Source: a virus | Lineage: Duplodnaviria; Caudoviricetes | Length of the DNA stretch: 64,000 nucleotides | Virus record (IMG/VR): IMGVR_UViG_3300042567_001420 | Direction: 5' to 3' (one strand) | Shown here: piece by piece, positions 1 to 64,000 of the stretch | How positions within the stretch are numbered: the stretch's first letter is position 1 | Layout: every line of letters starts with the position of its first letter | Notes under the pieces: generated by a model | The model's input: only the letters and a program-made list of their open reading frames with translations | What the model was told of the DNA's origin: nothing | Databases searched by the model: none | Program-made: the position numbers and the translations under genes

Positions 1-301
1 CTACTTGTTTGGGACTTGAATAGTTTGTAGTATTACCTACACCCAATTGACCAACATTGTTTATACCCCAAGACCATAGACTACCATCGGCTTTGATAGC
101 CATGCCATGATAACCTCCTGCGGCAACACTTAACCAAGTAGTTAAAGCACCAATTTGTACTGGACTAGATCTATTTGTGGTATCGCCTAACCCCAATCGA
201 CCAGAGCTATTACCGCCCCATGACCATAAGTAAAATTCTGGTGGTGGTGGAGGAGGCTGAATATTGACTCCGCCTAATATAGTTATTCCGATTAGATCCA
301 T
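1..301 (-). CDS. RCC1-repeat protein (partial, runs off the window start)
   Basis: Manual translation MDLIGITILGGVNIQPPPPPPEFYLWSWGGNSSGRLGLGDTTNRSSPVQIGALTTW...; same repeat as the neighbouring RCC1 genes. Confidence 0.85.
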   Translation of the reverse strand, partial: MDLIGITILGGVNIQPPPPPPEFYLWSWGGNSSGRLGLGDTTNRSSPVQIGALTTWLSVAAGGYHGMAIKADGSLWSWGINNVGQLGVGNTTNYSSPKQV

Positions 302-330
302 TTTGTTTTCTTATTATCTTTTACAATTTA

Positions 331-1209
331 TTAAAATGTTATTGAACCAGAACTGGTCCATTTATATATTCTATATCCGCCGGATACTATTACGTTGGGA
401 GATCCTGTTGTATTTGATGCGGCCGGATTAATATCTTCGTAACGAAGTATAACTATACCGGAACCACCAGCTCCGGAACCGCTACCGTTGCCTACTTGAT
501 TACCGCCGCCGCCACCGCCGGTATTTACATTGCCGGCAGCATTACCGGCACCGCCGCCGTATCCTATACTAGCTGTGATATCGGATCCGCCACCAACGCC
601 ACCGGATCCGCCTCCGGCATATCCAACACTTGTACCGGATATAGAGGAGTTTATACCTGCTCCACCAAAACCGCCGGCGGTGGTGGTGGCTGCTGCTCCA
701 ACTGCGCCAGCGCCACCACCACCGCCACCGCCACCAGTTTCTTGGCCACCACCAGCTCCGCCATTATAGCCTTGTCTTGGTGGTCCAGCAGTTCCAGAAC
801 CGCCGCCACTTGCTAGTCTACCACCTTGACCACCACCCGATCCACCGTTATTTATAGAACCTATGCTGCCGCCGGCGGCATTACCTGCACCACCGCCGAT
901 TGCTGTTGCAGTTCCGCTTATTGATGAATTTGCCCCAACACCGCCATTTAGTCCGTTGTTATTTCCTGTAGCAGTGCCGCCGGCACCTACTGTAATAGTA
1001 AGTGTAGAGCTACTAACTAACAAGGCTGTTCCTGTTAATAATCCGCCGGCGCCACCACCGCCACCACCGCCCCGCTGGTTATCAGCTGATCCACCACCTG
1101 CACCGCCCGCGACTACAAGGTATTCTATAGTAGGAGTCACCGGCGGTGTTGGAATATGCACCGCAGTCAATGCTCCGTTTATTCTTACGCCTGAAATTGT
1201 TAGTGCCAT
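331..1209 (-). CDS. Glycine-rich phage virion/adhesin-like protein
   Basis: TIEYLVVAGGAGGG core, poly-Gly tracts, C-terminus GSGIVILRY...SGSITF shared with 16134-17126 and 17855-18814. Confidence 0.8.
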   Translation of the reverse strand: MALTISGVRINGALTAVHIPTPPVTPTIEYLVVAGGAGGGSADNQRGGGGGGGAGGLLTGTALLVSSSTLTITVGAGGTATGNNNGLNGGVGANSSISGTATAIGGGAGNAAGGSIGSINNGGSGGGQGGRLASGGGSGTAGPPRQGYNGGAGGGQETGGGGGGGGAGAVGAAATTTAGGFGGAGINSSISGTSVGYAGGGSGGVGGGSDITASIGYGGGAGNAAGNVNTGGGGGGNQVGNGSGSGAGGSGIVILRYEDINPAASNTTGSPNVIVSGGYRIYKWTSSGSITF

Positions 1210-1225
1210 TTTGTTCTTTTAATTT

Positions 1226-2368
1226 TTAGCTACTGATGGCTAAAGACCATCGTTGACCTGCGGCAACACTTGACCAATTAGTCAATGAACCCACTTGAAT
1301 CGGACTAACTACCGGTGTAGTAGTAGTGCCATCACCTACTTCACCATATGAATTCCTGCCCCAAGACCACAAGGTACTGTTAGTTTTAATTGCCAAATTA
1401 TGATATCTACCCGCGGAAATCTTTAACCAATTGGTTAACGCGCCAATTTGGGTTGGACTAGATCTACGTTCTTGATCACCTAATCCCAATCTACCGGCGC
1501 CAGTGTTACTATTATCACCCCATGACCACATGGTGCCATCTGTTTTAATGGCCACGCAGTGACTACTACCTCCAGCAATACTTGCCCAAGTAGTACCTGC
1601 ACCAACTTGTTTTGGACTAGAATAATCTGTAGTATTGCCTAGTCCCAACATGCCATAAGCATTTCTACCCCAAGTCCATATGGTACCATCTGTTTTAACT
1701 GCAATACCGTGATAAGAACCCCCAGAAACTCTTAACCAATTGGTTAATGCGCCAATTTGTACTGGGCTAGATACATTTGTAACATTACCTAAGCCTAGTG
1801 CACCAAAAGTATCATTTCTACCCCAAGACCATATGGTACCATCTGTTTTAATTGCAGCGGTCCAACTTCCCGAACCTGCAGAAACACTTGCCCAAGTGGT
1901 GCCTGCACCAATTTGTACTGGACTAGATACACTTGTGGTATTGCCTAAACCCAATTGACCATAATTATTTTTACCCCATGACCACAAGGTGCCATCTGTT
2001 TTAACGGCCATGCTGTGATACCTACCTGCACTAACATTTAACCAAGTAGTTAATGCACCAACCTGTACTGGACTAGATGTATTTGTAGTATTGCCAAGGC
2101 CTAATTGACCATCGCCATTGAGACCCCATGCCCACATGGTACCATCTGTTTTAGTCGATAAACTGTGATAGCCCGCCGCAATATTTAACCAAGTAGTTAA
2201 TGCGCCGACTTGTGTTGGACTAGCTACATTTGTAGTATTGCCTAACCCTAATTGACCGGCATTGTTTCTGCCAAAACTCCATAGGTAATATATTGGTGGA
2301 GGAGGAGGTGGAATATGCACCGCATTAAGATTACCGGTTATAGTAAAACCGGAGATGGTCAGGGCCAT
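1226..2368 (-). CDS. RCC1/BLIP-II-like beta-propeller protein
   Basis: About 7 repeats of GT(L/M)WSWGxNxxGQLGLGNTTxxSSPxQ(V/I)GALTxW...AxKTD. Confidence 0.9.
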   Translation of the reverse strand: MALTISGFTITGNLNAVHIPPPPPPIYYLWSFGRNNAGQLGLGNTTNVASPTQVGALTTWLNIAAGYHSLSTKTDGTMWAWGLNGDGQLGLGNTTNTSSPVQVGALTTWLNVSAGRYHSMAVKTDGTLWSWGKNNYGQLGLGNTTSVSSPVQIGAGTTWASVSAGSGSWTAAIKTDGTIWSWGRNDTFGALGLGNVTNVSSPVQIGALTNWLRVSGGSYHGIAVKTDGTIWTWGRNAYGMLGLGNTTDYSSPKQVGAGTTWASIAGGSSHCVAIKTDGTMWSWGDNSNTGAGRLGLGDQERRSSPTQIGALTNWLKISAGRYHNLAIKTNSTLWSWGRNSYGEVGDGTTTTPVVSPIQVGSLTNWSSVAAGQRWSLAISS

Positions 2369-2388
2369 ATTACACCTCTTCTTTTAAA

Positions 2389-2775
2389 TTAAACTAACGC
2401 GTCTAATTCGTCGTGTGTTGTTGCGGCGGTAACTGCTGCAACTTTAGAGTCTGCTGTAGCTTGTGCTGCAGCAATTGCTTCTGCGGTATGAGTTCCAGGT
2501 GTCATCTCATTTTGCATATTCATGCGAGCAACCGCAAAATTAGCATTAGAAATCATGCTGTTTTTACGATCTTCAACTGTGATATCTACTGCATCCCAGA
2601 TGATTTGAACTGGATCTACGTTTAGATCATAGCGGTGAGCCGCAAACTGTTGACGATGTGCAACTAGTTCAGCACGAACTTCTACTGCATTTCTCCAGCC
2701 TTCTTGGCCTTCGGGTGGTGCAGAGTCCCAAACTTGTTTAACTTCGCCGTCTAATACTTGTACAAATAATGCCAT
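2389..2775 (-). CDS. Hypothetical protein, possibly tail-fibre assembly-like
   Basis: 128 aa, SD GGAG, late promoter upstream, located among fibre genes; function inferred from context only. Confidence 0.6.
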   Translation of the reverse strand: MALFVQVLDGEVKQVWDSAPPEGQEGWRNAVEVRAELVAHRQQFAAHRYDLNVDPVQIIWDAVDITVEDRKNSMISNANFAVARMNMQNEMTPGTHTAEAIAAAQATADSKVAAVTAATTHDELDALV

Positions 2776-2809
2776 TTTTAATCTCCTAATGTTAAATGGG
2801 TGTCTGTTA

Positions 2810-2817
2810 TATTTATA
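2810..2817 (-). promoter_or_regulatory. T4-type late promoter TATAAATA
   Basis: Exact gp55-type consensus upstream of 2389-2775. Confidence 0.7.
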
Positions 2818-2842
2818 ATATAAGATATTCCAAATTTTCGGT

Positions 2843-3469
2843 TTAACCCGGTTGTAGGAATATAAGGTGTGTCAATCTACTGTTGTTAACGTCTGTTCCA
2901 AAATGTTGGCCCATATGGTGCCATAACCAGGGCCTGAACAGCACTGCCCGATTAAACTTAATGTCTACATTCAATTCGGTTTTCCATAAATCAGTATTTA
3001 TACCCTCAGTTTCAAAGAAATTTCGCATATCTTCAAATGTTTTTACTCCAATTGCGTCACTTTCGGTGTAATCTTTAGGGGCAATAGTCATACCGGTTCT
3101 TTTATGGGAAACAATTTTTGTCCCGGCATCTCTACCTTCATAATGCTCGGGCAGACTTAAATAAACTACTCCTGCCCATGTTTGCCCGGGGGTTGGATCA
3201 AAATGCACAATTTGTTTTGCAATGTCTTTTTCTCTAGTATGTCTGAAATATCCGTTGGCTGAAGGCTTTGCAGGCTTTACGGTTTCGCCAGTTGCTTTAC
3301 ATAACATTTTTGTAATGGTTGTATCCCAATACGATCTCGTGGTGTTTAGCCCTGGATAGTTGGGTGTCAGGCCTTCTGGCTCATACTCCGCGTTCAATGC
3401 CATATCCCGCATCATATAAGGATCGGAATAAAAATCATCTATAACTATTACTTTTTTATCAAATTCCAT
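2843..3469 (-). CDS. 2OG-Fe(II) oxygenase-like protein (DUF6445-like)
   Basis: Start reassigned to MEFDKKVIVIDDFYSDP; HxD (VHFD), WAGVVYL, FNRAVLF and distal His (WHH). Confidence 0.7.
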   Translation of the reverse strand: MEFDKKVIVIDDFYSDPYMMRDMALNAEYEPEGLTPNYPGLNTTRSYWDTTITKMLCKATGETVKPAKPSANGYFRHTREKDIAKQIVHFDPTPGQTWAGVVYLSLPEHYEGRDAGTKIVSHKRTGMTIAPKDYTESDAIGVKTFEDMRNFFETEGINTDLWKTELNVDIKFNRAVLFRPWLWHHMGQHFGTDVNNSRLTHLIFLQPG

Positions 3470-4241
3470 TTTTAATATCAAACTGTGAAAAATATTTACA
3501 TAAACTCTCACCAAGTACTTCTTGTGCAGAATCACTGGTCTTTTCTAATTTACCTCTGATTGTATGCAGATCTTTCAATCCCCATGCAGTATCTTTGGCT
3601 TCACCGCAAGTATTTGTGATACTATCGAACTTGTGGTCATATCTATTTATTTCCAAGAAATCGTATATCTTATTAATTGTGTCTTGAGGTGTTTGTACTA
3701 GATCATCATACTGCACAAAATATAAATTTTCTTTATAATTTTTCATGCCTATCTGTAAACTTTCCCACGGATCTCTAATATAGGATTCCCACAGTTCCAT
3801 TGCTCTTGTGTTTGTATTTATCGGCTTGCGCTTTTTTTTCAATGCTGCATCAATAAAATTGTTTGGATCTTTATTAAGTAGCTTGATGAAACTTGTGACA
3901 ACTTCCGCAACCGGTCTGTTGGTACAAATGACCTTGGGGTTTTCAGAAATGTGTAGCTTTGCTGGCATAACATTCCTTGCCCAAGCTCTGTGCTTGTCTA
4001 TAATATGAGGCTTCTTTATGCTCTCATAATATGCTTTGGGTAACGCAGTGTATATGGATGCAGATTGATTTTCAACATCAAAGGTATATTGCTGAGTAAC
4101 TCTATTGAGTGCCTCATTTTGCAGGCATAACAAATCCAATAAAGGACTTGTGGGGGAAACATATACCTCTGGATTTTGATTTAAAATTGATCCAAGCAAT
4201 GTTGAACCTGATCTAGGTAAGCCGCTTAAAAAGTATATCAT
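3459..4241 (-). CDS. Sulfotransferase family protein
   Basis: PAPS-binding loop GLPRSGSTLL, DKHRAW, VQYDDLV..P. Confidence 0.85.
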   Translation of the reverse strand: MIYFLSGLPRSGSTLLGSILNQNPEVYVSPTSPLLDLLCLQNEALNRVTQQYTFDVENQSASIYTALPKAYYESIKKPHIIDKHRAWARNVMPAKLHISENPKVICTNRPVAEVVTSFIKLLNKDPNNFIDAALKKKRKPINTNTRAMELWESYIRDPWESLQIGMKNYKENLYFVQYDDLVQTPQDTINKIYDFLEINRYDHKFDSITNTCGEAKDTAWGLKDLHTIRGKLEKTSDSAQEVLGESLCKYFSQFDIKNGI

Positions 4242-5995
4242 TGTATATTCATTCCCAAAAGTTTTTCTCTAACTTTCACAAAAGGTGCTTCCCAATCTCC
4301 GTATTTTTCTTGGCGCATCAAGGTAAAGCAATCATAATAGGGAGTACGATCTCCATCTAATGCATATAAGAAGTATGGCATAATTGGAGTAACAACCCAG
4401 GTATCAACACCCATAGCACCAGCAAGGTGACTGACAGATGTGCATGAACTAATTACCAGATCACATTCGGCAACTGCTTTACGAGTATCTTCCCATGTAT
4501 TTAATGGAACTTTTCTAACCCAGAATGGACATTCATCTTCGCCCTCATCTCTTTGCAAGCTAATAAACTCTGCATTGATACCTCGAAGTGCCTCAAACAT
4601 TAATTCTGATGGGAACTTCTTATGATGCTCATGCTCAAATTGTGGGTTGCCTTGCCATCTCAATCCAATACGCATCTTTTTGCCTTTGATTGAGAATGGC
4701 TTTCTAATGTAAGGTGCGCCGGATATGTCGTCAAGTTCTAATCCCAACGGAACAGCTGCAGACATACCTGCTACCCAGAAATCATGATATACTCCATAGA
4801 TTGATTCGTGTTGCACAACTGCGGATACACCCTCAACATCTATAAACAAAGATGCCAACATACCAGTACAACATACCATGACTTTACATCCTCGATCTGC
4901 AATAACTTTTGCATAACGAACTTGGTGTATTTGATCTCCCAATCCACCTTCAAGGTATAGCATTACGATACCTTTTGTTTTTCCATCCCACATAGGCATA
5001 GGTGTATCTGGTCTACTGTTTCCAAACACACCAACAATCCGACCACGATCCATTAGGCTATAACCTTTTTGGATTTCACCTTGACGCAAATAATACCAAC
5101 CTCTGTTATAAGCTGCTCTATGGTTAAGTGGTTCAGCTGCTTCTATTTTTTGAGAAAGTCTCCAACCTTCATCGAAGTCTCCTCGGGTACTTGCTTCGAG
5201 TTGAAAATCAAGATCGTGTTTTTCTTGTACTGTTCTTGGAGTTTTTAACCAGAACTCACCCTGACAGAATGTGGGATAATGATGCTTTAATAATTCTCTC
5301 GGGTCTTGATTATGCTGACGCTGTAGTACAGGTTTAATATCATGCATACCTGCATACCCGTGAATGTTCTCATCGTCTTCTGATACTGTAGAACCATCAA
5401 TATTCCCAAAGTCATAATTAAAATCTGGTAGACCCAAGAACTCATGAATACGTTTTAGTTCTTTCTTGGGATCTTTAACTAAATCCTCATACTCAACAAA
5501 CAGGAAATTTTCTGGGGCAAATTTATACCCTTCTTGCAATGAGATATAAGCTGCCTTCAAGTGATCCATTAACTGACCTGAATAGATAAGTTGATCTAAG
5601 TCTGTGGGTTTTGCCACACGAACAAAAGATGCAGCACAATCGGGCACGGAACGAACCGTTGCAATAACTTTAGGTCTTCTTTCAAGAACCGCAGACATGG
5701 CTGCCATAATTTGTGGAATAGGCCATCCGCGAGATTTATCTATAACAACGGGCTTGTCTACATCTGAGTAAAACGCATCAATAGTCCCTCGCATTGTTGC
5801 CGCCAATTTAGAACGATCCGCATCGTTCTCATTTAATAACCCAGCACTATGCCAAGTATTTGCCAAGCCATCTAAGGCATGGACCAACCCAGATGTTGTA
5901 CTAACATGGGTCATTGGATTTTGATTTAAAATGGCTGCCAGAACTGTAGAACCAGAGCGGGGAATGCCTGCAAGAAAATGTAGTTGTTTATTCAT
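4238..5995 (-). CDS. Sulfotransferase + TPR + GT9-like glycosyltransferase fusion
   Basis: N-terminal GIPRSGSTVL/DKSRGW/VEYEDLV; TPR-like RAAYNRGWYYL; C-terminal EGGLGDQIH, DLVISSCTSVSHLAGAMGV. Confidence 0.75.
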   Translation of the reverse strand: MNKQLHFLAGIPRSGSTVLAAILNQNPMTHVSTTSGLVHALDGLANTWHSAGLLNENDADRSKLAATMRGTIDAFYSDVDKPVVIDKSRGWPIPQIMAAMSAVLERRPKVIATVRSVPDCAASFVRVAKPTDLDQLIYSGQLMDHLKAAYISLQEGYKFAPENFLFVEYEDLVKDPKKELKRIHEFLGLPDFNYDFGNIDGSTVSEDDENIHGYAGMHDIKPVLQRQHNQDPRELLKHHYPTFCQGEFWLKTPRTVQEKHDLDFQLEASTRGDFDEGWRLSQKIEAAEPLNHRAAYNRGWYYLRQGEIQKGYSLMDRGRIVGVFGNSRPDTPMPMWDGKTKGIVMLYLEGGLGDQIHQVRYAKVIADRGCKVMVCCTGMLASLFIDVEGVSAVVQHESIYGVYHDFWVAGMSAAVPLGLELDDISGAPYIRKPFSIKGKKMRIGLRWQGNPQFEHEHHKKFPSELMFEALRGINAEFISLQRDEGEDECPFWVRKVPLNTWEDTRKAVAECDLVISSCTSVSHLAGAMGVDTWVVTPIMPYFLYALDGDRTPYYDCFTLMRQEKYGDWEAPFVKVREKLLGMNIQ

Positions 5996-6052
5996 AAAAT
6001 CACCTAATTATTGTGGTATATACTAATATTTTATCGGATTTAAGATATTTTG

Positions 6053-6829
6053 TCAATACTTATCCCACCATTCTCTCCAATTTATAAATGGATCCTTTTC
6101 GGTATCGAATTGCATATGTAGTGCAAGACTTGGAATCGGTATAAGCAAAAAATATCCGCGTGTTTTAAACAACTGATTAATGGATTCATCTTCCATTGTT
6201 GGGGATACTTTACTTGTTCCCATTTTATAAAACAAATCCCATTCGTTTTTTATAATGCTAATGTGCGTCATAAAACAACTTGAAGTCAAGATGTTTGTTC
6301 TCCAATGTCTACCTGAAGATTGTACTACGTATGAGGGAATTTGTGTATTTACCGGAATGTAATGATAGGGATCATTGAATGGGAAAATACTAACAGGTTT
6401 ATTTAATCTGGTGCTGGCATCTACCCAGGTGTTGACCATATCACGAATTGCGTTTATTTCATATAGGTAATCATCTTGAACAAAGTATACTAGGTCTTTA
6501 CCAAATTGTTTGCCGTGTTCGTAACATCTAAGAATTGAGGGCATAATGCCTCTTGTTTCCAATTGCGTAATGTTATATGGTACATTGCATTTAGATGCAA
6601 TACTTATTAGTTTATCGAATGAAGCCTCATCCGAATGATCGTCAAATACTTGCAGGGAAATATCAACGTGCGGTAATAGATCAGATGCATAGTTAATCGA
6701 TTCAACAAGACTTGTAACGCATCTGCGCATAATTTCAGCTTTGTCTGTACCGCAGTATCTTTGTTTTGTAGTATCTCTGCTTTTTACGGAATGTGTCTGC
6801 AATACTACTAATAGATTCAATTTATTCAT
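6053..6829 (-). CDS. GT-A fold (GT2-like) glycosyltransferase
   Basis: VFDDHS, GIMPSILRC, VYFVQDDYL (DxD-like motif). Confidence 0.7.
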   Translation of the reverse strand: MNKLNLLVVLQTHSVKSRDTTKQRYCGTDKAEIMRRCVTSLVESINYASDLLPHVDISLQVFDDHSDEASFDKLISIASKCNVPYNITQLETRGIMPSILRCYEHGKQFGKDLVYFVQDDYLYEINAIRDMVNTWVDASTRLNKPVSIFPFNDPYHYIPVNTQIPSYVVQSSGRHWRTNILTSSCFMTHISIIKNEWDLFYKMGTSKVSPTMEDESINQLFKTRGYFLLIPIPSLALHMQFDTEKDPFINWREWWDKY

Positions 6830-7371
6830 TCTTTAATTACCTTCAATTTAATATTAACTTCCATGATAATGTTATTGTGTTCTTGCACATATCTTTCAAC
6901 TTCTTCTTCGGGTCTGCCGTTGAATATTTTATAATATCTTTGATCAGGAATATTTTCCACTTCTGCAAGCTCAAAGTCTACATTGTAATAATGCGCCAAT
7001 CTAGAAGCAGATTCTCCTCGTTGTTTGCATAGATCATTGTATTTTTTACTAAAAAGCCCTAATCCTTCAGCAGTTATTGGTCTACGATGTGTTGGATCAT
7101 TTGCAAAATATTCATGTCTATGATGTGGTACTACAATATCAATTATAGCATCATGCTTACAAACACGATATAGTTCTTTGATTGCGTGAAAATACCCTTC
7201 GCCCATGTGCTCTAACACATGATGCGCAATTACTTCTTCTACGGAGTTATCTTCAAACGGCCATGTGTCGTTTTCGAGATCAAATTTAAAATCAGGATTA
7301 CAATTATCATCGTAATCACAATTTAAAAATCCATCATATTGTTTATCACCTGCTCCAATATTTAATTTCAT
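6826..7371 (-). CDS. Class I SAM-dependent methyltransferase
   Basis: MKLNIGAG motif I; WPFEDNSVEEVIAHHVLEH; DPTH. Confidence 0.85.
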   Translation of the reverse strand: MKLNIGAGDKQYDGFLNCDYDDNCNPDFKFDLENDTWPFEDNSVEEVIAHHVLEHMGEGYFHAIKELYRVCKHDAIIDIVVPHHRHEYFANDPTHRRPITAEGLGLFSKKYNDLCKQRGESASRLAHYYNVDFELAEVENIPDQRYYKIFNGRPEEEVERYVQEHNNIIMEVNIKLKVIKE

Positions 7372-7386
7372 AATATTTCCAATAAT

Positions 7387-7878
7387 TTACTTTTCTATTA
7401 ATCTAAAAATTTGCACAATTCCACTATCAAATGAATGGAATAACCAAGGCCTGAAAAATACAGCTTGCCCCGGTTTCAACTGATGGTTAACCATTAGATC
7501 CCATTCAAATAAATTTCTATAATTGTGTTGGTATCCGTCTAATGCAGTTAATGCGCCGGATTTGTGTTCAAAGATGTTAAATGTAGATTGATCTATTGCG
7601 ACTACAAGTAACCATTCCTTTAAAGAATCAAATCCTTCGAAGTGTATCAGTAATTCGGGGAATCGAAACACGCCCGACTTTTCTCTATCAACTGTAACAT
7701 CTTTACCAAGTACGGTTGAGAATAGTTTATCTGCGTCTGCAGGGATGTGATTGAAATTTAATATTTCTTTACCAAACTCAGTTGATTGAAAGTTTAAACC
7801 TCTAACCACATTATGTAAATTGGTTGCGCTTTCTACATTATAAAATTCATCAACCGTCATTGTTTTAATTAATGCCAT
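7387..7878 (-). CDS. Second 2OG-Fe(II) oxygenase-like (DUF6445-like) protein
   Basis: IHFEGF (HxE) and AVFFRPWLFHS resemble 2843-3469. Confidence 0.55.
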   Translation of the reverse strand: MALIKTMTVDEFYNVESATNLHNVVRGLNFQSTEFGKEILNFNHIPADADKLFSTVLGKDVTVDREKSGVFRFPELLIHFEGFDSLKEWLLVVAIDQSTFNIFEHKSGALTALDGYQHNYRNLFEWDLMVNHQLKPGQAVFFRPWLFHSFDSGIVQIFRLIEK

Positions 7879-7918
7879 ACTAAAATATTCCCGTTATAAT
7901 TTAATTATATATTATTTA

Positions 7919-9112
7919 TCATCCTAATCCTATACTATGGCTGTATCCAGTAGCTACAGTAAGCCAATTTGTTAAGGATCCGACCTGGTTTGGCTCACTT
8001 CTACCAAAAGTATCTCCAAGACCAAGTTTACCGTTAAAGTTATCTCCCCAAGACCACAATGTACCGTCGGTTTTAGTTATTATGCACTGAGTGTTCAAAG
8101 CTCCAGTCCCAGCATTTGACCAAGTTGTTAATGCACCAACTTGTTTTGGACTAGAATAACTTGTGGTATTACCTAAACCCAATTGTCCAGATGATCCTCT
8201 ACCCCATGTCCACAATGTACCATCAGTTTTAATTGCCGCGCAGCTATTATACATCGCACGAATTTTTGACCAATTTGTTAATGCCCCAATTTGTACTGGG
8301 CTTGAAAAGTATGTAATATTACTTAGACCTAATTGACCATAACCATTATTTCCCCAGCTCCACATAGTACCATCAGTTTTAATAGCAATCGAAAAATTGG
8401 ATTGTCCCCCGCAACTACCACGTGCCCAAGTTGTTAATGCACCAATCTGTACTGGACTAGATCTATGCGCAGTATCGCCTAGTCCTAATTTGCCATGATG
8501 GTTCGCGCCCCATGACCACATAGTACCATCTGTTTTAATGGCTATGGAGTGATCAACACCGGAGGAAACACTTGACCAATTTGTTAATGCCCCAATTTGT
8601 ACTGGACTAGATATATTTGTAGTATTACCTAAACCAAGCTGACCTAAGTTATTTTTACCCCACGACCAAATAGTACCATCTGTTTTGATGGCCATGCTGC
8701 AACCGAAGCCTGAACTAACACGAGACCAAGTGGTTAATGCACCAATCTGCACTGGACTAGATCTATTTGTAGTATCACCTAAGCCCAATACGCCTTGATA
8801 ATTTTCACCCCATGCCCATAAGGTGCCGTCGGTTTTAATTGCTTGACTATTTGAGTATCCTGCACCTACAACAGACCAATTCAAAGACCCAACTTGTTTT
8901 GGACTTGAATAATTTGTCGTATTGCCTATACCTATTTGACCACTGCTACCGCTCCCCCATGAATATATTTTATATACTACCGGAGGCGCAGGCCAAATGC
9001 CTGCTCGTTTTGCCTGCATTTGATCTGCAGGATTAAAAATTCCAGAAGCAGATGAAGTATTAACTACTGTGGGTGTTGCAGATATTAATCCGCCGTAATA
9101 CTTTTTAACCAT
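7919..9112 (-). CDS. RCC1-repeat protein
   Basis: RCC1 repeats after an N-terminal YYGGLISAT...QMQAKRAGIWP segment. Confidence 0.9.
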   Translation of the reverse strand: MVKKYYGGLISATPTVVNTSSASGIFNPADQMQAKRAGIWPAPPVVYKIYSWGSGSSGQIGIGNTTNYSSPKQVGSLNWSVVGAGYSNSQAIKTDGTLWAWGENYQGVLGLGDTTNRSSPVQIGALTTWSRVSSGFGCSMAIKTDGTIWSWGKNNLGQLGLGNTTNISSPVQIGALTNWSSVSSGVDHSIAIKTDGTMWSWGANHHGKLGLGDTAHRSSPVQIGALTTWARGSCGGQSNFSIAIKTDGTMWSWGNNGYGQLGLSNITYFSSPVQIGALTNWSKIRAMYNSCAAIKTDGTLWTWGRGSSGQLGLGNTTSYSSPKQVGALTTWSNAGTGALNTQCIITKTDGTLWSWGDNFNGKLGLGDTFGRSEPNQVGSLTNWLTVATGYSHSIGLG

Positions 9113-9130
9113 ATTAATTTATATTGTTAT

Positions 9131-10342
9131 TTATTGCTTAGTAGCCAACACGAATCGATGGGAATTTCCTGCAACAACATCTATCCAGGTAGTCAACGAT
9201 CCAACTTGATTTGGACTAGTATTATTAAAAATATAGCCTTGTGCCAGGACTCCACCCTGATCACTTCCCCATGCCCATAATGTACCATTTGTTTTAATTG
9301 CGGTGGTGAAATAATTACCTGCAGAAACTTTTAACCAATTAGTTAAAGCTCCAACTTGGTTCCAAACGTATGTACTCGAAGTTCCGTTATTTCCCAGTTC
9401 TCCATATGAATTCTGGCCAATAGTCCATAATGTACCATCAGTTTTAGTTGCTGCATTGTGGTTGCGGTTAGCAGCAACCGACGCCCAATTTGTGCCTGAG
9501 CCAACTTGTGTTGGCTCAGATCTTTTTACAGTATCCCCAAATCCTAATCTGCCCTGAAAACCACTTCCATTAGTCCCCCAGGCATACAACGTACCATCTG
9601 TTTTAATTGCAAAACTTGTATTATAACCTGCAGAAATCTTTAGCCAAGTGGTTAGAGCACCAATCTGTTTTGGACTCGAATATGCTGTAGTATTACCTAA
9701 ACCCAATTGACCGTCATTAGCAGATCCCCAACTCCACAATGTACCATCGGTTTTAACTGCCAAACAATGAAATTGAACAACTGAAGTAGTTTTCCAATTG
9801 GTTAAAGCGCCAATTTGTTTAGGAGAAGAATAATAAGTACTATTACCTAGACCCAGTACTCCGGCGTTATTAGCACCACAACTCCACATCGTGCCATCGG
9901 TTTTAACTGCAATAAAGCATTGTAAACCTGCGCTAACACTTTCCCAATTAGCTAATGCACCTACTTGCGTTGGACTAGAAACTGGTGTGGTATTACCAAG
10001 ACCCAAACGACCATACCCATTTCTTCCCCAGGCCCAAAATGTTCCGTCAGTTTTAATAGAATATCCTGAGTGTCCTCCGGCTGCTATAGTTTTCCAATTG
10101 GTTAAAGATCCAACTTGTTTAGGTGAGGAATAAAGGTTAGTATTACCTAAGCCAAGGTTACCATATGAATTTTGCCCCCAAGACCAAAGATTGTATGGGA
10201 TAGGAGGTGCTGCAGGCGTAGGCCAATTGCCTGCTCGTTTTGCCTGCATTTGTTGAGTAGGATTGAATATTCCAGAAGCGGATGAAGTATTAACTACCGT
10301 TTTGGTGGCAGATATTAGTCCTCCATAATACCTTCTTTTCAT
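9131..10342 (-). CDS. RCC1-repeat protein
   Basis: Paralog of 7919-9112 with a near-identical N-terminal segment. Confidence 0.9.
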   Translation of the reverse strand: MKRRYYGGLISATKTVVNTSSASGIFNPTQQMQAKRAGNWPTPAAPPIPYNLWSWGQNSYGNLGLGNTNLYSSPKQVGSLTNWKTIAAGGHSGYSIKTDGTFWAWGRNGYGRLGLGNTTPVSSPTQVGALANWESVSAGLQCFIAVKTDGTMWSCGANNAGVLGLGNSTYYSSPKQIGALTNWKTTSVVQFHCLAVKTDGTLWSWGSANDGQLGLGNTTAYSSPKQIGALTTWLKISAGYNTSFAIKTDGTLYAWGTNGSGFQGRLGFGDTVKRSEPTQVGSGTNWASVAANRNHNAATKTDGTLWTIGQNSYGELGNNGTSSTYVWNQVGALTNWLKVSAGNYFTTAIKTNGTLWAWGSDQGGVLAQGYIFNNTSPNQVGSLTTWIDVVAGNSHRFVLATKQ

Positions 10343-10343
10343 A

Positions 10344-10715
10344 TTAGCTTATATCCTCATAACTGCAAGTTACGTGAAGAACATTTCCAGTATCTGCAGT
10401 TGCCCCTAAACTTGTATTTTCTTCCAAGTAATATTGACTGCTTTTATCTATAACATTTAATGTACTGTTTCCAGGAACCGTTGTCCGGCCAACAATATTA
10501 AATGCATTGCCACTCAAGCTAGCTGCAGAATAATAACTTATTGTTACATTTGCAGACGTTGAAGTGTAATTTGAAACGTTCAATACATTTATCTTTAAAC
10601 ATTTGCCAGAACTAGCGGCATTGTTTAGTATAGAAGTTGCAGTTATAGTTGTTAAGTTTGCTCCCGCTGTTTTACCATTGATTATTGTTGCGCCGATTAT
10701 GTTTGGTGCTGCCAT
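10344..10715 (-). CDS. Small virion protein following a fibre gene
   Basis: 123 aa beta-rich MAAPNII..., directly downstream of the 1787-aa fibre. Confidence 0.65.
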   Translation of the reverse strand: MAAPNIIGATIINGKTAGANLTTITATSILNNAASSGKCLKINVLNVSNYTSTSANVTISYYSAASLSGNAFNIVGRTTVPGNSTLNVIDKSSQYYLEENTSLGATADTGNVLHVTCSYEDIS

Positions 10716-10716
10716 G

Positions 10717-13700
10717 TTATCCTCCGAATATTAATGAATAGCCCACTGCTGCAGCTGCGCTTCCGCCTGCGCCTCCGCTACCAACAGTAGTCCAACCTGA
10801 TGAAGTGTATACAACCAACGCGTTTGCGGTTGTGTTATAAACTGTATCGCCTTGTAATGCAGTTGCTAAAGCATTAGTATTAGAATAATTTGCAAATCTT
10901 ATTGGCGTTGAAGCCTGTACTCTGCCGGTCGATTGTGGCGATAATAAAATATTACCAGATGTTGATATTGTTAAATCACCAAATCCATTAATAATTCCTG
11001 CAGTATTGCCAGAACTTAATGTTACAACAGATGAATTTGCACCTGTTGCAAGAATAATATTTCCGCCGGATGTAATATTAACATTACCCGCGGAGAAAAT
11101 TGTTCCACCAGCTGCGCCTGTACCATTGGCATAGAATGCGTTTGCTATTACGTTACCGGTGTTAATGTTGCCGGTATAAGTTATTAGGAACGCGGCAACA
11201 TTGGCATTGGCAAATTGACTACCTTGTGGGTTTGCTGCAAGATAAGCAATAACATTTGAAACAACTCTTGCATTTGTATAATATAAGTTACCACTTGAAG
11301 CAAGTTCTGCAACATTGGCAGTTGTTAAATTAGCCTGCGTAACTGACCCACCGGCTGATATACCAGTAACCGTTCCTCTAAATGTTATCGGACTGTTGAC
11401 AAAAATGTTACCGCCAGCCAAATTCAAATTACCTGTAGCACTTAACAATAAGTTACTAGATGTCGATAATTCTGCAGAGCCTGTACCTGTAGCAATAAAT
11501 GTATTTGCAATTATGTTTCCGCTTGCAAGAACATTTGAAGCTGTTAAATTAATGGTATTATTTTGAGCAATAATGTTCAAATTACCGGTTGAATTTAATG
11601 TGCCGGACGTTGCTGAAGGTGAAATAACTGTGTTAGCTATAACATTACCTGCGGAAATATTACCGGTATATGTTGTTAAGAATGCACTCACATTTGCATT
11701 ACTATAACTTCCGCTTGTAGGATTTGTTAATAGATATGCTGCAACATTGGCATTACCATATGTACCGCCTTGTGGGTTTGCCGCAAGATAAGCAATAACA
11801 TTTGAAACAACTCTTGCATTGGTGTAATATAGGTTGTTTAATTCTGTTACATTTGCCGTTGTTAAATTAGCCTGAGTAACCGATGCACTTGCAATACCCG
11901 TAACCGTTCCTCTGAATGTTATAGGGCTATTGACAAAAATGTTACCACCTGCCAAATTTAAATTGCCGGTCGCGCTTAATAACAAATTGCTTGAAGTTGA
12001 AAGTTCTGCGGAACCTGTACCTGTAGCAGTGAATGTGTTAGCAACAATATTGCCAGATGCAAGAACAGTATTTGCAGTTAAATTAATTGTGTCACCGGAA
12101 ACAATGTTCAAATTACCAGTTGAATTTAATGTGCCAGATGTTGCAAACGGTGAAATAACTGTGTTAGCAATAACATTGCCAGCATTAATATTGCCGGTAT
12201 ATGTTGTCAGGAATGCGCCGACATTAGCATTACCAAAATTACTTATTATTGGATTTGCCGTTAAATAAGCAGTAACATTAGATAACACACGAGCATTTGT
12301 GTAATATAAATTGCCACTTGCGGCATTTTCATTTACATTTGCAGTGTTTAAATTAGCAGTTAATGCATAAGATGATAGTACTCCAATAACATTAGAATAA
12401 ACTCTTGCATTTGTGTAGTATAGATTTGAACCTTCAGCAATACTAGAAGTCGTTAAGGTTAACCCTGTTAATCCTCCTCTTAATACCAGATTACCATTAA
12501 CAAAAACATTTGGAGCAGTTAAGTTCAAATTACCGGCTGCACTTAATAATAAATTACTTGTGGATACTATTTCACCGGAACCTGCACCTGCTGATATAAA
12601 TGTATTTGCAACAATGTTGCCTGATACCAATACGTTGGGCGTGGTTAAATTAATTGTACCCACCGCAGTAATATTTAAATTGCCAGTAGATGTTAGTGTA
12701 GCTGATGTTGCCGTAGGAGAAACAAAGCTGTTAGAAATTATATTTCCTGCAGAAAGATTGCCCGTATATGTTGTTAAGAATGAAGCAACATTGGCATTAC
12801 TAAATGATGAAGATGCTGTAGGAGCAGCCCAGAATAAATTGCCTGTGCCATTTGTTTGCAGTATATACCCGGTCACCCCATCGGTCTTTGGCCATGCTTG
12901 CCCATCTAATATAATTCTACCTGTGCCGTTTGCAACCAATTCTATGTTGGAATTTCCGGTAGTTGATATAGATAGAACACCCACGTTGTCTATTATGCCG
13001 CCGGTTAAAATTAAGTTACCTGCAGCAATGTTACCAGTGTATGTTGGCAATGCCGCTTCAATATTTGATAATACTCGAGCATTGGTATAATATAAGTTTG
13101 AACCTTCGGCAATGCTTGATGTTGTTAGTGTTAATCCAGTTATTCCGCCTCTTAGTACTAAATTGCCGTTAACAAAAACATTCGATGATGTTAAGTTAAG
13201 ATTACCGGCTGCACTTAATAACAAGTTACTTGTGGATGCAACTTCGCCTGAGCCTGCACCGGTCGATATAAAATTATTTGCTACAACATTACCTGACACC
13301 AATACGTTTGGTGTTGTTAAATTAATTGTTCCGGCCGCAGTAATATTCAAATTACCCGTTGATGTCAATGTTGCTGAAGTTGCGGTTGGCGATACAAAAC
13401 TATTGGCAATTACATTACCGGCACTTAGATTGCCAGTATAAGTTGTTAAGAAAGAACTCACATTGGCATTGCCAAAACTAACAGTCGCAGGATTTGCTGC
13501 TAAATATGCAATAACATTTGATACTACTCTGGCATTGGTATAATATAAGTTTGAACCTTCAGCAATGTTTGAAGTAGACAATGCTGATAATGCGCTTATA
13601 ACATTAGAGTAAACTCTTGCATTCGTGTAGTATAAGTTTGAACCTTCAGCAATGCTTGATGTTGTTAAAGTTAAGCCTGACAGAGCACCTCGTAATACTA

Positions 13701-16080
13701 AATTGCCATTAACAAATACATTTGAAGATGTTAAGTTTAAATTACCAGCTGCGCTTAATAATATATTGCTTGTGGATGTAAGTTCTGCAGAGCCTGAGCC
13801 GGTTGCAATAAATGTATTTGCTACAATATTGCCTGACACCAACACATTGGTTGTTGTTAAATTAATTGCACCTGCCGCAGTAATATTCAAATTGCCGGTA
13901 GATGTTATTGTTGCCGCTATTGCAGTAGGTGACAGAATTGTATTTGCAATTACATTACCTGCACTAATGTTACCGGTGTATGTTGTTAGGAATGAAGCAA
14001 CATTGGCATTGGCAAATGATGATGCAGGTGCTGCCCAAAATAAGTTGCCTGTACCATTTGTTTGTAGTACATAACCATTAATGCCATCGGTATGTGGCCA
14101 TGCCTGCCCATCTAATAAAATTCTGCCATTACCTGCCGCAGATAATTCTATGTTGGAATTTGAAGTGGTTGCAATTGTCAATACACCAACATTATCTATT
14201 ATTCCACCTGTCAATATTAAATTACCTGCAGCAAGATTGCCGGTGTATGTTGATAGGAATGATGCAACATTGGCGTTACTAAAACTACCACTTACCGGAT
14301 TTGCCGCAAGGTAAGCAGTAATATTTGATAAAACTCTGGCATTGGTATAGAAAATGCTATTGCCGGATTCAATTACGTTGGCCGTATATAGATTCAACCA
14401 AGTTGTTGCAGAAATATTACCCGCACTAATTAAATTGGCGCCTGTAAACGAACCACCGGAACCACTGCCTGTTATAATGTTATTGGCAACAATATTGCCC
14501 GATGCAATAACATTCGGAGATGTCAAATTAATTGCACCTAACGCAGTAATATTCAAATTACCTGTTGATGTTATTGTTGCAGCTATTGCTGTAGGTGAAA
14601 TAATTGTATTGGCAATAACATTGCCTGCAGTAATATTACCGGTGTATGTTGTTAGAAACGCACCTACATTTGCGTTACCATATGTACTAATTGCGGGATT
14701 TGCTGCCAAATATGCAATAACATTTGATACTACTCTGGCGTTGGTGTAATATAAATTGTTTAATTCCGCAACATTGGCTGTGGTTAAATCTACTACATTG
14801 GCTTTTAATCTTAAATTAGACTCAACTTGAGCATTAACTCTGGCATTTGTATAGAATAGATTGTTTGTACCTTCAGTAATACCATTTGTATTGCCTGAGA
14901 ATGATGATGCACCTACTCCCGTTAGAGAAGAACCATCACCAAAGAATTTTGTTGCGATTACATTACCAGATGCAATAACATTGCCGGAATTTAATGTAAT
15001 ATTTCCAGTGCCCGTGATATTAACATTACCGGTAGAAGATAATGTAGCAGAGCCTGTACCTACTGATATAAATGTATTTGCAATTAAATTACCGCTTGCA
15101 ATAACATTTGTGGAATTGATATTGACTGCACCTGCGGCAGTCATTGTAATGTTTCCAGTAGATGTAATCAACCCAGCAGATGCGCTTGCTGATATAAATC
15201 CATTTGCTATTACATTACCAGTAACATTTAGATTGCCTGTGATATTATTAACATTTACGGAAACGCCAGTCAAATTAGCAGAGATTTGACCATTAGCAGC
15301 GATAATAATGTTATTACCCTGTAATGACGGCATTAATGCTATAACATTGGATGCTACTCTGGCATTTGTATAGTATAAATTATTACCTTCAGCAACATTG
15401 GCAGTTGTTAAATCAACTACATTGGCCTTGGCAGCCAATAATGATACCACATTGGCAAAAACTCTGGCATTGGTAAAATAAAGATTACTTGCAGATTCTG
15501 TTACATTTGCAGTAAAAATTCCAGAATAACTATTTGCTGTTAAAGGTCCGTTAACAACAATACTTGATCCAGTTAAAGTAACGACGCCGGTTGCGGATAT
15601 TGATACGTTGCCGGTGGATGATAATAATCCAGAGCCTGGGCCGGTTGATATAAAAGTGTTGGCAATAACATTGCCAGTTGCGATAACATTTGTAGAGTTG
15701 ATATTGACTGCACCCGCAGCAGTCATGGTGATGTTGCCAGAGGATGAAATTAAGCCAGCAGAAGCACTTGTGGAAACGAAACCATTGGCAATTACATTGC
15801 CGCTAACATTCAAGTTGCCAGTAACAGAAGAAACACTTACCGCAGACAGGTTTGCTGAAATAAGACCATTTGCTGCAATAGAGATATTATCGCCGGCAAC
15901 AAGAGCGCCGATTGCCCTGGCGTTACTGAAATATACATTACCAGAACTTGTGTTTCCCGATTCAATAACATTACCGGTAAATATACTTTGGAAGGAAACA
16001 TTGCCGGTGTTGGCACCCAGCAATTGGCCGTTACTTCCTCCATTTCCACTGATTAAACTTACATCTATTTTGCGAGCCAT
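10717..16080 (-). CDS. Giant tail-fibre-like repeat protein (1787 aa)
   Basis: Many TTANVxExxNLYYTNARV repeats, GNV/NIT beta-turn repeats, phage fibre motif WPxxDGxxGYxLQTNGTGNLFW present twice. Confidence 0.8.
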   Translation of the reverse strand: MARKIDVSLISGNGGSNGQLLGANTGNVSFQSIFTGNVIESGNTSSGNVYFSNARAIGALVAGDNISIAANGLISANLSAVSVSSVTGNLNVSGNVIANGFVSTSASAGLISSSGNITMTAAGAVNINSTNVIATGNVIANTFISTGPGSGLLSSTGNVSISATGVVTLTGSSIVVNGPLTANSYSGIFTANVTESASNLYFTNARVFANVVSLLAAKANVVDLTTANVAEGNNLYYTNARVASNVIALMPSLQGNNIIIAANGQISANLTGVSVNVNNITGNLNVTGNVIANGFISASASAGLITSTGNITMTAAGAVNINSTNVIASGNLIANTFISVGTGSATLSSTGNVNITGTGNITLNSGNVIASGNVIATKFFGDGSSLTGVGASSFSGNTNGITEGTNNLFYTNARVNAQVESNLRLKANVVDLTTANVAELNNLYYTNARVVSNVIAYLAANPAISTYGNANVGAFLTTYTGNITAGNVIANTIISPTAIAATITSTGNLNITALGAINLTSPNVIASGNIVANNIITGSGSGGSFTGANLISAGNISATTWLNLYTANVIESGNSIFYTNARVLSNITAYLAANPVSGSFSNANVASFLSTYTGNLAAGNLILTGGIIDNVGVLTIATTSNSNIELSAAGNGRILLDGQAWPHTDGINGYVLQTNGTGNLFWAAPASSFANANVASFLTTYTGNISAGNVIANTILSPTAIAATITSTGNLNITAAGAINLTTTNVLVSGNIVANTFIATGSGSAELTSTSNILLSAAGNLNLTSSNVFVNGNLVLRGALSGLTLTTSSIAEGSNLYYTNARVYSNVISALSALSTSNIAEGSNLYYTNARVVSNVIAYLAANPATVSFGNANVSSFLTTYTGNLSAGNVIANSFVSPTATSATLTSTGNLNITAAGTINLTTPNVLVSGNVVANNFISTGAGSGEVASTSNLLLSAAGNLNLTSSNVFVNGNLVLRGGITGLTLTTSSIAEGSNLYYTNARVLSNIEAALPTYTGNIAAGNLILTGGIIDNVGVLSISTTGNSNIELVANGTGRIILDGQAWPKTDGVTGYILQTNGTGNLFWAAPTASSSFSNANVASFLTTYTGNLSAGNIISNSFVSPTATSATLTSTGNLNITAVGTINLTTPNVLVSGNIVANTFISAGAGSGEIVSTSNLLLSAAGNLNLTAPNVFVNGNLVLRGGLTGLTLTTSSIAEGSNLYYTNARVYSNVIGVLSSYALTANLNTANVNENAASGNLYYTNARVLSNVTAYLTANPIISNFGNANVGAFLTTYTGNINAGNVIANTVISPFATSGTLNSTGNLNIVSGDTINLTANTVLASGNIVANTFTATGTGSAELSTSSNLLLSATGNLNLAGGNIFVNSPITFRGTVTGIASASVTQANLTTANVTELNNLYYTNARVVSNVIAYLAANPQGGTYGNANVAAYLLTNPTSGSYSNANVSAFLTTYTGNISAGNVIANTVISPSATSGTLNSTGNLNIIAQNNTINLTASNVLASGNIIANTFIATGTGSAELSTSSNLLLSATGNLNLAGGNIFVNSPITFRGTVTGISAGGSVTQANLTTANVAELASSGNLYYTNARVVSNVIAYLAANPQGSQFANANVAAFLITYTGNINTGNVIANAFYANGTGAAGGTIFSAGNVNITSGGNIILATGANSSVVTLSSGNTAGIINGFGDLTISTSGNILLSPQSTGRVQASTPIRFANYSNTNALATALQGDTVYNTTANALVVYTSSGWTTVGSGGAGGSAAAAVGYSLIFGG

Positions 16081-16133
16081 CTCTTGACCTTTTTATTGTT
16101 ATCTACTATATTTATTGCCAACGATTATTCTAC

Positions 16134-17126
16134 TTAAAACGTAATGGATCCTGAACTGGTCCATTGATATATTCTATATCCGCCGGATACTATTACGTTA
16201 GGTGACCCTGTTGTACTTGTTGCTGATGAAAATGTATCTGCATAGCGGATGATTACAGTACCAGAACCTCCGGAACCAGCTATACCAGTTGTCCATCCTA
16301 AACCTCCACCACCACCGCCGGTATTTACGTTGCCAGATGTTGCACTTGCTGTTCCACTAGCCGCCATAACGCCTGCACCACCACCTCCGGAACCACCATT
16401 TCCAGCAGTAGAGCCACCTTCACCGCCACCGCCACCGCCACCAGCATAATAAGTTGCAGTCCCGGTAATAGAACTAACTGCACCAATGCCGCCATTGCCA
16501 CCTGTTCCCGGAGAAGTACCATTTCCGTTTGCACCGACACCTCCCGCTCCGCCACCGCCACCAGCAACATAAATTGTATTAGGACTAGTTCCGCGTGTTC
16601 CCGAACCACCATTATTACCTTGTCCTGCAGTACCTGTTCCACCAGCAATAGTTGTAAAAGAAGCAGCAGAAGAACCACCGCCACCAGAACCGCCATTAGC
16701 GCCAACTGAAACATATGCGCCACCACCGCCGCCGCCTATTGCTGTTACCGTAGTAAATCCAGAACCAGATATACTTGAGTTAGCACCAGAAGCGGCTCGA
16801 TTATTTGTTTGAGTTTGTGTTCCTTGTATTCCAACACCACCTGCGCCAACTGTTATTGTGTATGTAACACTAACGGCTACGTTTGCCGTATTAGTTAGTA
16901 ATCCACCTGCTCCGCCGCCGCCTCCGTCTGCTGAACCTCCTGCTCCTCCGCCAGCAACTACTAGATATTCTACCGTTGAAGTTGGAACAGGTGGCGGGGG
17001 CGGTTCTCCTGCAACTAAAATATTAACACTGACTTTTTGTCTTGCAATGGCACGAAAATTGTTCGCAGATGCAGAAAACTTTTGTGTAGTACTAACTTTT
17101 GCAGCACTATACTTCCGTAAGGTCAT
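16134..17126 (-). CDS. Glycine-rich phage virion/adhesin-like protein
   Basis: PPPPP hinge then TVEYLVVAGGG; conserved C-terminus ...SGGYRIYQWTSSGSITF. Confidence 0.8.
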   Translation of the reverse strand: MTLRKYSAAKVSTTQKFSASANNFRAIARQKVSVNILVAGEPPPPPVPTSTVEYLVVAGGGAGGSADGGGGGAGGLLTNTANVAVSVTYTITVGAGGVGIQGTQTQTNNRAASGANSSISGSGFTTVTAIGGGGGGAYVSVGANGGSGGGGSSAASFTTIAGGTGTAGQGNNGGSGTRGTSPNTIYVAGGGGGAGGVGANGNGTSPGTGGNGGIGAVSSITGTATYYAGGGGGGGEGGSTAGNGGSGGGGAGVMAASGTASATSGNVNTGGGGGGLGWTTGIAGSGGSGTVIIRYADTFSSATSTTGSPNVIVSGGYRIYQWTSSGSITF

Positions 17127-17455
17127 TAGGTAACCTCAGTGCCGAACAGATTAAAACTAATATTTGTGGTATTTGCATATACTGTTACAACGTCTGTGGC
17201 AGCCAATGTTACACCGATTGTTAGCGATATTGAATCCAAAGCAGGAACAGTTGCATCAAAGGCAATATAATGTTTGTTTGCCAGCGTTTCACCTGCAGGT
17301 CTTACTGCAATGCGATATGCTGCTGCACTGGCATTTTGATTACAAACTGATATTGTAGAAGTAACTGCACTTGTGCCCGACGGAACAGTATACAGTGTAT
17401 TTGCTGTACCTGCTGAAGGACTGATCTGTCCCAATACTTTATATGTTATCGCCAT
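17126..17455 (-). CDS. Small virion protein (MAITYKVLGQ family)
   Basis: Clear paralog of 19958-20287 (KVLGQ, RPAGETLA.KHY, ITLAATDVVTV). Confidence 0.75.
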   Translation of the reverse strand: MAITYKVLGQISPSAGTANTLYTVPSGTSAVTSTISVCNQNASAAAYRIAVRPAGETLANKHYIAFDATVPALDSISLTIGVTLAATDVVTVYANTTNISFNLFGTEVT

Positions 17456-17464
17456 TTTTATCTC

Positions 17465-17824
17465 TTATTCTGTTGTTGTAACAACTTCTACCCAATTTTG
17501 AACTTCTTCGTTCCATGCATAAATTTTATCATCATCTGGTTTTGCTATAGGTGCTTCCCATAAGCAAGTATTTTCATTTAATACCCAAGAATTAAATGGT
17601 GTTGGTGGTATAAATGCATCTCTTGTTGCATCATACCTATAACCAATACCAGCATAATTTTTTCGTAATGGAGTACCCCCATTGATGTGAACGCCTGCAT
17701 GAGTGTTATAGCTTGTTTGTACCCAGCTTGCGGGATCACCAAACAAACCAGTATCAATTACATCTTGCTCGACAACGATAACCTGTGTAACGATACCGTT
17801 TTCTACTTTTGCGAAATGGCTCAT
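17465..17824 (-). CDS. Conserved phage protein, companion of Gly-rich fibres
   Basis: MSHFAKVENGIVTQVIV...QTSYN...RKNYAGIGY...WEAP; function unknown. Confidence 0.65.
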   Translation of the reverse strand: MSHFAKVENGIVTQVIVVEQDVIDTGLFGDPASWVQTSYNTHAGVHINGGTPLRKNYAGIGYRYDATRDAFIPPTPFNSWVLNENTCLWEAPIAKPDDDKIYAWNEEVQNWVEVVTTTE

Positions 17825-17854
17825 TTTAAAAAACTCCTATTTTCCTGTTATTTA

Positions 17855-18814
17855 TCAGAATGTTATTGAACCGGATGAGGTAAATTGATATATTCTATAT
17901 CCGCCAGATACTGTTACGTTAGGTGAACCTGTTGTAGCTGTTGCTGCATTATATGTATCTGCATAGCGAAGGATTACAATTCCAGAACCACCAGCACCGC
18001 CAGAAAATCTTGATCCTGAATAAGCACCGCCACCACCACCCCCACCTCCAGAATTAGTGCCGCCGGCGCCACCGGCGCCACCGGTTGTTCCACTTGCTCC
18101 TCCGTTACTTCCGCCTGCACCGGATAATCCTGAACCAGAAGAACCTCCCCCACCTCCCCCCCCACCGCCGCCGCCGCCAGCAGAAAGTCTATAACCGCTA
18201 CCGCCACCGCCGCCAGCATAATATGTTGCAGTTCCGGAAATATCAGTTGATGTACCGGAACCGCCGGTACCGCCAGTAGGGGATGCACTTGCAGGCCCCG
18301 CATTACCTCCAACAGTATTAGAGCCACCTCCACCTCCACCAGCACCATCGATAGAACCATTTAATCCACCTCCACCATTATTGCCTTGACTAGGTGATGT
18401 TGATGGCGTGTTTCCTGCACCGCCTGTTGTTGGTATAGTAGGAGATAAACCGTAACCTGTACCACCACCGGATCCACCAGAAGCGCCATTTAATCCAACT
18501 GAGGTAGTTCCATAACCCCCGCCAGTTGAGGTAATATCTCCAAATACAGAATTTGATCCCGAAATACCGTTGCCTCCGCCAGAGCCACCGGACCCACCAC
18601 CGCCAACGGTAACAGTAATAGCAGAACCAGATGTTACAGAGTAACCAGCCGCAGTTCTGTACCCACCAGCACCGCCACCGCCACCATCAGAGCCACCACC
18701 ACCTCCACCAGCAACTACTAGATATTCAACTGTTGGGGTAGGAGAAGGAGGAGGCGGAGTAATTGTTAGGGCTACCCCTGATCCGATTGAGATACCATTG
18801 AATGAAATTGCCAT
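17855..18814 (-). CDS. Glycine-rich phage virion/adhesin-like protein
   Basis: TVEYLVVAGGGGGG, long poly-Gly run, conserved C-terminus. Confidence 0.8.
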   Translation of the reverse strand: MAISFNGISIGSGVALTITPPPPSPTPTVEYLVVAGGGGGGSDGGGGGAGGYRTAAGYSVTSGSAITVTVGGGGSGGSGGGNGISGSNSVFGDITSTGGGYGTTSVGLNGASGGSGGGTGYGLSPTIPTTGGAGNTPSTSPSQGNNGGGGLNGSIDGAGGGGGGSNTVGGNAGPASASPTGGTGGSGTSTDISGTATYYAGGGGGSGYRLSAGGGGGGGGGGGGSSGSGLSGAGGSNGGASGTTGGAGGAGGTNSGGGGGGGGAYSGSRFSGGAGGSGIVILRYADTYNAATATTGSPNVTVSGGYRIYQFTSSGSITF

Positions 18815-18829
18815 TTTTTTACTTTTAAT

Positions 18830-19948
18830 TTATGACGAGATTGCAGTTGAATGTCTATATCCTGCAGAAACATTCAACCAATTAGTTAAAGCACCAATTT
18901 GTACTGGACTAGATCTATTTGTGGTATTACCTTGACCTAATTGACCGTAGCTATTACCGCCCCATGACCACAGTGTACCGTCGGTTTTAACTGCCGTAGT
19001 ATGGAATTGTCCCGCATCAATTTTTGACCAAGTAGTCAATGCTCCAACTTGTACAGGGCTAAATATATCAGTAGTATTACCTAAACCCAATCGGCCTGTC
19101 TCGCCTGAACCCCAAGCCCATAATGTACCATCTGTTTTAATGGCTACATTATGCTGATATGCTGCTTCTATAATTGACCAATTGGTCAACGCACCAACTT
19201 GTGCTGGACTAGAACCACCGCCCGATCCTCCATCTTGTCCTGCATTGTTTCTACCCCAAGCCCACAATGTACCATTGGTTTTAATGGCAATCGTATGATG
19301 GTCTCCGCTAGTACAGCGCAACCAATTATTTAATGCGCCAACTTGCACAGGACTAGATCTATAAAATGTATTGCCCTGGCCCAACTGCCCATAAAAATTA
19401 TTTCCCCATGACCACAGGGTACCATCGGTTTTTACGGCAAACGACGATGAACCGCCGGTGCCAATACTCGCCCACGTGGTTAATGCGCCAACTTGTTTGG
19501 GACTTGAATATGCTGTAGTATTACCGAAGCCAAGTTGTCCCGAGCCATTGGTTCCCCATGCCCACATGGTGCCATCTGTTTTTATAGCCAAACTATGCTC
19601 GCGGCCGCTGGCCAGACTACTCCAACCGGTTAATGCGCCAACTTGTACTGGACTAGATCTTGCGGTTGTAGTATTATCCCCCAATTGTCCACTGGCGTTA
19701 TTACCCCAACTCCATAATGTACCATCTGTTTTTATAGCTGTATTATGATACCCACCGCCAGCAACACTTAACCAATTACCCAGGGCACCAATTTGCGTGG
19801 GGCTCGATCTATTTGTGGTATCTCCCACGCCCAATCTCCCGTGGTAATTTACTCCCCATGACCATAAGTAAAATTCTGGTGGCGGAGGCAGATCAGGTGT
19901 CTCGTATGAAAATGTTCCACCAAATGTTAGATTTTGAAATGTGATCAT
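18830..19948 (-). CDS. RCC1-repeat protein
   Basis: Short N-terminus, PPPP hinge, about 7 RCC1 repeats. Confidence 0.9.
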   Translation of the reverse strand: MITFQNLTFGGTFSYETPDLPPPPEFYLWSWGVNYHGRLGVGDTTNRSSPTQIGALGNWLSVAGGGYHNTAIKTDGTLWSWGNNASGQLGDNTTTARSSPVQVGALTGWSSLASGREHSLAIKTDGTMWAWGTNGSGQLGFGNTTAYSSPKQVGALTTWASIGTGGSSSFAVKTDGTLWSWGNNFYGQLGQGNTFYRSSPVQVGALNNWLRCTSGDHHTIAIKTNGTLWAWGRNNAGQDGGSGGGSSPAQVGALTNWSIIEAAYQHNVAIKTDGTLWAWGSGETGRLGLGNTTDIFSPVQVGALTTWSKIDAGQFHTTAVKTDGTLWSWGGNSYGQLGQGNTTNRSSPVQIGALTNWLNVSAGYRHSTAISS

Positions 19949-19957
19949 GTTTTTATA

Positions 19958-20287
19958 TTACTTATTCTCTGATCCAAATACGCTGAAACTAACATTGGAT
20001 GTATTTGCAGAAACTGTTACCACATCCGTTGCAGCTAAAGTTATACCAGCAGTAATGCCCAATGATTCATTTCCGGCAAGTGAAGTATTGAATGAGAAAT
20101 AATGTTTGGAAGCCAGGGTCTCGCCAGCGGGTCTTATGGCAATACTAAATGTTGCAGACGAGGTTGAATAGTTGCAAACATTTAGAGTAGATATTACTGC
20201 ACTGGTATCAGAGGGAACCGAATACAATGTGGTATTTGTATTCCCTGCTGGATTTGATTGACCAAGAACTTTAAATTGTAAAGCCAT
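19958..20287 (-). CDS. Small virion protein (MALQFKVLGQ family)
   Basis: Paralog of 17126-17455; follows the 1582-aa fibre. Confidence 0.75.
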   Translation of the reverse strand: MALQFKVLGQSNPAGNTNTTLYSVPSDTSAVISTLNVCNYSTSSATFSIAIRPAGETLASKHYFSFNTSLAGNESLGITAGITLAATDVVTVSANTSNVSFSVFGSENK

Positions 20288-20297
20288 ATTTTTATTC

Positions 20298-23200
20298 TCA
20301 CAATCCTGCTAATAAGAACGGATTAAACGTCTGTGTTGTTATTGCCTCATTACCGAAGAATTTAACTTCAATTGTAGAGTTTGGTGATGGAGTGGGAATC
20401 AATGTTAATATTGTTCCTGATACTGTGTAGTCCGTAGTAGGAATCTGAACCAATCCGTCTATGGTAACAATGATACGTCTTGCTAACGATACAGAAGTGC
20501 CCAATGTTATATTTGCATTACCACCTGCGAATGTTTGACTATCTGTAATAGCATGTACGCCACCGCTGATTAAACCATTGGCTGCAAGAGTTATACCTTC
20601 ACCTGCGGTCAACGCAGATACCACACGGGCATTTGTGAAATATAAGTTACTACCAACTTCTGCAACATTGGCAGTTGTCAGCCCAACAATAGCTGTTGCG
20701 AATACTGTTGCACTTACGTTGGCTGAAATTCTACCGTTCGCTTCAATTGTAATATTGTTTCCAGCCAATGTTGGTAACAATGCAATAACATTAGAGTAAA
20801 CTCTGGTGTTTGTGTAATATAAATTATTTGTGCCTTCAGTAATACCATTTGTATTACCTGTAAATGATGATGCACCTACACCCGTTAAAGATGAACCATC
20901 ACCAAAGAATTTTGTTGCAGTTACATTGCCAGTTGCTACAATATTGCTTGAATTTAAATTAATATTGGCCGCAGTTATGCTAACATTGCTTGCTGCATTG
21001 ATATTAAAATTACTGGTAGACGTTATCGAACCTGTACCTGTAGCAGTTGATATGAATGTATTAGAATATACGTTGCCCGTTAATATAATATTTCCACCAG
21101 AAACAATATTAAAGTCACCGGTTGCCGTTAATGTACCTGTACCGGTTGCTGCAGCAATAAAGCTATTGGCAATAACGTTGCCTGCATTAATGTTACCGGT
21201 ATATGTTGTTAGGAATGCACCTACATTTGCGTTACCATATGTGCTAATTACTGGATTGGCCGCAAGATACGCAATAACATTAGATACCACGCGAGCATTT
21301 GAGTAATATAAATTGCCGCCAAATTCATTTACGTTGGCTGTGTTTAAGCCTGTAACCGAACTTGCGTTCAATGTCGTTGTAGATGAAATCTGACCATTTC
21401 CGCTGATTGATATACCAGAACCTGCGGACAATGCAGAAACAACTCTTGCATTTGTAAAATATAAATTACCGCTTGTTTCAATAACATTAGCAGTATATAA
21501 ACCAACCCAGTTTACAGCTGTAATGGTATTTGTGCTAATTAGGTTAGCCTCCGTAATAGAGCCACCTGTTCCGCCACCTACAATAGTGTTCGCAAAAATA
21601 ACGCTAGCAGAAATATTATTTGCGCTAATTAAATTAGCACCCGTAATAGAACCGCCTAAGCCTTGGCCTGCAATAATCGCATTAGCATTAATATTGCCCG
21701 CATTAATATTGCCGGTATACGTTGTTAGGAATGCACCTACATTGGCATTACCAAATGTTCCGCCCTGTGGATTTGCTGCAAGATATGCCGTAACATTTGA
21801 TAATACTCTGGCATTTGTGTAATATAAATTACTATTTGATTCGGATACGTTAGCAGTGGTCAAGCCAACAATGGATAAAACATTTACTGTTGCACTAGCT
21901 GTAGCAGAAATTCTACCATTTGCGGCAATTGTAATATTATCGCCGGCCAAGGATGGTAAGAATCCTATAACATTTGATTGAACTCTTGCATTTGTAAAAT
22001 ATAAATTACCACTTGTTTCAATTACGTTGGCTGTGTATAAACCAATCCAATTTACTGAAGAAATGTTATTTGTGCTGATCAAATTAGCACCAGTAACAGA
22101 ACCTCCAGAGCCACCACCAATAATGGTGTTTGCAGTAATAACACTTGCAGAAATATTATTTGCGCTAATTAAATTAGCACCAGTAATAGAACCACCTAAA
22201 CCAGTTCCCGAAATAATCGCATTAGCAATTACATTGCCTGCACTAATGTTACCAGTATATGTTGTTAGGAAAGCCCCAACATTGGCATTGCCATAAGTAC
22301 TAATTACCGGATTTGCTGCAAGGTAAGCGGTAACATTTGACAATACTCTGGCATTTGAATAATATAAATTGCCACCAAATTCATTTACGTTGGCTGTGTT
22401 TAAGCCTGTAACAGAACTTGCGTTTACTGTTGCTGTAGATGATATTTGGCCGTTTGCAGATAATGAAATACCTGAGCCTGCGGACAATGCAGAAACAACT
22501 CTGGCATTTGTAAAATATAAATTACCACTGGTTTCAATAACATTCGCAGTATATAAATTGTGCCATGTTGTTGATGAAATTCTTCCCGCAGTAACATTTC
22601 CAGTTGTTACGATATTGTTTGAATTTAAATTAATGTTACTTGCTGTTATATTAACATTGCCGGCAGCATTAATATTAAAGTCGGATGTTGATGCAATTGA
22701 TCCAGAGCCTGTTGCGGTAGATATAAATGTATTGGCAAAAACATTACCTGTTAATCTAATGTTGCCGCCGGAAACAATATTAAAATCGCCAGTGGCGTTT
22801 AATGTACCTGTACCTGGTGCAGTAGATATAAAACTATTTGCAATTACATTACCAGCACTAATATTACCGGTATACGTTGTTAGGAAAGCGCTCACATTAG
22901 CTGTGCCAAATGTGCCAACTTGCGGATTTGCTTCAAGATATGCAGTAACATTCGATAACACACGAGCATTTGTATAATATAAATTGCTATTTGATTCTGA
23001 TACGTTAGCTGTGTTCAAACCTACAACTGAACTTGCGTTTACTGTTGTTGTGGATGAAATTTGTCCGTTACCGCTAATTGCAATACCGGAACCAGCTGAC
23101 AATGCAGAAACAACTCTGGCATTTGTAAAATACAAATTACCACTGGTTTCAATTACATTTGCTGTGTATAGTCCAAGCCAATTTACAGATGAAATATTAT

Positions 23201-25046
23201 TTGTACTAATTAGGTTAGCACCTGTAAACGAACCGCCTGTTCCTGAACCAGTAATAATTGTGTTAGCAATTACATTACCAGCACTAATGTTACCTGTATA
23301 TGCAGATAACAGTGCAATAACATTAGCATATACTCTTGCGTTTGTATAATATAAATTGCCTGCAACTTCTGTTACGTTTGCAGTAGATAAATTGTTAACA
23401 GTTGTTTCAATTGTTGCTGTTACATTTGCCGTTGCACGAATCGTACCTGTAGCCGGGTCATAGATAATTGTAGAGTCGCCAGCGCTTAATGCCGCTCTTG
23501 CAAGAGCATTACTAAAATACTTGTTAGTGCCTTCGGTTAAATTACTTGTGGTGAAGTTGCTTAATGTTGATACTGTACCTTGTACATTACCAAATAATGT
23601 GGTAGCCGATAAATTTGCCAATCTAAATGACGCGTGCGCAGTATTGATAAAGATGTTTGCATCGGGTGCAGGATCGTAGTTATCAAATACTTTAAATGTT
23701 CCGTCGGTTGCATCTCTAAAGAAACCGGCATTATGATATACGCCATCGTTATAGTTAAATGCAATACCTAGATCCGGATTTGCAGATGGTGAACCATTGT
23801 TCAAATAAATCATATTGTCCGATATGGACAAATTATTTGAGCTGTGAGTTGTTACATTACCGTAAAAATTTACAGGCCCGGTAACATTTAATCCACCAAA
23901 TGTAACATTTGAAGATGTGGATACATTTTGACCAATTGAAATACCGCCGGTTGTGTTATCATATGATACGCCAGTATCGCCAGATAATGCAGATCTTACA
24001 CGAGAATTTGTATAATAAAGATTGTTTAGTTCTGTAACATTGGCAGTTGTAATATTTGCTGTTAAAGGACCGTTAATAACAACGCCATCACTACCGCTTA
24101 AAGTAACAATGCCGATCGCAGATACTGTTACGTTGCCAGTAGATGATATTAATCCTGAGCCTGGACCGGTTGATACAAAATTATTTGCAATTACATTGCC
24201 GCTAACATTCAAATTACCAACAACACTATTAACAGCTACCGCTAATAAATTAGCAGAAATTCTACCATTTGCAGCAATAATAATATTATCGCCGGCTAAT
24301 GTGGGTAACAACGCAATAACATTAGATGCTACTCTTGCATTGGTATAATATAAATTGTTTAATTCTACAACATTTGCAGTAGTAAGGTCCGTAACATTTG
24401 CTTTAAGATTTAATAGCGGAGTAACATTAGATACTACTCTTGCATTGGTGTAATATAAATTGTTTAATTCTACAACATTTGCGGTTGTTAAATCTGTAAC
24501 ATTTGCTTTAAGATTTAATAGCGGAGTAACATTCGCCAATACTCTTGCATTGGTAAAGTATAAATTTGTACCTTCTGCTAAATCAGCAGTTGTAAAATTA
24601 CTTAATGTTAAAACAGTATTTGCAACATTAGCAGTTAATGCAATATTTGCAAAATTAGCATTTGCAGCAAAAAATGCAGTATTAGCAACAAGCGAACTTT
24701 GAACTATTCCCAATATGGTATTGGCTACATTCGATAATTCGGTGGACGAAACAGTAATTATATTAGGAACCCAATTTGTTCCGTCCCATATTAAACCATA
24801 TCCAAGACCAGGGGCAAGCGTTACAGTATCTACATCTGCTAACGCATTAATACTTATTGCTGATAAATTTGCCGTAGGTAAAATCCAAGCTCGGTTACCA
24901 TCTACATTCGCAGTTAATACATAACCATTGGCAGCAGGCAAGCCTAAGTCTGGTTCAGTTTCCTCTAGACGTATAAATTCATAACGACTAGCGCTTACAT
25001 TGGCGCTAGGTGTCTTTTTTACTCTACCCGATATTAGTTTAGTCAT
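20298..25046 (-). CDS. Giant tail-fibre-like repeat protein (1582 aa)
   Basis: LYYTNARV repeats; DNMIYLN..NPDLG...HNAGFFRDATD domain; C-terminal VTIDGLVQIPTTDY Ig-like virion domain. Confidence 0.8.
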   Translation of the reverse strand: MTKLISGRVKKTPSANVSASRYEFIRLEETEPDLGLPAANGYVLTANVDGNRAWILPTANLSAISINALADVDTVTLAPGLGYGLIWDGTNWVPNIITVSSTELSNVANTILGIVQSSLVANTAFFAANANFANIALTANVANTVLTLSNFTTADLAEGTNLYFTNARVLANVTPLLNLKANVTDLTTANVVELNNLYYTNARVVSNVTPLLNLKANVTDLTTANVVELNNLYYTNARVASNVIALLPTLAGDNIIIAANGRISANLLAVAVNSVVGNLNVSGNVIANNFVSTGPGSGLISSTGNVTVSAIGIVTLSGSDGVVINGPLTANITTANVTELNNLYYTNSRVRSALSGDTGVSYDNTTGGISIGQNVSTSSNVTFGGLNVTGPVNFYGNVTTHSSNNLSISDNMIYLNNGSPSANPDLGIAFNYNDGVYHNAGFFRDATDGTFKVFDNYDPAPDANIFINTAHASFRLANLSATTLFGNVQGTVSTLSNFTTSNLTEGTNKYFSNALARAALSAGDSTIIYDPATGTIRATANVTATIETTVNNLSTANVTEVAGNLYYTNARVYANVIALLSAYTGNISAGNVIANTIITGSGTGGSFTGANLISTNNISSVNWLGLYTANVIETSGNLYFTNARVVSALSAGSGIAISGNGQISSTTTVNASSVVGLNTANVSESNSNLYYTNARVLSNVTAYLEANPQVGTFGTANVSAFLTTYTGNISAGNVIANSFISTAPGTGTLNATGDFNIVSGGNIRLTGNVFANTFISTATGSGSIASTSDFNINAAGNVNITASNINLNSNNIVTTGNVTAGRISSTTWHNLYTANVIETSGNLYFTNARVVSALSAGSGISLSANGQISSTATVNASSVTGLNTANVNEFGGNLYYSNARVLSNVTAYLAANPVISTYGNANVGAFLTTYTGNISAGNVIANAIISGTGLGGSITGANLISANNISASVITANTIIGGGSGGSVTGANLISTNNISSVNWIGLYTANVIETSGNLYFTNARVQSNVIGFLPSLAGDNITIAANGRISATASATVNVLSIVGLTTANVSESNSNLYYTNARVLSNVTAYLAANPQGGTFGNANVGAFLTTYTGNINAGNINANAIIAGQGLGGSITGANLISANNISASVIFANTIVGGGTGGSITEANLISTNTITAVNWVGLYTANVIETSGNLYFTNARVVSALSAGSGISISGNGQISSTTTLNASSVTGLNTANVNEFGGNLYYSNARVVSNVIAYLAANPVISTYGNANVGAFLTTYTGNINAGNVIANSFIAAATGTGTLTATGDFNIVSGGNIILTGNVYSNTFISTATGTGSITSTSNFNINAASNVSITAANINLNSSNIVATGNVTATKFFGDGSSLTGVGASSFTGNTNGITEGTNNLYYTNTRVYSNVIALLPTLAGNNITIEANGRISANVSATVFATAIVGLTTANVAEVGSNLYFTNARVVSALTAGEGITLAANGLISGGVHAITDSQTFAGGNANITLGTSVSLARRIIVTIDGLVQIPTTDYTVSGTILTLIPTPSPNSTIEVKFFGNEAITTQTFNPFLLAGL

Positions 25047-25374
25047 TTGCTGTTTCTAATAAACTCATAACTAATTTTAGTGCGGTGTTTGCACTGGCAA
25101 AAGCTACCACCTTTTGTCCCGTCTCTAATACAAGCTTACCTGTTAAAACACTTGCAGAATCCTTTGTGGGAATCTCAAAATCTTTGGCCAATTCAATTTG
25201 TTGATTTGTTGCCGTACTATGTAATAGAGTAGTTGATACCGTATTATTACTCACATTAGTTACTTGCAAAGATAAGATAATAGATGTTTTTAACGCAGGT
25301 GCGGTATAAATTACATTAGATTGTGTTGTAAGATTTGATGTTATTGTTTTAAATACGTTTAATGCTGTTGCCAT
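25039..25374 (-). CDS. Small virion protein following a fibre gene
   Basis: 111 aa MATALNVFKT...GKLVLETG...SLLETAND, similar size and layout to the other fibre partners. Confidence 0.7.
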   Translation of the reverse strand: MATALNVFKTITSNLTTQSNVIYTAPALKTSIILSLQVTNVSNNTVSTTLLHSTATNQQIELAKDFEIPTKDSASVLTGKLVLETGQKVVAFASANTALKLVMSLLETAND

Positions 25375-25377
25375 TTA

Positions 25378-27924
25378 TTATCCTTCGATTGCTAGTATAT
25401 ACGGTGTCATAACTGCAAACAATGCCTTATTGAATGTTCTACCTGTAATTGTGCCGTCAACTCTATTTATAACCAATCCTGTACCAATTCTAAAATCGCC
25501 AAGCTGGTCGGTACTAGTAAAGTATACTTTTCCTCCGCGCAATTCGGTAACTTCATTTTCCTGTATTGGTACGCCACCTAAAGACGGTAAAGCGGTTGCA
25601 ATACTATTGCCTGCGCCAACATATTCAAATGTGTGTCCGCTTGATGAAATATAACTTCCTTGGTGGAATGAAACTCTTGAATTAGCTAATAAAGACTCAT
25701 TAACTACCTCTAGGAATGTAACTGTACTTGTGTTACCAACTAATTCAGTTGCACCTCTAACGGTATAGAATGTGCCAGATCCATTACTAATATTTGCCCA
25801 ATTTTGATTTACAAATTCCAATACTTCAGCTTTAATAAAATCTCTGTTTGCTAATACTAATTTTGTAGCATTAATTACATTAGTATTTGAACTCGGTGTA
25901 AAGGTAATTGGTACTTTTGTCGGCGCAACATTTGGACCGTTAGTAACAATATTTGCAATCAACCTTACATCTGTTAACAGTATATTTGCTTCTGTACTAG
26001 TTGCAAATGATGCAGCTGTTGTATTTTGTGTTACTGCATTTTGATAAACATTGGCAATTACGTTGCCGGTTACAATTTTTTCAACAAGGTTGCCAATAAA
26101 ATAATAAGCAGCGCCTGTTTGAACAACCTGATTATTAATTTGCGTGTCTGTAGCATCATATTGGTAATAAAAAGTACCAGAATTAACTGATTGTCTATTT
26201 CCACCGTGTCTTAAATCAAAGGTGACACTTTCTAAAATATATCCAACATCTCTAGAACATTTTGTTGTTGCATTTGCACTATCAAGGAATGCAGTGTTTG
26301 CCCAGAAACCTGGGTATGTTGTATCAATGTAACCAATAACTTCTGCGGCAATAAATGATTTATTAGCAATAACTAAATTTGCAGCATTGCTAACATTTAC
26401 GTTTGTATTTGCAGGATACTGATTAGGCACAATAATATCGGTTACACCTACTGTGCCGTTTTGAATTATATTTGTAACAACATTAAAATTATCTTGTAAT
26501 CTTGCAGATTCTACTGCAGTGCCGCCTGTTCCATTTGAAGGTGATACGTTTGCCTGATATACTTGACTAACAGTTGTACCTTGTGCAAATTGAACTGCAA
26601 TTTGCGCTGCAACATTAATTGCATTAATTGTTTCAATAGATTGATTAGGTATCGCCGATGTAGGTTGTGCCCAATACTGAAGACCAGCAAATGTTGCTTG
26701 TGTATTGCTACCATATGCCAAATCAAATGCCAAAGAGTCAACGATTAGACCAGTATCTCTTGAACACTTTTCTTGATTATAACTTGCAAATAAAGCAGAA
26801 TCGCCATAATTTGGTTTAATAGGCAAGTTATAAATTACAACTTCGTTTGTTGCTTCTGTTATAGCATTTGCAACTTTGCCATAATACAATGGTTCGCTAA
26901 CGCCGTCAGCCCATAAACCGTATGTGCCAAATGATGCATTAGAGTTTGTAACAGAACAGAATCCGCCATTTTCACATTTAATAGCAATATTACAACAAAT
27001 TGTAAACACAGATACCAACTGAGTGTATCCTTTGTTTAACATATGGATACCTATACCGCCTTCATTCGTTTGGGTATAAGCATCGCACACCATTGATCTT
27101 AATCCAGAAACATAACGACCATCTACACGCATACCTGTACCGGTAGTTGTAATAGAAGAACAATTCTGTATATATGGACTGGTTACAATAGTACCAGCAG
27201 ATCCATTTGGATTATATGAGAATGCGGCCGCAGGCGATACGTGGTCTCTGAATGTAATACCTGTTACATAAGAAGCATTCTCAACATAGAACATATCAAC
27301 CGATGGTTGCGTTGGTCTAATTGTAGTTGTTCTTAGATTATCCCCTACTAATGCAACACGTCTAGGTATTGTTACTGGTTGATTGTGTAGTCTGTAATCT
27401 CCGCTTCTTAAGAATACGGTTGTCCACTCTGTGGCCGCAGCCAATGCCACGTGGATATTGGCAAATGCGTTACCCGTTGTTTTGCCATCATTTGCATCGT
27501 TACCATTTTGTGCAACGTATAATACGTTAGAATTAAATCTTGAAACTAATGCTCTTAATTCCGCAACAGTTGGTTGAATTGCGGCCTCAACTCTTGCATT
27601 TGTGTAATATAAATTACTTGCAGATTCTTGCACATTAGCAGTTGTTAAATCTGTAACATTTGCTTTTGCGTTTAATAAACTAATTACATTAGCATAAACT
27701 TTTGCATTTGTAAAATATTGATTAGTGCCTTCTGCAAGATTTGATGTTGTTTGATTTGATAAACTGCTTACAGTACCAGTTACATTACCAACAAGTGAAC
27801 CATTGACAGTTAAATTGCCAAAGATACCATTATAGGTTACATTTATATTGTTTGCGGTCAGGTAATCTACGCCATAGACGTTACCTGAAACTCTTAACCC
27901 TGATTTTACTCTAAAATCTTGCAT
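25378..27924 (-). CDS. Tail fibre/spike with beta-helix (pectin-lyase-like) domain
   Basis: VLYVAQNGNDANDG...ALAAA, SPYIQNCSS, QLVSVFTICC; two KCSRDxGxI...DLxxGxN repeats typical of T4-like aquatic phage fibres. Confidence 0.75.
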   Translation of the reverse strand: MQDFRVKSGLRVSGNVYGVDYLTANNINVTYNGIFGNLTVNGSLVGNVTGTVSSLSNQTTSNLAEGTNQYFTNAKVYANVISLLNAKANVTDLTTANVQESASNLYYTNARVEAAIQPTVAELRALVSRFNSNVLYVAQNGNDANDGKTTGNAFANIHVALAAATEWTTVFLRSGDYRLHNQPVTIPRRVALVGDNLRTTTIRPTQPSVDMFYVENASYVTGITFRDHVSPAAAFSYNPNGSAGTIVTSPYIQNCSSITTTGTGMRVDGRYVSGLRSMVCDAYTQTNEGGIGIHMLNKGYTQLVSVFTICCNIAIKCENGGFCSVTNSNASFGTYGLWADGVSEPLYYGKVANAITEATNEVVIYNLPIKPNYGDSALFASYNQEKCSRDTGLIVDSLAFDLAYGSNTQATFAGLQYWAQPTSAIPNQSIETINAINVAAQIAVQFAQGTTVSQVYQANVSPSNGTGGTAVESARLQDNFNVVTNIIQNGTVGVTDIIVPNQYPANTNVNVSNAANLVIANKSFIAAEVIGYIDTTYPGFWANTAFLDSANATTKCSRDVGYILESVTFDLRHGGNRQSVNSGTFYYQYDATDTQINNQVVQTGAAYYFIGNLVEKIVTGNVIANVYQNAVTQNTTAASFATSTEANILLTDVRLIANIVTNGPNVAPTKVPITFTPSSNTNVINATKLVLANRDFIKAEVLEFVNQNWANISNGSGTFYTVRGATELVGNTSTVTFLEVVNESLLANSRVSFHQGSYISSSGHTFEYVGAGNSIATALPSLGGVPIQENEVTELRGGKVYFTSTDQLGDFRIGTGLVINRVDGTITGRTFNKALFAVMTPYILAIEG

Positions 27925-27953
27925 TACTAATCCTGTTGTATGCCATTATTTTT

Positions 27954-30900
27954 TTATTTTTCGGTATATGTAGCGCCTGTCAATTTTACCGTAACTTGTA
28001 TTGCTGGATCTGAAACATTACCATAAATTATAACATTACCAGTATTTATGTCTACCTGGAATGATAATAGATCTAAATTATTATCATTTGACAACATGGC
28101 ATATTGAGTTATAAAACTACTAGTATCATCATGCATTACTAACAATTCACCTGAATTATATTTACCGGTGTATCCCGCACTTGTACCTTTTGCAGTATAC
28201 ACGTATTTTGCAGTTGAATATGTAGAAGTACTAAATCTTGTTATCTCTACATTTCCAGTTGTTGTAATATTTGCAACTATTGCGTTGGATTGCCCAGCAT
28301 TAGCTTTAATGAATTTTGTTCCATCCCATACCAATGTATCATTTGGTTGTATATTTGAAATATCAACATCTGCAAACACATTAATGCTCATTTGTGCTAC
28401 ATTGGATAGTACGCGAGCATTAGAATAATAAAGATTATTTAATTCTACAACATTAGCAGTAGTTAAATCTACTACGTTAGCTTTTAATGCTAAATTCGGT
28501 GCTATTTGTGCGTTAACTCTTGCATTAGTATAGTAAAGATTGTTTAATTCTACAACATTTGCAGTGGTTAAATCTGTAACATTAGCTTTTAATCTTAAAT
28601 TGGATTCAACTTGCGCATTAACTCTTGCATTTGTGTAGTAAAGATAATGAGGTCTTTCAATTATAGTAATTGTACCTACCATTGAACCGTGGAATTGGCA
28701 TATGTAATAATATGTTCCAGGAGCAATACCTGCAGTATCCCAGACTACCGTACCGATTTGCGCGCCATTATTAGTTACACCGGTAGTTACTGCGGATCCT
28801 GTGCCAGTTGTTGCAACAGTCTTTATCCAAAACGGATGCCCTGATGCATTAACATTAAATGTTAAAACAGTCCCAGCTTCAGCTGTAATAGCTATATTAT
28901 TTCCAGAACTGTACCCCGTAAACACATAGGCGCTGGAACCCGAAGCAGTTACACCATATGTTCTGTCTGTTAAAGTAGAAAGACTTTCTATAACATTAGC
29001 AGTTGTTAAATCTGTAACATTAGCTTTTAACACTAAATTAGGTGCTACTTGTGCATTTACTCTTGCATTAGTGTAATATAGATTAGTACCTTCTGCTAAA
29101 TTGCTTGTAGTGAAGTTACTAATTGATAACACAGTATTTGCTACATTAGCAGTACCGGCAACATTAGCTGTACCAGCAACATTTGCAAAATTAGCAACTA
29201 ATGCAACATTAGCGGTTTCGGCAACATTTGCAAAATTAGCGCTGGTTGCTGGTGGAGTTGCCCCCGCAACAAAAGATGTTCCATTCCAAATTAATATACC
29301 AGTGTTTGTAATGCCTGTTATATCAACATCCGCAAACACATTAATGCTCATCTGTGCTACATTGGATAGTACGCGAGCATTAGAATAATATAATGCAGAT
29401 TGTGATTCAATTACATTTGCGCTGTATAACCCTTGCCAATTTGTAGCAGAAATATTATTTGCACTAATTAAATTAGCACCGATAATAGAACCACCTGTAC
29501 CTGAACCAATTGTTACGTTGCCCGCACCAACATTACCAGTATAGCTTGGCAACGATGATATTACATTGGAATAAACTCTTGCATTGGTATAATATAAGTT
29601 GTTACCTTCAACAAGATTACTGGTTGTAAAATTGCTAATTGATAATACTGTATTTGCTACATTAGCAGTTCCTGAAACATTTGCAAAATTAGCAACCAAT
29701 GCTATATTAGATATAGCAGCAACTAATGCTACATTAGCAGTTTCTGAAACATTTGCAAAATTCGCGCTGGTTGCTGGTGGAGTTGCCCCCGCAACAAAAG
29801 CTGTCCCATTCCAAATTAATATGCCAGTGTTTGCAATGCCAGAAATATCAACATCTGCAAATACGTTAATGCTCATTTGCGCTACGTTAGATAATACGCG
29901 AGCATTTGAATAATATAAATTATTGCCTTCTGTTAAATTAGAAGTTGTAAAATTACTTAATGTTAAAACAGTATTTGCAACATTAGCGGTTTCAGCAACA
30001 TTTGCAAAATTAGTTACCAATGCAACATTAGCGGTTCCAGCAACATTTGCAAAATTAGCTTCAGTTGCTGTCGAAGGGGCCCCTGCAACAAAAGATGTTC
30101 CATTCCAAATTAATATGCCATTGTTTCCAATGCCAGAAATATCAACATCTGCAAAAACATTAATACTCATCTGTGCTACATTAGATATAACACGCGCATT
30201 AGTATAATATAAGTTATTTAATTCTACAACATTTGCAGTAGTTAAATCTACTACATTGGCTTTTAAAGCTAAATTAGATTCTACTTGAGCATTAACTCTG
30301 GCATTGGTGTAATATAAATTGTTTAGCTCTACTACATTTGCAGTAGTTAACTTTGGATCAACATGCGAGTCAACTCTTGCATTTGTATAATATAATTGAG
30401 TTCCTTCTACTAAATTAGTAGTACTAAAATTACTAATTGTAGATACAAATCCAGTTACATTACCAACAACATTACCTTCATATGTGGTGGCTACAACATT
30501 TGCTAAACGGAATCCAGCATTTGTAGTATCAACAGTGGCTGCGTTAGGATCGCCCGGAAGGTTATCAAAGAACTTAAATTTCTTATCAGTTGCGTCTCTA
30601 AATATTCCCGCAAGTTTTTGGGTACCATCGTTATAATGTCCAATTAATCCCAGATCAATAGAATCTGAAGGATTGCCGTAACCCAATTGAATTAATGGAT
30701 CAGTTATAATTAATGTATTTGCATAAAATCCAACTACATTTCCAACAACATTTAAGTTGCCGGTCAACGTCATATTATTGAATGTTACGTTAGATATTGT
30801 ATCTACATTTTGGCCGATGCTTATAACGCCGGTTGTATTATCGTAATAAACACCAGTCCCATTTGATAATGTTGATCTTACACGGGCATTGGTATAATAT

Positions 30901-33900
30901 AGGTTGCCATTAGTCTCAAGTACATTAGCCGTATAGAGGTTATTCCATATATTCGACGTAATCGATTTTGTAGTAACATTTGAGTTTGATGCAAGAGCTT
31001 GAACTGATAATGCGCCACCTGCACCAGATGTAATCCTTGTAGAACCAAGTGTTATTGAGAACCCAGATAGATATAGATCTTTCCATTTTTTATCTGGCGC
31101 GCCTAAATCATGCGCTTCATCTGTATCAGGAACAAGATTTGTATTAATAGATGCAAATCTGTCAGTAACATTTGCAAAAACTCTTGTGTTCGTGTAGTAT
31201 AAATTGTTTAATTCTGCAACATTGGCAGTAGTTAAATCAACTACATTAGCTTTTAATCTTAAATTAGGTTCAACTTGAGCGTTGACTCTTGCATTCGTGT
31301 AGTATAAATTATTTAATTCTACAACATTTGCAGTAGTTAACTTTGGATCAACATGCGAGTCAACTCTTGCATTCGTGTAGTATAAATTATTTAATTCTAC
31401 AACATTTGCAGTAGTTAACTTTGGATTAACATAAGATTCAACTCTTACATTGGTATAATATAGGTTGGTTAGTTCAACAATATTTGCAGTAGTTAAATCA
31501 ACTACATTGGCTTTTAAAGCTAAATTAGATTCAACTTGAGCATTGACTCTGGCATTGGTATAATATAAGTTTGATCCTTCAGCAAGATTACTTGTTGTAA
31601 AATTACTAATTGATAATACTGTATTTGCTACAGTCGCTGTATTAGCATTTGATGCTGAAACAGAAGTTGGAATCCAAGCTGTCCCATTCCAACCCAATGC
31701 TTGTCCTGCAGATGGAGGAGTTGTTAATGTATCAACATCTGCAAGAACATTAATACTAGCAAGTGTTAAATTAGAAAATACTCTGGCATTGGTATAGTAA
31801 AGATATTGAGGTCTCTCAACTACAGTTATTGTACCTACCATTGAACCATGGATTTGACATATGTAATAATATGTTCCAGGAGCAATACCTGCAGTATCCC
31901 AGACTACCGTACCGATTGCAGCACCGTTATTGGTTACACCGGTAGTTACTGCGGATCCTGTGCCAGTTACTGGGGCAGTCTTTATCCAAAACGGGTGACC
32001 AGATGCATTAACAGTAAATGTTAAAACAGTCCCAGCTTCAACTGTAATAGCTATATTATTTCCAGAACTGTACCCTGTAAACACATAGGCACTGGAACCA
32101 GAAGCAGATACCCCATATGTTCTATTTGTTAAAGTGGCAAAACTTTCTATAACATTGGCCGTGGTTAAATCTACTACATTGGCTTTTAAAGCTAAATTAG
32201 ATTCTACTTGTGCATTGACTCTTGCATTGGTATAATATAAATTACCGGCAGTTTCTATAACATTAGCAGTTGTTAAATCTGTAACATTGGCTTTTAATCT
32301 TAAATTGGATTCTACTTGCGCATTGACTCTTGCATTTGTGTAATATAAATTACTTGCAGATTCTTGCACATTAGCAGTGGTTAAATCTACTACATTAGCC
32401 TTTAATGCTAAATTTCCAGTAATAGCAGAATATACTCTTGCATTGGTAAAGTATAAATTTGTACCTTCTGCTAAATTAGCAGTTGTAAAATTACTTAATG
32501 ATAATACTGTATTTGCAACATTAGCAGTGATTGAGCTTTGTACAATACCAATAACGGTGTTTGCAATATTAGCAGAGAGTGAGGTTGAAACAACGTTAAT
32601 AACGGTGTTTGCAATATTAGCATATTCCGCGGAAGGAATATTAACACTGTTTGCTTCCCAAAATGAACCATTCCAGTAAAGAACTTGTCCTATTGCGGGA
32701 TTATTTGCGTTAACATCCGCAAATACGTTAAGGTTTGCTAAACTTAAATTGGCATATACTCTTGCATTGGTAAAGTATAAACTTGAACCTTCTGTTAAAT
32801 TAGCAGTTGTAAAATTACTTAATGATAATACTGTATTTGCAACATTTGCAGATGCAGCTGTATTAGCAGAATCAATGGTGCCGGAGAAAGTGGTTGCAGA
32901 AATTACGTTAGGTATCCACTTTACTCCATTCCAAACTAATGCATAACCAGTTTGAGGCGCAATCGTTACTGTATCAACGTCAACAAGAGCATCAATACTT
33001 GCCAATCTTAAATTAGCGTGAACTCTTGCATTTGAATAATATAAGTTAACTGCACCTTCAGGAATACTATCCGAATTAGGAATAATGTTACCAAGATTAA
33101 TATTACTTAATGCTAATACGTTAGCTCTAATAGAACCAGTAGTTGCATTGTAAATTAAAGTATTATCAGGAACGCTAATAGCAGCTCTTGCTCTAGCATT
33201 TGTAAAGTATAATTTTTGACCTTCTGGAATATCGTCAGAAGTGCCAGAGAATGAAGTCTGTAATCCTGGATTAGAACCAACTAAAATCCAAGCATTACCA
33301 GAATACATTAAGAATGCAGAATCGCCCGCTTTTCTTAATTCAATTGCCAAGTTATTTTGAATGTTACTAGATATTACGAACTGTCCGCCACCCGTAGATA
33401 CTAAGTTAATAACCTTTAATTGACCGTCTACACCTTTAGGTATATCTAAATAATTTCTACCGCCTTGGTCAATACTAACATTAGCAGGAGTAAATTCAAC
33501 TGTTGCCCCCGCATTACCAGGATTTCCAGTTCTAACTACACCCGGAGTATATTCTAGACCAAGAGTATTTGTTCCATCAATAGATGTCGAAAGTCCAATT
33601 ATATTACCAGCATTTGTAGGGTGGCTAACGTCAAAGGTATATGCCGAACCCTTGACAAAATACAATCCATCATTAAACGGTCTTAAACCAGTTGTACCAA
33701 CCCAACTTTCCGGAGCATGATTTAATGTACCTGTTGCATTTGCACCAAGTGACAAATTGATCTTGCCATTTACATGCTGGACATAAATGGTCTTGAAGAA
33801 TGGAGTACCATTTGCAAATTGTAAACCTCTACCGGAGGCAGATACGCCCTCAGTATACAAATAGATAGTGGAAGGCAGTACCGAGCCATTTGCAATGGCT

Positions 33901-34148
33901 GTAGTATCGGCAGATACACCGCCGAATAAATCGGTTCTAGTTGTGGTAATACTGACGGTGCCAATCCCTGTTAAGGATTGGACAGGTCCGCCAAAAAAGA
34001 TATTACCTGATAATGTAGGATCTGTGATTGAAGAAAAGAGTGTTCCTGCTGAAACATTCTTGCTAGAATCATCTTGTACTAATAAGAATAGGTCGTTCTT
34101 ATTAACTACATTGGCCGATACCAGATCCGATATTTTTACATCTGCCAT
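27954..34148 (-). CDS. Long tail-fibre protein (2064 aa) with two cupredoxin-like inserts
   Basis: N-terminal MADVKISDL anchor, LYYTNARV repeats, LVPDTDEAHDLGAPDKKWKDLYLS motif, two GHPFWIK...YYYICQ(I/F)HGSM domains. Confidence 0.8.
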   Translation of the reverse strand: MADVKISDLVSANVVNKNDLFLLVQDDSSKNVSAGTLFSSITDPTLSGNIFFGGPVQSLTGIGTVSITTTRTDLFGGVSADTTAIANGSVLPSTIYLYTEGVSASGRGLQFANGTPFFKTIYVQHVNGKINLSLGANATGTLNHAPESWVGTTGLRPFNDGLYFVKGSAYTFDVSHPTNAGNIIGLSTSIDGTNTLGLEYTPGVVRTGNPGNAGATVEFTPANVSIDQGGRNYLDIPKGVDGQLKVINLVSTGGGQFVISSNIQNNLAIELRKAGDSAFLMYSGNAWILVGSNPGLQTSFSGTSDDIPEGQKLYFTNARARAAISVPDNTLIYNATTGSIRANVLALSNINLGNIIPNSDSIPEGAVNLYYSNARVHANLRLASIDALVDVDTVTIAPQTGYALVWNGVKWIPNVISATTFSGTIDSANTAASANVANTVLSLSNFTTANLTEGSSLYFTNARVYANLSLANLNVFADVNANNPAIGQVLYWNGSFWEANSVNIPSAEYANIANTVINVVSTSLSANIANTVIGIVQSSITANVANTVLSLSNFTTANLAEGTNLYFTNARVYSAITGNLALKANVVDLTTANVQESASNLYYTNARVNAQVESNLRLKANVTDLTTANVIETAGNLYYTNARVNAQVESNLALKANVVDLTTANVIESFATLTNRTYGVSASGSSAYVFTGYSSGNNIAITVEAGTVLTFTVNASGHPFWIKTAPVTGTGSAVTTGVTNNGAAIGTVVWDTAGIAPGTYYYICQIHGSMVGTITVVERPQYLYYTNARVFSNLTLASINVLADVDTLTTPPSAGQALGWNGTAWIPTSVSASNANTATVANTVLSISNFTTSNLAEGSNLYYTNARVNAQVESNLALKANVVDLTTANIVELTNLYYTNVRVESYVNPKLTTANVVELNNLYYTNARVDSHVDPKLTTANVVELNNLYYTNARVNAQVEPNLRLKANVVDLTTANVAELNNLYYTNTRVFANVTDRFASINTNLVPDTDEAHDLGAPDKKWKDLYLSGFSITLGSTRITSGAGGALSVQALASNSNVTTKSITSNIWNNLYTANVLETNGNLYYTNARVRSTLSNGTGVYYDNTTGVISIGQNVDTISNVTFNNMTLTGNLNVVGNVVGFYANTLIITDPLIQLGYGNPSDSIDLGLIGHYNDGTQKLAGIFRDATDKKFKFFDNLPGDPNAATVDTTNAGFRLANVVATTYEGNVVGNVTGFVSTISNFSTTNLVEGTQLYYTNARVDSHVDPKLTTANVVELNNLYYTNARVNAQVESNLALKANVVDLTTANVVELNNLYYTNARVISNVAQMSINVFADVDISGIGNNGILIWNGTSFVAGAPSTATEANFANVAGTANVALVTNFANVAETANVANTVLTLSNFTTSNLTEGNNLYYSNARVLSNVAQMSINVFADVDISGIANTGILIWNGTAFVAGATPPATSANFANVSETANVALVAAISNIALVANFANVSGTANVANTVLSISNFTTSNLVEGNNLYYTNARVYSNVISSLPSYTGNVGAGNVTIGSGTGGSIIGANLISANNISATNWQGLYSANVIESQSALYYSNARVLSNVAQMSINVFADVDITGITNTGILIWNGTSFVAGATPPATSANFANVAETANVALVANFANVAGTANVAGTANVANTVLSISNFTTSNLAEGTNLYYTNARVNAQVAPNLVLKANVTDLTTANVIESLSTLTDRTYGVTASGSSAYVFTGYSSGNNIAITAEAGTVLTFNVNASGHPFWIKTVATTGTGSAVTTGVTNNGAQIGTVVWDTAGIAPGTYYYICQFHGSMVGTITIIERPHYLYYTNARVNAQVESNLRLKANVTDLTTANVVELNNLYYTNARVNAQIAPNLALKANVVDLTTANVVELNNLYYSNARVLSNVAQMSINVFADVDISNIQPNDTLVWDGTKFIKANAGQSNAIVANITTTGNVEITRFSTSTYSTAKYVYTAKGTSAGYTGKYNSGELLVMHDDTSSFITQYAMLSNDNNLDLLSFQVDINTGNVIIYGNVSDPAIQVTVKLTGATYTEK
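28644..28973 (-). repeat. 330-bp duplicated cupredoxin-like domain, copy 2
   Basis: Near-identical in DNA and protein to 31803-32132. Confidence 0.85.
31803..32132 (-). repeat. 330-bp duplicated cupredoxin-like domain, copy 1
   Basis: Near-identical to 28644-28973. Confidence 0.85.
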
Positions 34149-34191
34149 TACTGTCCCTGTTAGTTAAAACTTAAAATAATATATTTAGATT

Positions 34192-34737
34192 TTAGCTATT
34201 TGGCAATATAGTGTTATCGTTAGCATCACCTTGCAATACACCTGTGGCATTAGCATTAAAGTTCTTTGAACTTGCTACTAATACTTCAACTTTGTTTCTT
34301 GTTGCGCCCTGAGTGGTAGTATATGTTTTATATGAAACCCAACCTGGTTGGCTAAACCCGTTTGCTTTATTACCAGCAACACCAACTTCAGTACGGTCAA
34401 CACCGTATACGTTGGCCTTATTGGTTGTGTTAGGACCACGACCAGAAGCCATTGTAGTGCCACGCCCATTTGTTGTAATCCATTTTGGATCTTCTTGAAT
34501 AGCAATATTGGCAGCTGCTACATTTGCGCCACGATATGCGGTATCAAGAATAATTGTAGTATTTGAACTAATAGTTTCAATTCTATAGTCCACGTTTGCA
34601 ATTACCAATGAATACCCCGCTTGAAAGCCATTCGCAGCAGTAACTGCAGCAGTGCTTGTAACAACTGTTGTGCTACCTAAATTAGCGCGTGCTGTTGCGC
34701 CAACTTCTCTTCTATCTAATTTTCCCCATGCTGACAT
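34192..34737 (-). CDS. Hypothetical virion protein
   Basis: 181 aa, SD GGAG, late promoter at 34758-34765. Confidence 0.7.
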   Translation of the reverse strand: MSAWGKLDRREVGATARANLGSTTVVTSTAAVTAANGFQAGYSLVIANVDYRIETISSNTTIILDTAYRGANVAAANIAIQEDPKWITTNGRGTTMASGRGPNTTNKANVYGVDRTEVGVAGNKANGFSQPGWVSYKTYTTTQGATRNKVEVLVASSKNFNANATGVLQGDANDNTILPNS

Positions 34738-34757
34738 TTTGTGTCTCCTATTTTAAT

Positions 34758-34765
34758 TATTTATA
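34758..34765 (-). promoter_or_regulatory. T4-type late promoter TATAAATA
   Basis: Exact consensus in the intergenic gap. Confidence 0.7.
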
Positions 34766-34784
34766 ATAGCATTTTAGATGCGTA

Positions 34785-35882
34785 TTACTCTTTATCTTTT
34801 TTGGTTGTGCCTGGCATTGATTCCATGCGACGAACCGATCCATGGTGAATATATTTCTTACGTCCACCTTCCTTATCAGTCACAACATACTCAGCATAAG
34901 GTTGTCCGTTTTTAGTACTAAACTTATCGTTTGATACTGTGTTGCCCGCCTTGCGGTGAGCAGCTAACTTATCTTCAATTTCCATTCTGGTGAATGATTC
35001 AATAATCACATCTTCATAATTTTCTGCATATGCTTCTTCAGCAATAGCTACTATTTCCTGTTGAATAGATTCTTCATCTGTTCTAACAATAGATTGAACT
35101 GCTCTTAAGAAGTCACCATATGTAGGATTATCAGTAATTTCGATTGTAAAGTCATTATGCTTAACAATAGTTTCTGAAATTCCTTCTTCAACCGATTCTC
35201 TTTTAATACCTGCGGCATTAAGAGCAGCCGCTCTGTCGCCATAAGATTTAATATCAGGTGCAGCTTTTTTAATTGCTTTCTTAACTGTAGGCGATGCGCT
35301 GCTTTTGTTAACTTGCTTCATTGTAACAGTTCCAGCATTGCCCATAGTTCCTTCTTTAACTGCTTTTTGTTTTTTGCCTGCGCGAAGCATTTCAAAATCT
35401 TTAGCAGTTAATTTATCTTTCTCTGGCTCATGTACATCTAATACTTGTTGATTGGGGTGCAGTTTCTTTTCTTCAATTGATTCTGCATCTGCTTCAGCAT
35501 GTTCATGCATCTTGCCCTTTTTAACTTTAACTGCTTCTGTTTGTACTTTGCGAACACCGTCAGCAAATTGTACTGTGTACCAAGCAATATTGCCATTCTC
35601 ATCTGGGTCAGCATGTGCTTCTGAAATGCACTCGCCTTCGCCATACAAATCGTGTTCAACGTGTGTTGCACAGAAGTGAGCAGCATCTACTCTGCCTTCT
35701 TTGACAGTTGCAGTAATTTTATCTCTACGATTCTTTAAATAAGTATCGCTTTGATCAATTTTTTTATTGTTGTTGATGTCTGCGTCTTCTTTACCAACTG
35801 CATCCATTTTTGCTTCTTGAACTGGAGTTGGGTGTGTAATTTGTCTGATTGATTCAAACAATTCATTTGTAATTCTTGTCAT
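34785..35882 (-). CDS. Charged hypothetical protein, probable internal head protein
   Basis: DAVGKEDADINNNKKIDQSDTYLKNRR motif; repeated (I/V)xE-(G/A) sites resembling gp21 protease sites. Confidence 0.55.
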   Translation of the reverse strand: MTRITNELFESIRQITHPTPVQEAKMDAVGKEDADINNNKKIDQSDTYLKNRRDKITATVKEGRVDAAHFCATHVEHDLYGEGECISEAHADPDENGNIAWYTVQFADGVRKVQTEAVKVKKGKMHEHAEADAESIEEKKLHPNQQVLDVHEPEKDKLTAKDFEMLRAGKKQKAVKEGTMGNAGTVTMKQVNKSSASPTVKKAIKKAAPDIKSYGDRAAALNAAGIKRESVEEGISETIVKHNDFTIEITDNPTYGDFLRAVQSIVRTDEESIQQEIVAIAEEAYAENYEDVIIESFTRMEIEDKLAAHRKAGNTVSNDKFSTKNGQPYAEYVVTDKEGGRKKYIHHGSVRRMESMPGTTKKDKE

Positions 35883-35929
35883 TCTAGGTCCTTTAATGAA
35901 TTCTATTTATTATTTATGGCTAACCGAAA

Positions 35930-36382
35930 TCATTTCTTTTTGCCAGCTAATCTTGATCGCTCTAAACTTCTAATCTTAGGAATCATTCTTACGACGAGTC
36001 CTTTTTGTCCTGCTAAAATATTAGATGCTTGTTTTTCAATTCTGTCTTTTTCAGCAGCAGATAATTGTTTTTTATCTCTGCCTTTTAAAAGTTTTCTAAT
36101 TACCATTTGTCTTGCAGCAACTTTTGATCTACGATTAATAACATCTGTAGATGATGCTCGTCTTAATTTTAATCTGCGAGCTTGTCCGACTGCCGTTTTT
36201 CTGGATTTAAATTTTTGCGATTTTTGCATTCTTGCTGTTGCAGAAAGAGCTTCATCTAATCCATTTTCAAATTCGTCATCTGCATATAGATGCTCGATGT
36301 CTTCCCATTGTAGTTCTTCCACAATAGAATCTAATTCTTCTTCCGTTATATCGGTACTTAAAAATTCTTGAAAAGTAATCAT
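35930..36382 (-). CDS. Hypothetical protein with capsid-targeting-like N-terminus
   Basis: Start reassigned to MITFQEFL (ATGA overlap with the dps stop); acidic N-half, basic C-half after LDEA. Confidence 0.65.
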   Translation of the reverse strand: MITFQEFLSTDITEEELDSIVEELQWEDIEHLYADDEFENGLDEALSATARMQKSQKFKSRKTAVGQARRLKLRRASSTDVINRRSKVAARQMVIRKLLKGRDKKQLSAAEKDRIEKQASNILAGQKGLVVRMIPKIRSLERSRLAGKKK

Positions 36383-36813
36383 TTTAGTGTTGCTTTTAGC
36401 ATCCAAGCATGTTTCTGATGAGCAGTAATTCTATCTTGCAAGAAATTTGCCAAACCTAATTCTGATGCATTGTCTGCATCTCTATAAGAAAGCATTAATG
36501 AAGCAAGTACCATGCTGTTTGTGTCCATTAAACTTTTAATCATTTGTAACGCTGGCATTACAGTTTCTTCTTCAGATACAACTGTAAGGTCTAGAAGTTG
36601 TTTTAATGATGTAGGTGTATATGCATCAATTTGTCGAATCTGTTCACCTAGCAAATCTATAGATCCATATACTTCTTCATAGATATCACCTAACAAATCG
36701 TGATACTGCGAAAAATCAGGTCCCTCTACATTCCAATGAAATGTATGAGCCTTGAAGTACATTGTAAACACATCTGCCAATGTCTTTTGTAAAGATAATT
36801 GCAACGATTCCAT
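36379..36813 (-). CDS. dps: Dps/ferritin-like DNA-protection protein
   Basis: KAHTFHWNVEGPDFSQYHDLLGDIYEE...HQKHAWML Dps signature. Confidence 0.9.
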   Translation of the reverse strand: MESLQLSLQKTLADVFTMYFKAHTFHWNVEGPDFSQYHDLLGDIYEEVYGSIDLLGEQIRQIDAYTPTSLKQLLDLTVVSEEETVMPALQMIKSLMDTNSMVLASLMLSYRDADNASELGLANFLQDRITAHQKHAWMLKATLK

Positions 36814-36814
36814 A

Positions 36815-38761
36815 TTATTCTGCCTGACTAGCTTTCTTCATCATTTTATATGCGGATGACTTTTGTCCTGCAATCTTTGCCTGTGCTGCATGGACTTCTT
36901 GTCTATCAGCATCATGATATGTCTTAAATGCTTGATTAGCGGGATCTTGTATAAAGGATTTAAATGATACCATTCCAACTGGTTTGTCTGGATGACCTTG
37001 ACCAGCAATGGGTTTATCTATGCCATGAAATACATCTTTGTTGTCTGTAAAGTTGACATCTCTCTCACTTGCTTCTTTGAGTTTCATTTTGTTTTCCTCA
37101 TCTTTATCTTTTTGACTCTGTCTAATTGAAGATAAAGTCTTTGGTTGTTCTTTAGTAGAAGTATCTATCATTTTAGCACGATGCTTAACGTATTTTACTT
37201 TGCCTGTTATTGGATCTTTGCTTGGAACATATTCAAAATCTGCAGACGCAACATCTTCTTCTACTCCCCTTGCACCAATAACTGTTACTGTTGAGCCTGG
37301 ATCATTTGCATATGTGCCATCTCTATGCATATTAAGGTCGGACATGGTTTTCAAATGTGTTTGCATATACAGTAAATCCTTATCTGCAACACCTAATACA
37401 TTCATTGTATCGTGTGCAATAGCAAACTTCATATTAAAGTCATGAATCATTTGATCATCCGCAAAGCCTTTGGCTTTTGCTTCCTTTTCAATTTCAAGAT
37501 ATTGATCTGTTGCCATAATTGCTTGCAGAACATATTTCTTTGGAAGTTGGACTCTGGTAATTAATTCTTTTAATTGAGCAGATGCACCTGGGCACGTATG
37601 AAGAAATGATGTGGTATAACCATCGAATGTAAGTTCCATTCTACTGTTGCTCATCTCAGCCAATTGTTCTTTGGATAGGAACAATGCAGGAATTTGTTTT
37701 CCTTCAACATAAGCAGGCTTATATGCGCCGTTGTATTTAATTTTTTCTTTTTCCTGAGGTCCGTCAGAAAATTTCTTGAAGTTTTGTAACTTCGAAGTCT
37801 TAGATAATTTGGGGCGTAGATCAACGTGTAGTCCTGTGCCTGCTTTTTCGCCAAATATTTCTTGTATATCTTTTAGCCAGTGTTTAGATGTATCGCCGCT
37901 TTTTTGTTGTATCGTAACGTATGAAGATCCTCTGTATACGATCTCGCCCCGTGTTCCGTTAGTTGATTCAACTATATCGCCTAATTTAAAAATCTCGCCT
38001 GCTATGTAAGACTCTCTTACTGGCACGCACATTCCTTTATCTTTGCTGAATACTTCACCAACGGGACAAACAATCTTCATTTCAGGAGTCATACCGATGG
38101 CATGGTCTGTGCCTTCTGGTGTGCCCCAATCAAATCTATTTGGATTTTCGTAATCTTCTTTAACCGCTTTGATGTGGTTGACAATTTCCTCCGCATGAGG
38201 ATGTAATGCCTTAGGAAGACCAGATTTAAATTGCTTCATTTCGCCTGCTCTGGCATGAGCACGCATCTTAGTTCCGGACATTCCCTCTACGCCTTCTGCG
38301 TCAGGGTCTCTTTGTCCTGCAGAAACTACTTTAATTGATTTAAAATTGTAGTGGCCGTGTTTACCGGCAACATTATTATACTTGTTTAATGTCTTGTGAT
38401 ACTCATCCACACGATCAGAACCAGCAACCATAACCAAATGTTTATATCCTTGACTATGTATTTTAGATGCAGCGTGAAGGAAAGTAGGAGATTCTTTAGA
38501 AGCACCTGATACTTTGGTGCCTTCTGGTGCCACGTGTTTTAGATATCCTACCTTGGCCTTGGCGGGAACAGGATCTTTTGATGTACCTTCAGAATGAGAT
38601 GCAACAATATGTGCAGTAGCATTGTGCTCATCCGCAACAGATTTGACTTTATTAATGAGTTTTTCGTGTCCAACGGTAGGCGGATTGAATCGCCCAAAGG
38701 CAAAAGCTGCTGTTTTTTCAGGCGCTTCTGTGATGAATTGTTTAAAGTCCATGTGGTCCAT
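36815..38761 (-). CDS. HIGH-superfamily nucleotidyltransferase (phage cytidyltransferase-like) with long C-terminal extension
   Basis: FGRFNPPTVGHEKL, MVAGSDRV, MSGTKMR; the second Met (38752) gives MDFKQFITEA. Confidence 0.8.
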   Translation of the reverse strand: MDHMDFKQFITEAPEKTAAFAFGRFNPPTVGHEKLINKVKSVADEHNATAHIVASHSEGTSKDPVPAKAKVGYLKHVAPEGTKVSGASKESPTFLHAASKIHSQGYKHLVMVAGSDRVDEYHKTLNKYNNVAGKHGHYNFKSIKVVSAGQRDPDAEGVEGMSGTKMRAHARAGEMKQFKSGLPKALHPHAEEIVNHIKAVKEDYENPNRFDWGTPEGTDHAIGMTPEMKIVCPVGEVFSKDKGMCVPVRESYIAGEIFKLGDIVESTNGTRGEIVYRGSSYVTIQQKSGDTSKHWLKDIQEIFGEKAGTGLHVDLRPKLSKTSKLQNFKKFSDGPQEKEKIKYNGAYKPAYVEGKQIPALFLSKEQLAEMSNSRMELTFDGYTTSFLHTCPGASAQLKELITRVQLPKKYVLQAIMATDQYLEIEKEAKAKGFADDQMIHDFNMKFAIAHDTMNVLGVADKDLLYMQTHLKTMSDLNMHRDGTYANDPGSTVTVIGARGVEEDVASADFEYVPSKDPITGKVKYVKHRAKMIDTSTKEQPKTLSSIRQSQKDKDEENKMKLKEASERDVNFTDNKDVFHGIDKPIAGQGHPDKPVGMVSFKSFIQDPANQAFKTYHDADRQEVHAAQAKIAGQKSSAYKMMKKASQAE

Positions 38762-38781
38762 TAGAATATAGTTGATACTTA

Positions 38782-38880
38782 TTATTTATAAAATAAGGAT
38801 GTTTGGTTTATAGGAGGTATCGGATAAGGATGTTTTGGTTTAGGGGGATTTTTTTTAGGTTTGTGTTTGAACCAGCTCAT
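38782..38880 (-). CDS. 32-aa Pro/Lys-rich small ORF (not in the ORF track)
   Basis: MSWFKHKPKKNPPKPKHPYPIPPINQTSLFYK*, strong SD GGAGG 4 nt before ATG. Confidence 0.55.
   Translation of the reverse strand: MSWFKHKPKKNPPKPKHPYPIPPINQTSLFYK
38783..38790 (-). promoter_or_regulatory. T4-type late promoter TATAAATA
   Basis: Exact consensus upstream of 36815-38761. Confidence 0.7.
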
Positions 38881-38973
38881 GTTGCCTCCGTTTTATCCAA
38901 AGTTAACCAAAAGTTATAGACAATCTATTGACATGATGTTATTATATGCTATGAGGCTCAGTGATAAGAAGCA

Positions 38974-39663
38974 TTAACAATTCCACTTTCTCAGTGCTTT
39001 GTTGATTCTTGAATCAGGGTCTCTAGCAGTCTCTGCAGATGTCAATCGCTTCTTCATTCCACCCATACGAGCACAAAAAGATTTTCTTCTATTAGCTGCT
39101 TTGCTTCCTGGCTTTAATTTAGATGGTTTAGTAGTTACGGCCATTTGTAACTTTGAACCGGGATTTTCTCTACGATATGAAGCAACACCCTTAGCATTTA
39201 ATCCGCCTTCAGGATTCTTACCCTCTTTGCGTTGCCAAGCAGCGACTTCAAATAGGTCTTCATCTGAAATATCTTTAAGGTCTTCCCAAATCACATCCGA
39301 ATCAACATTGTTTTCTTTTGCAATATCTTCGATCACATCTTCAATTAGATCAAACAGTTCTTCGGCTTCTTCAACTTTAACGCAATCATCTTTGCCGTTT
39401 GTTGTACCACTGTAACGATATCCATCCCAGCATGCTTTACCGTCGGCACCCTTGGCTTTGTCTTTTTTGGCTTCTGCCACGGTTTCTGACGCATTTTTAA
39501 AGTCTTGTTTGGATGGCGCGCCATCACTTCCAGGTGCACGCATACGTTCTCCGGATCCAGATTTGATTCGTTTGCGTTTTGCGTGAATGTTATCCCATAA
39601 CCCGGGACGATTGCCTTCGTCAATGGATTGAATTTCTTCTATTAGTTGTTTAAATGTTTTCAT
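38974..39663 (-). CDS. Basic hypothetical protein (DUF6321-like) with capsid-targeting-like N-terminus
   Basis: MKTFKQLIEE; GKNPEGGLNAKG...RRKSFCARM...SRINKALRKWNC. Confidence 0.7.
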   Translation of the reverse strand: MKTFKQLIEEIQSIDEGNRPGLWDNIHAKRKRIKSGSGERMRAPGSDGAPSKQDFKNASETVAEAKKDKAKGADGKACWDGYRYSGTTNGKDDCVKVEEAEELFDLIEDVIEDIAKENNVDSDVIWEDLKDISDEDLFEVAAWQRKEGKNPEGGLNAKGVASYRRENPGSKLQMAVTTKPSKLKPGSKAANRRKSFCARMGGMKKRLTSAETARDPDSRINKALRKWNC

Positions 39664-39669
39664 TTTAAT

Positions 39670-40104
39670 TTACTTTGTAGCTACATTAATTGCAGGACCT
39701 TTGCGTTCTGCATTAGGATCTTCTCTGCGTTTTCTTGCGGCGGCTTTGGCGCGCCCTTCTTTTCCCAAACTATGCGCTTGACTTTGCGGTAAACATTTTG
39801 GTTTACCTTCAGTATCATCTTCTCTCGCACAATCTCCTCGTATTTTACCATCAGGTCCAAAACGAACCCATTTGTCTTTAAACCATTTGTTTAAATTTTC
39901 ATCTACTTGTACGGTAGTATCTGCGATTGTATCTTCATTTTTACTAGAATTTCCCCAATTTGCCGCACCAACTTTGCGGCATTTAACTAACGCTCCGCTA
40001 GCATATGCCGAAGGCCAAACGCTATAGCGGCTTTTGACTTTATAATAGCAAGCATCTTTATTTTCATAAAGCAATTCTTCTCTTACTTGTTTAAATGTTT
40101 TCAT
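39670..40104 (-). CDS. Basic hypothetical protein with capsid-targeting-like N-terminus
   Basis: MKTFKQVREE; DACYYKVKSRYSVWPSAYASGALVKCRK. Confidence 0.7.
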   Translation of the reverse strand: MKTFKQVREELLYENKDACYYKVKSRYSVWPSAYASGALVKCRKVGAANWGNSSKNEDTIADTTVQVDENLNKWFKDKWVRFGPDGKIRGDCAREDDTEGKPKCLPQSQAHSLGKEGRAKAAARKRREDPNAERKGPAINVATK

Positions 40105-41270
40105 CTTGGTCTCGCTGCAAAATTGGCTGCACTAAATTCTTCTCTATCTACTAGCTTTGTTGGTCTGTTGTTTAATACTGCAACATGACCTTCGGGTTTA
40201 ACTTTTTTACCATCAATGCTATGATGGAATTTATAATCCGCATTTGACATTGTTTGTACTAAAACATTTTTTGCATTTTGCAAATGTTTATGTATATCCA
40301 ACGTCTTTTTAAATGAATCTTTATTGGTATCAATATGATCCAACTTTTCATTCATATCCGCAGCTTTGTTTTGTTTGGCTTTATCGGTTTTAACTTTATC
40401 AATGCCTTTTTGCAGAGAACTTTGTAGATGTTTCTTATAGCCTTCTACCGATGGCTTTGAGGTGTCTCTCACAGTTGAATTAATATAAGTCTTTAATGAT
40501 TCATCGTGACCTTCGAGATGATCGTAATTGGGTAAATCATTGTGTGCTTCAACGGCCTTGGCCATGTGAGAATGATATTCTTGTTGAGCATCTGGGGTAT
40601 AATGTGCAGTCTTAGGATCAAATTTGGTATCAATTACATGAACATCTGGATGTGAATTAAATTTAGAAGTGTCAGTATTATATTCTGCCTTCATGTTCTC
40701 AAGTGTATCTCCGCGATATGCTGTGTGAACTGCTACACCAAATTTTGCATCTTTGATCTTTTGGCCTTCTTCACTGCCCTTTTTAGCAGAGTATGTAATT
40801 GTGTTAGGCTTAAAATGATAGGATCCGCCAGAATCGGATACATCTTTATCCGACTTATTATACATTACGTCACCTTGAAACACCCCTTCGTTAGGTGTTA
40901 CTTTAGGCAAGTGGTATAGCGCTGCTTTTAATTTGGCAACAAGTCCAGGTGAATGACCGTGGTTCTTTTCAATATCAGATTCTGTAAAATTTAATTTGGG
41001 ATTCTTGTTGAATGCAGATTTAGATGCAACAAAGAATCTAGGAAACTCCGGGTGAGTGCCAAACACAATACTAGGCGAGCCATCATACTTTGTGGATAAA
41101 GATACCTTTGATCTTTTGCCTAACAAAGCATTGTGTGTTTCGTTTAAAGTATTGAATACGTGCTTAAAGCCTTCTTCCCCTGCATTAATAGGGTGATCTT
41201 CTGCGTGTTCGAGGTGTGTTAACTTTTCCTCGTTCGCAGACTCAACTAAGTATGTGCTAAATGATAACAT
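40101..41270 (-). CDS. DUF6267-like protein with RNA-ligase-like motifs
   Basis: MLSFSTYLVE; HLEHAED; KYDG, FQGD, EGHV, KLVDR in the order of ligase motifs I, III, IV, V. Confidence 0.65.
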   Translation of the reverse strand: MLSFSTYLVESANEEKLTHLEHAEDHPINAGEEGFKHVFNTLNETHNALLGKRSKVSLSTKYDGSPSIVFGTHPEFPRFFVASKSAFNKNPKLNFTESDIEKNHGHSPGLVAKLKAALYHLPKVTPNEGVFQGDVMYNKSDKDVSDSGGSYHFKPNTITYSAKKGSEEGQKIKDAKFGVAVHTAYRGDTLENMKAEYNTDTSKFNSHPDVHVIDTKFDPKTAHYTPDAQQEYHSHMAKAVEAHNDLPNYDHLEGHDESLKTYINSTVRDTSKPSVEGYKKHLQSSLQKGIDKVKTDKAKQNKAADMNEKLDHIDTNKDSFKKTLDIHKHLQNAKNVLVQTMSNADYKFHHSIDGKKVKPEGHVAVLNNRPTKLVDREEFSAANFAARPR

Positions 41271-42670
41271 TAGAAACCACTCGCAGGTGTAAAATTATAC
41301 ATTTGGCTCGAATATGCCCCATGCGAATTTGGTTTTGTTGCTATTCGAACTAGCATCGTAGGCTTACCGTCTTTTTCAACCCTATGTATGGACACGGCTG
41401 ATCCAGATCGATGTATTACAAATCTTGTATCTTTATGTTTTAATATAGCACCCAGTGGCGACTCACTGCCATGTTTAACTACTGCATGGATTTTCTTAAG
41501 GTCTTTTCCGTGTCCGGTTGCTTTGATCCAAGTCATACCTTTATCTGATACTAAATTATTATGCAACCATTGTCCTATATGTTGATGGCCCTTTGCCCCC
41601 TTTGACATAAGGTGTTCTAATTGTTTTTGTAATTCACGCGCAGTTTCCTCATTATTTTCTTTAAAATCTACATTCATTTTTTTGCCAAGTGCATTAACTA
41701 CCGGTTTGCCTGTTTTAGGATCCGGATCGGTAACTCTAGCGTGTATAGAATCACCTGTTTTAGATCTAGCTGGCAAATGATCCATTTTAAATTTTTTAAG
41801 TATTTTTTCTTTACCTGCTTTGGCAATTTCGTTTGCTTCAGATTTTCGTGTTGCCGGCCCACCTGATAAAAATTCATCTTGTCCGGCAACTCCGGGATTT
41901 TTTGCTGTAATATTACCAGAAGTTTTACCGGTAGACTTTGCGGACACTCCTAAATAAGACTGTTCTACGTCTGAATGTGTTAACTCTAAAGTTACATCTG
42001 ATGGATTTTCTTGACCATCGGTATGAACGCCTTTTGTAAATCTACCAATATCCCCATCTTTGGATGTTCTACCCACACGAGTTATTGTTGCTCCAGGATG
42101 ATGTTCTTCCACATGCTTAATTACGGCAGCTGCCATTGCTTTACCGTGAGCTGCTCTTATTGCTACTTGATTTTGATCTTGGCCTTTAGTAATTTTATTT
42201 AATTCATCATCATGCTGTTTTAATTCTGTTTTATGTTCTTTCGAACCAAATGTTCCTGTTTGGGAATGTCTATGATTTACTAATTCTTTATATAAATGAA
42301 TCTCAGCAATTTTTCCTGCAGGATCATTATCTAGTTTAGTTGGAGGTTCTCCGCTACTAGGAGTCACCGTCTGCATTTTTTCTTGAATGAATTCTACAGA
42401 TTCATTCAGCTTATCTTGTTGAACTTCTTTTCCTGCATGCATTAATTCTTCTTTACTTAAATTAGAAGTATGCGGAAAGGCAACAATCTTTGTGATTGCG
42501 TCTAAACTTTTATTGTGAAATATTGCGGTTTTGTGTTCCCCGTTTCGAAAAATATGAACGTCTACATCATGTCCATCATCTGTGGAATAACTATGATACG
42601 GGGTTAGATTTGAGAAATCATGAGATTCGATAAGCGCACTATACGCCTTGAATGTGATTAATTCTTGCAT
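41270..42670 (-). CDS. Hypothetical protein, possible PD-(D/E)xK-like nuclease fold
   Basis: LITFKAYSALIES N-terminus; NPSDV...GVSAK. Confidence 0.45.
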   Translation of the reverse strand: MQELITFKAYSALIESHDFSNLTPYHSYSTDDGHDVDVHIFRNGEHKTAIFHNKSLDAITKIVAFPHTSNLSKEELMHAGKEVQQDKLNESVEFIQEKMQTVTPSSGEPPTKLDNDPAGKIAEIHLYKELVNHRHSQTGTFGSKEHKTELKQHDDELNKITKGQDQNQVAIRAAHGKAMAAAVIKHVEEHHPGATITRVGRTSKDGDIGRFTKGVHTDGQENPSDVTLELTHSDVEQSYLGVSAKSTGKTSGNITAKNPGVAGQDEFLSGGPATRKSEANEIAKAGKEKILKKFKMDHLPARSKTGDSIHARVTDPDPKTGKPVVNALGKKMNVDFKENNEETARELQKQLEHLMSKGAKGHQHIGQWLHNNLVSDKGMTWIKATGHGKDLKKIHAVVKHGSESPLGAILKHKDTRFVIHRSGSAVSIHRVEKDGKPTMLVRIATKPNSHGAYSSQMYNFTPASGF

Positions 42671-42699
42671 TTTGAGTCCATTGAAACGAATTATACTTA

Positions 42700-42707
42700 T
42701 ATTTATA
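42700..42707 (-). promoter_or_regulatory. T4-type late promoter TATAAATA
   Basis: Exact consensus at the head of the 42670-to-38974 gene run. Confidence 0.7.
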
Positions 42708-42733
42708 TAAATTAAAGTTGCGGAACTCGTAGG

Positions 42734-42757
42734 AAACCGGCGATTACTGCCGGCTTT
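42734..42757 (-). terminator. Probable intrinsic terminator
   Basis: AAAGCCGGC-AGTAATC-GCCGGTTT hairpin just after the stop of 42765-43325. Confidence 0.5.
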
Positions 42758-42764
42758 AGTATAA

Positions 42765-43325
42765 TTAGATGTTAGTATTCCATGCTTTAATTACAGGATG
42801 CAGTACATCATCAGTATAATCCATCTTCATTGTGTTAACAATCGCCAGAATAATCTGAATATTGCCTTTGACATAACCCTTTTTAGAGTTAATACGATCT
42901 ACGCTAGGACGGAATGGGTTTCGATTGCCCTTTGTGCCCAGTTCCATACTAAAAGGAAGTTTGGTGATAGCACATTTACCTTCGCATGCGTCGAACTTGC
43001 TCTGAATATATTGCGGAGTAAGATTAAACGACATCTTACGACCTTTTTTCTCATGAGCAGCAACTCTATTCTTAAGAGCAACGTATTCAGTAATACCGAA
43101 TTTTTCAGGCGATGCTTTCTTTGCTCTATTCGCAATACGAGTTTTGACTCTAATTGCTGCTTTTTGCTCAGGAGTCAAGCTCTCTTTTTTCTTTTGATAA
43201 TCCCATTTACCAAATGCTGTAGCAATGGCATCCTCATCTGCAGTAAGTGGTCTGGCATCTAAACGTCTGATCTGATGTAGACGTTTTGCTTCTTTGCGAA
43301 CTTTGGGATCTTCAAAATTATACAT
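42765..43325 (-). CDS. His-Me-finger (HNH-like) endonuclease-like protein
   Basis: CAITKLPF...SVDRINSKKGYVKGNIQII; start placed at the ATG overlapping the upstream stop. Confidence 0.65.
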   Translation of the reverse strand: MYNFEDPKVRKEAKRLHQIRRLDARPLTADEDAIATAFGKWDYQKKKESLTPEQKAAIRVKTRIANRAKKASPEKFGITEYVALKNRVAAHEKKGRKMSFNLTPQYIQSKFDACEGKCAITKLPFSMELGTKGNRNPFRPSVDRINSKKGYVKGNIQIILAIVNTMKMDYTDDVLHPVIKAWNTNI

Positions 43326-43608
43326 AACCATCCACATTACTTGCGTGATTAGGTTGATTGGAATTGCCGTAATCTACTTTATGAATTAGTTTTTCTGCAA
43401 TATGTCCGTTCATGCTGTCTTTTGCAATTTGATAAAATTCTTTAGTAGTAATTTCTCGGGTTGATACAATGGTCTCGCCTAAACATTTTTGGTCTAGTTC
43501 TTGAGCTTCTTGCATAACTACTGTGTCTTCAGCGTGTTCTGCTGACTCACACTCAATAGCATAGTAATGACGAAATGTAGTAATAGTTTCAACGATGAAT
43601 AGTGGCAT
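43318..43608 (-). CDS. Hypothetical protein
   Basis: 96-aa ORF in a co-oriented run. Confidence 0.65.
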   Translation of the reverse strand: MPLFIVETITTFRHYYAIECESAEHAEDTVVMQEAQELDQKCLGETIVSTREITTKEFYQIAKDSMNGHIAEKLIHKVDYGNSNQPNHASNVDGYV

Positions 43609-43697
43609 GATATACTTTAAAATTTATTCCGCTTACGCCATGCGGAAACACTTTATCGAATGTGGCTCGAATGGTAGAAGTGTTCGACTCGAGTTAA

Positions 43698-43949
43698 TTA
43701 AGCACGAGTGAAAGCATCGCTACCCATAGTAGCATAAGCTGCTGCTACCATTGTGCGGGATGGGGTACCCAAGCGATATGCTGTTTTACCATTCTTAGTA
43801 GAATTGGTATAGATTGCGTGACCTTCAGAACGAAGCTCACTGATACGAGGACGAACGCTGCCCTCAGTTGTGCCAGTCAAACCTGCCAATTGGGCGGGTG
43901 TGAATTGACGACCAGACAAAAGAACTTTCAATACACGGTCTTTAACCAT
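43698..43949 (-). CDS. Small winged-helix DNA-binding protein
   Basis: FTPAQLAGL...SVRPRISELRSEGHAI HTH pattern; SD GGAG; sigma70 promoter upstream. Confidence 0.7.
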   Translation of the reverse strand: MVKDRVLKVLLSGRQFTPAQLAGLTGTTEGSVRPRISELRSEGHAIYTNSTKNGKTAYRLGTPSRTMVAAAYATMGSDAFTRA

Positions 43950-44023
43950 ATAATATCTCCATTAAATAAACAGTCGCTTCAAAATATATCAGTAACGGCG
44001 ACTTTTCATTACTGTATATAACT

Positions 44024-44052
44024 ATTATACAGCATTTAGCTGTATCTGTCAA
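44024..44052 (-). promoter_or_regulatory. sigma70-type early promoter
   Basis: TTGACA-N17-TATAAT, perfect consensus. Confidence 0.85.
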
Positions 44053-44060
44053 GCACTTAG

Positions 44061-44282
44061 TTAGCCTTTTTGTGGCTTCTTGACCTTGTTCAAATATTCT
44101 CTACCAATAAAACCCTGCTCAACTTCATTCAAAGCAGTTACAATTGGCTTATGATGTTTTGCATCAATTTTTGGTGCATATCCTTTGCGCAATTCTCTGG
44201 CGCGAGCTGATGCAATTAGCACCAGATCATACCGATTACCTACCATGTTAACTGCATCTTCTGATGTGATTTGATTTGACAT
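44061..44282 (-). CDS. rpoZ: RNA polymerase omega subunit homolog
   Basis: ITSED...NRYDLVLIASARAREL..G..PKI...KPIVTALNEVEQG matches the RpoZ pattern. Confidence 0.85.
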   Translation of the reverse strand: MSNQITSEDAVNMVGNRYDLVLIASARARELRKGYAPKIDAKHHKPIVTALNEVEQGFIGREYLNKVKKPQKG

Positions 44283-44752
44283 TATGCTACCTTTACGATT
44301 TCTTTTAAACGATCTGCACAGTATGTTGCCGCGAATGCTTTTGGTTTAACAAAAGGAACCACATTACACATACCCTTAATATACCCAATGGCTTCACCTA
44401 CAACGCAAGAAGAGCCAAACATTTCATCTGGGTTAATATCTAAATGAACTTCAATTGGTCTATCATCAATTAGTTTTTCCAATTCAAGATATAAATTTGC
44501 AATTTTGATTACTTCATTCATCAAACGCATACGAGGTTTGTTTTTACGTTGGTCATAATCTTTTTCGGTTTGAACTTCTCCAAAAATTTTACAACCATGT
44601 TTACCATCAATATGAACTACAATTGCCAAAGTATAATCGGCAAACCACATATCATTTTTACGGAAACGTTCTGAATCGCAACCAATATAAATTTTTGTAT
44701 CTGGACCTTGAGCATCAATATACTCTTTAATTTTTACGAAATCGAATTTCAT
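44282..44752 (-). CDS. RNase H-like YkuK (DUF458) family protein
   Basis: KIYIGCDSE, RLMNEV, EVHLDIN, KPKAFAATYCAD. Confidence 0.75.
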   Translation of the reverse strand: MKFDFVKIKEYIDAQGPDTKIYIGCDSERFRKNDMWFADYTLAIVVHIDGKHGCKIFGEVQTEKDYDQRKNKPRMRLMNEVIKIANLYLELEKLIDDRPIEVHLDINPDEMFGSSCVVGEAIGYIKGMCNVVPFVKPKAFAATYCADRLKEIVKVA

Positions 44753-44761
44753 TTTTATTCC

Positions 44762-44835
44762 TGGAGCGGGGTAGGAGAATCGAACTCCTCGCTTTAGCTT
44801 GGAAGGCTAAGGTATTACCACTATACGAACCCCGC
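44762..44835 (-). tRNA. tRNA-Gly(TCC)
   Basis: Cloverleaf, TTAGC-CT-TCC-AA-GCTAA, encoded CCA. Confidence 0.95.
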
Positions 44836-44837
44836 AT

Positions 44838-45617
44838 TTACAATATTACTTCATTTGTTTTGCGCATATCTGCACAAGTATACTCCTGATAACTTGCCTT
44901 TAAAATTTCTGGCATCGGAATAATTTCAATCTCCGCATGATATTCTTCTGCAACCATATCCGCAACATCATAAAAACTCATAGTTTTACCTGTGCCCATA
45001 TTAAAGATTCCAGATCTACTTGATTCTAAAAACTTTAAATGATAATCCACAATAGATTTCACATGAACAAAATCTCTACGATAATTTTCACTATTCTCAA
45101 ATAATTTAATCTTACCTGTTTCTATGGCTTGTTTCTTAAACTGAGCAAATGGGCTTGCCTGATTGCCTTTATGTTCTTCACCTTCCCAAGCCCATACATT
45201 AAAATATCTAAATCCTTGCACAATGGGACTATCATGATGATGTTGTTTTACATATCTTTCAAACAAATACTTTGACCAAGCATAAGGCGTTCTTGGATCC
45301 AACGGAGAATTTTCGCAAAACTCTTTATTCAATCCATACACACTTGCAGAACTAGAATACTGTAAATTAACTCCGAATGTTTTACACTCATCGTATAAAT
45401 CCATGGAGAATTCGTAATTTTGTCTTAGTACTTTATCAATATCTTTTTCGGTTGTTGAACTAATAGCACCAGCATGAATAACCCATTCAAAATCCATAAC
45501 ACCTGGTCTCGGACCATCATCATATTCATACGTTGCAACATCATCACCTCGATCGCGCAAGGCCGTCAATAGTCTAGAACCAATAAATCCTCTATGACCT
45601 GTTAGCAATATTTTCAT
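44838..45617 (-). CDS. hldD: ADP-L-glycero-D-manno-heptose 6-epimerase-like NAD-dependent epimerase
   Basis: GHRGFIGS, HAGAISSTTE, YSSSASVYG, YAWSK, FRYFNV, RRDFVHV. Confidence 0.85.
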   Translation of the reverse strand: MKILLTGHRGFIGSRLLTALRDRGDDVATYEYDDGPRPGVMDFEWVIHAGAISSTTEKDIDKVLRQNYEFSMDLYDECKTFGVNLQYSSSASVYGLNKEFCENSPLDPRTPYAWSKYLFERYVKQHHHDSPIVQGFRYFNVWAWEGEEHKGNQASPFAQFKKQAIETGKIKLFENSENYRRDFVHVKSIVDYHLKFLESSRSGIFNMGTGKTMSFYDVADMVAEEYHAEIEIIPMPEILKASYQEYTCADMRKTNEVIL

Positions 45618-45906
45618 TGTAATATACCTCGCTGTTTACCGCTTTATCATCGATCCAAATATCGTATGCGGGTTTACCTAATTTTAATGTTGTATACTTA
45701 ACTTGCCAGTTGGCAAATTGTTGTCTTGTAAGAGTTGTCCAATCAATACCAGAGTTACCACCTCTTGCTGTCCAATAATGAATCTCATTTCCCGCATCAA
45801 ACAGTTTATTAAAATGTGCAATTCGATCCGCAAAAGGTTGAGCACTATGATAATCACCTACAGTATTACTACAAATTGTGCCATCAATATCTACAAGGTA
45901 TTTCAT
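45592..45906 (-). CDS. HAD-superfamily phosphatase
   Basis: VDIDGTIC motif I, WTARG, GKP..D.WIDDKA. Confidence 0.8.
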   Translation of the reverse strand: MKYLVDIDGTICSNTVGDYHSAQPFADRIAHFNKLFDAGNEIHYWTARGGNSGIDWTTLTRQQFANWQVKYTTLKLGKPAYDIWIDDKAVNSEVYYNENIANRS

Positions 45907-46259
45907 GTCTGACTATCTCCAGGTGCAACTCTATAATTATCTTCTACCGAATCAGGTGTACTAACTTCAATGATAGTACCTTCTTCCTGACAAACCAATT
46001 GATGCGGTAAACATGGAGGATTGTGCCAAGTATCGCCCGATTTAAGATACTTAATTTGTTCTTTGGCTGTTTTGGTATCAATCCATTTGACAAAGAATAA
46101 CCCGTCAAGTACATACCATGATTCATCTTTTTCAGAATGAAAGTGCATACTAAATTTTGCACCAGAGTTGAACTTCATCAACTTGCCGCAATATTTATCG
46201 TTAGTAGCCCAGATTAATTCGTGACCCCAACCTTTTTTAACAAAACCCTCAAGCCTCAT
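45903..46259 (-). CDS. Cupin-domain protein (sugar-isomerase-like)
   Basis: KGWGHE, SMHFHSEKDESW, PCLPHQL, EVSTPD. Confidence 0.8.
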   Translation of the reverse strand: MRLEGFVKKGWGHELIWATNDKYCGKLMKFNSGAKFSMHFHSEKDESWYVLDGLFFVKWIDTKTAKEQIKYLKSGDTWHNPPCLPHQLVCQEEGTIIEVSTPDSVEDNYRVAPGDSQT

Positions 46260-47035
46260 TTTATTTCCTTTAGTGTAGGTGCATAATTGCCAACATGCTG
46301 TACTGTAATTGACGATGCTTTATTTGCAAATCTGATTGCATCTTCAATACTATTCGTCACCAGATATTGATAAGCTAAGGCGGCTAAGAATGTATCACCT
46401 GCCCCACACGCATCAAGAACATCAACTTTTTTGGTTGCGTAATTTGTGTTGACATACTCACTCCGTAACATTGCACCATTGGCACCCAACGTCACAATCA
46501 TATCCCATGCATACGACTCAGCCGCTTCAAATTCTTTTTCGTTGATTTTAACGTAAGCACCATTAAACGCTTCTAAGTTTCTTTTCTTCGTATCGATAAA
46601 AACTGGCCCATTAAAATTGTGAATCAGATTTTGAATGTGTTCGTAAGTTAAAAAGCCTTTATTGTAATCAGACACAACAACAGCATCATAACCTTCCGTA
46701 TCTACAATTCCATCCCATGGCTCTATCTTTGGCTCATCATCTATTCTAACAATTTGATATCCAGATTTTTCGTCTATGATTCTAGTCTTTGTGATCCTAG
46801 GTTCACCATTAATGCCAGCAGACGGATTTGAAATTATGGTTGTGTTACACCCAAGTTTATGCAGATTGCTATGGACATTTCGTGCCATACCAAGTCTGGT
46901 TTCTTTTCGTGTTAGTTTGATTATGGGAATTGGGGCTTCTGGACTCAATCTATCGATTGTTCCATATTGATAAACATCTATGCAAGAATCACCGAGCAAT
47001 AATATTTTGAATTGTTTTTGTTGTTGAATATCCAT
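46256..47035 (-). CDS. Heptose kinase (RfaE domain I/HldA-like, PfkB family)
   Basis: DVYQYG...LSPEAPIP, VSDYNKG, VTLGANG, DACGAGDTF. Confidence 0.85.
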   Translation of the reverse strand: MDIQQQKQFKILLLGDSCIDVYQYGTIDRLSPEAPIPIIKLTRKETRLGMARNVHSNLHKLGCNTTIISNPSAGINGEPRITKTRIIDEKSGYQIVRIDDEPKIEPWDGIVDTEGYDAVVVSDYNKGFLTYEHIQNLIHNFNGPVFIDTKKRNLEAFNGAYVKINEKEFEAAESYAWDMIVTLGANGAMLRSEYVNTNYATKKVDVLDACGAGDTFLAALAYQYLVTNSIEDAIRFANKASSITVQHVGNYAPTLKEIK

Positions 47036-47384
47036 TTACCAAATCCACAAATCTAATCTCTTTACAATATTGACTTCCCACAATAGGCTTATCTTTATAA
47101 TCACTACCCTTAACCATTATAGGGGAATACTGTTTACAAAGCATTTCTAATTCTTTAGCTGAATCAAATATATGAACAGCACTAACTGCTCTTAAATTTT
47201 GTAACAGATGTTTTCTATCATCTTGATTATTAATAGGTCTACTATTGCCTTTTAATTCTTTAACTCGTCTATCCGAATCAATACAGACTATAAGTTGTTG
47301 ACCACAACCTCTGGCATAATTAAGTAATTCGATATGTCCTCTATGGACAATATCAAAGGTGCCGTTGACAAGAATATTAATCAT
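46989..47384 (-). CDS. Heptose-phosphate nucleotidyltransferase (RfaE domain II/HldC-like)
   Basis: NGTFDIVHRGH, SDRRVKELKG..RPIN, VKGSDY, GYSTT. Confidence 0.85.
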   Translation of the reverse strand: MINILVNGTFDIVHRGHIELLNYARGCGQQLIVCIDSDRRVKELKGNSRPINNQDDRKHLLQNLRAVSAVHIFDSAKELEMLCKQYSPIMVKGSDYKDKPIVGSQYCKEIRFVDLVNGYSTTKTIQNIIAR

Positions 47385-47390
47385 ATAAAA

Positions 47391-47467
<77 letters not shown>

Positions 47468-47484
47468 GTTGTTTCTATTAAAAA

Positions 47485-47569
47485 TGGTACCTGAGACCGG
47501 AATCGAACCGGTACACCTTGCGGCGAGAGATTTTAAGTCTCTTGTGTCTACCTATTTCACCACTCAGGC
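47485..47569 (-). tRNA. tRNA-Leu(TAA)
   Basis: Long variable arm, AGAGA-CT-TAA-AA-TCTCT. Confidence 0.95.
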
Positions 47570-47575
47570 GTTTGG

Positions 47576-47872
47576 TTATCCTCGGTAGTCTACATCTATT
47601 TCCGACCAAGTACGCAGCTTATCGAATTTTCTTTGTTTAAACTGAATTACATTATTATAAGAAATAACTTTGTGCGAATCTAACAATTCAATCATTGCGA
47701 GAACATCGCCCAATTCTTCTTCAAGATGGTTTGTATTTGTTTTGCTTGGGGTATTTGGATGTGTATCAAACAATCCGAATCGAAATACTTTCGATGTTGC
47801 TTGAATTACTTCTGCGCATTCTTCTTGTAAAATCTGAAGAATGGCTGCTTGATCTTTGTTAAGTTCATTCAT
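47576..47872 (-). CDS. MazG-like all-alpha NTP pyrophosphohydrolase
   Basis: LQEECAEVIQ...LEEELGDVLAMI (EExxE...EExxD). Confidence 0.75.
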   Translation of the reverse strand: MNELNKDQAAILQILQEECAEVIQATSKVFRFGLFDTHPNTPSKTNTNHLEEELGDVLAMIELLDSHKVISYNNVIQFKQRKFDKLRTWSEIDVDYRG

Positions 47873-47891
47873 ATTGTCACCTTAAAAATAT

Positions 47892-47920
47892 ATTATAACA
47901 GAATACGTGTTATATGTCAA
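47892..47920 (-). promoter_or_regulatory. sigma70-type early promoter
   Basis: TTGACA-N17-TATAAT. Confidence 0.85.
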
Positions 47921-48348
47921 GCATATTCGTAATTTACGGTATCCAAATTCTTTCTAAATTCTGTCGCACCGTTTTTCAAATGGAATCGTTTGGCCATTTC
48001 AGTAGGTGGGCTTAGTGTAACAAATCTTTTTATACTTGGACGAGTACTTGTTATATGGTCTCTGGCTTTAAAGATAAGTTCGCGACCTGCACCCGGAGTA
48101 TAACTCCATATGGTGTAGAATATAACGGTATCTGGTTCAGCGGGTTTGAAGAAAAGTTCCTCGCAGGTTGTCGGGATGCTGTCCATATAGGCAACACATA
48201 CTACTGCTTGCGGTTTTTCATCTTTGAGGAGTATGAGAACTTCCCTATTTTCGGTGATTCGAAAAGCGACGGGAATCTCAGGGCGGACAGGGTCGTCTTC
48301 GATTACTCGAAGAATCGGATCATCTAAATTTTGTGGTTTATATATCAT
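47917..48348 (-). CDS. Hypothetical protein, weak GNAT-like pattern
   Basis: FYTIWSY..GAGRELI...MAKRFHLKNGA; late promoter upstream. Confidence 0.55.
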   Translation of the reverse strand: MIYKPQNLDDPILRVIEDDPVRPEIPVAFRITENREVLILLKDEKPQAVVCVAYMDSIPTTCEELFFKPAEPDTVIFYTIWSYTPGAGRELIFKARDHITSTRPSIKRFVTLSPPTEMAKRFHLKNGATEFRKNLDTVNYEYA

Positions 48349-48370
48349 AACTAAGTCCCGGTGTCAATTA

Positions 48371-48378
48371 TATTTATA
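48371..48378 (-). promoter_or_regulatory. T4-type late promoter TATAAATA
   Basis: Exact consensus upstream of 47917-48348. Confidence 0.65.
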
Positions 48379-48451
48379 CCGGCCATATAGGGTTATTTAA
48401 CTTTTTCAAACTTTATTTTTGCCGATAAATATAAAAACTATTTTATCTATT

Positions 48452-49018
48452 ATGAATCCATACGAAGAACTTGGCGTTTCAAAAAATGCATCTACCGAAG
48501 ACATAAGACAACGGTATAGGACGCTTGCGCAATTCCATCATCCTGACAAAGGAGGAGATGAGGAAGTATTCAAACGCATAAAACTTGCATATGAAATTCT
48601 AAGCGATTTTATTCGTAGAAAAGAATATGATAAAACAGGAAATATTTTAGAATCTCGTGGCACCAGAGGTGAAGCGCTTGAACGTATTGCTCAAATGCTA
48701 TTTAGTATTGTTCCAAACTTTAATCCAGAACATGATAATTTAATTGTACTAATGACTAACGAAGTCATAGCTGTCAAAAATGGGGTGATGCAAAATATAG
48801 ATAGTTGCAATAATCATTTGCAAAAACTCAGTAGGGTTATTGAACGTCTTTCTATTAAGACTGCGGATGAGAATATCATATTGCAGTTCCTAGAAAAGCA
48901 TGTGGAAATTCGCAAACAAGAGAATCTAGAATTAAAAAGAAGACTAGAAGTCTGCGATGTTGTTATCGAAATACTAAAAGATTACGAATACGGGCTAATT
49001 AGCTTGCCCGATATGTAA
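48452..49018 (+). CDS. J-domain (DnaJ-like) protein
   Basis: MNPYEELGV...YRTLAQFHHPDKGG...FKRIKLAYEILSD; start reassigned. Confidence 0.85.
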   Translation: MNPYEELGVSKNASTEDIRQRYRTLAQFHHPDKGGDEEVFKRIKLAYEILSDFIRRKEYDKTGNILESRGTRGEALERIAQMLFSIVPNFNPEHDNLIVLMTNEVIAVKNGVMQNIDSCNNHLQKLSRVIERLSIKTADENIILQFLEKHVEIRKQENLELKRRLEVCDVVIEILKDYEYGLISLPDM

Positions 49019-49107
49019 TGGCGGAGAGTGTGGGAATCGAACCCACTCACCGGTATAAGCCGATGACAGATTAGCAATCTGCTGCATTACCATCCTGCCC
49101 ACTCTCC
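49019..49107 (-). tRNA. tRNA-Ser(GCT)
   Basis: Long variable arm, GCAGA-TT-GCT-AA-TCTGT. Confidence 0.95.
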
Positions 49108-49111
49108 TATA

Positions 49112-49199
49112 TGGCGGAAACGGTGAGATTCGAACTCACGGATCCTTTCGAATCGCTAGTTTTCAAGACTAGAGCCATAGACCACTCGACCACATTTCC
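49112..49199 (-). tRNA. tRNA-Ser(TGA)
   Basis: Long variable arm, CTAGT-CT-TGA-AA-ACTAG. Confidence 0.95.
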
Positions 49200-49378
49200 T
49201 AAATTCTTTTTTCTTCTACTTGTCGTAACGAATCTTTTCGGATTAGAAATTTTCTGCTATTCTCGATACGCCTAACGTGCAAATACTCTACTCCATCAAT
49301 CAATTGTACATTCTTTAAATTGTCACAATAAAACTTTTCAGTCTTATTGAATTGATTTTCAAATATAACTACTTTCAT
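49199..49378 (-). CDS. Small hypothetical protein (59 aa)
   Basis: MKVVIFENQ..., SD AAGGAG; the stop TAG shares its G with position 1 of tRNA-Ser. Confidence 0.65.
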   Translation of the reverse strand: MKVVIFENQFNKTEKFYCDNLKNVQLIDGVEYLHVRRIENSRKFLIRKDSLRQVEEKRI

Positions 49379-49393
49379 ATTTGCTCCTTTAAA

Positions 49394-49470
49394 TGGCCGG
49401 ACCGGAGAGATTCGAACTCCCAACCTCAAGTTTCGAAGACTTGCTTTCTATCCAATTGAATTACGGTCCG
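49394..49470 (-). tRNA. tRNA-Arg(TCG)
   Basis: CAAGT-CT-TCG-AA-ACTTG, CCA. Confidence 0.9.
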
Positions 49471-49472
49471 TT

Positions 49473-49546
49473 TGGCAGAGGGTACAAGAATCGAACTTGT
49501 GATCTCGGAATCAAAATCCGATGTTATGCCATTTAACTAACCCCCA
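49473..49546 (-). tRNA. tRNA-Gln(TTG)
   Basis: TCGGA-TT-TTG-AT-TCCGA. Confidence 0.9.
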
Positions 49547-49549
49547 ATA

Positions 49550-49819
49550 TTATTCTTCTTCAATAACAGCAAGAACATCTTCTTCATTAATAATGCCTAA
49601 GAATTCTTCACCATTTTTGAATGGTTTTACTTTGCTCCATGACAAGTAAATTTTATCGCCTGCTTTTACTTCTTGAACATCTGGCCCTACAGAAACAACA
49701 ATACTAATTCTAGTATCATTAGATGCAAGTGCACCTTGTAGGATAATGCCACTTTCAGTTTCTTCAGGAAGTTTTTCTTCGCGAATAACAATACGATCAT
49801 GCAATGGAATAAAGTTCAT
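49550..49819 (-). CDS. groES: Co-chaperonin GroES
   Basis: PLHDRIVI...TESGIIL...VSVGPD...VKAGDKI...EEDVLAVI. Confidence 0.9.
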   Translation of the reverse strand: MNFIPLHDRIVIREEKLPEETESGIILQGALASNDTRISIVVSVGPDVQEVKAGDKIYLSWSKVKPFKNGEEFLGIINEEDVLAVIEEE

Positions 49820-49842
49820 AATTTTCTTTCTAAAAAATAAAG

Positions 49843-49917
49843 TGGTCCGGCGACCAGGAATCGAACCTGGATTGATAGCTTAGAAGGCTACTGTTCTATC
49901 CATTGAACTACCGCCAG
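49843..49917 (-). tRNA. tRNA-Arg(TCT)
   Basis: GTAGC-CT-TCT-AA-GCTAT. Confidence 0.95.
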
Positions 49918-49923
49918 ATGTTT

Positions 49924-49998
49924 TGGTGCCGACTATCGGATTCGAACTGATGACCTATCGCTTACAAGGCGATTGCACTACCACTGTGCTAAGTCGGC
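49924..49998 (-). tRNA. tRNA-Thr(TGT)
   Basis: ATCGC-CT-TGT-AA-GCGAT. Confidence 0.95.
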
Positions 49999-50005
49999 AA
50001 AATTT

Positions 50006-50034
50006 ATTATAACATACTAGACATCATATGTCAA
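50006..50034 (-). promoter_or_regulatory. sigma70-type early promoter
   Basis: TTGACA-N17-TATAAT inside the tRNA array. Confidence 0.85.
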
Positions 50035-50042
50035 GCATTATT

Positions 50043-50116
50043 TGGCATCCCCCAAGAGACTCGAACTCTTACTAACGGTTTTGGAGACCGTGGTGCTGCC
50101 ATTACACTAGGGAGAA
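50043..50116 (-). tRNA. tRNA-Trp(CCA)
   Basis: ACGGT-CT-CCA-AA-ACCGT. Confidence 0.9.
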
Positions 50117-50122
50117 ATAATT

Positions 50123-50198
50123 TGGTACGCGGTGACGGGTTCGAACCGCCGACATTCTGCGTGTAAGGCAGACGCTCTACCAACTGAGCTAACCGCGC
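50123..50198 (-). tRNA. tRNA-Val(TAC)
   Basis: TCTGC-CT-TAC-AC-GCAGA. Confidence 0.95.
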
Positions 50199-50200
50199 AT

Positions 50201-50275
50201 TGGTGGTGATAGTAAGAATCGAACTTACACTGAACAGCGTATGAAGCTGGTGCACTACCGTTATGCTATATCACC
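50201..50275 (-). tRNA. tRNA-Met(CAT), elongator type
   Basis: CAGC-TT-CAT-AC-GCTG; G1:C72 paired, no GGG/CCC initiator stem. Confidence 0.85.
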
Positions 50276-50279
50276 GGAA

Positions 50280-50353
50280 GATTGGGAGTGAGAGTCGAAC
50301 TCACATTACGCGGCTTATACATCCCCGTTTCTAACCAATTGAAATATCCCAAT
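50280..50353 (-). pseudogene. Degenerate tRNA-like gene (TAT at the anticodon position)
   Basis: Intact acceptor (ATTGGGA/TCCCAAT), D and T arms; anticodon stem has 2 mismatches; no CCA. Confidence 0.6.
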
Positions 50354-50359
50354 CTAATC

Positions 50360-50435
50360 TGGGCAGAAGTATGGGAATCGAACCCATATTAACGGAATCA
50401 CAATCCGTGGTGTTAACCGTTACACTAACAACTGC
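50360..50435 (-). tRNA. tRNA-His(GTG)
   Basis: ACGGA-TT-GTG-AT-TCCGT, G-1:C73; two T-T mismatches in the acceptor stem. Confidence 0.85.
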
Positions 50436-50440
50436 ATATT

Positions 50441-50534
50441 ACCATATAGAAACACTCTTGTTTGGATTCGAACCTTGTTCTAGTATTGTCTATCTGCGCT
50501 TCCCACAGTGCTGACAAGAGTGCTTTTATATGGT
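50441..50534 (-). ncRNA. Long-stem spacer RNA element with a T-loop-like GGTTCGAATCC
   Basis: About 21-bp closing stem ACCATATAAAAGCACTCTTGT/ACAAGAGTGTTTCTATATGGT that includes the tRNA-Lys CCA. Confidence 0.5.
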
Positions 50535-50606
50535 ACGAGTAGGGGGATTCGAACCCACGACCAATAGATTAAAAGTCTACTGCTCTACCAACTGAGCTAT
50601 ACTCGC
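50531..50606 (-). tRNA. tRNA-Lys(TTT)
   Basis: GTAGA-CT-TTT-AA-TCTAT. Confidence 0.95.
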
Positions 50607-50717
50607 ATTATGTTGCCTTCGCAAAGCTTTGTTGCTTTTACGATGGACTCCCGCTTTGCGTTGTAAAGCCAAAACAACGAAACGGTTACGTTGCTTGACG
50701 ATTATCTTGTGTTTCAT
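50577..50717 (-). CDS. 46-aa basic small ORF ending inside tRNA-Lys (not in the ORF track)
   Basis: SD AAGGAG; MKHKIIVKQRNRFVVLALQRKAGVHRKSNKALRRQHNASIAQLVEQ*. Confidence 0.6.
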   Translation of the reverse strand: MKHKIIVKQRNRFVVLALQRKAGVHRKSNKALRRQHNASIAQLVEQ

Positions 50718-50743
50718 AACTGCTCCTTGTTAAAAATTAAAAA

Positions 50744-50828
50744 TGGTGGAGATGATTGGGATCGAACCAATTGTGACGTGAGTCGGAAGATTTACAGTCT
50801 CCTGCCATACCATTACGGCGGCATCTCC
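50744..50828 (-). tRNA. tRNA-Tyr(GTA)
   Basis: Long variable arm, GGAGA-CT-GTA-AA-TCTTC. Confidence 0.95.
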
Positions 50829-50833
50829 AAATT

Positions 50834-50909
50834 TGGCTGGCCAACCTGGGCTCGAACCAGGGACATTTTGATTAACAGTCAAACGCTCTACCAACTGAGC
50901 TATAGGCCA
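50834..50909 (-). tRNA. tRNA-Asn(GTT)
   Basis: TTTGA-CT-GTT-AA-TCAAA. Confidence 0.95.
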
Positions 50910-50919
50910 ATAAAAACTA

Positions 50920-50993
50920 TGGTCTCGGTAGGAAGAATCGAACTTCCGTCTCATGGTCCCAAACCACGAATTCTACCATTAAACTACACCGAG
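50920..50993 (-). tRNA. tRNA-Pro(TGG)
   Basis: CGTGG-TT-TGG-GA-CCATG. Confidence 0.9.
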
Positions 50994-51001
50994 TTAAAAA
51001 T

Positions 51002-51077
51002 TGGTGGAGGAGACAGGGATCGAACCTGCGACCTATTGCTTGCAAAGCAACCGCTCTCCCAACTGAGCTACACCCCC
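51002..51077 (-). tRNA. tRNA-Ala(TGC)
   Basis: G3:T70 identity pair, TTGC-TT-TGC-AA-GCAA. Confidence 0.95.
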
Positions 51078-51171
51078 ATATTGAAACACTCTCGTTCTCC
51101 ATACCTTCTTGGGGATCAATCAAGGTCTTACTTCTTAGAACCTGCGTCCAGTTTAGAATGTTTCAATATGG
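51076..51171 (-). ncRNA. Second long-stem spacer RNA element
   Basis: 17-bp stem CCATATTGAAACATTCT/AGAGTGTTTCAATATGG; 3' arm differs at 1 of 17 positions from the 50441 element. Confidence 0.5.
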
Positions 51172-51245
51172 TGCCTAAGGAGAGACTCGAACTCTCAAAA
51201 TTTGGCTTCTAAGACCAACACGTATACCAATTCCGTCACCTAGGC
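51169..51245 (-). tRNA. tRNA-Leu(TAG) with a short variable loop
   Basis: TTGGT-CT-TAG-AA-GCCAA; variable region only ATTTT; 77 nt. Confidence 0.85.
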
Positions 51246-51526
51246 AAATGCTCTGCGTCCTCCGGCGGTAATTATAGTACAAAAAAATATGACGCTATCA
51301 TATTCCCCATGCGTACCTTCCACCCGCTCCCCGACAAGGACCGCTCTCGTGCTGCCAACGGCCTTTAGGTAAAAAGACTACCACCCTTGAGTGACGAACT
51401 CACTTCGCTTCGTATGGGTCATACTAGCCAGACGTTACTCCGGCGGGTTCTAAAATGGTTGGTCCCACTTTGAGGTGCCATTTAACTTAGACTCTCTTTA
51501 TGCATTTATAGACTAAGACCATAACT
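51246..51526 (-). ncRNA. Structured non-coding RNA (GOLLD-like candidate, 3' part)
   Basis: 280-nt spacer richer in GC than its flanks, no convincing ORF; stems AAATGG/CCATTT, GCCGGA/TCTGGC, GTATG/CATAC, AGTGA/TCACT, AATATGA/TCATATT; family assignment not tested. Confidence 0.5.
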
Positions 51527-51602
51527 TGGCGGTCTGTAGGGAATTCGAATCCCTGCTACAAGCGTGACAGGCTCGCGTGCTTACCGCTAACACTAACAGA
51601 CC
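51527..51602 (-). tRNA. tRNA-Asp(GTC)
   Basis: CGAGC-CT-GTC-AC-GCTTG. Confidence 0.95.
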
Positions 51603-51612
51603 AAAAACTTTT

Positions 51613-51806
51613 TAATTGGGGGACTACGCATATCTCACAAGACCGTCTCTTGTGCCTTCTGCCTCAACATTACAGGCCCACATACTCCAGCGTGACCACC
51701 GTATCAACCTTGCGGCTTCGTTTCCATCTTTCGTGTAATATAAAAGCTCTAGTCCGTCGACTTGAACACTTGTTATATTACCTACTGGTGAGGGTAACCC
51801 CAATTA
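51613..51806 (-). ncRNA. Structured non-coding RNA with its own promoter
   Basis: 9-bp closing stem TAATTGGGG/CCCCAATTA; internal CACAAGA/TCTTGTG, ATATTACA/TGTAATGT, GCC-GCAA-GGT; starts right after the promoter at 51816-51844. Confidence 0.55.
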
Positions 51807-51815
51807 ATTAACTTA

Positions 51816-51844
51816 ATTATAACATCTTAACACACTTGTGTCAA
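51816..51844 (-). promoter_or_regulatory. sigma70-type early promoter
   Basis: TTGACA-N17-TATAAT. Confidence 0.85.
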
Positions 51845-51854
51845 GCATTATTTT

Positions 51855-51932
51855 TGGAACCTAGAGTCAGATTCGAACTGACGATCTTACGGATTTGCAA
51901 TCCGTTGCATTTGACCACTCTGCCATCTAGGC
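51855..51932 (-). tRNA. tRNA-Cys(GCA)
   Basis: ACGGA-TT-GCA-AA-TCCGT, U73. Confidence 0.9.
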
Positions 51933-51970
51933 GTACCATTATTTTATACACTTGGTAATGCACAAAATAA

Positions 51971-52046
51971 TGGCGTCCCGTACCAGATTCGAACTGGTGT
52001 AGTCACCGTGAAAGGGTGGTGTCCTAGGCCTCTAGACGAACGGGAC
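51971..52046 (-). tRNA. tRNA-Glu(TTC)
   Basis: CACC-CT-TTC-AC-GGTG. Confidence 0.95.
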
Positions 52047-52051
52047 AAAAT

Positions 52052-52125
52052 TGGTATCCAGTAGAGGTAACGCTCCTCTGTCTCTGGCTTATCAAGCCAT
52101 TGCTCTACTATTGAGCTAACCGGAT
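52052..52125 (-). tRNA. tRNA-Ile(GAT) with a non-canonical T-loop
   Basis: TGGC-TT-GAT-AA-GCCA; T arm AGAGG-AGCGTTA-CCTCT. Confidence 0.8.
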
Positions 52126-52186
52126 ACAATAATATCATGCGCAAATTTTAAAAGAACTTAGCTTAAATAACGATCTATTTAAACTT

Positions 52187-52215
52187 ATTATAACATCTTT
52201 TAGTATCCTTGTCAA
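52187..52215 (-). promoter_or_regulatory. sigma70-type early promoter at the head of the tRNA array
   Basis: TTGACA-N17-TATAAT. Confidence 0.85.
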
Positions 52216-52240
52216 ATGTAAGGGTACTAAAGCATACTAC

Positions 52241-52278
52241 AAAAGAAAAACCCTCGGACTGTAGAAGTGCCGAGGGTT
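52241..52278 (-). terminator. Intrinsic terminator (candidate attenuator)
   Basis: AACCCTCGG-CACTTCTACAGT-CCGAGGGTT followed by TTTCTTTT. Confidence 0.85.
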
Positions 52279-52307
52279 CTAAGATAAACTTGTATGAAAT
52301 TTAAATT

Positions 52308-52415
52308 CTAACCCTGAAGCACACTCCATGAATTTTTGTCTGCAACGCGCTCTGACGTTCCAATATAAGAAGTCGGTTCTTGATGCTGACAGAAAAGGTT
52401 AAATTTATTGTTCAT
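52308..52415 (-). CDS. 35-aa candidate leader peptide containing all 20 amino acids (not in the ORF track)
   Basis: MNNKFNLFCQHQEPTSYIGTSERVADKNSWSVLQG*; ATG 5 nt after TATAAATA; stop 30 nt before the terminator. Confidence 0.65.
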   Translation of the reverse strand: MNNKFNLFCQHQEPTSYIGTSERVADKNSWSVLQG

Positions 52416-52420
52416 AAAAA

Positions 52421-52428
52421 TATTTATA
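52421..52428 (-). promoter_or_regulatory. T4-type late promoter TATAAATA giving a probable leaderless transcript
   Basis: TATAAATA-TTTTT-ATG places the expected +1 on or next to the A of ATG. Confidence 0.7.
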
Positions 52429-52462
52429 CATCTCGGCACCGTCTTACTGGTGCTTTTAAAAA

Positions 52463-52876
52463 TTAAATTGGCGCGTCTTCCAACTCAGCCAACTGTTTCA
52501 ATTCTTCAAGTTCCAAGTCATCCTCGACAACTTTTGCCTTGACTACTTTAGGTGCTGCTACTTTCGCAGGAGCAACTGTCTTTGCCTTTACAGGTGCTGC
52601 TTTAGCTTTTGCCTTAACTGGCTTGCTAATAACTGTACCTTGTTTCTTGCCCATTGTCTCGATGATGAGACCAGACCATTGTTCAAAGACACCGCCTGTA
52701 TCAAGAAGATACTGACATGCTTCGGACTTTGTCATGCCTCTTGGCAACTCAATCAACTCCAAAGGAGAGTGACCACCTTTAGACAAGAGTTTGTATCGAG
52801 ATACCATGTCATTGGCAAAACGAACTTTAGTGATACCGTACTGTGTAGAAACGCCGGCTACTGTGAATGTACTCAT
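52463..52876 (-). CDS. Hypothetical protein with a Lys/Ala/Pro-rich tail
   Basis: MSTFTVAGVS...KVRFAND; early promoter upstream. Confidence 0.75.
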   Translation of the reverse strand: MSTFTVAGVSTQYGITKVRFANDMVSRYKLLSKGGHSPLELIELPRGMTKSEACQYLLDTGGVFEQWSGLIIETMGKKQGTVISKPVKAKAKAAPVKAKTVAPAKVAAPKVVKAKVVEDDLELEELKQLAELEDAPI

Positions 52877-52925
52877 AATATAGATCCTTCAAAAAAATGT
52901 AAAAATTAACAACTTCACAATTCAT

Positions 52926-52954
52926 ATTATATAGCCTTTCGGCTGGCCTGTCAA
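52926..52954 (-). promoter_or_regulatory. sigma70-type early promoter
   Basis: TTGACA-N17-TATAAT. Confidence 0.85.
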
Positions 52955-53334
52955 GCATTTTGGATAAATTCTTTAACTTTATTTGCATGCTTGCAAGTTC
53001 TACGGAATTGAAATCCTACACAACTACAGGAAACAATACCGTTATCTGAAACGACATTATATACATGCCCTTTCGATTTTGATTTAATCCTGAATATACG
53101 AGTTTCTACTCGATTATCTGGAAAATCAAATCCAACAATAAATCGCTTATTAATATGGGATGTAGGATATTCTGGATTACCTGTATATACAGAGACATAA
53201 TCATTATCTAACCATTTAGGATTATTAACGACTTTACCTTTGAATATATTATCCTGATATTCTTCACCCAATATATTCGATTTCCACCGAGTTTGAATCT
53301 CGACTTCTGCACCGATTGAAAAGTTCTTTATCAT
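52951..53334 (-). CDS. SWIM zinc-finger protein
   Basis: YNV...SCSCVGFQFRRTCKH (CxC...CxH). Confidence 0.75.
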   Translation of the reverse strand: MIKNFSIGAEVEIQTRWKSNILGEEYQDNIFKGKVVNNPKWLDNDYVSVYTGNPEYPTSHINKRFIVGFDFPDNRVETRIFRIKSKSKGHVYNVVSDNGIVSCSCVGFQFRRTCKHANKVKEFIQNA

Positions 53335-53340
53335 ATGCTT

Positions 53341-53369
53341 ATTATAACAGAAAAAAGAACCCGAGTCAA
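53341..53369 (-). promoter_or_regulatory. sigma70-type early promoter
   Basis: TTGACT-N17-TATAAT. Confidence 0.75.
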
Positions 53370-53382
53370 ATGCTCGGGTTCT
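53351..53382 (-). terminator. Intrinsic terminator
   Basis: AGAACCCGAG-CATTTGA-CTCGGGTTCT followed by TTTTT. Confidence 0.8.
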
Positions 53383-53422
53383 ACGGTGTTGTTCTAGGAC
53401 AACGGTTAATTTTGCTTAAAAA

Positions 53423-53581
53423 TTAAGCATTTTCCTCTTTTTCTATAACGCCTTCTGATTCGAAAAAGTCCAACGTGTCATCTACGCCTTTGTTGTGTCC
53501 CCATTTGTAACAGGCAAAACAAGCTGCTAACATTAGAGAAATTTGAATTAGGTCATATAACGAAAATGTAATACTTTCCAT
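53423..53581 (-). CDS. 52-aa membrane protein (not in the ORF track)
   Basis: MESITFSLYDLIQISLMLAACFACYKWGHNKGVDDTLDFFESEGVIEKEENA*; SD AGGAG. Confidence 0.65.
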   Translation of the reverse strand: MESITFSLYDLIQISLMLAACFACYKWGHNKGVDDTLDFFESEGVIEKEENA

Positions 53582-53597
53582 ACCGTGCTCCTTTTAA

Positions 53598-54101
53598 TTA
53601 TTCTTTTAACGACTCCTCTGTGAACCAATCTGCGTGCTTCTGCCTTAGATTTTTAAATTGGTCATGTTCCACTAAAAATTTTGCAACAAGACTATTTTCC
53701 AAACCATAGGCTTCTATTTCCCAAGGTTGGTCCCAGTAGGATGTATCATCATCATATTTTTCACCAAACCATAATGTTATATACTTATCTTTTTTAAACT
53801 TATCTTTAGCTTCGCCCTTGGCATGTTGCTTCACATGAACCATCTCATGTGCCAGGACCTTGAACATATTAATCTTTTTTCGTGTCCTTAAAAGTTCAAT
53901 GTTAAATTCTCTTGGATTGCCGGCTGGATCAATTTCGTAATCACAAAAGCCGCCGGCGTCTAGCTTGTCACGTACAATAATTTTAATAGATAAGTGTTTG
54001 GTCAATTGTGGGGACATTAAATTTTTGGCAAATGAATCGGCAGCTAACTTTAGTAAATACACTAACATTCTATCTCTTGCATTTCTAACGGAAACCTTCA
54101 T
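53598..54101 (-). CDS. Zincin-like metallopeptidase
   Basis: VLAHEMVHVKQ (HExxH), YWDQPWEIEAY; start MKVSV after GGAGG. Confidence 0.8.
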   Translation of the reverse strand: MKVSVRNARDRMLVYLLKLAADSFAKNLMSPQLTKHLSIKIIVRDKLDAGGFCDYEIDPAGNPREFNIELLRTRKKINMFKVLAHEMVHVKQHAKGEAKDKFKKDKYITLWFGEKYDDDTSYWDQPWEIEAYGLENSLVAKFLVEHDQFKNLRQKHADWFTEESLKE

Positions 54102-54119
54102 TTTATTGTCCTCCACTTT

Positions 54120-54127
54120 TATTTATA
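54120..54127 (-). promoter_or_regulatory. T4-type late promoter TATAAATA
   Basis: Exact consensus upstream of the SD of the peptidase gene. Confidence 0.65.
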
Positions 54128-54132
54128 ACGCT

Positions 54133-54312
54133 TTAGTCGGTGAAGTGATTCGGTTCCTCACCATATAGTTTAGATAAATTCTCGCCGTAAACTTCACTCT
54201 CAGATTTCAATATACTATCTGTAGATGATCTAGGTCCGTTTTCAATGACTTCTTGCAGAAACCCTGGCTTATTTGTTTCAATAAGTGTTTCGGGATTTGT
54301 TTTAGTTTGCAT
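54133..54312 (-). CDS. 59-aa hypothetical protein (not in the ORF track)
   Basis: MQTKTNPETLIETNKPGF...NHFTD*; SD CAGGAG. Confidence 0.55.
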   Translation of the reverse strand: MQTKTNPETLIETNKPGFLQEVIENGPRSSTDSILKSESEVYGENLSKLYGEEPNHFTD

Positions 54313-54342
54313 TAGTTTCTCCTGTTGAGTTACAAATAATAT

Positions 54343-54516
54343 TTAGCCTATTATCGTTTTGGATAAAATGATTTGTTCACCAGACATTTTCCATTCCAAA
54401 GTATCGCCTTCTACCCATTGAACTTGTTTAAGAAGATCCTCGGGCAATTCAATAATAAATTCGCCAGGTTGATCTGGATCATCTTGTACAATGGTGTGCC
54501 AAACCTTATCATTCAT
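54343..54516 (-). CDS. 57-aa AbrB/MazE-like protein (not in the ORF track)
   Basis: GEFIIELPEDLLKQVQWVEGDTLEW...IILSK. Confidence 0.6.
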   Translation of the reverse strand: MNDKVWHTIVQDDPDQPGEFIIELPEDLLKQVQWVEGDTLEWKMSGEQIILSKTIIG

Positions 54517-54517
54517 T

Positions 54518-54724
54518 TTAGCACTTTTCTAATTCGTTTGCTTCTTTAAGCAATGTAGTTACTTCGTCTAGATTAGAACATAAGATTTTTACGTTTGTCC
54601 AATCATCGTCAAGCCCTCTTCCGCTGACTTCAACCATATATCCGTTGTCATATAAATTGATAGTTATTGAATCGTTAACTTTTGATAGTTTGTCGCTAAT
54701 TTTTTTAACTTGTTTCTTTGTCAT
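54518..54724 (-). CDS. Hypothetical protein
   Basis: 68-aa ORF, SD AAGGA. Confidence 0.65.
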   Translation of the reverse strand: MTKKQVKKISDKLSKVNDSITINLYDNGYMVEVSGRGLDDDWTNVKILCSNLDEVTTLLKEANELEKC

Positions 54725-54734
54725 TTTATTTCCT

Positions 54735-55547
54735 TTAAGTCCAAAGTGCGTGTCTAATTTTAATGAGGCGAATCAACATTGCTTCATCCTCTGCCATATA
54801 TTCTGCTTCAATTTTATGTGACAAATCTAAAGCAGTCATACATTCTTTTCGTTCTTCTTCTGTTTCATTTTCGTGACCCCATAGATCACCTCCAGCTTTT
54901 TGCCTACGTTTTTCGCAATATGCAGACCATCCGCTTGCTTCATGGGCATCTGGTCTTTTAGGGTATACTGTAGTCCACCACAAGTAAAGTTCTTTAATTT
55001 CTTTTGCAGAAGATGCTTGACTTGTGTCTTCCACTTTACCATTTTCATCTTCATGGGTAAGTGTTGCCGCCCAATCAAGATGATCTAAACCAGCTTGAGG
55101 ACTACGCCATGTTCTCCAACGGAACCAACCTTTGGCATAGAATGGGGGATTATATTTTTTAGTTGCTTCGTCATCCCATGCAATATGCAACCAAGCTGTT
55201 TCTACCTCAACAAACTCCACAAGCTCATTGAATAAGCAAGGCAAAAAGCGATTACCCACGTCTTGCCACTGACCAGGTTTGATGTCTCTGGGATGTGCAG
55301 TAAGACTGTTAGTGCGAGTAACCCAACGATTGTTAATGTAATATTTTGCATTGTATAATGTATCCATCGGTAACCGAATAAAGGTTTGGATTTTATCAAG
55401 ACCTTCTTCTACAATCCAATAACGAATTGGATGTTTTTCTTTTGCGTCTTTTTCCCAGTTATGCCAACCAGAACTAGTTGCAGACGTAGGCTTAATGCTA
55501 CCTCGAATCCAATTCGCAATGTTTGTGTTTGACCAATATTGTTTCAT
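54735..55547 (-). CDS. Trp-rich conserved phage hypothetical protein
   Basis: 270-aa ORF coupled to the helicase gene. Confidence 0.7.
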   Translation of the reverse strand: MKQYWSNTNIANWIRGSIKPTSATSSGWHNWEKDAKEKHPIRYWIVEEGLDKIQTFIRLPMDTLYNAKYYINNRWVTRTNSLTAHPRDIKPGQWQDVGNRFLPCLFNELVEFVEVETAWLHIAWDDEATKKYNPPFYAKGWFRWRTWRSPQAGLDHLDWAATLTHEDENGKVEDTSQASSAKEIKELYLWWTTVYPKRPDAHEASGWSAYCEKRRQKAGGDLWGHENETEEERKECMTALDLSHKIEAEYMAEDEAMLIRLIKIRHALWT

Positions 55548-55549
55548 TT

Positions 55550-56962
55550 TTATAACTTTATAGATGAGAAATCTCTAGACCGTTTATTAAACGCATCTCC
55601 TATATTATAATTGCTTTTTTGTGGTTTGTCAACTCTATCGATATCCAAATTGGCATCTGTTAGTCCTTTTTGAGCAGACTGTTCCAAATCATATAATTTC
55701 ATCTTAGATCTATCAACACCAATCATAAATCGTTTATTAGCTGTCGGGTCATTATATCGATTCTTCAATTGCTTAACCATAATCTGATTTGTTTGTTCAA
55801 GTTCCTCAGTCGAAATCAAAGCAAACATAAAGTCAACTGTTGCAGGCAAACCAAAAGATTCAGATGTATCTGTTAGTTCAACATCTGTATTTCCATACCC
55901 ACTTCGAGTTGTCTGTGTAGCTGATAGAATCGGAAGATCTTCTTCAACCGCCAAACCACGAAGTTCTTCTGCAATAGACTTAATCAAAGTATAAGAATTA
56001 ATATTTGAACCAGATTTGAATCTTGAACTCGAACAAATATTCAAGTAGTCAATAATAATCATTGCAGGTTTAAATTGTTTCTTTAGTTGCAATTCATTTA
56101 ACAAAGCCTTAAAGTGTCCAGTATGTGCGCCAGCAGTAGGATATTCTTTAATGATTAATCTGCCTTCAGTCTTGTTTCTAATCTTTTCAATTCGATTGTC
56201 AAATATAGACTTCGGCAAATCTTTCAATTGATCCAAAGTAATATTCATTAAGTTCGCATCAATACGTTCCGCAATTCTTTCTTCAGCCATCTCAAGAGTA
56301 ATATACAAAACATTCTTACCTTGAGCCAAAGTCGATGCTGCTACGTGACACATGAACAAAGACTTACCAACACCTGTACCTGCAAGAACAACATTCAATG
56401 TCTTATTAGGCAACCCGCCATTTGTGATCTTGTTAAAATACTCAAGATCAAAGGGTGTTCTTGATTCTACCCTATGATAAAATTCATATCGACTATCTGC
56501 ATTCTCAATATAATCATGTCCAACATTGTTGTCAAAACAAACACCAAGTGCATCCTGCAATAATTGAGGAATACCATCTTGAGTCTTGGCCGCATCTCTA
56601 CCATCAATGATTGCAATTGAATTTAAAATTGCGTTATAAATTGCTTTGTCTTTACAGAACTTTTCAGTCTCTTTGTAGAGCCAATCTTTATTGTGTTCTG
56701 TAGGGTTTAGCTCTTGAATGATACCTGCAACTTCTTTGTACTGTTCTTCATTTAAAGTTTTATCATTTTGAAGTGCAACAATCAAAGCATCTTTGTTCGG
56801 AGGTGTATTATACTCATCTATAAACGCTTTGACTCTATCAAAAATTAATCGATCACTATTTTCTAAAAAATAATCCCGCTTTAAGAAAGGGATTACTTTT
56901 CTCATATACGCATCATCTGTTACCAGGTTTTGCAGAATCACCTGTTCGATTTTCGAATTCAT
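55550..56962 (-). CDS. 41: Replicative DNA helicase (T4 gp41-like)
   Basis: AGTGVGKS Walker A, YITLEMAEE, IIIDYLNI, SATQTTR, KQLKNRY. Confidence 0.95.
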   Translation of the reverse strand: MNSKIEQVILQNLVTDDAYMRKVIPFLKRDYFLENSDRLIFDRVKAFIDEYNTPPNKDALIVALQNDKTLNEEQYKEVAGIIQELNPTEHNKDWLYKETEKFCKDKAIYNAILNSIAIIDGRDAAKTQDGIPQLLQDALGVCFDNNVGHDYIENADSRYEFYHRVESRTPFDLEYFNKITNGGLPNKTLNVVLAGTGVGKSLFMCHVAASTLAQGKNVLYITLEMAEERIAERIDANLMNITLDQLKDLPKSIFDNRIEKIRNKTEGRLIIKEYPTAGAHTGHFKALLNELQLKKQFKPAMIIIDYLNICSSSRFKSGSNINSYTLIKSIAEELRGLAVEEDLPILSATQTTRSGYGNTDVELTDTSESFGLPATVDFMFALISTEELEQTNQIMVKQLKNRYNDPTANKRFMIGVDRSKMKLYDLEQSAQKGLTDANLDIDRVDKPQKSNYNIGDAFNKRSRDFSSIKL

Positions 56963-57224
56963 TAATTGCCTTTGCTAATATATCGTTAATTATGTCTGCT
57001 ACCACGCCGTTGAACTCTGCAGAATTTAAATCTTCTTCTGTTTTTCCTTTTGGTCTTTGGACAAAGTTGAAGTCAAGTGCAACGGTTCCGTCGTCAGATT
57101 TATCATCCATCTCGACGGAATTAATACTGATGATTGTTCCGGTATAATTACCTTCCAGAAGTTTGAAACCCCATAGATCACCTTTTTCATTTTTAATTGC
57201 CCACGGTTCATACTTCACTGGCAT
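56913..57224 (-). CDS. Protein in the T4 gp40 position (head vertex assembly chaperone-like)
   Basis: Synteny uvsX-40-41; GxYxGxI...DF pattern; start MPVKY. Confidence 0.5.
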   Translation of the reverse strand: MPVKYEPWAIKNEKGDLWGFKLLEGNYTGTIISINSVEMDDKSDDGTVALDFNFVQRPKGKTEEDLNSAEFNGVVADIINDILAKAINEFENRTGDSAKPGNR

Positions 57225-58287
57225 TTGTAAATTCCTCATCCAAATCAATGTTACTAAAGCTAGCACCTAACATCTCGCCACCTGCGATACGATACTTGTT
57301 CTCAATAAAAGTTCTGAAGTCTTGCGATGTAATAATTGGTAACCAAAACTCTTTAGTGTATGTGTCTTTAAGTCTAAGCTTCTTGTCCGATACTACACCG
57401 GTCTCTTTATTGACCGAAGAATACCAACCATTAGATGGCTTAATAACAAACCCACCTTCAAGTGCTACATCCAATAGACCAGACCATTTGCTAATACCAC
57501 CTTCGAATGTAACTTCAACTGGAATCTTAGACTTCTCACGAACAAACCTAGACTTCTCAACATTGATAATAAAGTTATATCCAATAACTTCTGTACCTTC
57601 TTTTTCTTGTTGACGACCAATAATAAAGATTTGATCTGCAGAATAATAAATGCCTGTACCGCCTGAAACAATTTGTTTAGGGAACAAACCAATTTCAGAA
57701 TAAGTATGATTAACAACAACCATTGGAATATCTTTAATAGTCAAGTGAGGTGTAATCATTCTGAATAAAGACTTCATCTGTTTAGCGCGAGTCATATCTG
57801 CAACAGACTTGCCTTCAAGTGCATCATCAACTTCTTTCTTTGAAGCTAGATTACCTACTGAATCAACTACAATTATAACATGATCGCCACGCTCTACATT
57901 GTTAATTTGGCTCATCACATCAAATTTAAGTTGTTCAATGTCAGTAATAGGAGTGTGCAAAACACGCCCAGGATCAATTCCAAAGTTGTCAAAGTAGGAT
58001 TGAGGTGAACCAAATTCTGAATCATAGAATAAAACGACAGCATCCTCATACTTATCCAAATAGGCTTTGGCAAGCAATAACGAGAATGCTGTTTTAAAAT
58101 GTTTAGATGGACCTGCAAATACTGTGAGACCCGGAGTCAACCCGCCCTCAAGACTTCCAGACATCGCGACGTTAACCATAGGAACAGAGGTTTGAATCAT
58201 ATCCTTCTTTGCAAAGAATTTGGATTTGCTCAAAGTTTCTGTTTCTTTGATTGTCGAATTTTTCTTTAATTTTTCAAGTAACGACAT
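57208..58287 (-). CDS. uvsX: RecA-like recombinase UvsX
   Basis: AGPSKHFKT, FYDSEFG, IVVDSVGNLASKKE, GGTGIYYSAD. Confidence 0.95.
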   Translation of the reverse strand: MSLLEKLKKNSTIKETETLSKSKFFAKKDMIQTSVPMVNVAMSGSLEGGLTPGLTVFAGPSKHFKTAFSLLLAKAYLDKYEDAVVLFYDSEFGSPQSYFDNFGIDPGRVLHTPITDIEQLKFDVMSQINNVERGDHVIIVVDSVGNLASKKEVDDALEGKSVADMTRAKQMKSLFRMITPHLTIKDIPMVVVNHTYSEIGLFPKQIVSGGTGIYYSADQIFIIGRQQEKEGTEVIGYNFIINVEKSRFVREKSKIPVEVTFEGGISKWSGLLDVALEGGFVIKPSNGWYSSVNKETGVVSDKKLRLKDTYTKEFWLPIITSQDFRTFIENKYRIAGGEMLGASFSNIDLDEEFTNASEV

Positions 58288-58311
58288 AATAACTCCTTAA
58301 GTAATTTCAAT

Positions 58312-58340
58312 ATTATAATATAACCATGACAAAAAGTCAA
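58312..58340 (-). promoter_or_regulatory. sigma70-type early promoter
   Basis: TTGACT-N17-TATAAT. Confidence 0.75.
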
Positions 58341-58343
58341 TAG

Positions 58344-58784
58344 TTAGTTGCACCAACTTTGTTTGGCATCTCCGTAATATTCACGGGCGAATCCGTTTTT
58401 AATTAATTCTGCTCTTAGGCTTACACCGTTTAGAATTAGATCACCTAAAACACGTCCACCGAATTTATCCCAACCATATAACATGACTTGATGTTTTTGT
58501 GTGGAATTTATTGCATTTTTGGTAAACACACTAGCAGCTTCTCCGCGTTGTTTTTCCAAATCGCATTGTCCTCTAAATCCCTTTTCGGGAGTATCTACTC
58601 CAAATACTCGAACGGCAATTTCTGGTTTGATGGGTGCAGGCAAATACGGTGCAGCAATAACTACAGTATCTCCGTCTGTCACTCTTATAATGTTAGCATC
58701 ATATAATACTCCTTTTGGAGTCTTTTGAGCATAACTTGTAGATGCACATAATAGAAATGCAAGTGTTAATAATAATTTTTTCAT
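58344..58784 (-). CDS. Thermonuclease (SNase) family protein with signal peptide
   Basis: MKKLLLTLAFLLCASTSYA; RVTDGDTV, VRVFGVDTPE, DKFGGRVLG. Confidence 0.85.
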   Translation of the reverse strand: MKKLLLTLAFLLCASTSYAQKTPKGVLYDANIIRVTDGDTVVIAAPYLPAPIKPEIAVRVFGVDTPEKGFRGQCDLEKQRGEAASVFTKNAINSTQKHQVMLYGWDKFGGRVLGDLILNGVSLRAELIKNGFAREYYGDAKQSWCN

Positions 58785-61270
58785 GCGAATAATCCTTCCA
58801 ATGTTGCTTGTGGCTTTGCAGACCAACCCACACCATTCAATATTGTTGTTAACGGTTCAAGAAATGATTTCTCAAACATTGTGTCATAATCTACATACTG
58901 CTTCAAATTGAACTCTTCAGGAATCACATTGATAAAAGCAATACAATTTTCTTTAATCAAGTTTGGTTCTTTTAAGTAAATGAATTTGATCTTATCGCCT
59001 TCACTTATAAGTTCATACTTTTTATCTATTTGCTTTTCTTTTAAATAGAAGTTATACAGCAAGGCTCCCCGAACGTGCATTGGAGTAGCTGGTTTATAAA
59101 TAGATGATCTATCTGTATATTTATCGACTCCATTTACACCTCTAGGGAATGCGATTAATTCTGGTTCTAATTTACGATACTTAGTTTCAAACTCTCGAAT
59201 GTAATCTTGTAGCTCTTGTTCTGTTCCGGTCAATGCCAATTTAACTGCCTGCTTCAACGCGTCTCGTACAGGTTCGGGAGTAGATGATCTAACAATCTCC
59301 AATCCCATAACCTTTAGCTTTGGTTCCTTATATTGAACACCCTCATTGTTATAAACATTTAAAGCATATCGTTTCTTAGCAACCCAAATGCCTCGATCTG
59401 CAATAACCTCACGCTTAAAATAAATCTTTGTCTCAAAGGCATTAGTATATTCTGCAAGCATATCGCATGACTTGTTAATTGCCTTTTCAATCTTCTCATT
59501 ACAAATCTTATCGAGAATCTCTACGATCTTTTCTTTTGGTTGATCTTTGTAGAACTTTTGAACCAATGGGTCAAGTGTAATATAACACGCATCTGTATCT
59601 GAATAGAATGAATAAATGTGATCTTTTGTGTCACACACTTTGTTCAAATACTCATTCAATGCTGCACCCACAGTCTGAATAATATACTGTCCGGTCAACG
59701 TAATACCTTCAGCAATATTTGAATCATAGAATCTAAAAAACTCATTGCCCCATGCACCAAACAAAGAGTTTAATTGAATCTTACGAGCCATCTGAAAGTT
59801 GTTATATTTTGCAATCTCTTTTTGCCACTTCTTATCTTTTGATTCTTCATACTTAGATTGAGCGACCAACATCAACTTCTTATACTTTTGTCGATCGTCA
59901 AATAACTTCTGAACAATCTCGGGAAACAATCCTTGCTTCTCTCTGGTATAGCAAAAGCCATTTGCAGACATACAATAGTTGTTATCTTTTAGATCATCTA
60001 GATTGATAGATTGTTTTAACAATGAATTTACATCTGCATTTTTTGTTGCTTTTCTAATTTGTGTTTCTGGCGACAAATTATACTGCATAATAATACTAGG
60101 ATACAGACTTGTTGCATCAAAAGAAACCACCCAATCATATTTGCCTGGTCGTGGTTCTTGAACAAATGCCCCGACAATTTGTCTACCGGGCAAACCTTCT
60201 CGCTGATGCACAACAATGTTTTGTTTCCACAAATGATTCCATAAGATACAGTCCCAAGTTCTTACAGCTGAGAATACATCAACATAATTACATTTCGCAT
60301 CATATGCCATTGTAAGAATCAATTCAATCAACTTCATCTTGTCTTCAAGCTGGTCAACAAGTTCTACGTCAACTACGTTATACTCGACAAACTTTTGCCA
60401 ATCATTTTTATAGAAGTCTCGGAACGAAGTATATTCGTCATACGATAATTTCTCTTTGCCAAGTTCTACTTTGGCAATGTGATCCAACTTATATGATTCT
60501 TGAGCACTGTAGGTAAACTTCTTATACAGATCAAGATAGTCTAGAATGGCTACACCAAGAATATCATAAATAAGTTCTGTGCGACTCATGCGGGTAAATT
60601 CTTTTGGATTTACCACACCCCAAGGTGATAGCTTTTTAACAGCATCATCTCCAAGAATACGTGCCATTCTAGAACACAAATATGGAATATCAAAGAATTC
60701 AATGTTCCATCCTGTAAGAATGTTAGGGCAATTCTCTTGGAAATAAATTAAGAACTTCTGAAATAGATCATACTCATCTCTACATTGAATATAGGTATGA
60801 TTGTCTTTTGTTACTTTAAATTGTTTCGATCCAAATGTCACAAGCTCTTTAGTACTTGCATCTTGAATCGTAATCAATAACAATTCTTCTTTTGGATCTC
60901 TGACATTGGGGAATCCAAGTTCTGCAGAGGTCTCAATATCAAGAGACCAAATTTTAATCTGCGAAATATCGAATTCTACTTCGTCGGGAAACGTCTTTGT
61001 GATATACTGATATGCGTAATTTGTGTTGCCAAAGATGGGATAATTTTCTACTTCTTTATATCTTTTGACATAATCTTTGGCATCGTTTATATCTGCGAAT
61101 TCTATTTCTTCAAGATTATCTCCGAATAACGACTTATAGTATGATTCTTTCTGTGACTTTGTAAATAAGCTTGGTTTGAATTCGATCTTTTCCTGAACGG
61201 TTTTGCCGTTATTTACGCCCCTGACCAGAATACGATTACCATACTGATTCACGTTAGTGTAGAACTTCAT
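58781..61270 (-). CDS. 43: Family B DNA polymerase (T4 gp43-like)
   Basis: DIETS, GWNIEFFDIPY, YNVVDV exonuclease motifs; SFDATSLYPS, KIQLNSLFG, YSDTD; start MKFYTN. Confidence 0.95.
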   Translation of the reverse strand: MKFYTNVNQYGNRILVRGVNNGKTVQEKIEFKPSLFTKSQKESYYKSLFGDNLEEIEFADINDAKDYVKRYKEVENYPIFGNTNYAYQYITKTFPDEVEFDISQIKIWSLDIETSAELGFPNVRDPKEELLLITIQDASTKELVTFGSKQFKVTKDNHTYIQCRDEYDLFQKFLIYFQENCPNILTGWNIEFFDIPYLCSRMARILGDDAVKKLSPWGVVNPKEFTRMSRTELIYDILGVAILDYLDLYKKFTYSAQESYKLDHIAKVELGKEKLSYDEYTSFRDFYKNDWQKFVEYNVVDVELVDQLEDKMKLIELILTMAYDAKCNYVDVFSAVRTWDCILWNHLWKQNIVVHQREGLPGRQIVGAFVQEPRPGKYDWVVSFDATSLYPSIIMQYNLSPETQIRKATKNADVNSLLKQSINLDDLKDNNYCMSANGFCYTREKQGLFPEIVQKLFDDRQKYKKLMLVAQSKYEESKDKKWQKEIAKYNNFQMARKIQLNSLFGAWGNEFFRFYDSNIAEGITLTGQYIIQTVGAALNEYLNKVCDTKDHIYSFYSDTDACYITLDPLVQKFYKDQPKEKIVEILDKICNEKIEKAINKSCDMLAEYTNAFETKIYFKREVIADRGIWVAKKRYALNVYNNEGVQYKEPKLKVMGLEIVRSSTPEPVRDALKQAVKLALTGTEQELQDYIREFETKYRKLEPELIAFPRGVNGVDKYTDRSSIYKPATPMHVRGALLYNFYLKEKQIDKKYELISEGDKIKFIYLKEPNLIKENCIAFINVIPEEFNLKQYVDYDTMFEKSFLEPLTTILNGVGWSAKPQATLEGLFA

Positions 61271-61304
61271 TAAAAACCTTTTAGACACAATAAATAATTA
61301 TATC

Positions 61305-61333
61305 ATTATATATGAAAAGTGCTTATTTGTCAA
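61305..61333 (-). promoter_or_regulatory. sigma70-type promoter for gp43
   Basis: TTGACA-N17-TATAAT. Confidence 0.8.
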
Positions 61334-61377
61334 TAGGTTATGTAATAAAGATGACCAAATCTTTATATTTGATTAGA

Positions 61378-61385
61378 TATAAATA
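61378..61385 (+). promoter_or_regulatory. T4-type late promoter TATAAATA
   Basis: Exact consensus upstream of 61418, divergent from gp43. Confidence 0.7.
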
Positions 61386-61417
61386 TATGAATACGCATAT
61401 ATTAGTAGGATAATCAA

Positions 61418-62536
61418 ATGGAATTTACAGCTGGATTTACGTTAGTTGGTGGTGGGACTTTTGTTGCGCCTCCACCGCCTCCCCCTGATCCATATCTATG
61501 GGCATGGGGCGACAATGACTTTGGTCGATTGGGATTAGGTAATACTACAGATTATTCAAGTCCAAAACAAGTTGGTGCACTAACTACTTGGTCAAGTATT
61601 TCCGGTGGTGAATTGCACAGCGCGGCCATTAAAACAGATGGTACAATATGGTCTTGGGGCAAAAATGAGTACGGCCAACTGGGCCTAGGCAATACTACAA
61701 ATATATCTAGTCCAGTACAAGTTGGAGCCCTAACTACTTGGTTAAATATTGCTGCGGGTGAGGAACACGCCCTGGCCGTTAAAACAGATGGTACCTTGTG
61801 GTCATGGGGTAGAGCTTCGAACGGTAGATTGGGTCTAGGCAATACTATAAATAGATCTAGTCCAGTACAAGTTGGTGCATTAACTACTTGGTCAAGTATT
61901 AGTGCGGGCGGTGGTCACAGCTTAGCTGTCAAAACAGATGGTACCATGTGGTCTTGGGGAAGCGGTGGCCAAGGCAAATTAGGATTAGGGGACACTACGG
62001 CTAGATCTAGTCCAGTACAGGTTGGTGCGTTAAACACTTGGTCAAGTGTTGCTGGAGGCAATTATCACAGTTTAGCAATTAAAACAGATGGTACCATGTG
62101 GTCATGGGGGTACAATTTCACTTATGGCCTGCTAGGGTTAGGAGATACTAACGATAGATCTAGTCCAGTACAGATTGGAGCTTTAACTACCTGGTCAAGT
62201 ATTTCTGCAGGTTATTTTCATAGCATGGCAGTCAAAACAGATGGTACCATGTGGGCATGGGGTTTCAATAGCGGTCGATTAGGTGTAGGCGATACTGCAA
62301 ACAGATCAAGTCCAGTACAGGTTGGAGCATTAACTACTTGGTTAAATGTTAGTGCAGGTAGGTATCACAGCTTGGCCATTAAAACAGATGGTACATTATG
62401 GTCGTGGGGGGAGAATAATGGCGGCATTTTGGGATTAGGGGACACTACGGCTAGATCTAGTCCAGTACAGGTTGGTGCGTTAAACACTTGGGCAAGTGTT
62501 GCTGCAGGCCATATACACAGCATGGCAATCGGTTAA
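61418..62536 (+). CDS. RCC1-repeat protein
   Basis: PPPPPP hinge and 7 highly regular RCC1 repeats. Confidence 0.9.
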   Translation: MEFTAGFTLVGGGTFVAPPPPPPDPYLWAWGDNDFGRLGLGNTTDYSSPKQVGALTTWSSISGGELHSAAIKTDGTIWSWGKNEYGQLGLGNTTNISSPVQVGALTTWLNIAAGEEHALAVKTDGTLWSWGRASNGRLGLGNTINRSSPVQVGALTTWSSISAGGGHSLAVKTDGTMWSWGSGGQGKLGLGDTTARSSPVQVGALNTWSSVAGGNYHSLAIKTDGTMWSWGYNFTYGLLGLGDTNDRSSPVQIGALTTWSSISAGYFHSMAVKTDGTMWAWGFNSGRLGVGDTANRSSPVQVGALTTWLNVSAGRYHSLAIKTDGTLWSWGENNGGILGLGDTTARSSPVQVGALNTWASVAAGHIHSMAIG

Positions 62537-62573
62537 AGTATCAAATTAAAAGTAAAACAAAATAGGAGAAAAA

Positions 62574-63788
62574 ATGTTCAACAAAAAGGTAGCCGCATTG
62601 GCACTTTTTGTTATGATGTTTGGTAGCACTTTAGCACAAACGACAAGTGGAACCTCTAGCACAACTGGGGGAACAACGACAGGGACTACAAGTCTTATCA
62701 ATCAAGGCACATACGATAGTAAATCATTAGTAGATACTAATAGTACTTCTAATAGTGTCAGTACAGTTAACAGTAATAGCAATGCTACAAGTACAAGCAC
62801 TGCTACAAGCAATTCAACTGTTAACAGTACCTCGGTAAATACTAACAATAATAATAGTGCAAGTACCAGCACAAATGTTAATACCAACAACAATATTAAC
62901 AGCGGTACTCAGACGTTAAATAATAACAACGTCAATTCTGGCACAATGACGTACAATAATAACAACGTCAATTCTGGCACAATGACAAACATTAATCAGA
63001 ATACATCAACATCTACAAGTAACAATACTAACGTTAATACTAATCACAATATTAATAGCGGTACTCAGACGTTTAATAATAACAATGTCAGTACCAGCAC
63101 TTCAACCAATACCAATATTAATAAAAATGAAAATAGCGGTACAATGACGTACAATAACAACAATGTTAGTACATCTACAAATAACAACGTAAATACTTCT
63201 ACAAATAATAATGTAAATACTGGAGATATGACTAATCGCAATATTAGTACATCTACATCGCAAAGTGTTAATACAAATAATAATGTTAACCAAAATGCAA
63301 ACATTAATCAGAACATAAATTCTGGCGAAGTAACTAACATTAATAAAAACGAAACTCTTATTACACAAAGAGTAATTCAACCTCCACCCACAGCAGTTGC
63401 ACCTTCAATGATGAGTGGGGGAAACAATGATCTATGTAGTACTGGATCATCTGGCTCAGTACAAACACAAGTATTTGGTGTTTCATCTGGAGGCACAATA
63501 CGAGATCTAAATTGTGAAAGATTAAAACTTTCTAAAACTCTGTATGACATGGGCATGAAGGTTGCGGCAGTTAGCACTATGTGTCAAGATTATCGTGTAT
63601 TTAAAGCAATGATGGATGCCGGAACACCTTGTCCAATTGATGGCAAGATTGGTGAACAGGCTAAACTTGCATGGGAAGAGAACAAAGATAAAATCCCAAC
63701 ACCACCAAAAGAAGACAAATATGAAACTGCTAAAAACATTGGCTTCGGCTCTTTGCTTGGCGTTATCGTTCACGCCGCTTTTAAGTAA
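62574..63788 (+). CDS. Secreted Asn/Thr/Ser-rich protein with a Cys-containing C-terminal domain
   Basis: Signal peptide MFNKKVAALALFVMMFGSTLA; NNNNVNSGTMT repeats; DLC...NCERLKLS...MCQD...TPCP; hydrophobic C-terminus. Confidence 0.7.
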   Translation: MFNKKVAALALFVMMFGSTLAQTTSGTSSTTGGTTTGTTSLINQGTYDSKSLVDTNSTSNSVSTVNSNSNATSTSTATSNSTVNSTSVNTNNNNSASTSTNVNTNNNINSGTQTLNNNNVNSGTMTYNNNNVNSGTMTNINQNTSTSTSNNTNVNTNHNINSGTQTFNNNNVSTSTSTNTNINKNENSGTMTYNNNNVSTSTNNNVNTSTNNNVNTGDMTNRNISTSTSQSVNTNNNVNQNANINQNINSGEVTNINKNETLITQRVIQPPPTAVAPSMMSGGNNDLCSTGSSGSVQTQVFGVSSGGTIRDLNCERLKLSKTLYDMGMKVAAVSTMCQDYRVFKAMMDAGTPCPIDGKIGEQAKLAWEENKDKIPTPPKEDKYETAKNIGFGSLLGVIVHAAFK

Positions 63789-64000
63789 AGCACAAACAGT
63801 AGAGCCCGGGCAAGTCTACACTACCGGGAATATTGTACAAGATACTCCCTATGGTGGACCTACCCCTTGGGTTGGCGGTGTTTATCAAGACAATCTAACT
63901 TGTTGGGGACAACAAGGCGATACAGGATACTGTGGACCGAATGCTATCGTGCGTCCAGGCGGTAACATTAACTTCTCTTATGGTTCAACATATCTGTATC
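63721..64000 (+). CDS. Signal-peptide protein (partial, runs off the window end)
   Basis: MKLLKTLASALCLALSFTPLLSKAQTVEPGQVYTTGNIV...; open to the window end. Confidence 0.7.
   Translation, partial: MKLLKTLASALCLALSFTPLLSKAQTVEPGQVYTTGNIVQDTPYGGPTPWVGGVYQDNLTCWGQQGDTGYCGPNAIVRPGGNINFSYGSTYLY

Follow-up and report, generated by a model that had tools for sequence, protein, structure and literature searches.

The window, the whole stretch of 64,000 nucleotides that was analysed, carries on its minus strand a 73-codon open reading frame (44061–44282) that encodes a phage-borne homolog of RpoZ, the omega subunit of RNA polymerase (RNAP), as confirmed by the reading frame, profile matches, and fold. 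The protein begins with MSNQITSED. A Shine–Dalgarno-like AAAGG, read from the sequence, lies 7 nt 5′ of the ATG (44290–44294, minus strand). Between relatives, the N-terminal codons differ synonymously and the residues are constant, indicating that the start codon is real. The ATG overlaps by one base the TAA of the preceding gene (TAATG), which suggests that the two genes are translationally coupled. The preceding gene, here called RNaseH_like (44282–44752, minus strand), encodes a 156-aa protein with profile matches to PF04308 and phrog_11311, and 24 of 93 related loci have such a gene close to omega.

A tRNA-Gly(TCC) gene (44762–44835, minus strand) lies between the RNaseH_like–rpoZ pair and the heptose genes. 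The nearest strong promoter upstream of rpoZ is a perfect sigma70-type promoter at 47892–47920 (minus strand; TTGACA-17-TATAAT with an extended −10 TGT). The first gene after it encodes a MazG-like pyrophosphohydrolase (47579–47872, minus strand), located by tblastn with the MazG proteins of relatives; a MazG-like gene is close to omega in 23 of the 93 loci. We regard 47892–47920 as the candidate start of a MazG–tRNA–heptose–RNaseH_like–rpoZ transcript. The putative unit would run in the order promoter, MazG, tRNA-Leu, tRNA-Met, heptose genes, tRNA-Gly, RNaseH_like, and omega. In addition, a T4-type late-promoter motif, TATAAATA, is positioned at 48371–48378 (minus strand), just upstream of an MCD-like gene, and is a possible source of late read-through into the MazG-to-rpoZ unit. 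In the whole window the motif occurs 13 times against 9.7 expected and is thus not enriched. It lies ~20–30 nt 5′ of gene starts on the minus strand at 48371–48378, 42700–42707, 38783–38790, 34758–34765, and 52421–52428. The MCD-like gene (47920–48348, minus strand) encodes 143 aa with a weak match to Pfam MCD (malonyl-CoA decarboxylase). Genes of this type (e.g., L170:321-845) are the commonest neighbours of omega (34 of the 93 loci), even in distant clades that share no other synteny. A GroES-like Cpn10 homolog (49559–49819, minus strand), 43–48% identical to the Cpn10 of relatives, lies inside the tRNA array.

On the other side of rpoZ, a perfect sigma70-type promoter (44024–44052, minus strand) begins 9 nt past the stop codon. 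It bounds the rpoZ unit on the 3′ side and serves the next gene, which lies directly downstream of omega, encodes an 83-aa winged-helix protein (43698–43949, minus strand), and is conserved in the wider clade of the query, the window omega. Contigs of ~300–350 nt from four lake metatranscriptome runs span 43651–44068 with 1–4 mismatches and leave the flanks uncovered. The winged-helix gene, behind its perfect sigma70 promoter, looks like an abundant monocistronic early transcript. Over 43600–48000, contigs from the four lake runs cover the winged-helix unit and tRNAs and, of omega, the last 8 nt only, a coverage that is no measure of omega expression since such contigs drop rare transcripts. 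Further along the same strand, a 190-aa ORF (42765–43337, minus strand) has endonucleases as its top PHROG matches (E=1e-23), along with weak matches to T4 Srd anti-sigma and to a ‘decoy of host sigma70’ (E=7e-6 and 1e-3).

A preliminary description of this DNA had read the protein as an RpoZ homolog, and the profile search that it proposed bears this out. The window omega matches Pfam RNA_pol_Rpb6 (PF01192; E=1e-14, 54.7 bits) and NCBIfam rpoZ (TIGR00690; E=1.2e-11, 44.4 bits), both above the curated cut-offs of 26 and 23.6 bits, respectively. No PHROGs family is matched. A phmmer search against all PDB chains returns omega subunits only, with a best E of 5e-12. In an AlphaFold2 model made with 25 family members (pLDDT 80), the protein folds into four helices (residues 7–14, 17–33, 46–55, and 61–68) preceded by a floppy N-terminus. 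In Foldseek, the model superimposes on E. coli omega chains from dozens of RNAP structures with TM scores of 0.75–0.78 and rmsd of 2.3–3.0 Å.

The window omega shares with E. coli RpoZ (8tom_K, 4jk1_J) ~41% identity over residues 4–66, the four-helix fold, and the motif NR[FY]DLVL...RxR...ALxEIExG. The three elements of this motif, which hold the β′-binding helix residues, are all present in the window omega and are near-invariant in 162 phage and 91 bacterial omegas. In E. coli numbering, the core positions kept across both sets are N15, R16, F/Y17, D18, L19, V20, L21, A23, R26, and R28, and further V48, A50, L51, E53, I54, and G57; E55 is likewise invariant among the phage omegas. Unlike E. 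coli RpoZ, the window omega has 73 residues without the acidic C-terminal tail, one additional N-terminal residue, Gln in place of Arg3, and Asn in place of Arg52. The phage family also differs from E. coli RpoZ in having Glu at 29, Leu at 30, Gly60, Tyr63, Leu64, and a basic tail.

The window belongs to the genome of an uncultured freshwater T4-like phage. Its DNA polymerase is of the gp43 type (phrog_262) and is 50–52% identical to gp43 of T4-like cyanophages. Also in the window are giant ORFs for tail-fibre and baseplate proteins, 23 tRNA genes, small genes with PHROG matches, and heptose-sugar genes. In contrast to gammaproteobacterial rpoZ, the gene is phage-borne and lies outside the chromosomal gmk-rpoZ-spoT arrangement, with phage genes and tRNAs as its neighbours. 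The stretch is found almost verbatim in lake-water metagenomes of 2016, 2020, 2023, and 2024.

Near-consensus sigma70 promoters (TTGACA-17-TATAAT, at most one mismatch) number 12 in the window against 1.1 expected, all on the gene-bearing minus strand, and range over 6028 to 61333. The discriminators are AT-rich in all 12, and about half carry a conserved TGC directly 5′ of TTGACA and a TGT extended −10. These 12 near-perfect promoters indicate that the phage relies on the host sigma70 RNAP. The β′ domain PF00623 was searched for in three complete genomes of omega-bearing phages (202, 364, and 524 kb) and was found in none, a search that very divergent RNAPs could escape. Given this lack in the complete relatives, we reject the possibility that the phage omega serves a phage-encoded multisubunit RNAP. 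A gp55-like sigma is encoded by the closest complete relative, in keeping with the T4 scheme, in which phage factors are combined with a host core. Together, the lack of PF00623 in complete relatives and the gp55-like sigma leave host β′ as the all but certain partner of the phage omega.

Relatives of the window omega are widespread in viromes. A pattern scan of IMG/VR finds at least 414 viral contigs that encode one, including a protein 100% identical to the query, and a collection of 5.8 billion proteins holds 153 clusters of relatives, from 97% down to ~55% identity. All seven gene contexts inspected (MSNQ, MTARY, MAR, MPRQ, and MTLAL types) are phage-like, and the cellular gmk-rpoZ-spoT arrangement is found in none of these seven. 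The wider clade of the query has the common gene order RNaseH_like, (MazG), omega, winged-helix, ..., DUF6267, DUF6321. A tblastn search of 50,697 deposited phage records returned eight hits, all bacterial-type and 41–42% identical, and phage-type omega was not found among these records. Of the hits that we inspected, the one with annotation turned out to be a gmk-rpoZ-spoT locus of bacterial origin that bears the name of a phage, and another comes from a record without annotation that is flagged UNVERIFIED. The 240-kb ‘Acinetobacter phage MD-2021a’ (L207; CAKLQH020000003.1 146718-154909) carries pilus genes, ispH, and gmk-rpoZ-spoT, indicating that this stretch is bacterial chromosome misfiled as phage. 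A full-text literature search found no paper on phage-encoded omega or rpoZ. The phage omegas form a large family that is undescribed in the literature searched, has no PHROG, and is missing from deposited phage genomes. One omega-bearing phage (L117, a 215-kb IMG/VR record) also encodes a DksA/TraR-type zinc-finger protein (G405:C1:46408-46512; 119-aa ORF, 43.7 bits), which may give this phage group a second hold on the ppGpp/RNAP axis.

Cellular omegas are only distant relatives. The closest gammaproteobacterial omegas, from Aeromonadaceae, Succinivibrionaceae, Granulosicoccaceae, and Colwelliaceae, are 44–52% identical to the window omega, and short 67-aa omegas that we label beta-type from their sequence signature are 51–53% identical. 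In an even sample of 401 Pseudomonadota genomes, no omega is more than 53% identical to the window protein. The short beta-type omegas (L182–L184 and L196) resemble the window omega in length and in the second half of the sequence (GHAPKI..NKPxVTALxEI.EGKxG.E.LKKV), but they keep MARITVED and Arg52, and their first helix (CL..IPNRF[EQ]L) differs from that of the phage protein. The top four ‘MAG’ hits (L010, L011, L012, and L013, in bins named Lentimicrobiaceae, Polynucleobacter, Haliscomenobacter, and Sediminibacterium, respectively) were considered as cellular donors or hosts and rejected, as they lie on short contigs and have phage-type N-termini in the three that are readable; co-abundance has probably put phage DNA into the wrong bins here. 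The Polynucleobacter MAG has its own MARITVED omega on a separate contig (L177).

When the N-terminal columns are left out of the tree, 90 phage-type omegas and 39 alpha/beta/gamma-type omegas fall on opposite sides of a long branch (SH-aLRT 98), and the phage side adjoins the gamma-type omegas. The earliest-branching phage members have the canonical MAR start, in a tree that has only ~72 columns and resolves the deep branching order within the family poorly. With the N-terminal columns included, the members of the MSNQ group cluster together as a single clade (support 92), whose sister is the MT[AS]RY group. The path to Gln was likely a change of Arg CGA to CAA within an N-terminus that was already extended.

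No subunit of bacterial RNAP is less understood than omega. In Proteobacteria, it has a single clear function in regulation, the formation of ppGpp site 1. In published structures, this site sits between β′ and omega. The 5′- and 3′-phosphates of ppGpp face R3 and R52 of omega, respectively (bioRxiv 10.1101/188680), most contacts with the 5′-diphosphate come from Ala2 and Arg3 (PMC13192712), and omega residues 2–5 coordinate the ppGpp phosphates (PMC7676912). The MAR motif and its site-1 contacts are taken from PMC6416229, PMC13192712, and 10.1101/188680. When the window omega is aligned by phmmer, its residues 4–66 correspond to residues 3–66 of E. coli omega (E=2e-11), with one gap after position 33. 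Gln4, Asn3, and Ser2 are thereby paired with Arg3, Ala2, and Met1, respectively. In accordance, the preliminary description was right that the Arg3 equivalent is Gln and that the N-terminus is extended by one residue; its statement that proteobacterial omegas start with MAR is true of all 91 distinct bacterial omegas that we examined. In addition, the window omega has Asn52 where E. coli omega has Arg52, and so both ppGpp-facing positions, Gln4 and Asn52, are uncharged. The Arg52-to-Asn substitution, which is new and absent from that description, would be a second change at site 1 beyond Arg3 to Gln. We took a MAR start with Arg3 and an Arg or Lys at position 52 as the marks of a site-1-forming omega, and the window omega has neither.

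Phage and bacterial omegas were compared at these positions. The 91 bacterial omegas consist of 70 gammaproteobacterial sequences from a pattern scan and the rest from the even sample of 401 Pseudomonadota genomes, and all have the MAR start and R or K at position 52 (R in 88, K in 3). The 162 distinct phage omegas were gathered by similarity to the query, and proportions among them are not population frequencies: 31 are canonical, with MAR and a basic residue at 52; 1 has the canonical start only, with a non-basic residue at 52; 92 keep Arg3 in an extended or altered N-terminus (85 non-basic and 7 basic at 52); and 38 have lost Arg3 (21 non-basic and 17 basic, mostly Lys, at 52). The canonical site is therefore found in 31/162 phage omegas versus 91/91 bacterial omegas. 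Among the phage omegas, the residue at 52 is basic in 31 of the 32 with a canonical N-terminus versus 24 of the 130 with an altered one. When only supported branches count, this covariation amounts to 2 independent contrasts (8 if all branches are used), with p ≥0.5 in an underpowered test, and it may reflect few evolutionary events. Loss of Arg3 is a subclade trait, as sister phage clades retain Arg (MT[AS]RY). The retention of Arg3 in sister clades, together with the 31 canonical sites among 162, means that a ppGpp-blind omega cannot have been the function on which the family was founded. An assembly or stability role probably underlies all its members.

The phage omega is under purifying selection. 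Within the MSNQ clade, dN/dS is 0.08–0.15 (about 0.1) at dS ~2. MSNQ[IV]TSED is invariant clade-wide despite synonymous differences in codons 2 and 5, indicating that the odd N-terminus is translated and constrained.

We put at an even chance the reading that the phage omega joins the host RNAP core and makes ppGpp site 1 weaker in this clade, so that elongation would keep pace. Omega would be made from the early sigma70-driven (possibly also late) unit whose first gene is MazG. It would probably bind host β′ at the normal omega site and would be incorporated in place of host omega. RNAP carrying it would bind ppGpp poorly at site 1 on account of Gln4, Asn52, and the longer N-terminus, and phage transcription would go unslowed when the infected cell, drained of amino acids, raises ppGpp. 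The binding to host β′, the incorporation, the lost ppGpp binding, and the benefit are steps that we infer from the residues and the gene context. The stringent response is documented to restrict phages, and phages to counter it (PMC13483052). Control of initiation by ppGpp is exerted mainly through the DksA-dependent site 2, whereas elongation is the main target of site 1 (PMC7676912, PMC13192712). As site 1 mainly slows elongation, the likely gain would be the pace of phage transcription under ppGpp.

The preliminary description had instead proposed that the phage omega keeps the sigma70 tRNA promoters active. This is unlikely, given the main action of site 1 on elongation (PMC7676912, PMC13192712). 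The 12 phage promoters have consensus hexamers, a 17-bp spacer, AT-rich discriminators, and, in many cases, an extended −10 TGn, and they look intrinsically ppGpp-insensitive. Consensus hexamers, a 17-bp spacer, and an AT-rich discriminator make a promoter ppGpp-insensitive and are the opposite of what is found at stringently controlled promoters. Loss of Arg3 in only a subclade, with Arg kept in sister clades, also speaks against protection of tRNA promoters. Escape from ppGpp-induced slowing of elongation would be the better-fitting explanation.

Several observations weigh against the reading that the phage omega weakens site 1. The closest cellular omegas are just 44–53% identical, and the host RNAP may make no use of site 1. 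Pre-formed RNAP already carries host omega, which the phage protein would have to replace. Site 1 contributes little to initiation, and deletion of rpoZ in E. coli has a mild effect (PMC7676912, 10.1101/188680). RNAP that lacks omega residues 2–5 and carries three β′ substitutions binds ppGpp only ~two-fold worse in one assay (PMC7676912), and loss of the residues is therefore no guarantee of loss of binding. The MazG neighbour was considered as a link to ppGpp and discounted, as cyanophage MazG does not hydrolyse ppGpp (PMC6850273).

A wider form of this reading would extend it to the whole family, whose members would equip host RNAP with an omega of their own, by exchange or addition, and so dismantle site 1, a receptor-level escape from the stringent response that different clades would reach by different routes. 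The routes would be a longer N-terminus, replacement of Arg3 by Gln or Gly, and replacement of Arg52 by Asn or Gln. We hold this wider form to be possible but doubtful. We know of no phage for which substitution of a core subunit has been described as a takeover strategy.

The phage omega could instead be an assembly helper only, an extra omega that chaperones and stabilises host β′ and enlarges the pool of active RNAP. Binding of ppGpp would then be of no consequence to the phage, and the N-terminus and position 52 would have drifted on release from host-type constraint. Folding and latching of β′ is the best-documented role of omega (PMC7700224). The phage N-termini are diverse (MAR, MT[AS]RY, MxESRARY, MSR, MPR, MSNQ, MGLS, and xGL), as under relaxed constraint, and the canonical site is retained in the 31 phage omegas noted above. 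The GroES-like Cpn10 gene in the same region hints at a protein-folding theme. However, the invariance of MSNQ[IV]TSED at dS ~2 is unlike drift. Moreover, the two ppGpp-facing positions change together (31/32 versus 24/130 basic at 52), which suggests that a single functional unit was lost, albeit on the basis of few independent events. On balance, an assembly role with no further function is rather unlikely.

It is improbable that the phage omega mainly provides a docking platform, which would give host RNAP a phage-specific face for recognition by a phage regulator or sigma and so mark modified polymerases for phage genes. Such a platform would account for the family-specific invariants that are absent from bacterial omegas, namely Glu at 29, Leu at 30, Gly60, Tyr63, Leu64, and the basic C-terminal tail. 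There is also a precedent in the activator GafA of the gene transfer agent RcGTA, which binds omega directly (PMC9638019) and makes use of it to regulate the expression of phage-like genes; GafA, however, acts through the host's own omega. The winged-helix protein, whose gene is directly downstream in 23 loci, is 74–99% identical over these loci and more conserved than omega. However, its adjacency to omega is limited to the wider clade of the query, and a promoter separates the two genes. A complex prediction of the phage omega with the winged-helix protein gives an ipSAE of 0.00, a value with no bearing either way on these claims. Finally, small RNAP-directed inhibitors and decoys are common among phages and the neighbouring ORF 42765–43337 is weakly similar to T4 Srd and ‘decoy of sigma70’ PHROGs, but it is very improbable that the phage omega shuts down host transcription by competing with host omega or by titrating a host factor that reads omega, since the phage needs host RNAP throughout (consensus sigma70 promoters, and a gp55-like sigma in a relative), the β′-binding core is conserved like that of a working subunit, and the best matches of that ORF are endonucleases.

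Phage factors that re-program host RNAP include gp55, gp33, AsiA, and Alt of T4, Gp2 of T7, P7 of Xp10, and gp39 of P23-45. Like these factors, the phage omega is a phage-encoded protein that would attach to host RNAP and alter its regulation, and the T4-like relatives also carry a gp55-like sigma. Unlike the T4, T7, Xp10, and P23-45 factors, which are sigma factors, inhibitors, or modifying enzymes, none of them homologous to a core subunit, it is a homolog of a core subunit. If the phage omega does become part of host RNAP, this would be, to our knowledge, the first known phage that uses host RNAP and encodes a homolog of a host core subunit. The T7 portal protein Gp8, which inhibits RelA/SpoT (PMC13483052), answers to the same presumed pressure, the ppGpp-mediated restriction of phage growth. 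Gp8, and the hydrolysis of ppGpp once proposed for cyanophage MazG and since refuted (PMC6850273), act on the synthesis or level of the alarmone, whereas the phage omega is predicted to act at the receptor, site 1 of RNAP, through replacement of a subunit.

In summary, it is well supported that the window encodes a real phage-borne omega of a large family of T4-like lake phages, and an anti-stringent mechanism is plausible from the residues at site 1. The family is abundant in lake viromes and absent from cultured phages and PHROGs, and annotation pipelines see a stray ‘omega subunit’. If the phage omega enters host RNAP, the few known anti-stringent countermeasures of phages would be joined by one that acts at the receptor. 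The phage omegas keep the β′-binding core and vary the ppGpp-facing residues, and thus make up a natural mutant series that sets the structural role of omega apart from its signalling role and can be used for asking what site 1 does in vivo.

What the first reader, a model, noticed from the sequence alone, without database searches (positions are those of the whole stretch)
44838..47384. ADP-heptose-type operon with a cupin and a small HAD in place of GmhA and GmhB
Seen: five overlapping genes (HldC-like, HldA-like, cupin, HAD phosphatase, HldD-like) embedded between tRNAs. Established: the canonical route is GmhA (SIS isomerase), HldE kinase, GmhB, HldE transferase, HldD. No SIS-fold gene is in the window. 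Inference: the cupin is a non-orthologous isomerase and the HAD replaces GmhB, or the cluster makes a different nucleotide sugar. Possible uses are virion glycosylation, DNA modification or host LPS remodelling.
Basis: partly seen in the sequence, partly recalled or inferred. Interest (0 to 1): 0.65.

Follow-up and report, generated by a model that had tools for sequence, protein, structure and literature searches.

The report
Phage heptose operon with cupin isomerase
An uncultured freshwater T4-like phage carries a tightly packed five-gene operon that very probably makes the activated seven-carbon sugar ADP-heptose, using a small metal-binding cupin and a miniature phosphatase in place of the two textbook bacterial enzymes GmhA and GmhB; no enzyme assay has tested this yet.

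Summary
Five overlapping minus-strand genes lie between tRNA-Met and tRNA-Gly: HldC-like, HldA-like, a 118-aa cupin, a 104-aa HAD and HldD-like.

No GmhA (SIS) gene is in the window. None was found in 160 related viral loci, two complete cyanophage genomes, or a 364-kb complete phage genome that has the module.

The cupin is in 75 of 80 loci found through HldA. It is the slowest-evolving gene of the module and has a conserved His/His/Glu/His metal site. Its closest specific families are mannose-6-phosphate and D-lyxose isomerases. In other sequences it is fused to HldC or to HAD phosphatases. Caulobacter phage Cr30 shows the opposite pattern: canonical GmhA and no cupin.

The mini-HAD's closest characterised relative is phage HY126 AfhF. 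AfhF removes the distal phosphate from arabinose-1,5-bisphosphate, which is the same reaction type as GmhB. Three phosphatase types (mini-HAD, NT5C-like, GmhB-like) occupy this slot and never occur together.

Best reading: a self-sufficient ADP-heptose pathway starting from sedoheptulose-7-phosphate. The acceptor is unknown, and no glycosyltransferase was found in the window.

This is a new variant of a known pathway. Homologous genes are already listed in cyanophages, but with wrong labels. This scan has noted the same idea on at least 57 other genomes. Nothing has been assayed.

The parts
47892..47920 (-). Perfect sigma-70 consensus promoter (TTGACA, 17 nt, TATAAT, with TG). It lies upstream of MazG, tRNA-Leu, tRNA-Met and the operon, and is the likely early promoter of the unit.
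   Evidence: 12 of 12 hexamer matches. Function is inferred.
47576..47872 (-). MazG-like nucleotide pyrophosphohydrolase gene (98 aa). It is the first gene after the promoter, probably co-transcribed, and is not part of the sugar pathway.
   Evidence: PF03819, 1.2e-06.
47391..47569 (-). tRNA-Leu(taa) 47485-47569 and tRNA-Met(cat) 47391-47467, directly upstream of the operon.
46989..47384 (-). HldC-like heptose-1-phosphate adenylyltransferase (131 aa). The HxGH motif (FDIVHRGH) and the C-terminal STT motif are present.
   Evidence: TIGR02199 5.5e-34, 117 bits, below the 181.5 cut-off; best PDB match is Burkholderia HldC 5x9q, 5e-16.
46256..47035 (-). HldA-like heptose-7-phosphate 1-kinase (259 aa), a compact PfkB-type kinase. 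It has the N-terminal GDxxxDxY...SPEAP motif and the C-terminal GAGD motif.
   Evidence: TIGR02198 6.6e-46, 157 bits, below the 345 cut-off; family invariants; best PDB match is Burkholderia HldA 4e84, 1.5e-17.
45903..46259 (-). 118-aa single-domain metallo-cupin, the proposed sedoheptulose-7-phosphate isomerase (a GmhA analogue). Conserved residues are W11, G12, E14, K26, H39, H41, K44, E46, H86, E98, D107 and R110.
   Evidence: invariant columns; AF2 pLDDT 96.
45592..45906 (-). 104-aa capless mini-HAD phosphatase of the BcbF/AfhF type, the proposed heptose-1,7-bisphosphate 7-phosphatase (a GmhB analogue). Its HAD motifs are DIDGT, T46, K78 and D86-D87.
   Evidence: TIGR01689 4.2e-05; 9iqw 8.9e-09; 1xpj 5.2e-05; 9iqw AfhF Z 11.6.
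44838..45617 (-). HldD-like ADP-glycero-manno-heptose 6-epimerase (259 aa). About 25 residues are missing from the Rossmann domain. The GxxGxxG motif and the SSS, YxxxK and HKG catalytic positions align with E. coli HldD.
   Evidence: TIGR02197 2.4e-65, 221 bits, below the 274.6 cut-off; 1eq2, 1e-45, alignment shown.
44762..44835 (-). tRNA-Gly(tcc), 2 nt after the HldD stop codon.

Best explanation

Proposed steps:
1. The metal-dependent cupin isomerises sedoheptulose-7-phosphate to D-glycero-D-manno-heptose-7-phosphate. This is the seven-carbon analogue of the fructose-6-P to mannose-6-P reaction that cupin phosphomannose isomerases carry out. (Inferred.)
2. The HldA-like kinase phosphorylates C1. 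(Family-level homology.)
3. The AfhF-type mini-HAD removes the 7-phosphate. (Inferred from the reaction type of its characterised homologue.)
4. The HldC-like enzyme adenylylates the 1-phosphate. (Family-level homology.)
5. The HldD-like enzyme epimerises C6. (Family-level homology; catalytic residues conserved.)

The genes are translationally coupled. They probably sit in an early transcription unit driven by a perfect sigma-70 promoter, together with tRNA genes.

The product is then used by a heptosyltransferase encoded elsewhere in the phage genome or by the host. The target would be a cell-envelope glycan or a virion component. That acceptor is not identified.
For: Gene identities.

No GmhA:
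- None in the window.
- None in 160 related viral loci.
- None in the complete genomes of cyanophages S-CAM1 and Sf-CH8 or in three large viral contigs.
- None in a 100%-complete 364-kb phage genome that has cupin-HldC-HldA-HldD.

Linkage of the cupin to the pathway:
- It is present in 75 of 80 loci found through HldA. Of the five without it, two are cut at the contig end.
- All 31 cyanophage or marine-virus records with HldA also have the cupin.
- Gene order is shuffled across at least five architectures while the set stays together.
- The cupin is the most conserved module gene: median 72-77% identity, against 50-58% for the others.

Fusions in other sequences: mini-HAD+cupin (P0143, P0144, P0217), NT5C-like HAD+cupin (P0139) and HldC+cupin (P0207).

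Similarity of the cupin:
- 48 of 70 family members match PF01050 (mannose-6-P isomerase C-terminal) and 30 of 70 match D-lyxose isomerase.
- hhalign to the E. coli ManC cupin domain gives probability 93%.
- The small Thermococcus phosphomannose isomerases are structural matches, Z 14.3-14.6.

Complementary case: T4-like Caulobacter phage Cr30 has canonical GmhA with HldA, a glycosyltransferase and an epimerase, and no cupin.

Phosphatase slot:
- Mini-HAD, NT5C-like HAD and bona fide GmhB-like genes (NF006506, 137-143 bits) alternate and never co-occur.
- The mini-HAD's nearest solved relative is AfhF (9iqw), a Mg-dependent arabinose-1,5-bisphosphate 5-phosphatase.

Heptose context in related loci: GT9 heptosyltransferase-like neighbours, and an HldD above the equivalog cut-off at 301 bits.

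A review states that cyanobacterial LPS lacks heptose (PMC4390846). Cyanophages carrying the full five-gene set would therefore need a complete pathway of their own.
Against: No biochemical data exist for the cupin or for this mini-HAD.

Fold and profile similarity do not separate sugar-phosphate isomerases from nucleotide-sugar epimerases. The top structural match is the CapF cupin domain (Z 15.8), and 26 of 70 family members match the CapF-like family PF14667.

The cupin sometimes occurs without HldA or HldC. Examples are a 100%-complete 354-kb phage genome, and loci where the three other genes are missing but the cupin remains.

Only about a third of the loci encode any recognisable phosphatase.

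All five window proteins score below the NCBIfam equivalog cut-offs.

Hosts may supply GmhA. I could not test host genomes, and the host of this phage is unknown.

No glycosyltransferase was found in the 64-kb window.
Confidence: 0.58

Rival explanations
1. The cupin works at the nucleotide-sugar level. It would be a CapF/WbuC/RmlC-like epimerase, or another tailoring enzyme, acting with the HldD-like dehydrogenase to make a modified ADP-heptose. The isomerase step would then come from the host's GmhA.
For: - The best structural match is the CapF cupin domain, a UDP-sugar 3-epimerase: Z 15.8, rmsd 1.9, 109 residues.
- TIGR04366 cupin_WbuC matches at 8e-04, and PF14667 matches 26 of 70 family members.
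- Some loci hold the cupin next to a full-score HldD, a carbamoyltransferase and a GT9-like gene, without HldA or HldC nearby.
- The cupin persists in genomes without HldA.
Against: - The cupin follows HldA and HldC more closely than it follows HldD: 75 and 76 of 80 loci against 60 of 80. At least ten loci have cupin, HldA and HldC without HldD.
- Its fusions are with enzymes of the sugar-phosphate stage and with HldC, never with the dehydrogenase.
- Isomerase families (PF01050 in 48 members, Lyx_isomer in 30) match more members than the CapF-like family does.
- According to a review, cyanophage hosts have no heptose in their LPS.
- The architecture without HldA or HldC still carries a GmhB-like phosphatase, which only makes sense at the sugar-phosphate stage.
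Confidence: 0.2
2. The operon makes a different nucleotide sugar by the same isomerase, 1-kinase, distal phosphatase and nucleotidyltransferase logic. Candidates are an ADP-hexose or ADP-pentose, or a non-manno heptose. The sugar might decorate phage DNA bases, as UDP-arabinose does in RB69, DLP3 and HY126.
For: - The mini-HAD's only characterised relative, AfhF, acts on arabinose-1,5-bisphosphate in a DNA-arabinosylation pathway of T4-like phages.
- All five proteins fall below the equivalog cut-offs.
- A MazG-type nucleotide pyrophosphohydrolase gene heads the same transcription unit.
- No heptosyltransferase is present in the window.
Against: - The kinase, transferase and epimerase match the heptose-specific HldA, HldC and HldD models best, by wide margins. 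The arabinose pathway instead uses an APH-like kinase fused to a MurU-like transferase, and a SIS isomerase.
- An HldD-type C6 epimerase needs a sugar with a stereocentre at C6, which means a heptose (established chemistry).
- True GmhB-like phosphatases and GT9-like transferases occur in sister loci.
- No thymidylate-synthase-like base hydroxylase or hydroxymethylase family was seen in the window.
Confidence: 0.12
3. The cupin is not part of the sugar pathway at all. It would be, for example, a small-molecule dioxygenase or a binding protein, as the RefSeq label 'cysteine dioxygenase' suggests, and it merely hitch-hikes with the cassette.
For: - The generic cupin hits include oxalate decarboxylase and quercetinase.
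- The cupin occurs alone in some phages.
Against: - It co-occurs with HldA in about 95% of loci despite shuffled gene order, and it is fused repeatedly to pathway enzymes.
- It overlaps both neighbouring genes by 4 nt inside the operon.
Confidence: 0.05

Closest known systems
[quoted passage not shown]
   Same: The same five chemical steps are proposed. HldA-, HldC- and HldD-like proteins are clear homologues; the best PDB matches are 4e84, 5x9q and 1eq2. The kinase and transferase are split, as in Burkholderia.
   Different: There is no SIS-fold GmhA and no HAD-IIIA GmhB. A 118-aa cupin and a 104-aa capless HAD stand in their places. The kinase and epimerase are about 50 residues shorter than the bacterial enzymes. 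All proteins score below the equivalog cut-offs. The operon is phage-borne and embedded among tRNA genes.
Heptose or 'LPS' gene set of T4-like cyanophages (P-SSM2, S-SM2, S-SSM7, S-CAM1, S-CAM3, P-TIM68, SynMITS9220M01; noted in PMC7378029)
   Same: All five proteins are homologous at 33-56% identity and lie in one cluster.
   Different: In those records the mini-HAD is labelled 'phosphoheptose isomerase'. The cupin is labelled 'putative nucleotidyltransferase' or 'cysteine dioxygenase'. I read these labels as annotation errors. The window's phage is a distant freshwater relative, with a DNA polymerase about 52% identical.
AfhF of E. coli phage HY126 (PDB 9iqw) and its homologues RB69 gp51 and DLP3 gp81, in the UDP-arabinose pathway for 5-hydroxycytosine arabinosylation (He et al. 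2026, as summarised in PMC13326640)
   Same: It belongs to the same mini-HAD family: phmmer 8.9e-09, about 30% identity, Z 11.6. It has the same role in an isomerase, 1-kinase, distal phosphatase and nucleotidyltransferase scheme.
   Different: AfhF acts on a pentose bisphosphate. Its partners are a SIS isomerase and an APH-like kinase fused to a MurU-like transferase, and its product goes onto DNA. Here the partners are the cupin, HldA, HldC and HldD.
Cupin-type phosphomannose isomerases (C-terminal domain of type II PMI/ManC, PF01050; single-domain Thermococcus PMIs 7zvm and 7zvy) and D-lyxose isomerases
   Same: Same fold and size, the same His/His/Glu/His metal motif and a shared GWG/PWG N-terminal motif. 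hhalign to the E. coli ManC cupin gives probability 93%. These enzymes catalyse the analogous ketose to manno-aldose isomerisation.
   Different: The window protein scores 19.1 bits on PF01050, below the 23.6 cut-off. The proposed substrate has seven carbons. No activity has been measured.
Caulobacter phage Cr30 heptose cluster
   Same: It is a T4-like phage with HldA-like kinase, epimerase and glycosyltransferase genes in one cluster.
   Different: It uses a canonical GmhA, 32% identical to E. coli GmhA, and has no cupin. This is the complementary solution.

Membership tests
ADP-heptose pathway (as a system) | GmhA: a SIS-fold sedoheptulose-7-phosphate isomerase (TIGR00441 / PF13580) | tested here: not met
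   tblastn with E. coli GmhA finds nothing in the window at E 10. There is no SIS family among the scanned ORFs, and none in related loci or genomes.
ADP-heptose pathway (as a system) | [quoted passage not shown] | tested here: inconclusive
   It is the best-matching family (6.6e-46, 157 bits) but falls below the 345-bit equivalog cut-off. The SPEAP and GAGD motifs are conserved. The best PDB match is Burkholderia HldA.
ADP-heptose pathway (as a system) | GmhB: a HAD-IIIA heptose-1,7-bisphosphate 7-phosphatase (TIGR00213 / NF006506) | tested here: not met
   The window HAD matches only TIGR01689, with no GmhB model. tblastn with E. coli GmhB gives only chance hits. Sister loci do carry GmhB-like genes in this slot.
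ADP-heptose pathway (as a system) | HldC / HldE domain II: heptose-1-phosphate adenylyltransferase (TIGR02199) | tested here: inconclusive
   It is the best-matching family (5.5e-34, 117 bits) but falls below the 181.5 cut-off. The HxGH and STT motifs are present. The best PDB match is Burkholderia HldC 5x9q.
ADP-heptose pathway (as a system) | HldD: ADP-glycero-manno-heptose 6-epimerase (TIGR02197) with a Ser/Tyr/Lys triad and a second catalytic Lys | tested here: inconclusive
   The score is 2.4e-65 and 221 bits, below the 274.6 cut-off. The alignment to 1eq2 shows SSS, YxxxK and HKG conserved, with about 25 residues missing from the Rossmann domain. The residue roles are from my own knowledge of E. 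coli HldD.
Type II phosphomannose isomerase cupin domain (PF01050) | Score over the Pfam gathering threshold, plus the metal-binding motif | tested here: not met
   The window cupin scores 19.1 bits against the 23.6 cut-off. 48 of 70 family members match at E 0.01 or better, and some exceed the cut-off, for example P0139 at 31 bits. hhalign to the ManC cupin gives 93%. It is a relative of this family, not a member.
CapF / WbuC-type nucleotide-sugar epimerase cupins (TIGR04366, PF14667) | Score over the curated cut-off | tested here: not met
   TIGR04366 scores 19.2 bits against a cut-off of 42. Structural similarity is high (Z 15.8) but lies within 1-2 Z units of many unrelated cupins.
BcbF/EcbF/AfhF mini-HAD phosphatases (TIGR01689; PDB 9iqw, 1xpj) | HAD motifs I-IV in a capless protein of about 100-135 aa, with sequence similarity to family members | tested here: met
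   The motifs DIDGT, T46, K78 and DD86-87 are invariant or nearly invariant in the family. phmmer gives 9iqw at 8.9e-09 and 1xpj at 5.2e-05. Structural Z scores are 11.6 and 10.6, well above the next match at 7.8. TIGR01689 itself scores only 23.5 bits against its 162 cut-off, so the protein is a distant member.
BcbF/EcbF/AfhF mini-HAD phosphatases | Hydrolysis of the distal phosphate of a sugar 1,omega-bisphosphate | not testable with these tools
   This activity is shown only for AfhF, as reported in PMC13326640 citing He et al. 2026. The substrate of the window enzyme is inferred.

The most novel reading that the evidence does not exclude
The small cupin founds a second, structurally unrelated class of sedoheptulose-7-phosphate isomerase, used by thousands of aquatic phages. 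Together with an AfhF-type mini-phosphatase it would let a phage make ADP-heptose from central metabolism without any host pathway, including in hosts whose own envelope contains no heptose. That would imply a still unknown phage-directed heptosylation target on the virion, the cell surface or the DNA.
Probability: 0.5. Interest if true: 0.72.

Novelty: new variant of a known kind. Interest (0 to 1): 0.58.

Why it matters
If the cupin is a sedoheptulose-7-phosphate isomerase, several things follow:
- The first committed step of heptose biosynthesis would have a second, unrelated enzyme solution. It is missed by all current annotation, and the neighbouring HAD wrongly carries the 'phosphoheptose isomerase' label in GenBank cyanophage records.
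- A very abundant auxiliary gene set of marine and freshwater T4-like phages would be explained.
- The 'missing GmhA' in genome-based pathway reconstructions would be resolved.
- The open question would become sharper: what do these phages heptosylate, especially in cyanobacteria, which are reported to lack LPS heptose?

The mini-HAD result links two phage sugar-activation routes, arabinose for DNA and heptose, through one phosphatase family. Every step can be tested directly with standard enzymology.

Tried and rejected
Genomic context of the many cupin homologues in long, possibly cellular, contigs could not be read.
- The single genome-contig scan gave one 1.5-kb MAG contig (L003), so cellular occurrences were not assessed. 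No whole genome is held for the window.
- Host genomes, such as marine Synechococcus, could not be searched for gmhA, hldE or gmhB because no handle was available.
- Fold searches for the cupin (Foldseek and VIA) and profile searches against PDB sequences return generic cupins within 1-2 Z units of each other. They do not decide between isomerase and epimerase.
- Conserved neighbours without a Pfam or NCBIfam match (local clusters c5, c7, c20, c21) were considered as hidden isomerases. They flank the cassette even where it is absent, and they are not in the window or in cyanophages, so I set them aside without folding them.
- tblastn of GT9-like, carbamoyltransferase, C-methyltransferase and other glycosyltransferase neighbours from sister loci found nothing in the window.
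- Literature searches found no paper proposing a cupin sedoheptulose-7-phosphate isomerase or a characterised phage ADP-heptose pathway. A search for bcbF/ecbF gave only unrelated acronyms.
- An ADP-mannose reading (cupin as a plain PMI) was rejected because an HldD-type C6 epimerase has no stereocentre to act on in a hexose.
Full report
**Observation**

The window comes from an uncultured freshwater T4-like myovirus. Its family-B DNA polymerase is about 52% identical to those of Synechococcus myoviruses. No close nucleotide relative is in the phage collection.

Five ORFs lie on the minus strand at the stated coordinates. They overlap by 47, 4, 4 and 26 nt, which suggests translational coupling.

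| Gene | Coordinates | Length | Best family match |
|---|---|---|---|
| HldC-like | 46989-47384 | 131 aa | TIGR02199, 5.5e-34 |
| HldA-like | 46256-47035 | 259 aa | TIGR02198, 6.6e-46 |
| Cupin | 45903-46259 | 118 aa | Cupin_2, 5.8e-07 |
| HAD | 45592-45906 | 104 aa | TIGR01689, 4.2e-05 |
| HldD-like | 44838-45617 | 259 aa | TIGR02197, 2.4e-65 |

- All five scores are below the NCBIfam equivalog cut-offs.
- For three proteins the best solved relatives are the heptose enzymes themselves: Burkholderia HldA 4e84, Burkholderia HldC 5x9q and E. coli HldD 1eq2.
- Signature motifs are intact. These are HxGH and STT in HldC, SPEAP and GAGD in HldA, and GxxGxxG, SSS, YxxxK and HKG in HldD.
- tRNA-Met ends 6 nt before the HldC start, and tRNA-Gly begins 2 nt after the HldD stop.
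- A perfect sigma-70 promoter lies at 47920-47892 on the minus strand (TTGACA, 17 nt, TATAAT, with TG). It precedes MazG, tRNA-Leu, tRNA-Met and the operon.
- A TATAAATA late-type motif lies at 48371-48378.
- From these motifs I infer that expression is early and perhaps also late.

**No GmhA**

- tblastn with E. coli GmhA finds nothing in any frame of the window at E 10.
- Pfam scans of the window ORFs show no SIS family.
- No whole genome is held for the window, so I used relatives.
- SIS_2 is absent from the complete genomes of cyanophages S-CAM1 and Sf-CH8 and from three large viral contigs.
- TIGR00441 is absent from five further viral records. One is a 364-kb, 100%-complete genome that carries cupin-HldC-HldA-HldD.
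- In the 50,697-record phage collection, GmhA-like sequences occur in 13 records, none of them a cyanophage.

**The cupin belongs to the module**

The cupin family is very large. There are more than 4,400 close homologues in the protein database and more than 570 viral contigs.

| Feature | 80 loci found through the cupin | 80 loci found through HldA |
|---|---|---|
| Cupin | 80 | 75 |
| HldA | 59 | 80 |
| HldC | 67 | 76 |
| HldD | 51 | 60 |
| GmhA | 0 | 0 |

- Two of the five HldA-seeded loci without a cupin are cut at the contig end.
- Gene order differs across at least five architectures while the set stays together.
- All 31 cyanophage or marine-virus records with HldA also have the cupin.
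- The cupin is the slowest-evolving member. Its median identity to the window protein is 72-77%, against 50-58% for HldA, HldC and HldD, and this holds even in loci chosen through HldA.
- Fused forms exist among cluster representatives. These are mini-HAD+cupin (P0143, P0144, P0217), NT5C-like HAD+cupin (P0139) and HldC+cupin (P0207). Some could be gene-calling artefacts, but five independent cases with three different partners are unlikely to be.
- T4-like Caulobacter phage Cr30 shows the complementary pattern. It has a canonical GmhA next to HldA, a glycosyltransferase and an epimerase, and no cupin.

**What the cupin looks like**

- The AlphaFold model is confident (pLDDT 96).
- The family conserves the classical His/His/Glu/His metal site (H39, H41, E46, H86). 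It also conserves W11-G12-x-E14, K26, K44, E98, D107 and R110.
- Fold searches give generic cupins. The CapF cupin domain scores Z 15.8, the Thermococcus phosphomannose isomerases 14.3-14.6, KdgF 14.3 and D-lyxose isomerase 13.7. These do not separate functions.
- Among function-specific Pfam families, 48 of 70 members match the type II phosphomannose isomerase C-terminal domain. 30 of 70 match D-lyxose isomerase and 26 of 70 match the CapF-like PF14667.
- hhalign to the cupin domain of E. coli ManC gives 93% probability over 95 columns. The PWG/GWG, lysine, metal and IEV motifs are in register.
- Phosphomannose isomerase converts a ketose phosphate to a manno-configured aldose phosphate. GmhA does exactly this on the seven-carbon substrate (established chemistry).

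I therefore read the cupin as a sedoheptulose-7-phosphate isomerase, by inference only.

**The phosphatase**

- The 104-aa protein has all four HAD motifs.
- It has no Pfam model, and its homologues are all called 'hypothetical'.
- In GenBank cyanophage records its 40-42% identical homologue is labelled 'phosphoheptose isomerase'. PMC7378029 repeats that label. I read it as an annotation error.
- Its best solved relatives are 9iqw (8.9e-09; Z 11.6) and 1xpj (Z 10.6). These stand well above T4 Pnkp phosphatase (7.8) and the GmhB structures (7.2-7.5).
- 9iqw is AfhF of E. coli phage HY126. It is a Mg-dependent phosphatase that converts arabinofuranose-1,5-bisphosphate to the 1-phosphate on the way to UDP-arabinose (PMC13326640, summarising He et al. 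2026). Removing the distal phosphate of a sugar 1,omega-bisphosphate is the GmhB reaction type.
- In sister loci the same slot holds the mini-HAD, an NT5C-like HAD, or genuine GmhB-like proteins (NF006506, 137-143 bits). Two types never occur together.
- Only about a third of loci encode any recognisable phosphatase. The step can therefore probably be borrowed from the host.
- The mini-HAD is present in the cyanophage versions, whose hosts are reported to lack LPS heptose (PMC4390846).

**Product and use**

Three observations argue for heptose rather than a hexose or pentose:
- An HldD-type C6 epimerase is present.
- An HldD above the equivalog cut-off (301 bits) sits next to the cupin in one architecture.
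- GT9 heptosyltransferase-like genes lie in sister loci and in two 'cupin-only' jumbo phages.

Other neighbours in sister loci suggest tailoring of the glycan. They include a carbamoyltransferase, a sugar C-methyltransferase and UDP-galactopyranose mutase. The window itself holds no recognisable glycosyltransferase, so the acceptor is unknown.

**Caveats**

- The cupin persists in loci where HldD, HldC and HldA are missing. It also occurs in a complete 354-kb genome with no HldA.
- This fits a phage that boosts only the first step of a host pathway. It fits equally well a function downstream of ADP-heptose.
- The nucleotide-sugar epimerase rival is therefore kept at about 0.2.
- A different sugar, or a DNA-directed use, is kept at about 0.12, prompted by the AfhF precedent.

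**Novelty**

- The gene set is known and listed in cyanophage genome papers.
- In the searchable literature I found no proposal that the cupin is the missing isomerase, and no characterised phage ADP-heptose pathway.
- Earlier notes of this scan reach the same reading on at least 57 other genomes. They are not independent evidence.
  - the AfhF link for the mini-HAD;
  - the mutually exclusive three-way occupancy of the phosphatase slot;
  - the mini-HAD-cupin fusions;
  - the Cr30 counter-example;
  - the conservation ranking of the module genes.

Noticed in passing
L004:4044-6553 and L005:4622-7147 compared with window 44838-47384: The closest relatives share 97-99% identical HldC, cupin and HldD, but their HldA is only 51-52% identical, and in L005 the HAD is 59% identical. 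An 88% identical HldA sits on other contigs (L084, L085). This looks like gene-by-gene allele replacement inside a translationally coupled operon.
   Followed up: partly
window 2843-7371, minus strand: This cluster holds two sulfotransferase-domain genes (3459-4241, 260 aa; 4238-5995, 585 aa). With them are a DUF6445 protein (2843-3535) and a methyltransferase (6826-7371). The cluster sits among RCC1-repeat and glycine-rich structural-looking genes, so it may be a second glycan- or protein-tailoring module.
   Followed up: partly
window 47892-47920 and 44024-44052, minus strand: There are two perfect 12-of-12 sigma-70 consensus promoters with 17-nt spacers. One lies before MazG, the tRNAs and the heptose operon. 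The other lies after the omega-like gene.
   Followed up: no
L002:4676-5336 (S-CAM1, KU686194) and L001:4661-5336 (Sf-CH8): GenBank and RefSeq labels in cyanophages look wrong. The mini-HAD is called 'phosphoheptose isomerase'. The cupin is called 'putative nucleotidyltransferase' or 'cysteine dioxygenase'.
   Followed up: yes
L045, L048 and L053 (cupin at about 6001-6351), and L039:5575-5925: In these loci the cupin remains between its usual flanking genes while HldD, HldC and HldA are missing. A 354-kb complete jumbo phage has the cupin and a GT9-like gene but no HldA.
   Followed up: partly
L018:8448-9245 and equivalent loci L027, L037, L038: One architecture carries a second, longer (265-269 aa) HldC-like cytidylyltransferase paralogue a few genes downstream of HldC-HldA-cupin, next to a UvdE endonuclease gene.
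   Followed up: no
L026:3543-10730 and similar loci L028, L046, L065: Next to the neck and tail-sheath-stabiliser genes lies an architecture of cupin, full-score HldD, GmhB-like phosphatase, carbamoyltransferase and GT9-like gene, with no HldA or HldC within 6 kb. This hints at a carbamoylated heptose.
   Followed up: partly
window 47576-47872, minus strand: A 98-aa MazG-like pyrophosphohydrolase gene is the first gene of the same probable transcription unit as the heptose operon.
   Followed up: no

Follow-up and report, generated by a model that had tools for sequence, protein, structure and literature searches.

The tRNA array of this phage lies between 44.7 and 52.1 kb on the minus strand of the window, by which we mean the whole 64-kb stretch of DNA that was analysed, and comprises 23-24 tRNA genes together with several sigma-70-type promoters that match the consensus at 12/12 positions. 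An earlier note on this DNA had stated that the spacers in the rest of the array are mostly a few nucleotides long, which applies to most of them (2-10 nt) but not to five further long ones (91, 96, 137, 194 and 296 nt). Read 5′ to 3′ along the minus strand, the segment considered here consists of tRNA-Cys, a promoter, a 213-nt spacer, tRNA-Asp, a 281-nt spacer and tRNA-Leu (Table 1). The perfect promoter and the tRNA-Asp in the middle, both noticed from the letters alone, were recovered as described, and transcription is predicted to start at about position 51809 on the minus strand. More than 110 contigs of related viruses share the promoter word ATAATGCTTGACA-N17-TATAAT. L017 and L048 have 12-19 nt between this word and tRNA-Asp, with no RNA module in the gap, and since the promoter precedes the tRNA directly in these phages, we conclude that its role is to drive the tRNA sub-operon, not an RNA module in particular. 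The position of tRNA-Asp is likewise kept in relatives, whether either module is present or absent.

Table 1 Features of the tRNA-Cys to tRNA-Leu segment of the window, with the helices of the core RNA
Feature	Position	Strand	Description
tRNA-Cys	51932-51855	-	Just upstream of the promoter
Sigma-70-type promoter	51816-51844	-	TTGACA (51844-51839), 17-nt spacer with TG extension, TATAAT (51821-51816); 12/12 match
Type A structured RNA gene	51603-51815	-	213 nt, from the -10 box to tRNA-Asp; folded body 51807-51612
tRNA-Asp (GTC)	51527-51602	-	ARAGORN and Rfam tRNA, 55.6 bits; ordinary tRNA gene separating both RNA genes
Leader	51452-51526	-	75 nt, AT-rich, two weak hairpins; precedes the core, lineage-specific, optional
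Core structured RNA gene	51246-51451	-	About 206 nt; covariation, 20 distinct members
Core H1	51444-51439 with 51432-51427	-	Loop GUAACG
Core H2	51424-51421 with 51415-51412	-	Loop contains ACCC
Core H3, pseudoknot	H2 loop ACCC (51419-51416) with GGGU (51386-51383)	-	Partners 30 nt apart, GGGU downstream; compensatory changes
Core H4, H5, H6			Loops UCGUC, UUACCU and UGGCAGC, respectively
Core H7/H8/H9/H10			Long composite arm with conserved UAUAAUU bulge
tRNA-Leu (TAG)	51169-51245	-	tRNA predictions; its 5′ end is the 3′ limit of the core RNA

The phage encodes a DNA polymerase, for which the best phage match (52.5% identity) was to Synechococcus myoviruses, as well as a UvsX-like recombinase and a DnaB-like helicase, and on the basis of these three genes we regard it as T4-like. 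Relatives were gathered via the upstream protein gene, the promoter word, invariant spacer words, and profile and covariance models, and all of them turned out to be lake or freshwater metagenome contigs. In a comparison of the flagged stretch with GenBank phage records, the tRNAs alone matched.

The 5′ spacer holds a structured RNA gene that we named type A. It had been described as a 194-nt domain closed by a 9-bp stem; the domain is real, while both figures require correction, as its body has the limits given in Table 1 and the closing helix P1 comprises 10 bp in the minimum free energy fold (51807-51798 with 51621-51612, UUAAUUGGGG/CCCCAAUUAA). Inside P1 lie the covarying helices P3, P4 (GACG loop), P5 (GCAA loop) and P6 (GACGG loop), so that the description of these hairpins as GNRA-capped is right for the GCAA loop but not for the conserved GACG and GACGG loops of the two others. 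The conserved single strands are ACACGAAAGAUGGAAACGAAG and GAUACGGUGGUCACGCUGGAG, and ACCAG/CUGG is a candidate pseudoknot of type A. We aligned ten distinct type A sequences, which fall into short (~200 nt) and long (~236 nt) forms, the latter following tRNA-Glu or tRNA-Gln in other phages. In this alignment (n=10), 92.5% of the cells were paired, compared with 31-43% when the partners were slid; both sides had changed in 17/24 pairs, and the covariation score was 0.70 versus at most 0.14 when slid. The closing helix, 10-17 bp long among the members, covaries as well. The thermodynamic z-score of this domain (-2.39) is weak taken alone.

The multi-hairpin domain of about 280 nt that had been noticed next to tRNA-Leu does lie flush with this tRNA and measures 281 nt (51526-51246), but it is composite and consists of a leader and a core. 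The leader was found solely immediately 5′ of the core and is missing as a clean block of 75-76 nt in the variants L005, L136 and L146, as well as in contigs of two lake RNA libraries (joint 51450/51527). Its GC content is 0.36 versus 0.515 for the core. The structure of the core, derived by hand, has ten helices, H1-H10; the counting tool split H5 and gave eleven. Across the 20 aligned members, 97.0% of 946 cells are standard pairs, versus 32-47% with the 3′ partners slid by 1-3 columns, and both sides had changed in 21/52 pairs versus 1-6 when slid (score 0.251 versus at most 0.063). In the pseudoknot H3, both strands have changed in concert in two separate cases: L140 has ACAC/GUGU, and L175 and L166 have AUCC/GGAU. 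While the stems vary, the loops UAAC (in L1), GAYCC, WWACC, UGGCA, ACGAGA, GUCGGG and UAUAAUU are conserved. RNAalifold recovers H1, H2 and H4 unaided, and the covariance model R1 of the core detects divergent full-length copies. For the 3′ domain, the thermodynamic z-score (-0.45) does not differ from chance. Covariation across related phages, which the earlier note had proposed as a check, is thus strong for both RNAs: the folds of type A and of the core are kept by compensatory substitutions. Thermodynamic z-scores were a poor guide here.

Several alternative elements within this segment were considered and rejected. RNAalifold offered a pairing of the 5′ ACCC of the core with GGGU; the compensations in L140 and L175 track the H2 loop, not the 5′ end, and the 5′-terminal ACCC is unchanged or missing in L140, L175 and L166. 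A helix ACCCGC/GCGGGU between the core 5′ end and 51328-51323 was replaced by H8 (GCGGGU/ACCGC), for which L151 holds a compensatory change. A hairpin followed by a T-run at 51301-51278 was read as a possible terminator; the T-run varies among members, unlike the stem and its UAGCG loop, and we regard the element as a conserved RNA helix. No terminator-like site was found on the minus strand between the promoter (51844) and tRNA-Leu. Similarly, the conserved word CUAUAAU near the 3′ end of the core was considered as part of a promoter, but it has neither a -35 box nor a TG extension and lies between the covarying helices H9 and H8, and it was therefore taken as an RNA feature. A likeness of ACGAGAG to the sarcin-ricin loop was also discarded, as other members have GAUA or GACA in place of GAGA, and ACG forms part of the H6 stem. 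As a separate observation, a candidate second pseudoknot of the core, GGUN/NACC (with A-U, U-A or A-A), looks sterically doubtful in the short forms. With regard to coding potential, no open frame is conserved in the RNAs, the variants of which differ by indels of 1-2 nt, and no similarity of the RNAs to tRNAs or ORFs was found.

In many relatives the position of type A is taken by another RNA, type B, a sequence of ~200 nt that is unrelated to type A and, where present, gives a gap of 210-313 nt between the promoter and tRNA-Asp. Type B is structured as well (93% of cells paired), and it contains a hairpin-loop pseudoknot, AUCYY/RRGAU, that covaries at three positions. The site between the promoter and tRNA-Asp thus exists in three states: empty (12-19 nt; L017, L048 and others), with type A (~213 nt; the window, L005, L050, L130 and others) or with type B (L002, L004, L006, L009, L012, L101 and others). 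The site between tRNA-Asp and the next tRNA (Leu or Asn) is empty in L012, L101, L124 and L017 (3-13 nt), holds the 3′ RNA in the window, L009 and L004, an HNH endonuclease ORF in L030 and L033, and a 2OG-oxygenase-like ORF in L043. The states of the two sites occur in all combinations; L012, L101 and L124, for instance, carry type B alone.

Both RNAs also occur elsewhere. The core was found between other pairs of tRNAs, namely Asn/Ala (L138), Arg/Ile (L140) and Asp/Gly (L142), and in stand-alone copies (L154, L155, L145 and L160), the protein neighbours of which belong to no informative family; the copy in L175 is equipped with a perfect promoter of its own and is separated by 2.7 kb and 22 tRNAs from the type A copy of that record. 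For type A, the alternative places are directly after tRNA-Glu or tRNA-Gln (L166-L180) and, in L017, the gap from tRNA-Ile to tRNA-Glu. An nhmmer search over 182 loci (1.57 Mb) gave matches to the core at 50 of them, to type B at 34 and to type A at 28; the core accompanied type A in 14 loci and type B in 22 and stood alone in 14, and A and B were together in none, although many of these contigs are fragments, so that both the pattern of A or B but never both and the occurrence of each RNA without the other stem partly from incomplete records. According to the covariance model, the core is present in one copy per record where it occurs and is absent from two records of ~100 kb that carry type A, as well as from L012 and L030. 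The invariant 19-mer of the core gave two chance matches only in 185,579 prokaryote species genomes, and this near-absence fits a core family that may be restricted to phages, as judged by an exact word that divergent members lack. Matches of the 19-mer in the metagenome contigs L149 and L152 are due to chance, too.

As the modules are present or absent independently and occur in other places and orders, they are two separate genes. Of the two possibilities that the earlier note had left side by side, one RNA of about 560 nt with an embedded tRNA or two separate new ncRNAs, the second is thus borne out by the independent presence and absence of the modules, their different places and orders in the arrays and their self-closing, covarying folds. 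The mutual exclusion of A and B in one slot suggests that they may do equivalent jobs.

Neither RNA matched a catalogued family. At gathering thresholds, a search of the 64-kb window with Rfam 15 returned tRNAs only, and at E<=10 sub-stretches down to 236-291 nt, together with the relatives, gave tRNAs and noise only (Ysr224 with 15.8 bits, FTX_1). Type A and the core are each a family of their own, unmatched by any Rfam 15 family, and in the literature we found no description of either RNA. A likeness to 5S rRNA (RF00001) that we followed up from shared words (UGACCC..GAAGUGA, GGUAGU) was dropped, as there was no Rfam match and alignment to E. coli rrfH gave z-scores of -1.1 to 1.7.

The closest analogues in kind are the small stable RNAs of phage T4, species 1 (rnaC, 139 nt) and species 2 (rnaD, 119 nt). 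These RNAs are co-transcribed with tRNAs and excised by the tRNA-processing enzymes, and they have no known function. In T4, rnaD and rnaC lie directly after tRNA-Arg in an array that also contains the homing endonuclease gene segB. Like them, the RNAs described here are structured non-tRNA RNAs encoded head-to-tail with tRNA genes (with spacers of 1-6 nt in T4) in one transcription unit of a T4-type phage, a likeness that places them in a functional class and not in a homology family. BLAST against rnaC and rnaD returned just words of 9-13 nt, mostly T-arm-like and matching tRNAs too. At ~200 nt each, the window RNAs are longer than those of T4, and both lack a T-arm such as the tRNA-like one that rnaC carries (CCGGGTTCGAATCCCGG); the core, in addition, contains a pseudoknot.

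We consider it likely, with good though not full confidence, that the locus, part of a tRNA operon in an uncultured T4-like phage from fresh water, holds two independent genes for structured ncRNAs, the products of which would be released by tRNA processing and act in trans. Type A would be the first product of the strong early-type promoter, and both type A and the core would be co-transcribed with the tRNAs and freed by the tRNA-processing enzymes of the host. The 3′ ends would be set by the RNase P cut at the 5′ end of the next tRNA, and the 5′ ends by 3′ trimming of the preceding tRNA or by the transcription start. This putative release route is the one used for the T4 species 1 and 2 RNAs and resembles the mitochondrial 'tRNA punctuation'. 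The freed RNAs would then act as stable RNAs in trans, as we infer from the existence of copies with their own promoter and of copies with no tRNA neighbour. The presence of invariant loops beside freely covarying stems suggests that they may have a conserved binding partner, which would probably belong to tRNA or translation metabolism or to host defence. A far more specific version, to which we give a small chance, is that A and B are non-homologous RNAs with the same job that join with the core into a trans-assembling 'split mini-GOLLD' that would, during infection, target tRNAs or the translation machinery or else counter host defences directed at tRNAs.

That the RNAs are instead cis-acting leaders or spacers of the tRNA operon, which would shield the transcript, control read-through or govern how fast or in which order the tRNAs are processed, appears improbable. 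Such a role would agree with the fact that they nearly always adjoin tRNA genes and that the 5′ module lies between the promoter and the first tRNA, and the 75-nt leader does act like a dispensable spacer. However, some copies of the core have a promoter of their own or no adjoining tRNA (L154, L155, L145, L160 and L175), close relatives dispense with either module at the same junctions, and the invariant loops, the pseudoknot and the ten helices far exceed the needs of a spacer.

Very improbable in our view is a single GOLLD-like RNA of ~570-600 nt, the halves of which would be joined through tRNA-Asp and which might be multimeric like GOLLD. GOLLD RNAs have a conserved 3′ region, a variable 5′ region and a linker that sometimes includes tRNAs (PMC12286853), and the locus does display a variable 5′ part, a tRNA and a conserved 3′ part, all of which are covered by one contig from an RNA library (X1 record 5, see below). 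The pattern that had led the earlier note to propose a GOLLD-like candidate is hence real, but its source is the alternation of types A and B in a slot beside a separate conserved RNA gene, and the succession of variable 5′ half, tRNA and conserved 3′ half is an accident of two adjoining slots. The parts occur as far apart as 2.7 kb and 22 tRNAs and have other tRNAs or none between them, each of them is self-closing, and no helix links both. The searches for GOLLD and ROOL membership that had been proposed returned no match either: GOLLD (RF02032, gathering score 150 bits) was detected neither at the gathering threshold in the 64-kb window nor at E<=10 in stretches of 1301 and 291 nt, and in four related phage records of 54-112 kb its best score was 11.6 bits, elsewhere in the genome; the ROOL covariance model (RF03087) matched nothing, including at E<=10 on 291-1301 nt. 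The total size is also well under the >800 nt of many GOLLD members (PMC12286853). Like GOLLD and ROOL, the window RNAs are ncRNAs of phages or prophages with many covarying helices and pseudoknots, often near tRNA islands; unlike them, they measure ~200 nt each (in spacers of 213 and 281 nt), form two separable genes and have no model match. A position beside the tRNA genes of a phage or prophage, which we do find here, is not GOLLD-specific, and GOLLD and ROOL resemble the window RNAs in habitat only.

Slighter still is the probability that the core mimics, or is related to, the specificity domain of RNase P, that is, a binder of the tRNA elbow, possibly forming a split RNase-P-like enzyme with A or B. 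Helix H1 (CCGGA-GUAACG-UCUGG) with its GUAAC-type hairpin loop is similar to GCTGGGTAACGCCCAG, a stretch of a bacterial RNase P RNA that we take to be P8, both RNAs are tied to tRNAs, and in many loci the core co-occurs with A or B. Models of RNase P RNA (RF00010 and relatives), however, gave no match at E<=10 on window stretches (291 nt) or on type B, and the local alignment of the core to a real type-A RNase P RNA scored at chance level (30, versus 27.9 +/- 5.0 for shuffles). Topologically, the core is a row of hairpins with a single long arm and not a junction closed by P7, no P4-like strands were seen in type A or B, and the records of ~100 kb with type A lack the core. Least credible is a decayed, functionless remnant of mobile inserts (former homing-endonuclease cassettes or pseudo-tRNAs), as would accord with the HNH endonuclease gene or other ORF at the same junction in relatives and with array positions that vary as in mobile DNA, given that >90% of the pairs are kept by compensation across members sharing about half their sequence, that the loops are invariant and that there is no likeness to tRNAs or ORFs.

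An RNA that combines invariant loops and pseudoknots with a large number of covarying helices usually performs a well-defined molecular task, as do ribozymes, riboswitches and scaffolds of RNA-protein complexes. Here, two such families and the replacement type B, all outside Rfam 15, are encoded in the tRNA operons of abundant uncultured lake phages and, together with T4 species 1 and 2, GOLLD and ROOL, enlarge the still-unexplained class of phage ncRNAs linked to tRNA genes. To our knowledge, there is no cultured pair of host and phage for this lineage, which sets a practical limit, while the exchange of A for B and the presence/absence polymorphism among near-identical phages provide natural experiments for finding the function.

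Pieces of the RNAs were also present in four metatranscriptome assemblies from lakes and freshwater, in the form of contigs, not reads; these demonstrate presence in RNA libraries, with DNA carry-over a possible contribution, as distinct from ends, strand or true abundance. In X2, short contigs over 51308-51351 had a depth of ~870-1150, similar to that of tRNA-Ala-like contigs there, a value that is no gauge of the expression level, just as uncovered parts are no sign of absence. The 599-nt contig X1 record 5 extends from tRNA-Cys across type A and tRNA-Asp into a leaderless core and stops at 51247, one base from the 5′ end of tRNA-Leu; a contig that spans the promoter, the tRNAs and both RNAs fits an unprocessed precursor and DNA equally well. 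The 170-nt contig X3 record 19 covers only type A (51624-51790), and further metatranscriptome contigs cover the core.

The ~206-nt pseudoknotted RNA gene between tRNA-Asp and tRNA-Leu, hereafter the core, was represented in the lake RNA library X2, in which contigs covering a conserved 44-nt part of it (window 51308-51351) reached a summed depth of ~870-1150. This is about the depth of the tRNA-Ala-like contigs of the same run and suggests that the core RNA is very abundant, although contig depth is a poor measure.

The loop of H10, one helix of the long arm of the core, reads UAGCG (window 51295-51291), and this word recurs in or beside hairpin loops of type B (L009), the unrelated RNA that relatives carry between promoter and tRNA-Asp, and of rnaC, the small stable RNA of the T4 tRNA array. 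Type B has two copies and rnaC likewise two, in the form GUAGCGU, while the 14-mer AAAUAGCGUUUGAU is common to type B and H10 of the core in L151. UAGCG may be a common recognition or processing signal. Small modules were also seen around type B in related contigs: a ~90-nt hairpin 3' of it (L006, 11390-11491), a ~80-nt element 5' of it (L063, ~3682-3775) and, nearby in L119 (~4825-4875), the leader AGAAACAAGTAA repeated threefold.

Stand-alone copies of the core (L154, L155 and L145) have a much shortened long arm and a conserved 5' extension of ~110 nt (8862-8975, ~5520-5634 and ~2207-2320, respectively) with two hairpins, GACGG..CCGUC and GGACGAGCA..UGCUCGUCC, and are followed 3' by the TTGACA/TAnAAT promoter of the next ORF.

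At the Asp-Leu junction, the place of the 3' RNA of the window is taken by an HNH-type endonuclease ORF in L030/L033 (junction of 517 nt) and by a 2OG-Fe(II)-oxygenase-like ORF in L043 (junction of 603 nt). The phage tRNA array is an insertion hotspot here, as it is in T4, where it harbors the homing endonuclease gene segB.

A 9-kb part of the window contains six sigma-70 promoters with a 12/12 match, at least two of which bear the longer word ATAATGCTTGACA-N17-TATAAT. The word occurs in >110 related viral contigs, often upstream of protein genes, and its TGCTT, overlapping the -35 box, looks like a T4 MotA box.

Promoters and long tRNA spacers
Feature	Position	Strand	Remarks
Promoter, 12/12	52954-52926	minus	
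Promoter, 12/12	52215-52187	minus	
Promoter, 12/12	51844-51816	minus	ATAATGCTTGACA-N17-TATAAT
Promoter, 12/12	50034-50006	minus	ATAATGCTTGACA-N17-TATAAT
Promoter, 12/12	47920-47892	minus	
Promoter, 12/12	44052-44024	minus	
Spacer, 91 nt	51078-51168	minus	long-stem hairpin
Spacer	50607-50743	minus	
Spacer, 96 nt	50435-50530	minus	long-stem hairpin
Spacer, 296 nt	49547-49842	minus	89-codon ORF
Spacer	49200-49393	minus	

A tRNA gene missed by ARAGORN (52055-52125, minus strand) matched Rfam with 53.8 bits; relatives carry tRNA-Ile(GAT) at the matching position. The two spacer hairpins have the word ATATTGAAACA/ATATAGAAACA in common. Further spacers, of ~220 and ~290 nt, were noticed in the arrays of relatives (Pro-Asn and Val-Arg).

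Follow-up and report, generated by a model that had tools for sequence, protein, structure and literature searches.

Is the transcription of a phage tRNA array controlled by ribosomes that translate a short leader ORF placed in front of it? Arrays of tRNA genes are common in phages and, to our knowledge, their regulation is almost unstudied. The question is raised by a 64,000-nt stretch of DNA (hereafter, the window) from an uncultured freshwater T4-like phage, in which a small module stands just ahead of 24 tRNA genes. A preliminary description of this locus had proposed a pan-amino-acid attenuator, in which a leader peptide containing all 20 amino acids gates read-through of an intrinsic terminator into the array.

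Organization of the leader module

The window comes from a distant T4-like myovirus with UvsX-like and DnaB-like genes and a DNA polymerase no more than 52% identical to those of cyanomyoviruses. The stretch was present in DNA runs from lake and freshwater metagenomes, and a search of 50,697 phage records returned no DNA match to the module and its neighbouring gene. The module is compact, at about 190 nt, and its elements are listed in Table 1. The late promoter, placed 5 nt before the ATG in the preliminary description, was confirmed as TATAAATA followed by TTTTT and the ATG. Translation of the ORF reproduced every amino acid and the 29 different codons that had been counted, and the strong terminator, said to lie about 30 nt past the stop codon, was located 27 nt (to the stem) or 29 nt (to AACCCT) downstream. 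The distance of about 115 nt to the array also held, as the first tRNA gene begins 115 nt beyond the U-run; this gene, tRNA-Ile (GAT), was detected by Rfam only and is missed by ARAGORN, which placed 23 more tRNA genes after it, down to position 44762. A caveat that a sigma70 promoter downstream of the terminator would bypass the switch stands as well. In the reading developed below, the late transcript of ~175 nt would comprise four regions: the start codon and the first 8-9 codons (region 1), the final codons with the stop and the first part of the spacer (region 2), the 5′ arm and loop of the terminator (region 3), and its 3′ arm (region 4).

Table 1. Features of the leader module and the start of the tRNA array, in window coordinates.
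Feature	Position	Strand	Remarks
Whole module	52428-52241	minus	late promoter, ORF and terminator; tRNA array next
T4-type late promoter motif TATAAATA	52421..52428	minus	followed by TTTTT, ATG at 52415
Leader ORF	52308..52415	minus	35 codons plus TAG (52310-52308); no Shine-Dalgarno sequence
Region 1, 5′ strand of the long-range helix	52392..52415	minus	AUG and codons 1-8; from the full-length minimum free energy (MFE) fold
Region 2	52294..52328	minus	alternative partners: region 1 or region 3
Predicted antiterminator (2:3)	52262..52328	minus	UGGAGUGUGCU..AGGGUU with AACCCUCGGCACUUCUA (terminator 5′ arm and loop)
Local hairpin inside the antiterminator	52307-52281	minus	
Intrinsic terminator (3:4), stem and U-run	52241..52280	minus	-19.1 kcal/mol, z -5.0
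Sigma70 promoter	52187..52215	minus	TTGACA-17-TATAAT with TG; 12/12 consensus match
tRNA-Ile (GAT), first gene of the array	52055..52125	minus	Rfam tRNA model, 53.8 bits

Occurrence of the module in related phages

Relatives were gathered with the 137-aa product of the upstream gene, which yielded 27 IMG/VR loci, and with a DNA pattern taken from the end of the ORF, which yielded more from IMG/VR and metagenomes. The module was found to be kept in two clades of T4-like phages from lake metagenomes, in 17 distinct versions, all with the same order of late promoter TATAAATA, ORF of 33-35 codons, intrinsic terminator and tRNA array. Clade A, to which the window belongs, has 35 codons and an ATG 5-6 nt past TATAAATA, and is represented by six distinct modules with seven distinct peptides. 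Clade B has 33 codons, with TATAAATA followed by ~12 nt, AGGAG and the ATG, and is represented by 11 distinct modules. Peptides of the two clades are ~40% identical, and most of the shared residues fall within the C-terminal motif N-x-W-S-V-L-(Q/E)-G. Contigs of clade B differ from one another upstream of TATAAATA, which indicates that the conserved unit begins at the late promoter, and the module directly heads the tRNA array in every version despite these differing upstream neighbours.

Searches for more distant forms were negative. With tblastn, the leader peptide gave chance matches only and the 137-aa neighbouring protein gave no match; a profile search of 1.8 billion proteins returned clade B forms (one read through the TAG, the other a decayed 45-aa copy) and no third clade, and none was found by a pattern scan of metagenomes. 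Some relatives do without the module. It is absent altogether from L020, and in L080/L081 a decayed copy, which lacks TATAAATA and the terminator and is altered at the C-terminus, adjoins a tRNA-Arg gene, from which it follows that the module is dispensable. A consensus sigma70 promoter follows the terminator ahead of the array in most relatives, so that the array does not depend on read-through. In L032/L077, no promoter lies between the U-run and five tRNA genes, the first of which, tRNA-Asp, begins 78 nt past the ORF stop and ~20 nt past the U-run; these five genes should therefore be reachable only by read-through.

Taken as a whole, the comparison bears out the geometry of a leader attenuator, in which a leader ORF, an antiterminator over the end of the ORF, a terminator and a tRNA array follow one another in both clades. 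Complementarity between the ORF end and the terminator is likewise found in the two clades while the peptide drifts, as the preliminary description had anticipated; the amino-acid completeness that it had also expected of relatives is lost in part of the clade B peptides.

Late promoter and translation start

Although the flanks on both sides vary, TATAAATA was unchanged in 17/17 versions of the module. Seven of its 13 copies in the window lie 18-34 nt upstream of the ATG of a long ORF, where 3.4% of positions are eligible, and by this position before long ORFs it is a real late-promoter motif. A second copy within the array (48378) was considered as the head of another leader and rejected, since it heads an ordinary 143-aa gene. 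By analogy with T4 late promoters, transcription is predicted to start at the first base of the ATG (52415) or beside it. Since the clade A leader ORF has no Shine-Dalgarno sequence and begins at this predicted +1, it is probably leaderless. This start hangs on the predicted +1, and initiation one base further downstream would cost the AUG. Clade B carries a canonical AGGAG Shine-Dalgarno sequence at optimal spacing, 7-8 nt before the ATG, so the leaderless transcript put forward for the window can stand for clade A and not for clade B.

Amino-acid content of the leader peptide

The probability of finding all 20 kinds of amino acid in 35 residues was 0.0018 for random codons of the window's composition, 0.0004 for the amino-acid composition of the proteome and 0.0002 for 35-residue stretches of real proteins in the window. 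A complete ORF of 35 codons, on which the preliminary description was built, is indeed rare by chance (0.02-0.2%), yet this is not decisive when many windows are scanned: with 93 ATG-ORFs of 30-40 aa, a window such as this one is expected to contain ~0.1-0.2 complete ones. No run or enrichment of regulatory codons was found in the leader, in which N and S are the most frequent residues (5 of the 35 each).

All 20 kinds were present in 7/7 clade A peptides, and the changes P14T and I18N of L006 were seen only in a background that already had P12 and I13. Clade B peptides contained 18-20 kinds, with 4/11 complete and 7/11 lacking one or two because A, D, H and I were lost independently, and the decayed L080 copy had 17 (hand count). 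About 45% of amino-acid-changing events in clade B were losses of a kind (hand count), the same as neutrality predicts. Completeness was thus not consistently kept across the relatives, and these comparisons suggest that it is a soft trait at best, or one specific to clade A. The strict pan-amino-acid reading, by which selection would keep at least one codon for each amino acid, at least in clade A, is unlikely on this evidence. Under it, a shortage of any one charged tRNA, whether from starvation, cleavage of host tRNAs or an anticodon nuclease, would delay the ribosome and let late transcription enter a near-complete tRNA set; if true, the module would be a viral sensor of the entire decoding system tied to the virus's own tRNA supply.

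Variation within the ORF and spacer

The middle of the ORF was the most variable part of the module, with ~24% of sites varying in clade A and ~12% in clade B (hand count from the alignments). Nonsynonymous and synonymous variant codons occurred there in ratios of 10:2 and 5:1, where ~3:1 is expected if neutral, which suggests that this part of the peptide drifts about neutrally, without protein-level selection. From codon ~24 on, the last 11 codons, the non-coding spacer and the terminator varied at 3-8% of sites (hand count). Region 2 was nearly invariant within clades, synonymous sites and non-coding bases included, and conservation was higher in the spacer, and at synonymous positions within the last 11 codons, than in the coding middle. 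The invariance of the last 11 codons and the spacer against the drifting middle argues for constraint on the RNA, at the nucleotide level, and judging from the alignments this constraint spans regions 2-4. The conserved C-terminus might conceivably be that of an arrest peptide, but the conserved synonymous sites and spacer point to RNA-level constraint. The leader ORF was open in all versions of both clades despite their unrelated 5′ halves, an outcome with a chance of ~10% for each clade, and its length differences were in frame; one RNA contig had an in-frame 3-nt deletion.

Terminator and predicted antiterminator

The terminator consists of an 11-bp stem, an inner 3-bp helix and a U-run; its stem, AACCCUCG/CGAGGGUU, is the same in both clades and its loop differs. 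The alternative hairpin of the preliminary description exists as a predicted fold. AGGGTT at the end of the ORF (52315-52310) pairs with AACCCT of the terminator (52278-52273) and closes an inner hairpin, giving 15 bp at -10.8 kcal/mol (z -2.7), matched by 6/200 shuffles. The antiterminator extends as far as the W-S-V codons, whose bases pair with those of the terminator loop; the two strands are UGGAGUG and CACUCCA in most of clade A, and UGCUA and UAGCA in clade B. With the loop included, the duplex was -17.2 kcal/mol. It was also the MFE structure of a transcript ending just before the terminator 3′ arm. Clade B forms its antiterminator from other bases around a different inner helix (-20.9 kcal/mol, z -3.8), so that the structure is possible in both clades. 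Their inner helices and loop segments differ, and each loop segment complements the conserved end of the ORF. Energies ranged from -10.8 to -20.9 kcal/mol over the folds and from -15 to -21 kcal/mol across both clades.

When the terminator loop alone was shuffled, p was 0.04-0.09 per clade, and the modelling gives the antiterminator moderate statistical support. Comparison of the alignment with the folds placed 6/7 within-clade variable sites of the antiterminator region at unpaired positions. The partner strand covers the last codons and the stop codon, where a ribosome at the end of the ORF would mask it in silico. Spacing from stop codon to stem was 27-31 nt over the versions. A terminating ribosome itself blocks a terminator within a limit of ~27 nt (PMC4824070); the observed spacing lies at or beyond that limit, and a ribosome at the stop codon should therefore permit termination.

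A predicted long-range helix over the start codon

A second structure was missed in the preliminary description, namely a long-range helix in which the start of the ORF pairs with the region at and past the stop codon. In clade B, it joins the Shine-Dalgarno sequence, the AUG and codons 1-9 to the last codons and the entire spacer, includes a perfect 15-bp stretch and reached -29 to -39 kcal/mol (z -6 to -11) in RNAduplex, with 0/300 shuffles as good; the full-length RNA of this clade folds at -74 kcal/mol for 185 nt. This pairing explains the invariance of MFCML and the spacer in clade B. The clade A counterpart is formed by the AUG and codons 1-8 with AGGGUUAGAAUUUAAAUUUCAU. The helix of the window was the weakest of all, at -12.0 kcal/mol (z -2.1) with 13/300 shuffles equal to it, and the other clade A helices were -15 to -16.5 kcal/mol (z -2.8 to -4.9). 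The long-range helix is made of unrelated sequence in the two clades. RNAalifold, applied to a MAFFT alignment of both clades, returned the terminator and an internal hairpin only, with three hairpin pairs changed on both sides; the long-range helix is out of its reach, as the columns of the two partner strands lack homology between the clades.

As modelled, helices 1:2, 2:3 and 3:4 are mutually exclusive, which is the topology of the trp attenuator. Folding of both states thus gave the alternative hairpin and the terminator that the preliminary description had called for, and added a helix, overlooked there, that competes with the antiterminator. The structural evidence is all in silico and comes from two clades only.

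Predicted response to ribosome position

Transcripts cut just before the terminator 3′ arm were folded with a 29-nt mask in place of the ribosome. In clade B, region 3 was paired with a probability of 0.08 when no ribosome was present. Placing the A site at any of codons 1-8 raised this to 1.00 (in L021, 0.98 for codon 9), the partner being the end of the ORF, and from codon 11 on the value was 0.08 again. Clade B thus folds as a clean three-state switch. In clade A, the antiterminator was the default at equilibrium (0.79) until the A site reached about codon 29, which is the picture drawn in the preliminary description, and the clades therefore differ in predicted equilibrium behaviour without a ribosome. 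Upon step-wise folding, 1:2 was the minimum-energy fold in both clades once region 2 emerged; it remained the minimum throughout in clade B, and in clade A it was overtaken by the antiterminator, by 2-4 kcal/mol, once the terminator loop was out. Since 1:2 forms first in both clades, the three-state logic is probably shared kinetically. Read-through after a stall at any codon, as first proposed, was obtained only in the clade A equilibrium; otherwise the folds confine the effect to the first ~9-12 codons.

These models suggest that the module may well be a transcription attenuator of the leader-peptide type, in which ribosomes would control the passage of late transcription into the tRNA array, a reading in which we have about even confidence. 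On naked RNA, 1:2 would form as soon as region 2 is made, the terminator (3:4) would follow and transcription would stop. A ribosome at the last codons or the stop would cover region 2, and transcription would stop too. If a ribosome were still on region 1 as the polymerase reached region 3, 1:2 would be blocked, 2:3 would form and the polymerase would read through into the tRNA genes. Slow decoding would in this way lead to more late tRNA synthesis, a feedback on translation capacity. A leader of mixed amino-acid content would suit a general sensor over one for a single amino acid, and completeness would not be needed. Early transcription of the tRNA genes from the sigma70 promoter past the terminator would be independent of the switch.

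Expression in metatranscriptomes

Contigs from 7/8 lake or 'marine' metatranscriptome runs overlap the module; they are assembled, of low depth and open to DNA carry-over. One RNA contig ends at 52239, beside the end of the U-run, although assembled contigs do not define transcript ends. Another spans the terminator (52171-52386); it too is assembled, with neither strand nor read-through ratio given. Several reach upstream of the late promoter. As RNA contigs run from the upstream gene into the ORF, the terminator may merely end that gene's transcripts, which would speak against a switch.

Alternative explanations

An ordinary small late gene with its own terminator, which leaves the array insulated and read-through unregulated, is possible, although we consider it doubtful. 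The 5′-3′ fold-back would then serve mRNA stability or confine translation to the co-transcriptional period. All parts of such a gene are there (late promoter, Shine-Dalgarno sequence in clade B, ORF and strong terminator), its Shine-Dalgarno sequence and AUG would be hidden by the long-range helix as in mRNAs controlled by fold-back, and the tRNA genes would be served by the downstream sigma70 promoter. The stop-to-terminator spacing is also within the normal range (PMC4824070). What this explanation accounts for poorly is the pattern of constraint: a nearly neutral peptide middle makes a functional protein unlikely, whereas conservation is higher in the spacer and at synonymous positions over the last 11 codons. 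Nor does a small late mRNA need the complementarity between terminator loop and ORF end that occurs in each clade, and the tRNA genes of L032/L077 require read-through.

Constraint at the nucleotide level would equally be expected of a structured non-coding late RNA of ~175-185 nt, a rod-like closing helix with a terminator that acts in trans or as a decoy and in which the ORF is incidental. The great stability of the clade B RNA agrees with this, as does a conserved, unpaired 12-nt loop, AAAAU(U/C)CAUGGA, that the switch model leaves unexplained. We regard such an RNA as improbable in view of the ORF, which would have to be open in 17/17 versions and keep its length differences in frame without being read. 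The well-spaced Shine-Dalgarno sequence of clade B and the AUG at the predicted +1 of clade A also argue against it, and no Rfam family matched at E up to 1. Among known families, 6S RNA, the T-box and others were rejected in the same way, as nothing but tRNAs matched in 52130-52460 at E up to 1.

That the ORF is spurious, lying by chance between a gene and a terminator, with pairings expected of AU-rich sequence, is very improbable. The number of complete ORFs expected per window and the individually weak helices of the window itself (z -2.1 and -2.7) would leave room for it if the window stood alone. The comparative data appear to refute it largely, through conservation from TATAAATA to the U-run in two clades between variable flanks, clade B helices at z -6 to -11 and a pattern of variable sites that does not look random. 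A type I toxin-like mRNA in the style of hok/aapA1, with a toxic small peptide silenced by 5′-3′ fold-back, shares the small ORF, the strong terminator and the long-range pairing over Shine-Dalgarno sequence and start codon, and is nonetheless hardly credible given hydrophilic peptides (GRAVY -0.78 and -0.23) with no hydrophobic segment (top 15-residue window 0.88), an unconserved peptide middle and no convincing antisense promoter (9/12 match at best on the plus strand).

Comparison with known attenuators

The proposed attenuator resembles those of enterobacteria (trpL, hisL, leuL, thrL, pheL and the multivalent ilvGMEDA leader) in having a short translated leader ORF before an intrinsic terminator. 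As in trpL-type attenuators, there are four regions with exclusive 1:2, 2:3 and 3:4 helices and a stop codon at region 2. In trp, the 1:2 and 2:3 helices are each about -11 kcal/mol and 3:4 is about -20 kcal/mol, values resembled by those of clade A (-12 to -16, -11 to -19 and -19 kcal/mol, respectively). Several features set the phage module apart from the trpL type. Its leader has no tandem regulatory codons and contains 18-20 kinds of amino acid in 33-35 codons; its region 1 holds the start codon, and in clade B also the Shine-Dalgarno sequence, so that 1:2 closes the ribosome-binding site; and its ORF lies wholly inside the 1:2 loop. It is also headed by a phage late promoter and followed by tRNA rather than biosynthetic genes, with a second promoter that bypasses the switch.

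For broad sensing, the closest functional analogue would be the whiB7/wblC uORF attenuator of Actinobacteria, in which stalled uORF translation leads to antitermination under many translation stresses (PMC10274678). Many amino acids, tRNAs and tRNA synthetases activate it when they are depleted, and the response is set by the uORF coding sequence while the peptide varies among species (PMC10274678). Unlike the phage module, the actinobacterial system belongs to a host stress regulon, has an alanine-enriched uORF and a transcription factor as its target, and bears no sequence relation to the module. In pyrBI-type attenuation, and in general through the spacing between ribosome and polymerase, an intrinsic terminator just past an ORF likewise depends on the position of the leading ribosome (PMC4824070). 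There, a close ribosome physically blocks the terminator across spacers under ~27 nt (PMC4824070), whereas the phage spacer is 27-31 nt, alternative helices are proposed and a ribosome at the stop codon would have the opposite sign. The fold-back mRNAs of the hok/aapA1 type also pair the 5′ start region of a full-length small-ORF mRNA with its 3′ end; the phage module differs from them in its hydrophilic, unconstrained peptide, in the operon that follows it and in that no antisense partner was seen.

A full-text search of the literature retrieved no description of a translation-sensing attenuator before tRNA genes in phages or cells. If the switch works as proposed, it would make the transcription of tRNA genes in a virus respond to the speed of decoding in a feedback loop, would employ the trp-attenuator topology without amino-acid-specific codon runs, and would bear on how phages counter host defences that deplete tRNAs. 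The conserved 5′-3′ helix that buries the start codon is in itself unusual for an attenuator leader.

An invariant, predicted unpaired stretch in the leader and variants of the module

A 12-nt stretch of the leader, AAAAU(U/C)CAUGGA, is invariant across clade A (the window's own clade, with a 35-codon leader) and clade B (with a 33-codon leader), the equivalent site in the latter being found in the relative's locus L021. The stretch remains unpaired in every predicted fold and contains a Shine-Dalgarno-like GGAG; in clade B it also includes the palindrome CCAUGG. Its invariance is not accounted for by the model of a ribosome-dependent attenuator with three mutually exclusive helices.

The loci L080 and L081 carry a decayed copy of the clade B leader, which lacks both TATAAATA and the terminator and has an altered C-terminus, such that the ORF is now 45 aa and tRNA-Arg(TCT) begins 3 nt after its stop codon. 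In another clade B version (L077/L032), 78 nt separate the ORF stop from the start of tRNA-Asp downstream, and this tRNA begins ~20 nt past the terminator U-run. In the protein library, a public gene call (P0001) continues the clade B leader past its TAG to give a 64-aa product; apart from this call, we saw nothing in these phages to indicate stop-codon reassignment.

Coordinates of features in the window and in clade B loci
Feature	Location	Strand	Details
Perfect sigma70 promoters	window 44000-56000	-	n=7 in 12 kb
TATAAATA motif adjoining TTGACA-type promoter	window 48345-48385	-	inverted repeat CCGGT...ACCGG on flanks
tRNA-Ile(GAT)	window 52055-52125	-	Rfam tRNA model, 53.8 bits
Invariant leader stretch	window 52321-52340	-	unpaired in predicted folds
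Hairpin	window 52436-52453	-	GCACC-loop-GGTGC, no U-run
137-aa gene	window 52463-52876	-
Strong terminator	window 53341-53382	-	10-bp stem AGAACCCGAG...CTCGGGTTCT, T-run
Decayed leader	L080 1980-2196
Decayed leader	L081 1025-1241
Module lacking sigma70 promoter and first tRNAs	L077 361-650 (= L032)	-

Sequences flanking the module

The tRNA-Ile(GAT) gene, which also heads the array in relatives, was detected with the Rfam tRNA model and was not called by ARAGORN; its T-loop is AGCGTTA, the usual form being TTCGAAT-like. On the other side of the module, the 137-aa gene matched nothing in PHROG and, by tblastn, nothing among deposited phages; it is kept in 27 IMG/VR loci at 41-85% identity. The tail of its product is a lysine/alanine/valine-rich repeat. 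The hairpin lies directly between this gene (5′) and the late promoter (3′), and within clade A its stem is kept while the loop changes (AGTAAGAC, ACTAGTTT, AGTAACAC).

Sigma70 promoters and their overlaps

The density of consensus promoters across the 12-kb region is unusually high: seven perfect (12/12) TTGACA-17-TATAAT promoters occur on the coding strand, four with an extended -10 TG, and several lie inside the tRNA array. Within the tRNA region, a 143-aa gene is preceded by a TATAAATA motif immediately adjoining a TTGACA-type promoter, an arrangement that may represent stacked late and sigma70 promoters. Elsewhere, an 11/12 sigma70 promoter has a -35 element (TTGACT) that overlaps the strong terminator, the same bases serving both the promoter and the terminator's loop and 3′ arm.
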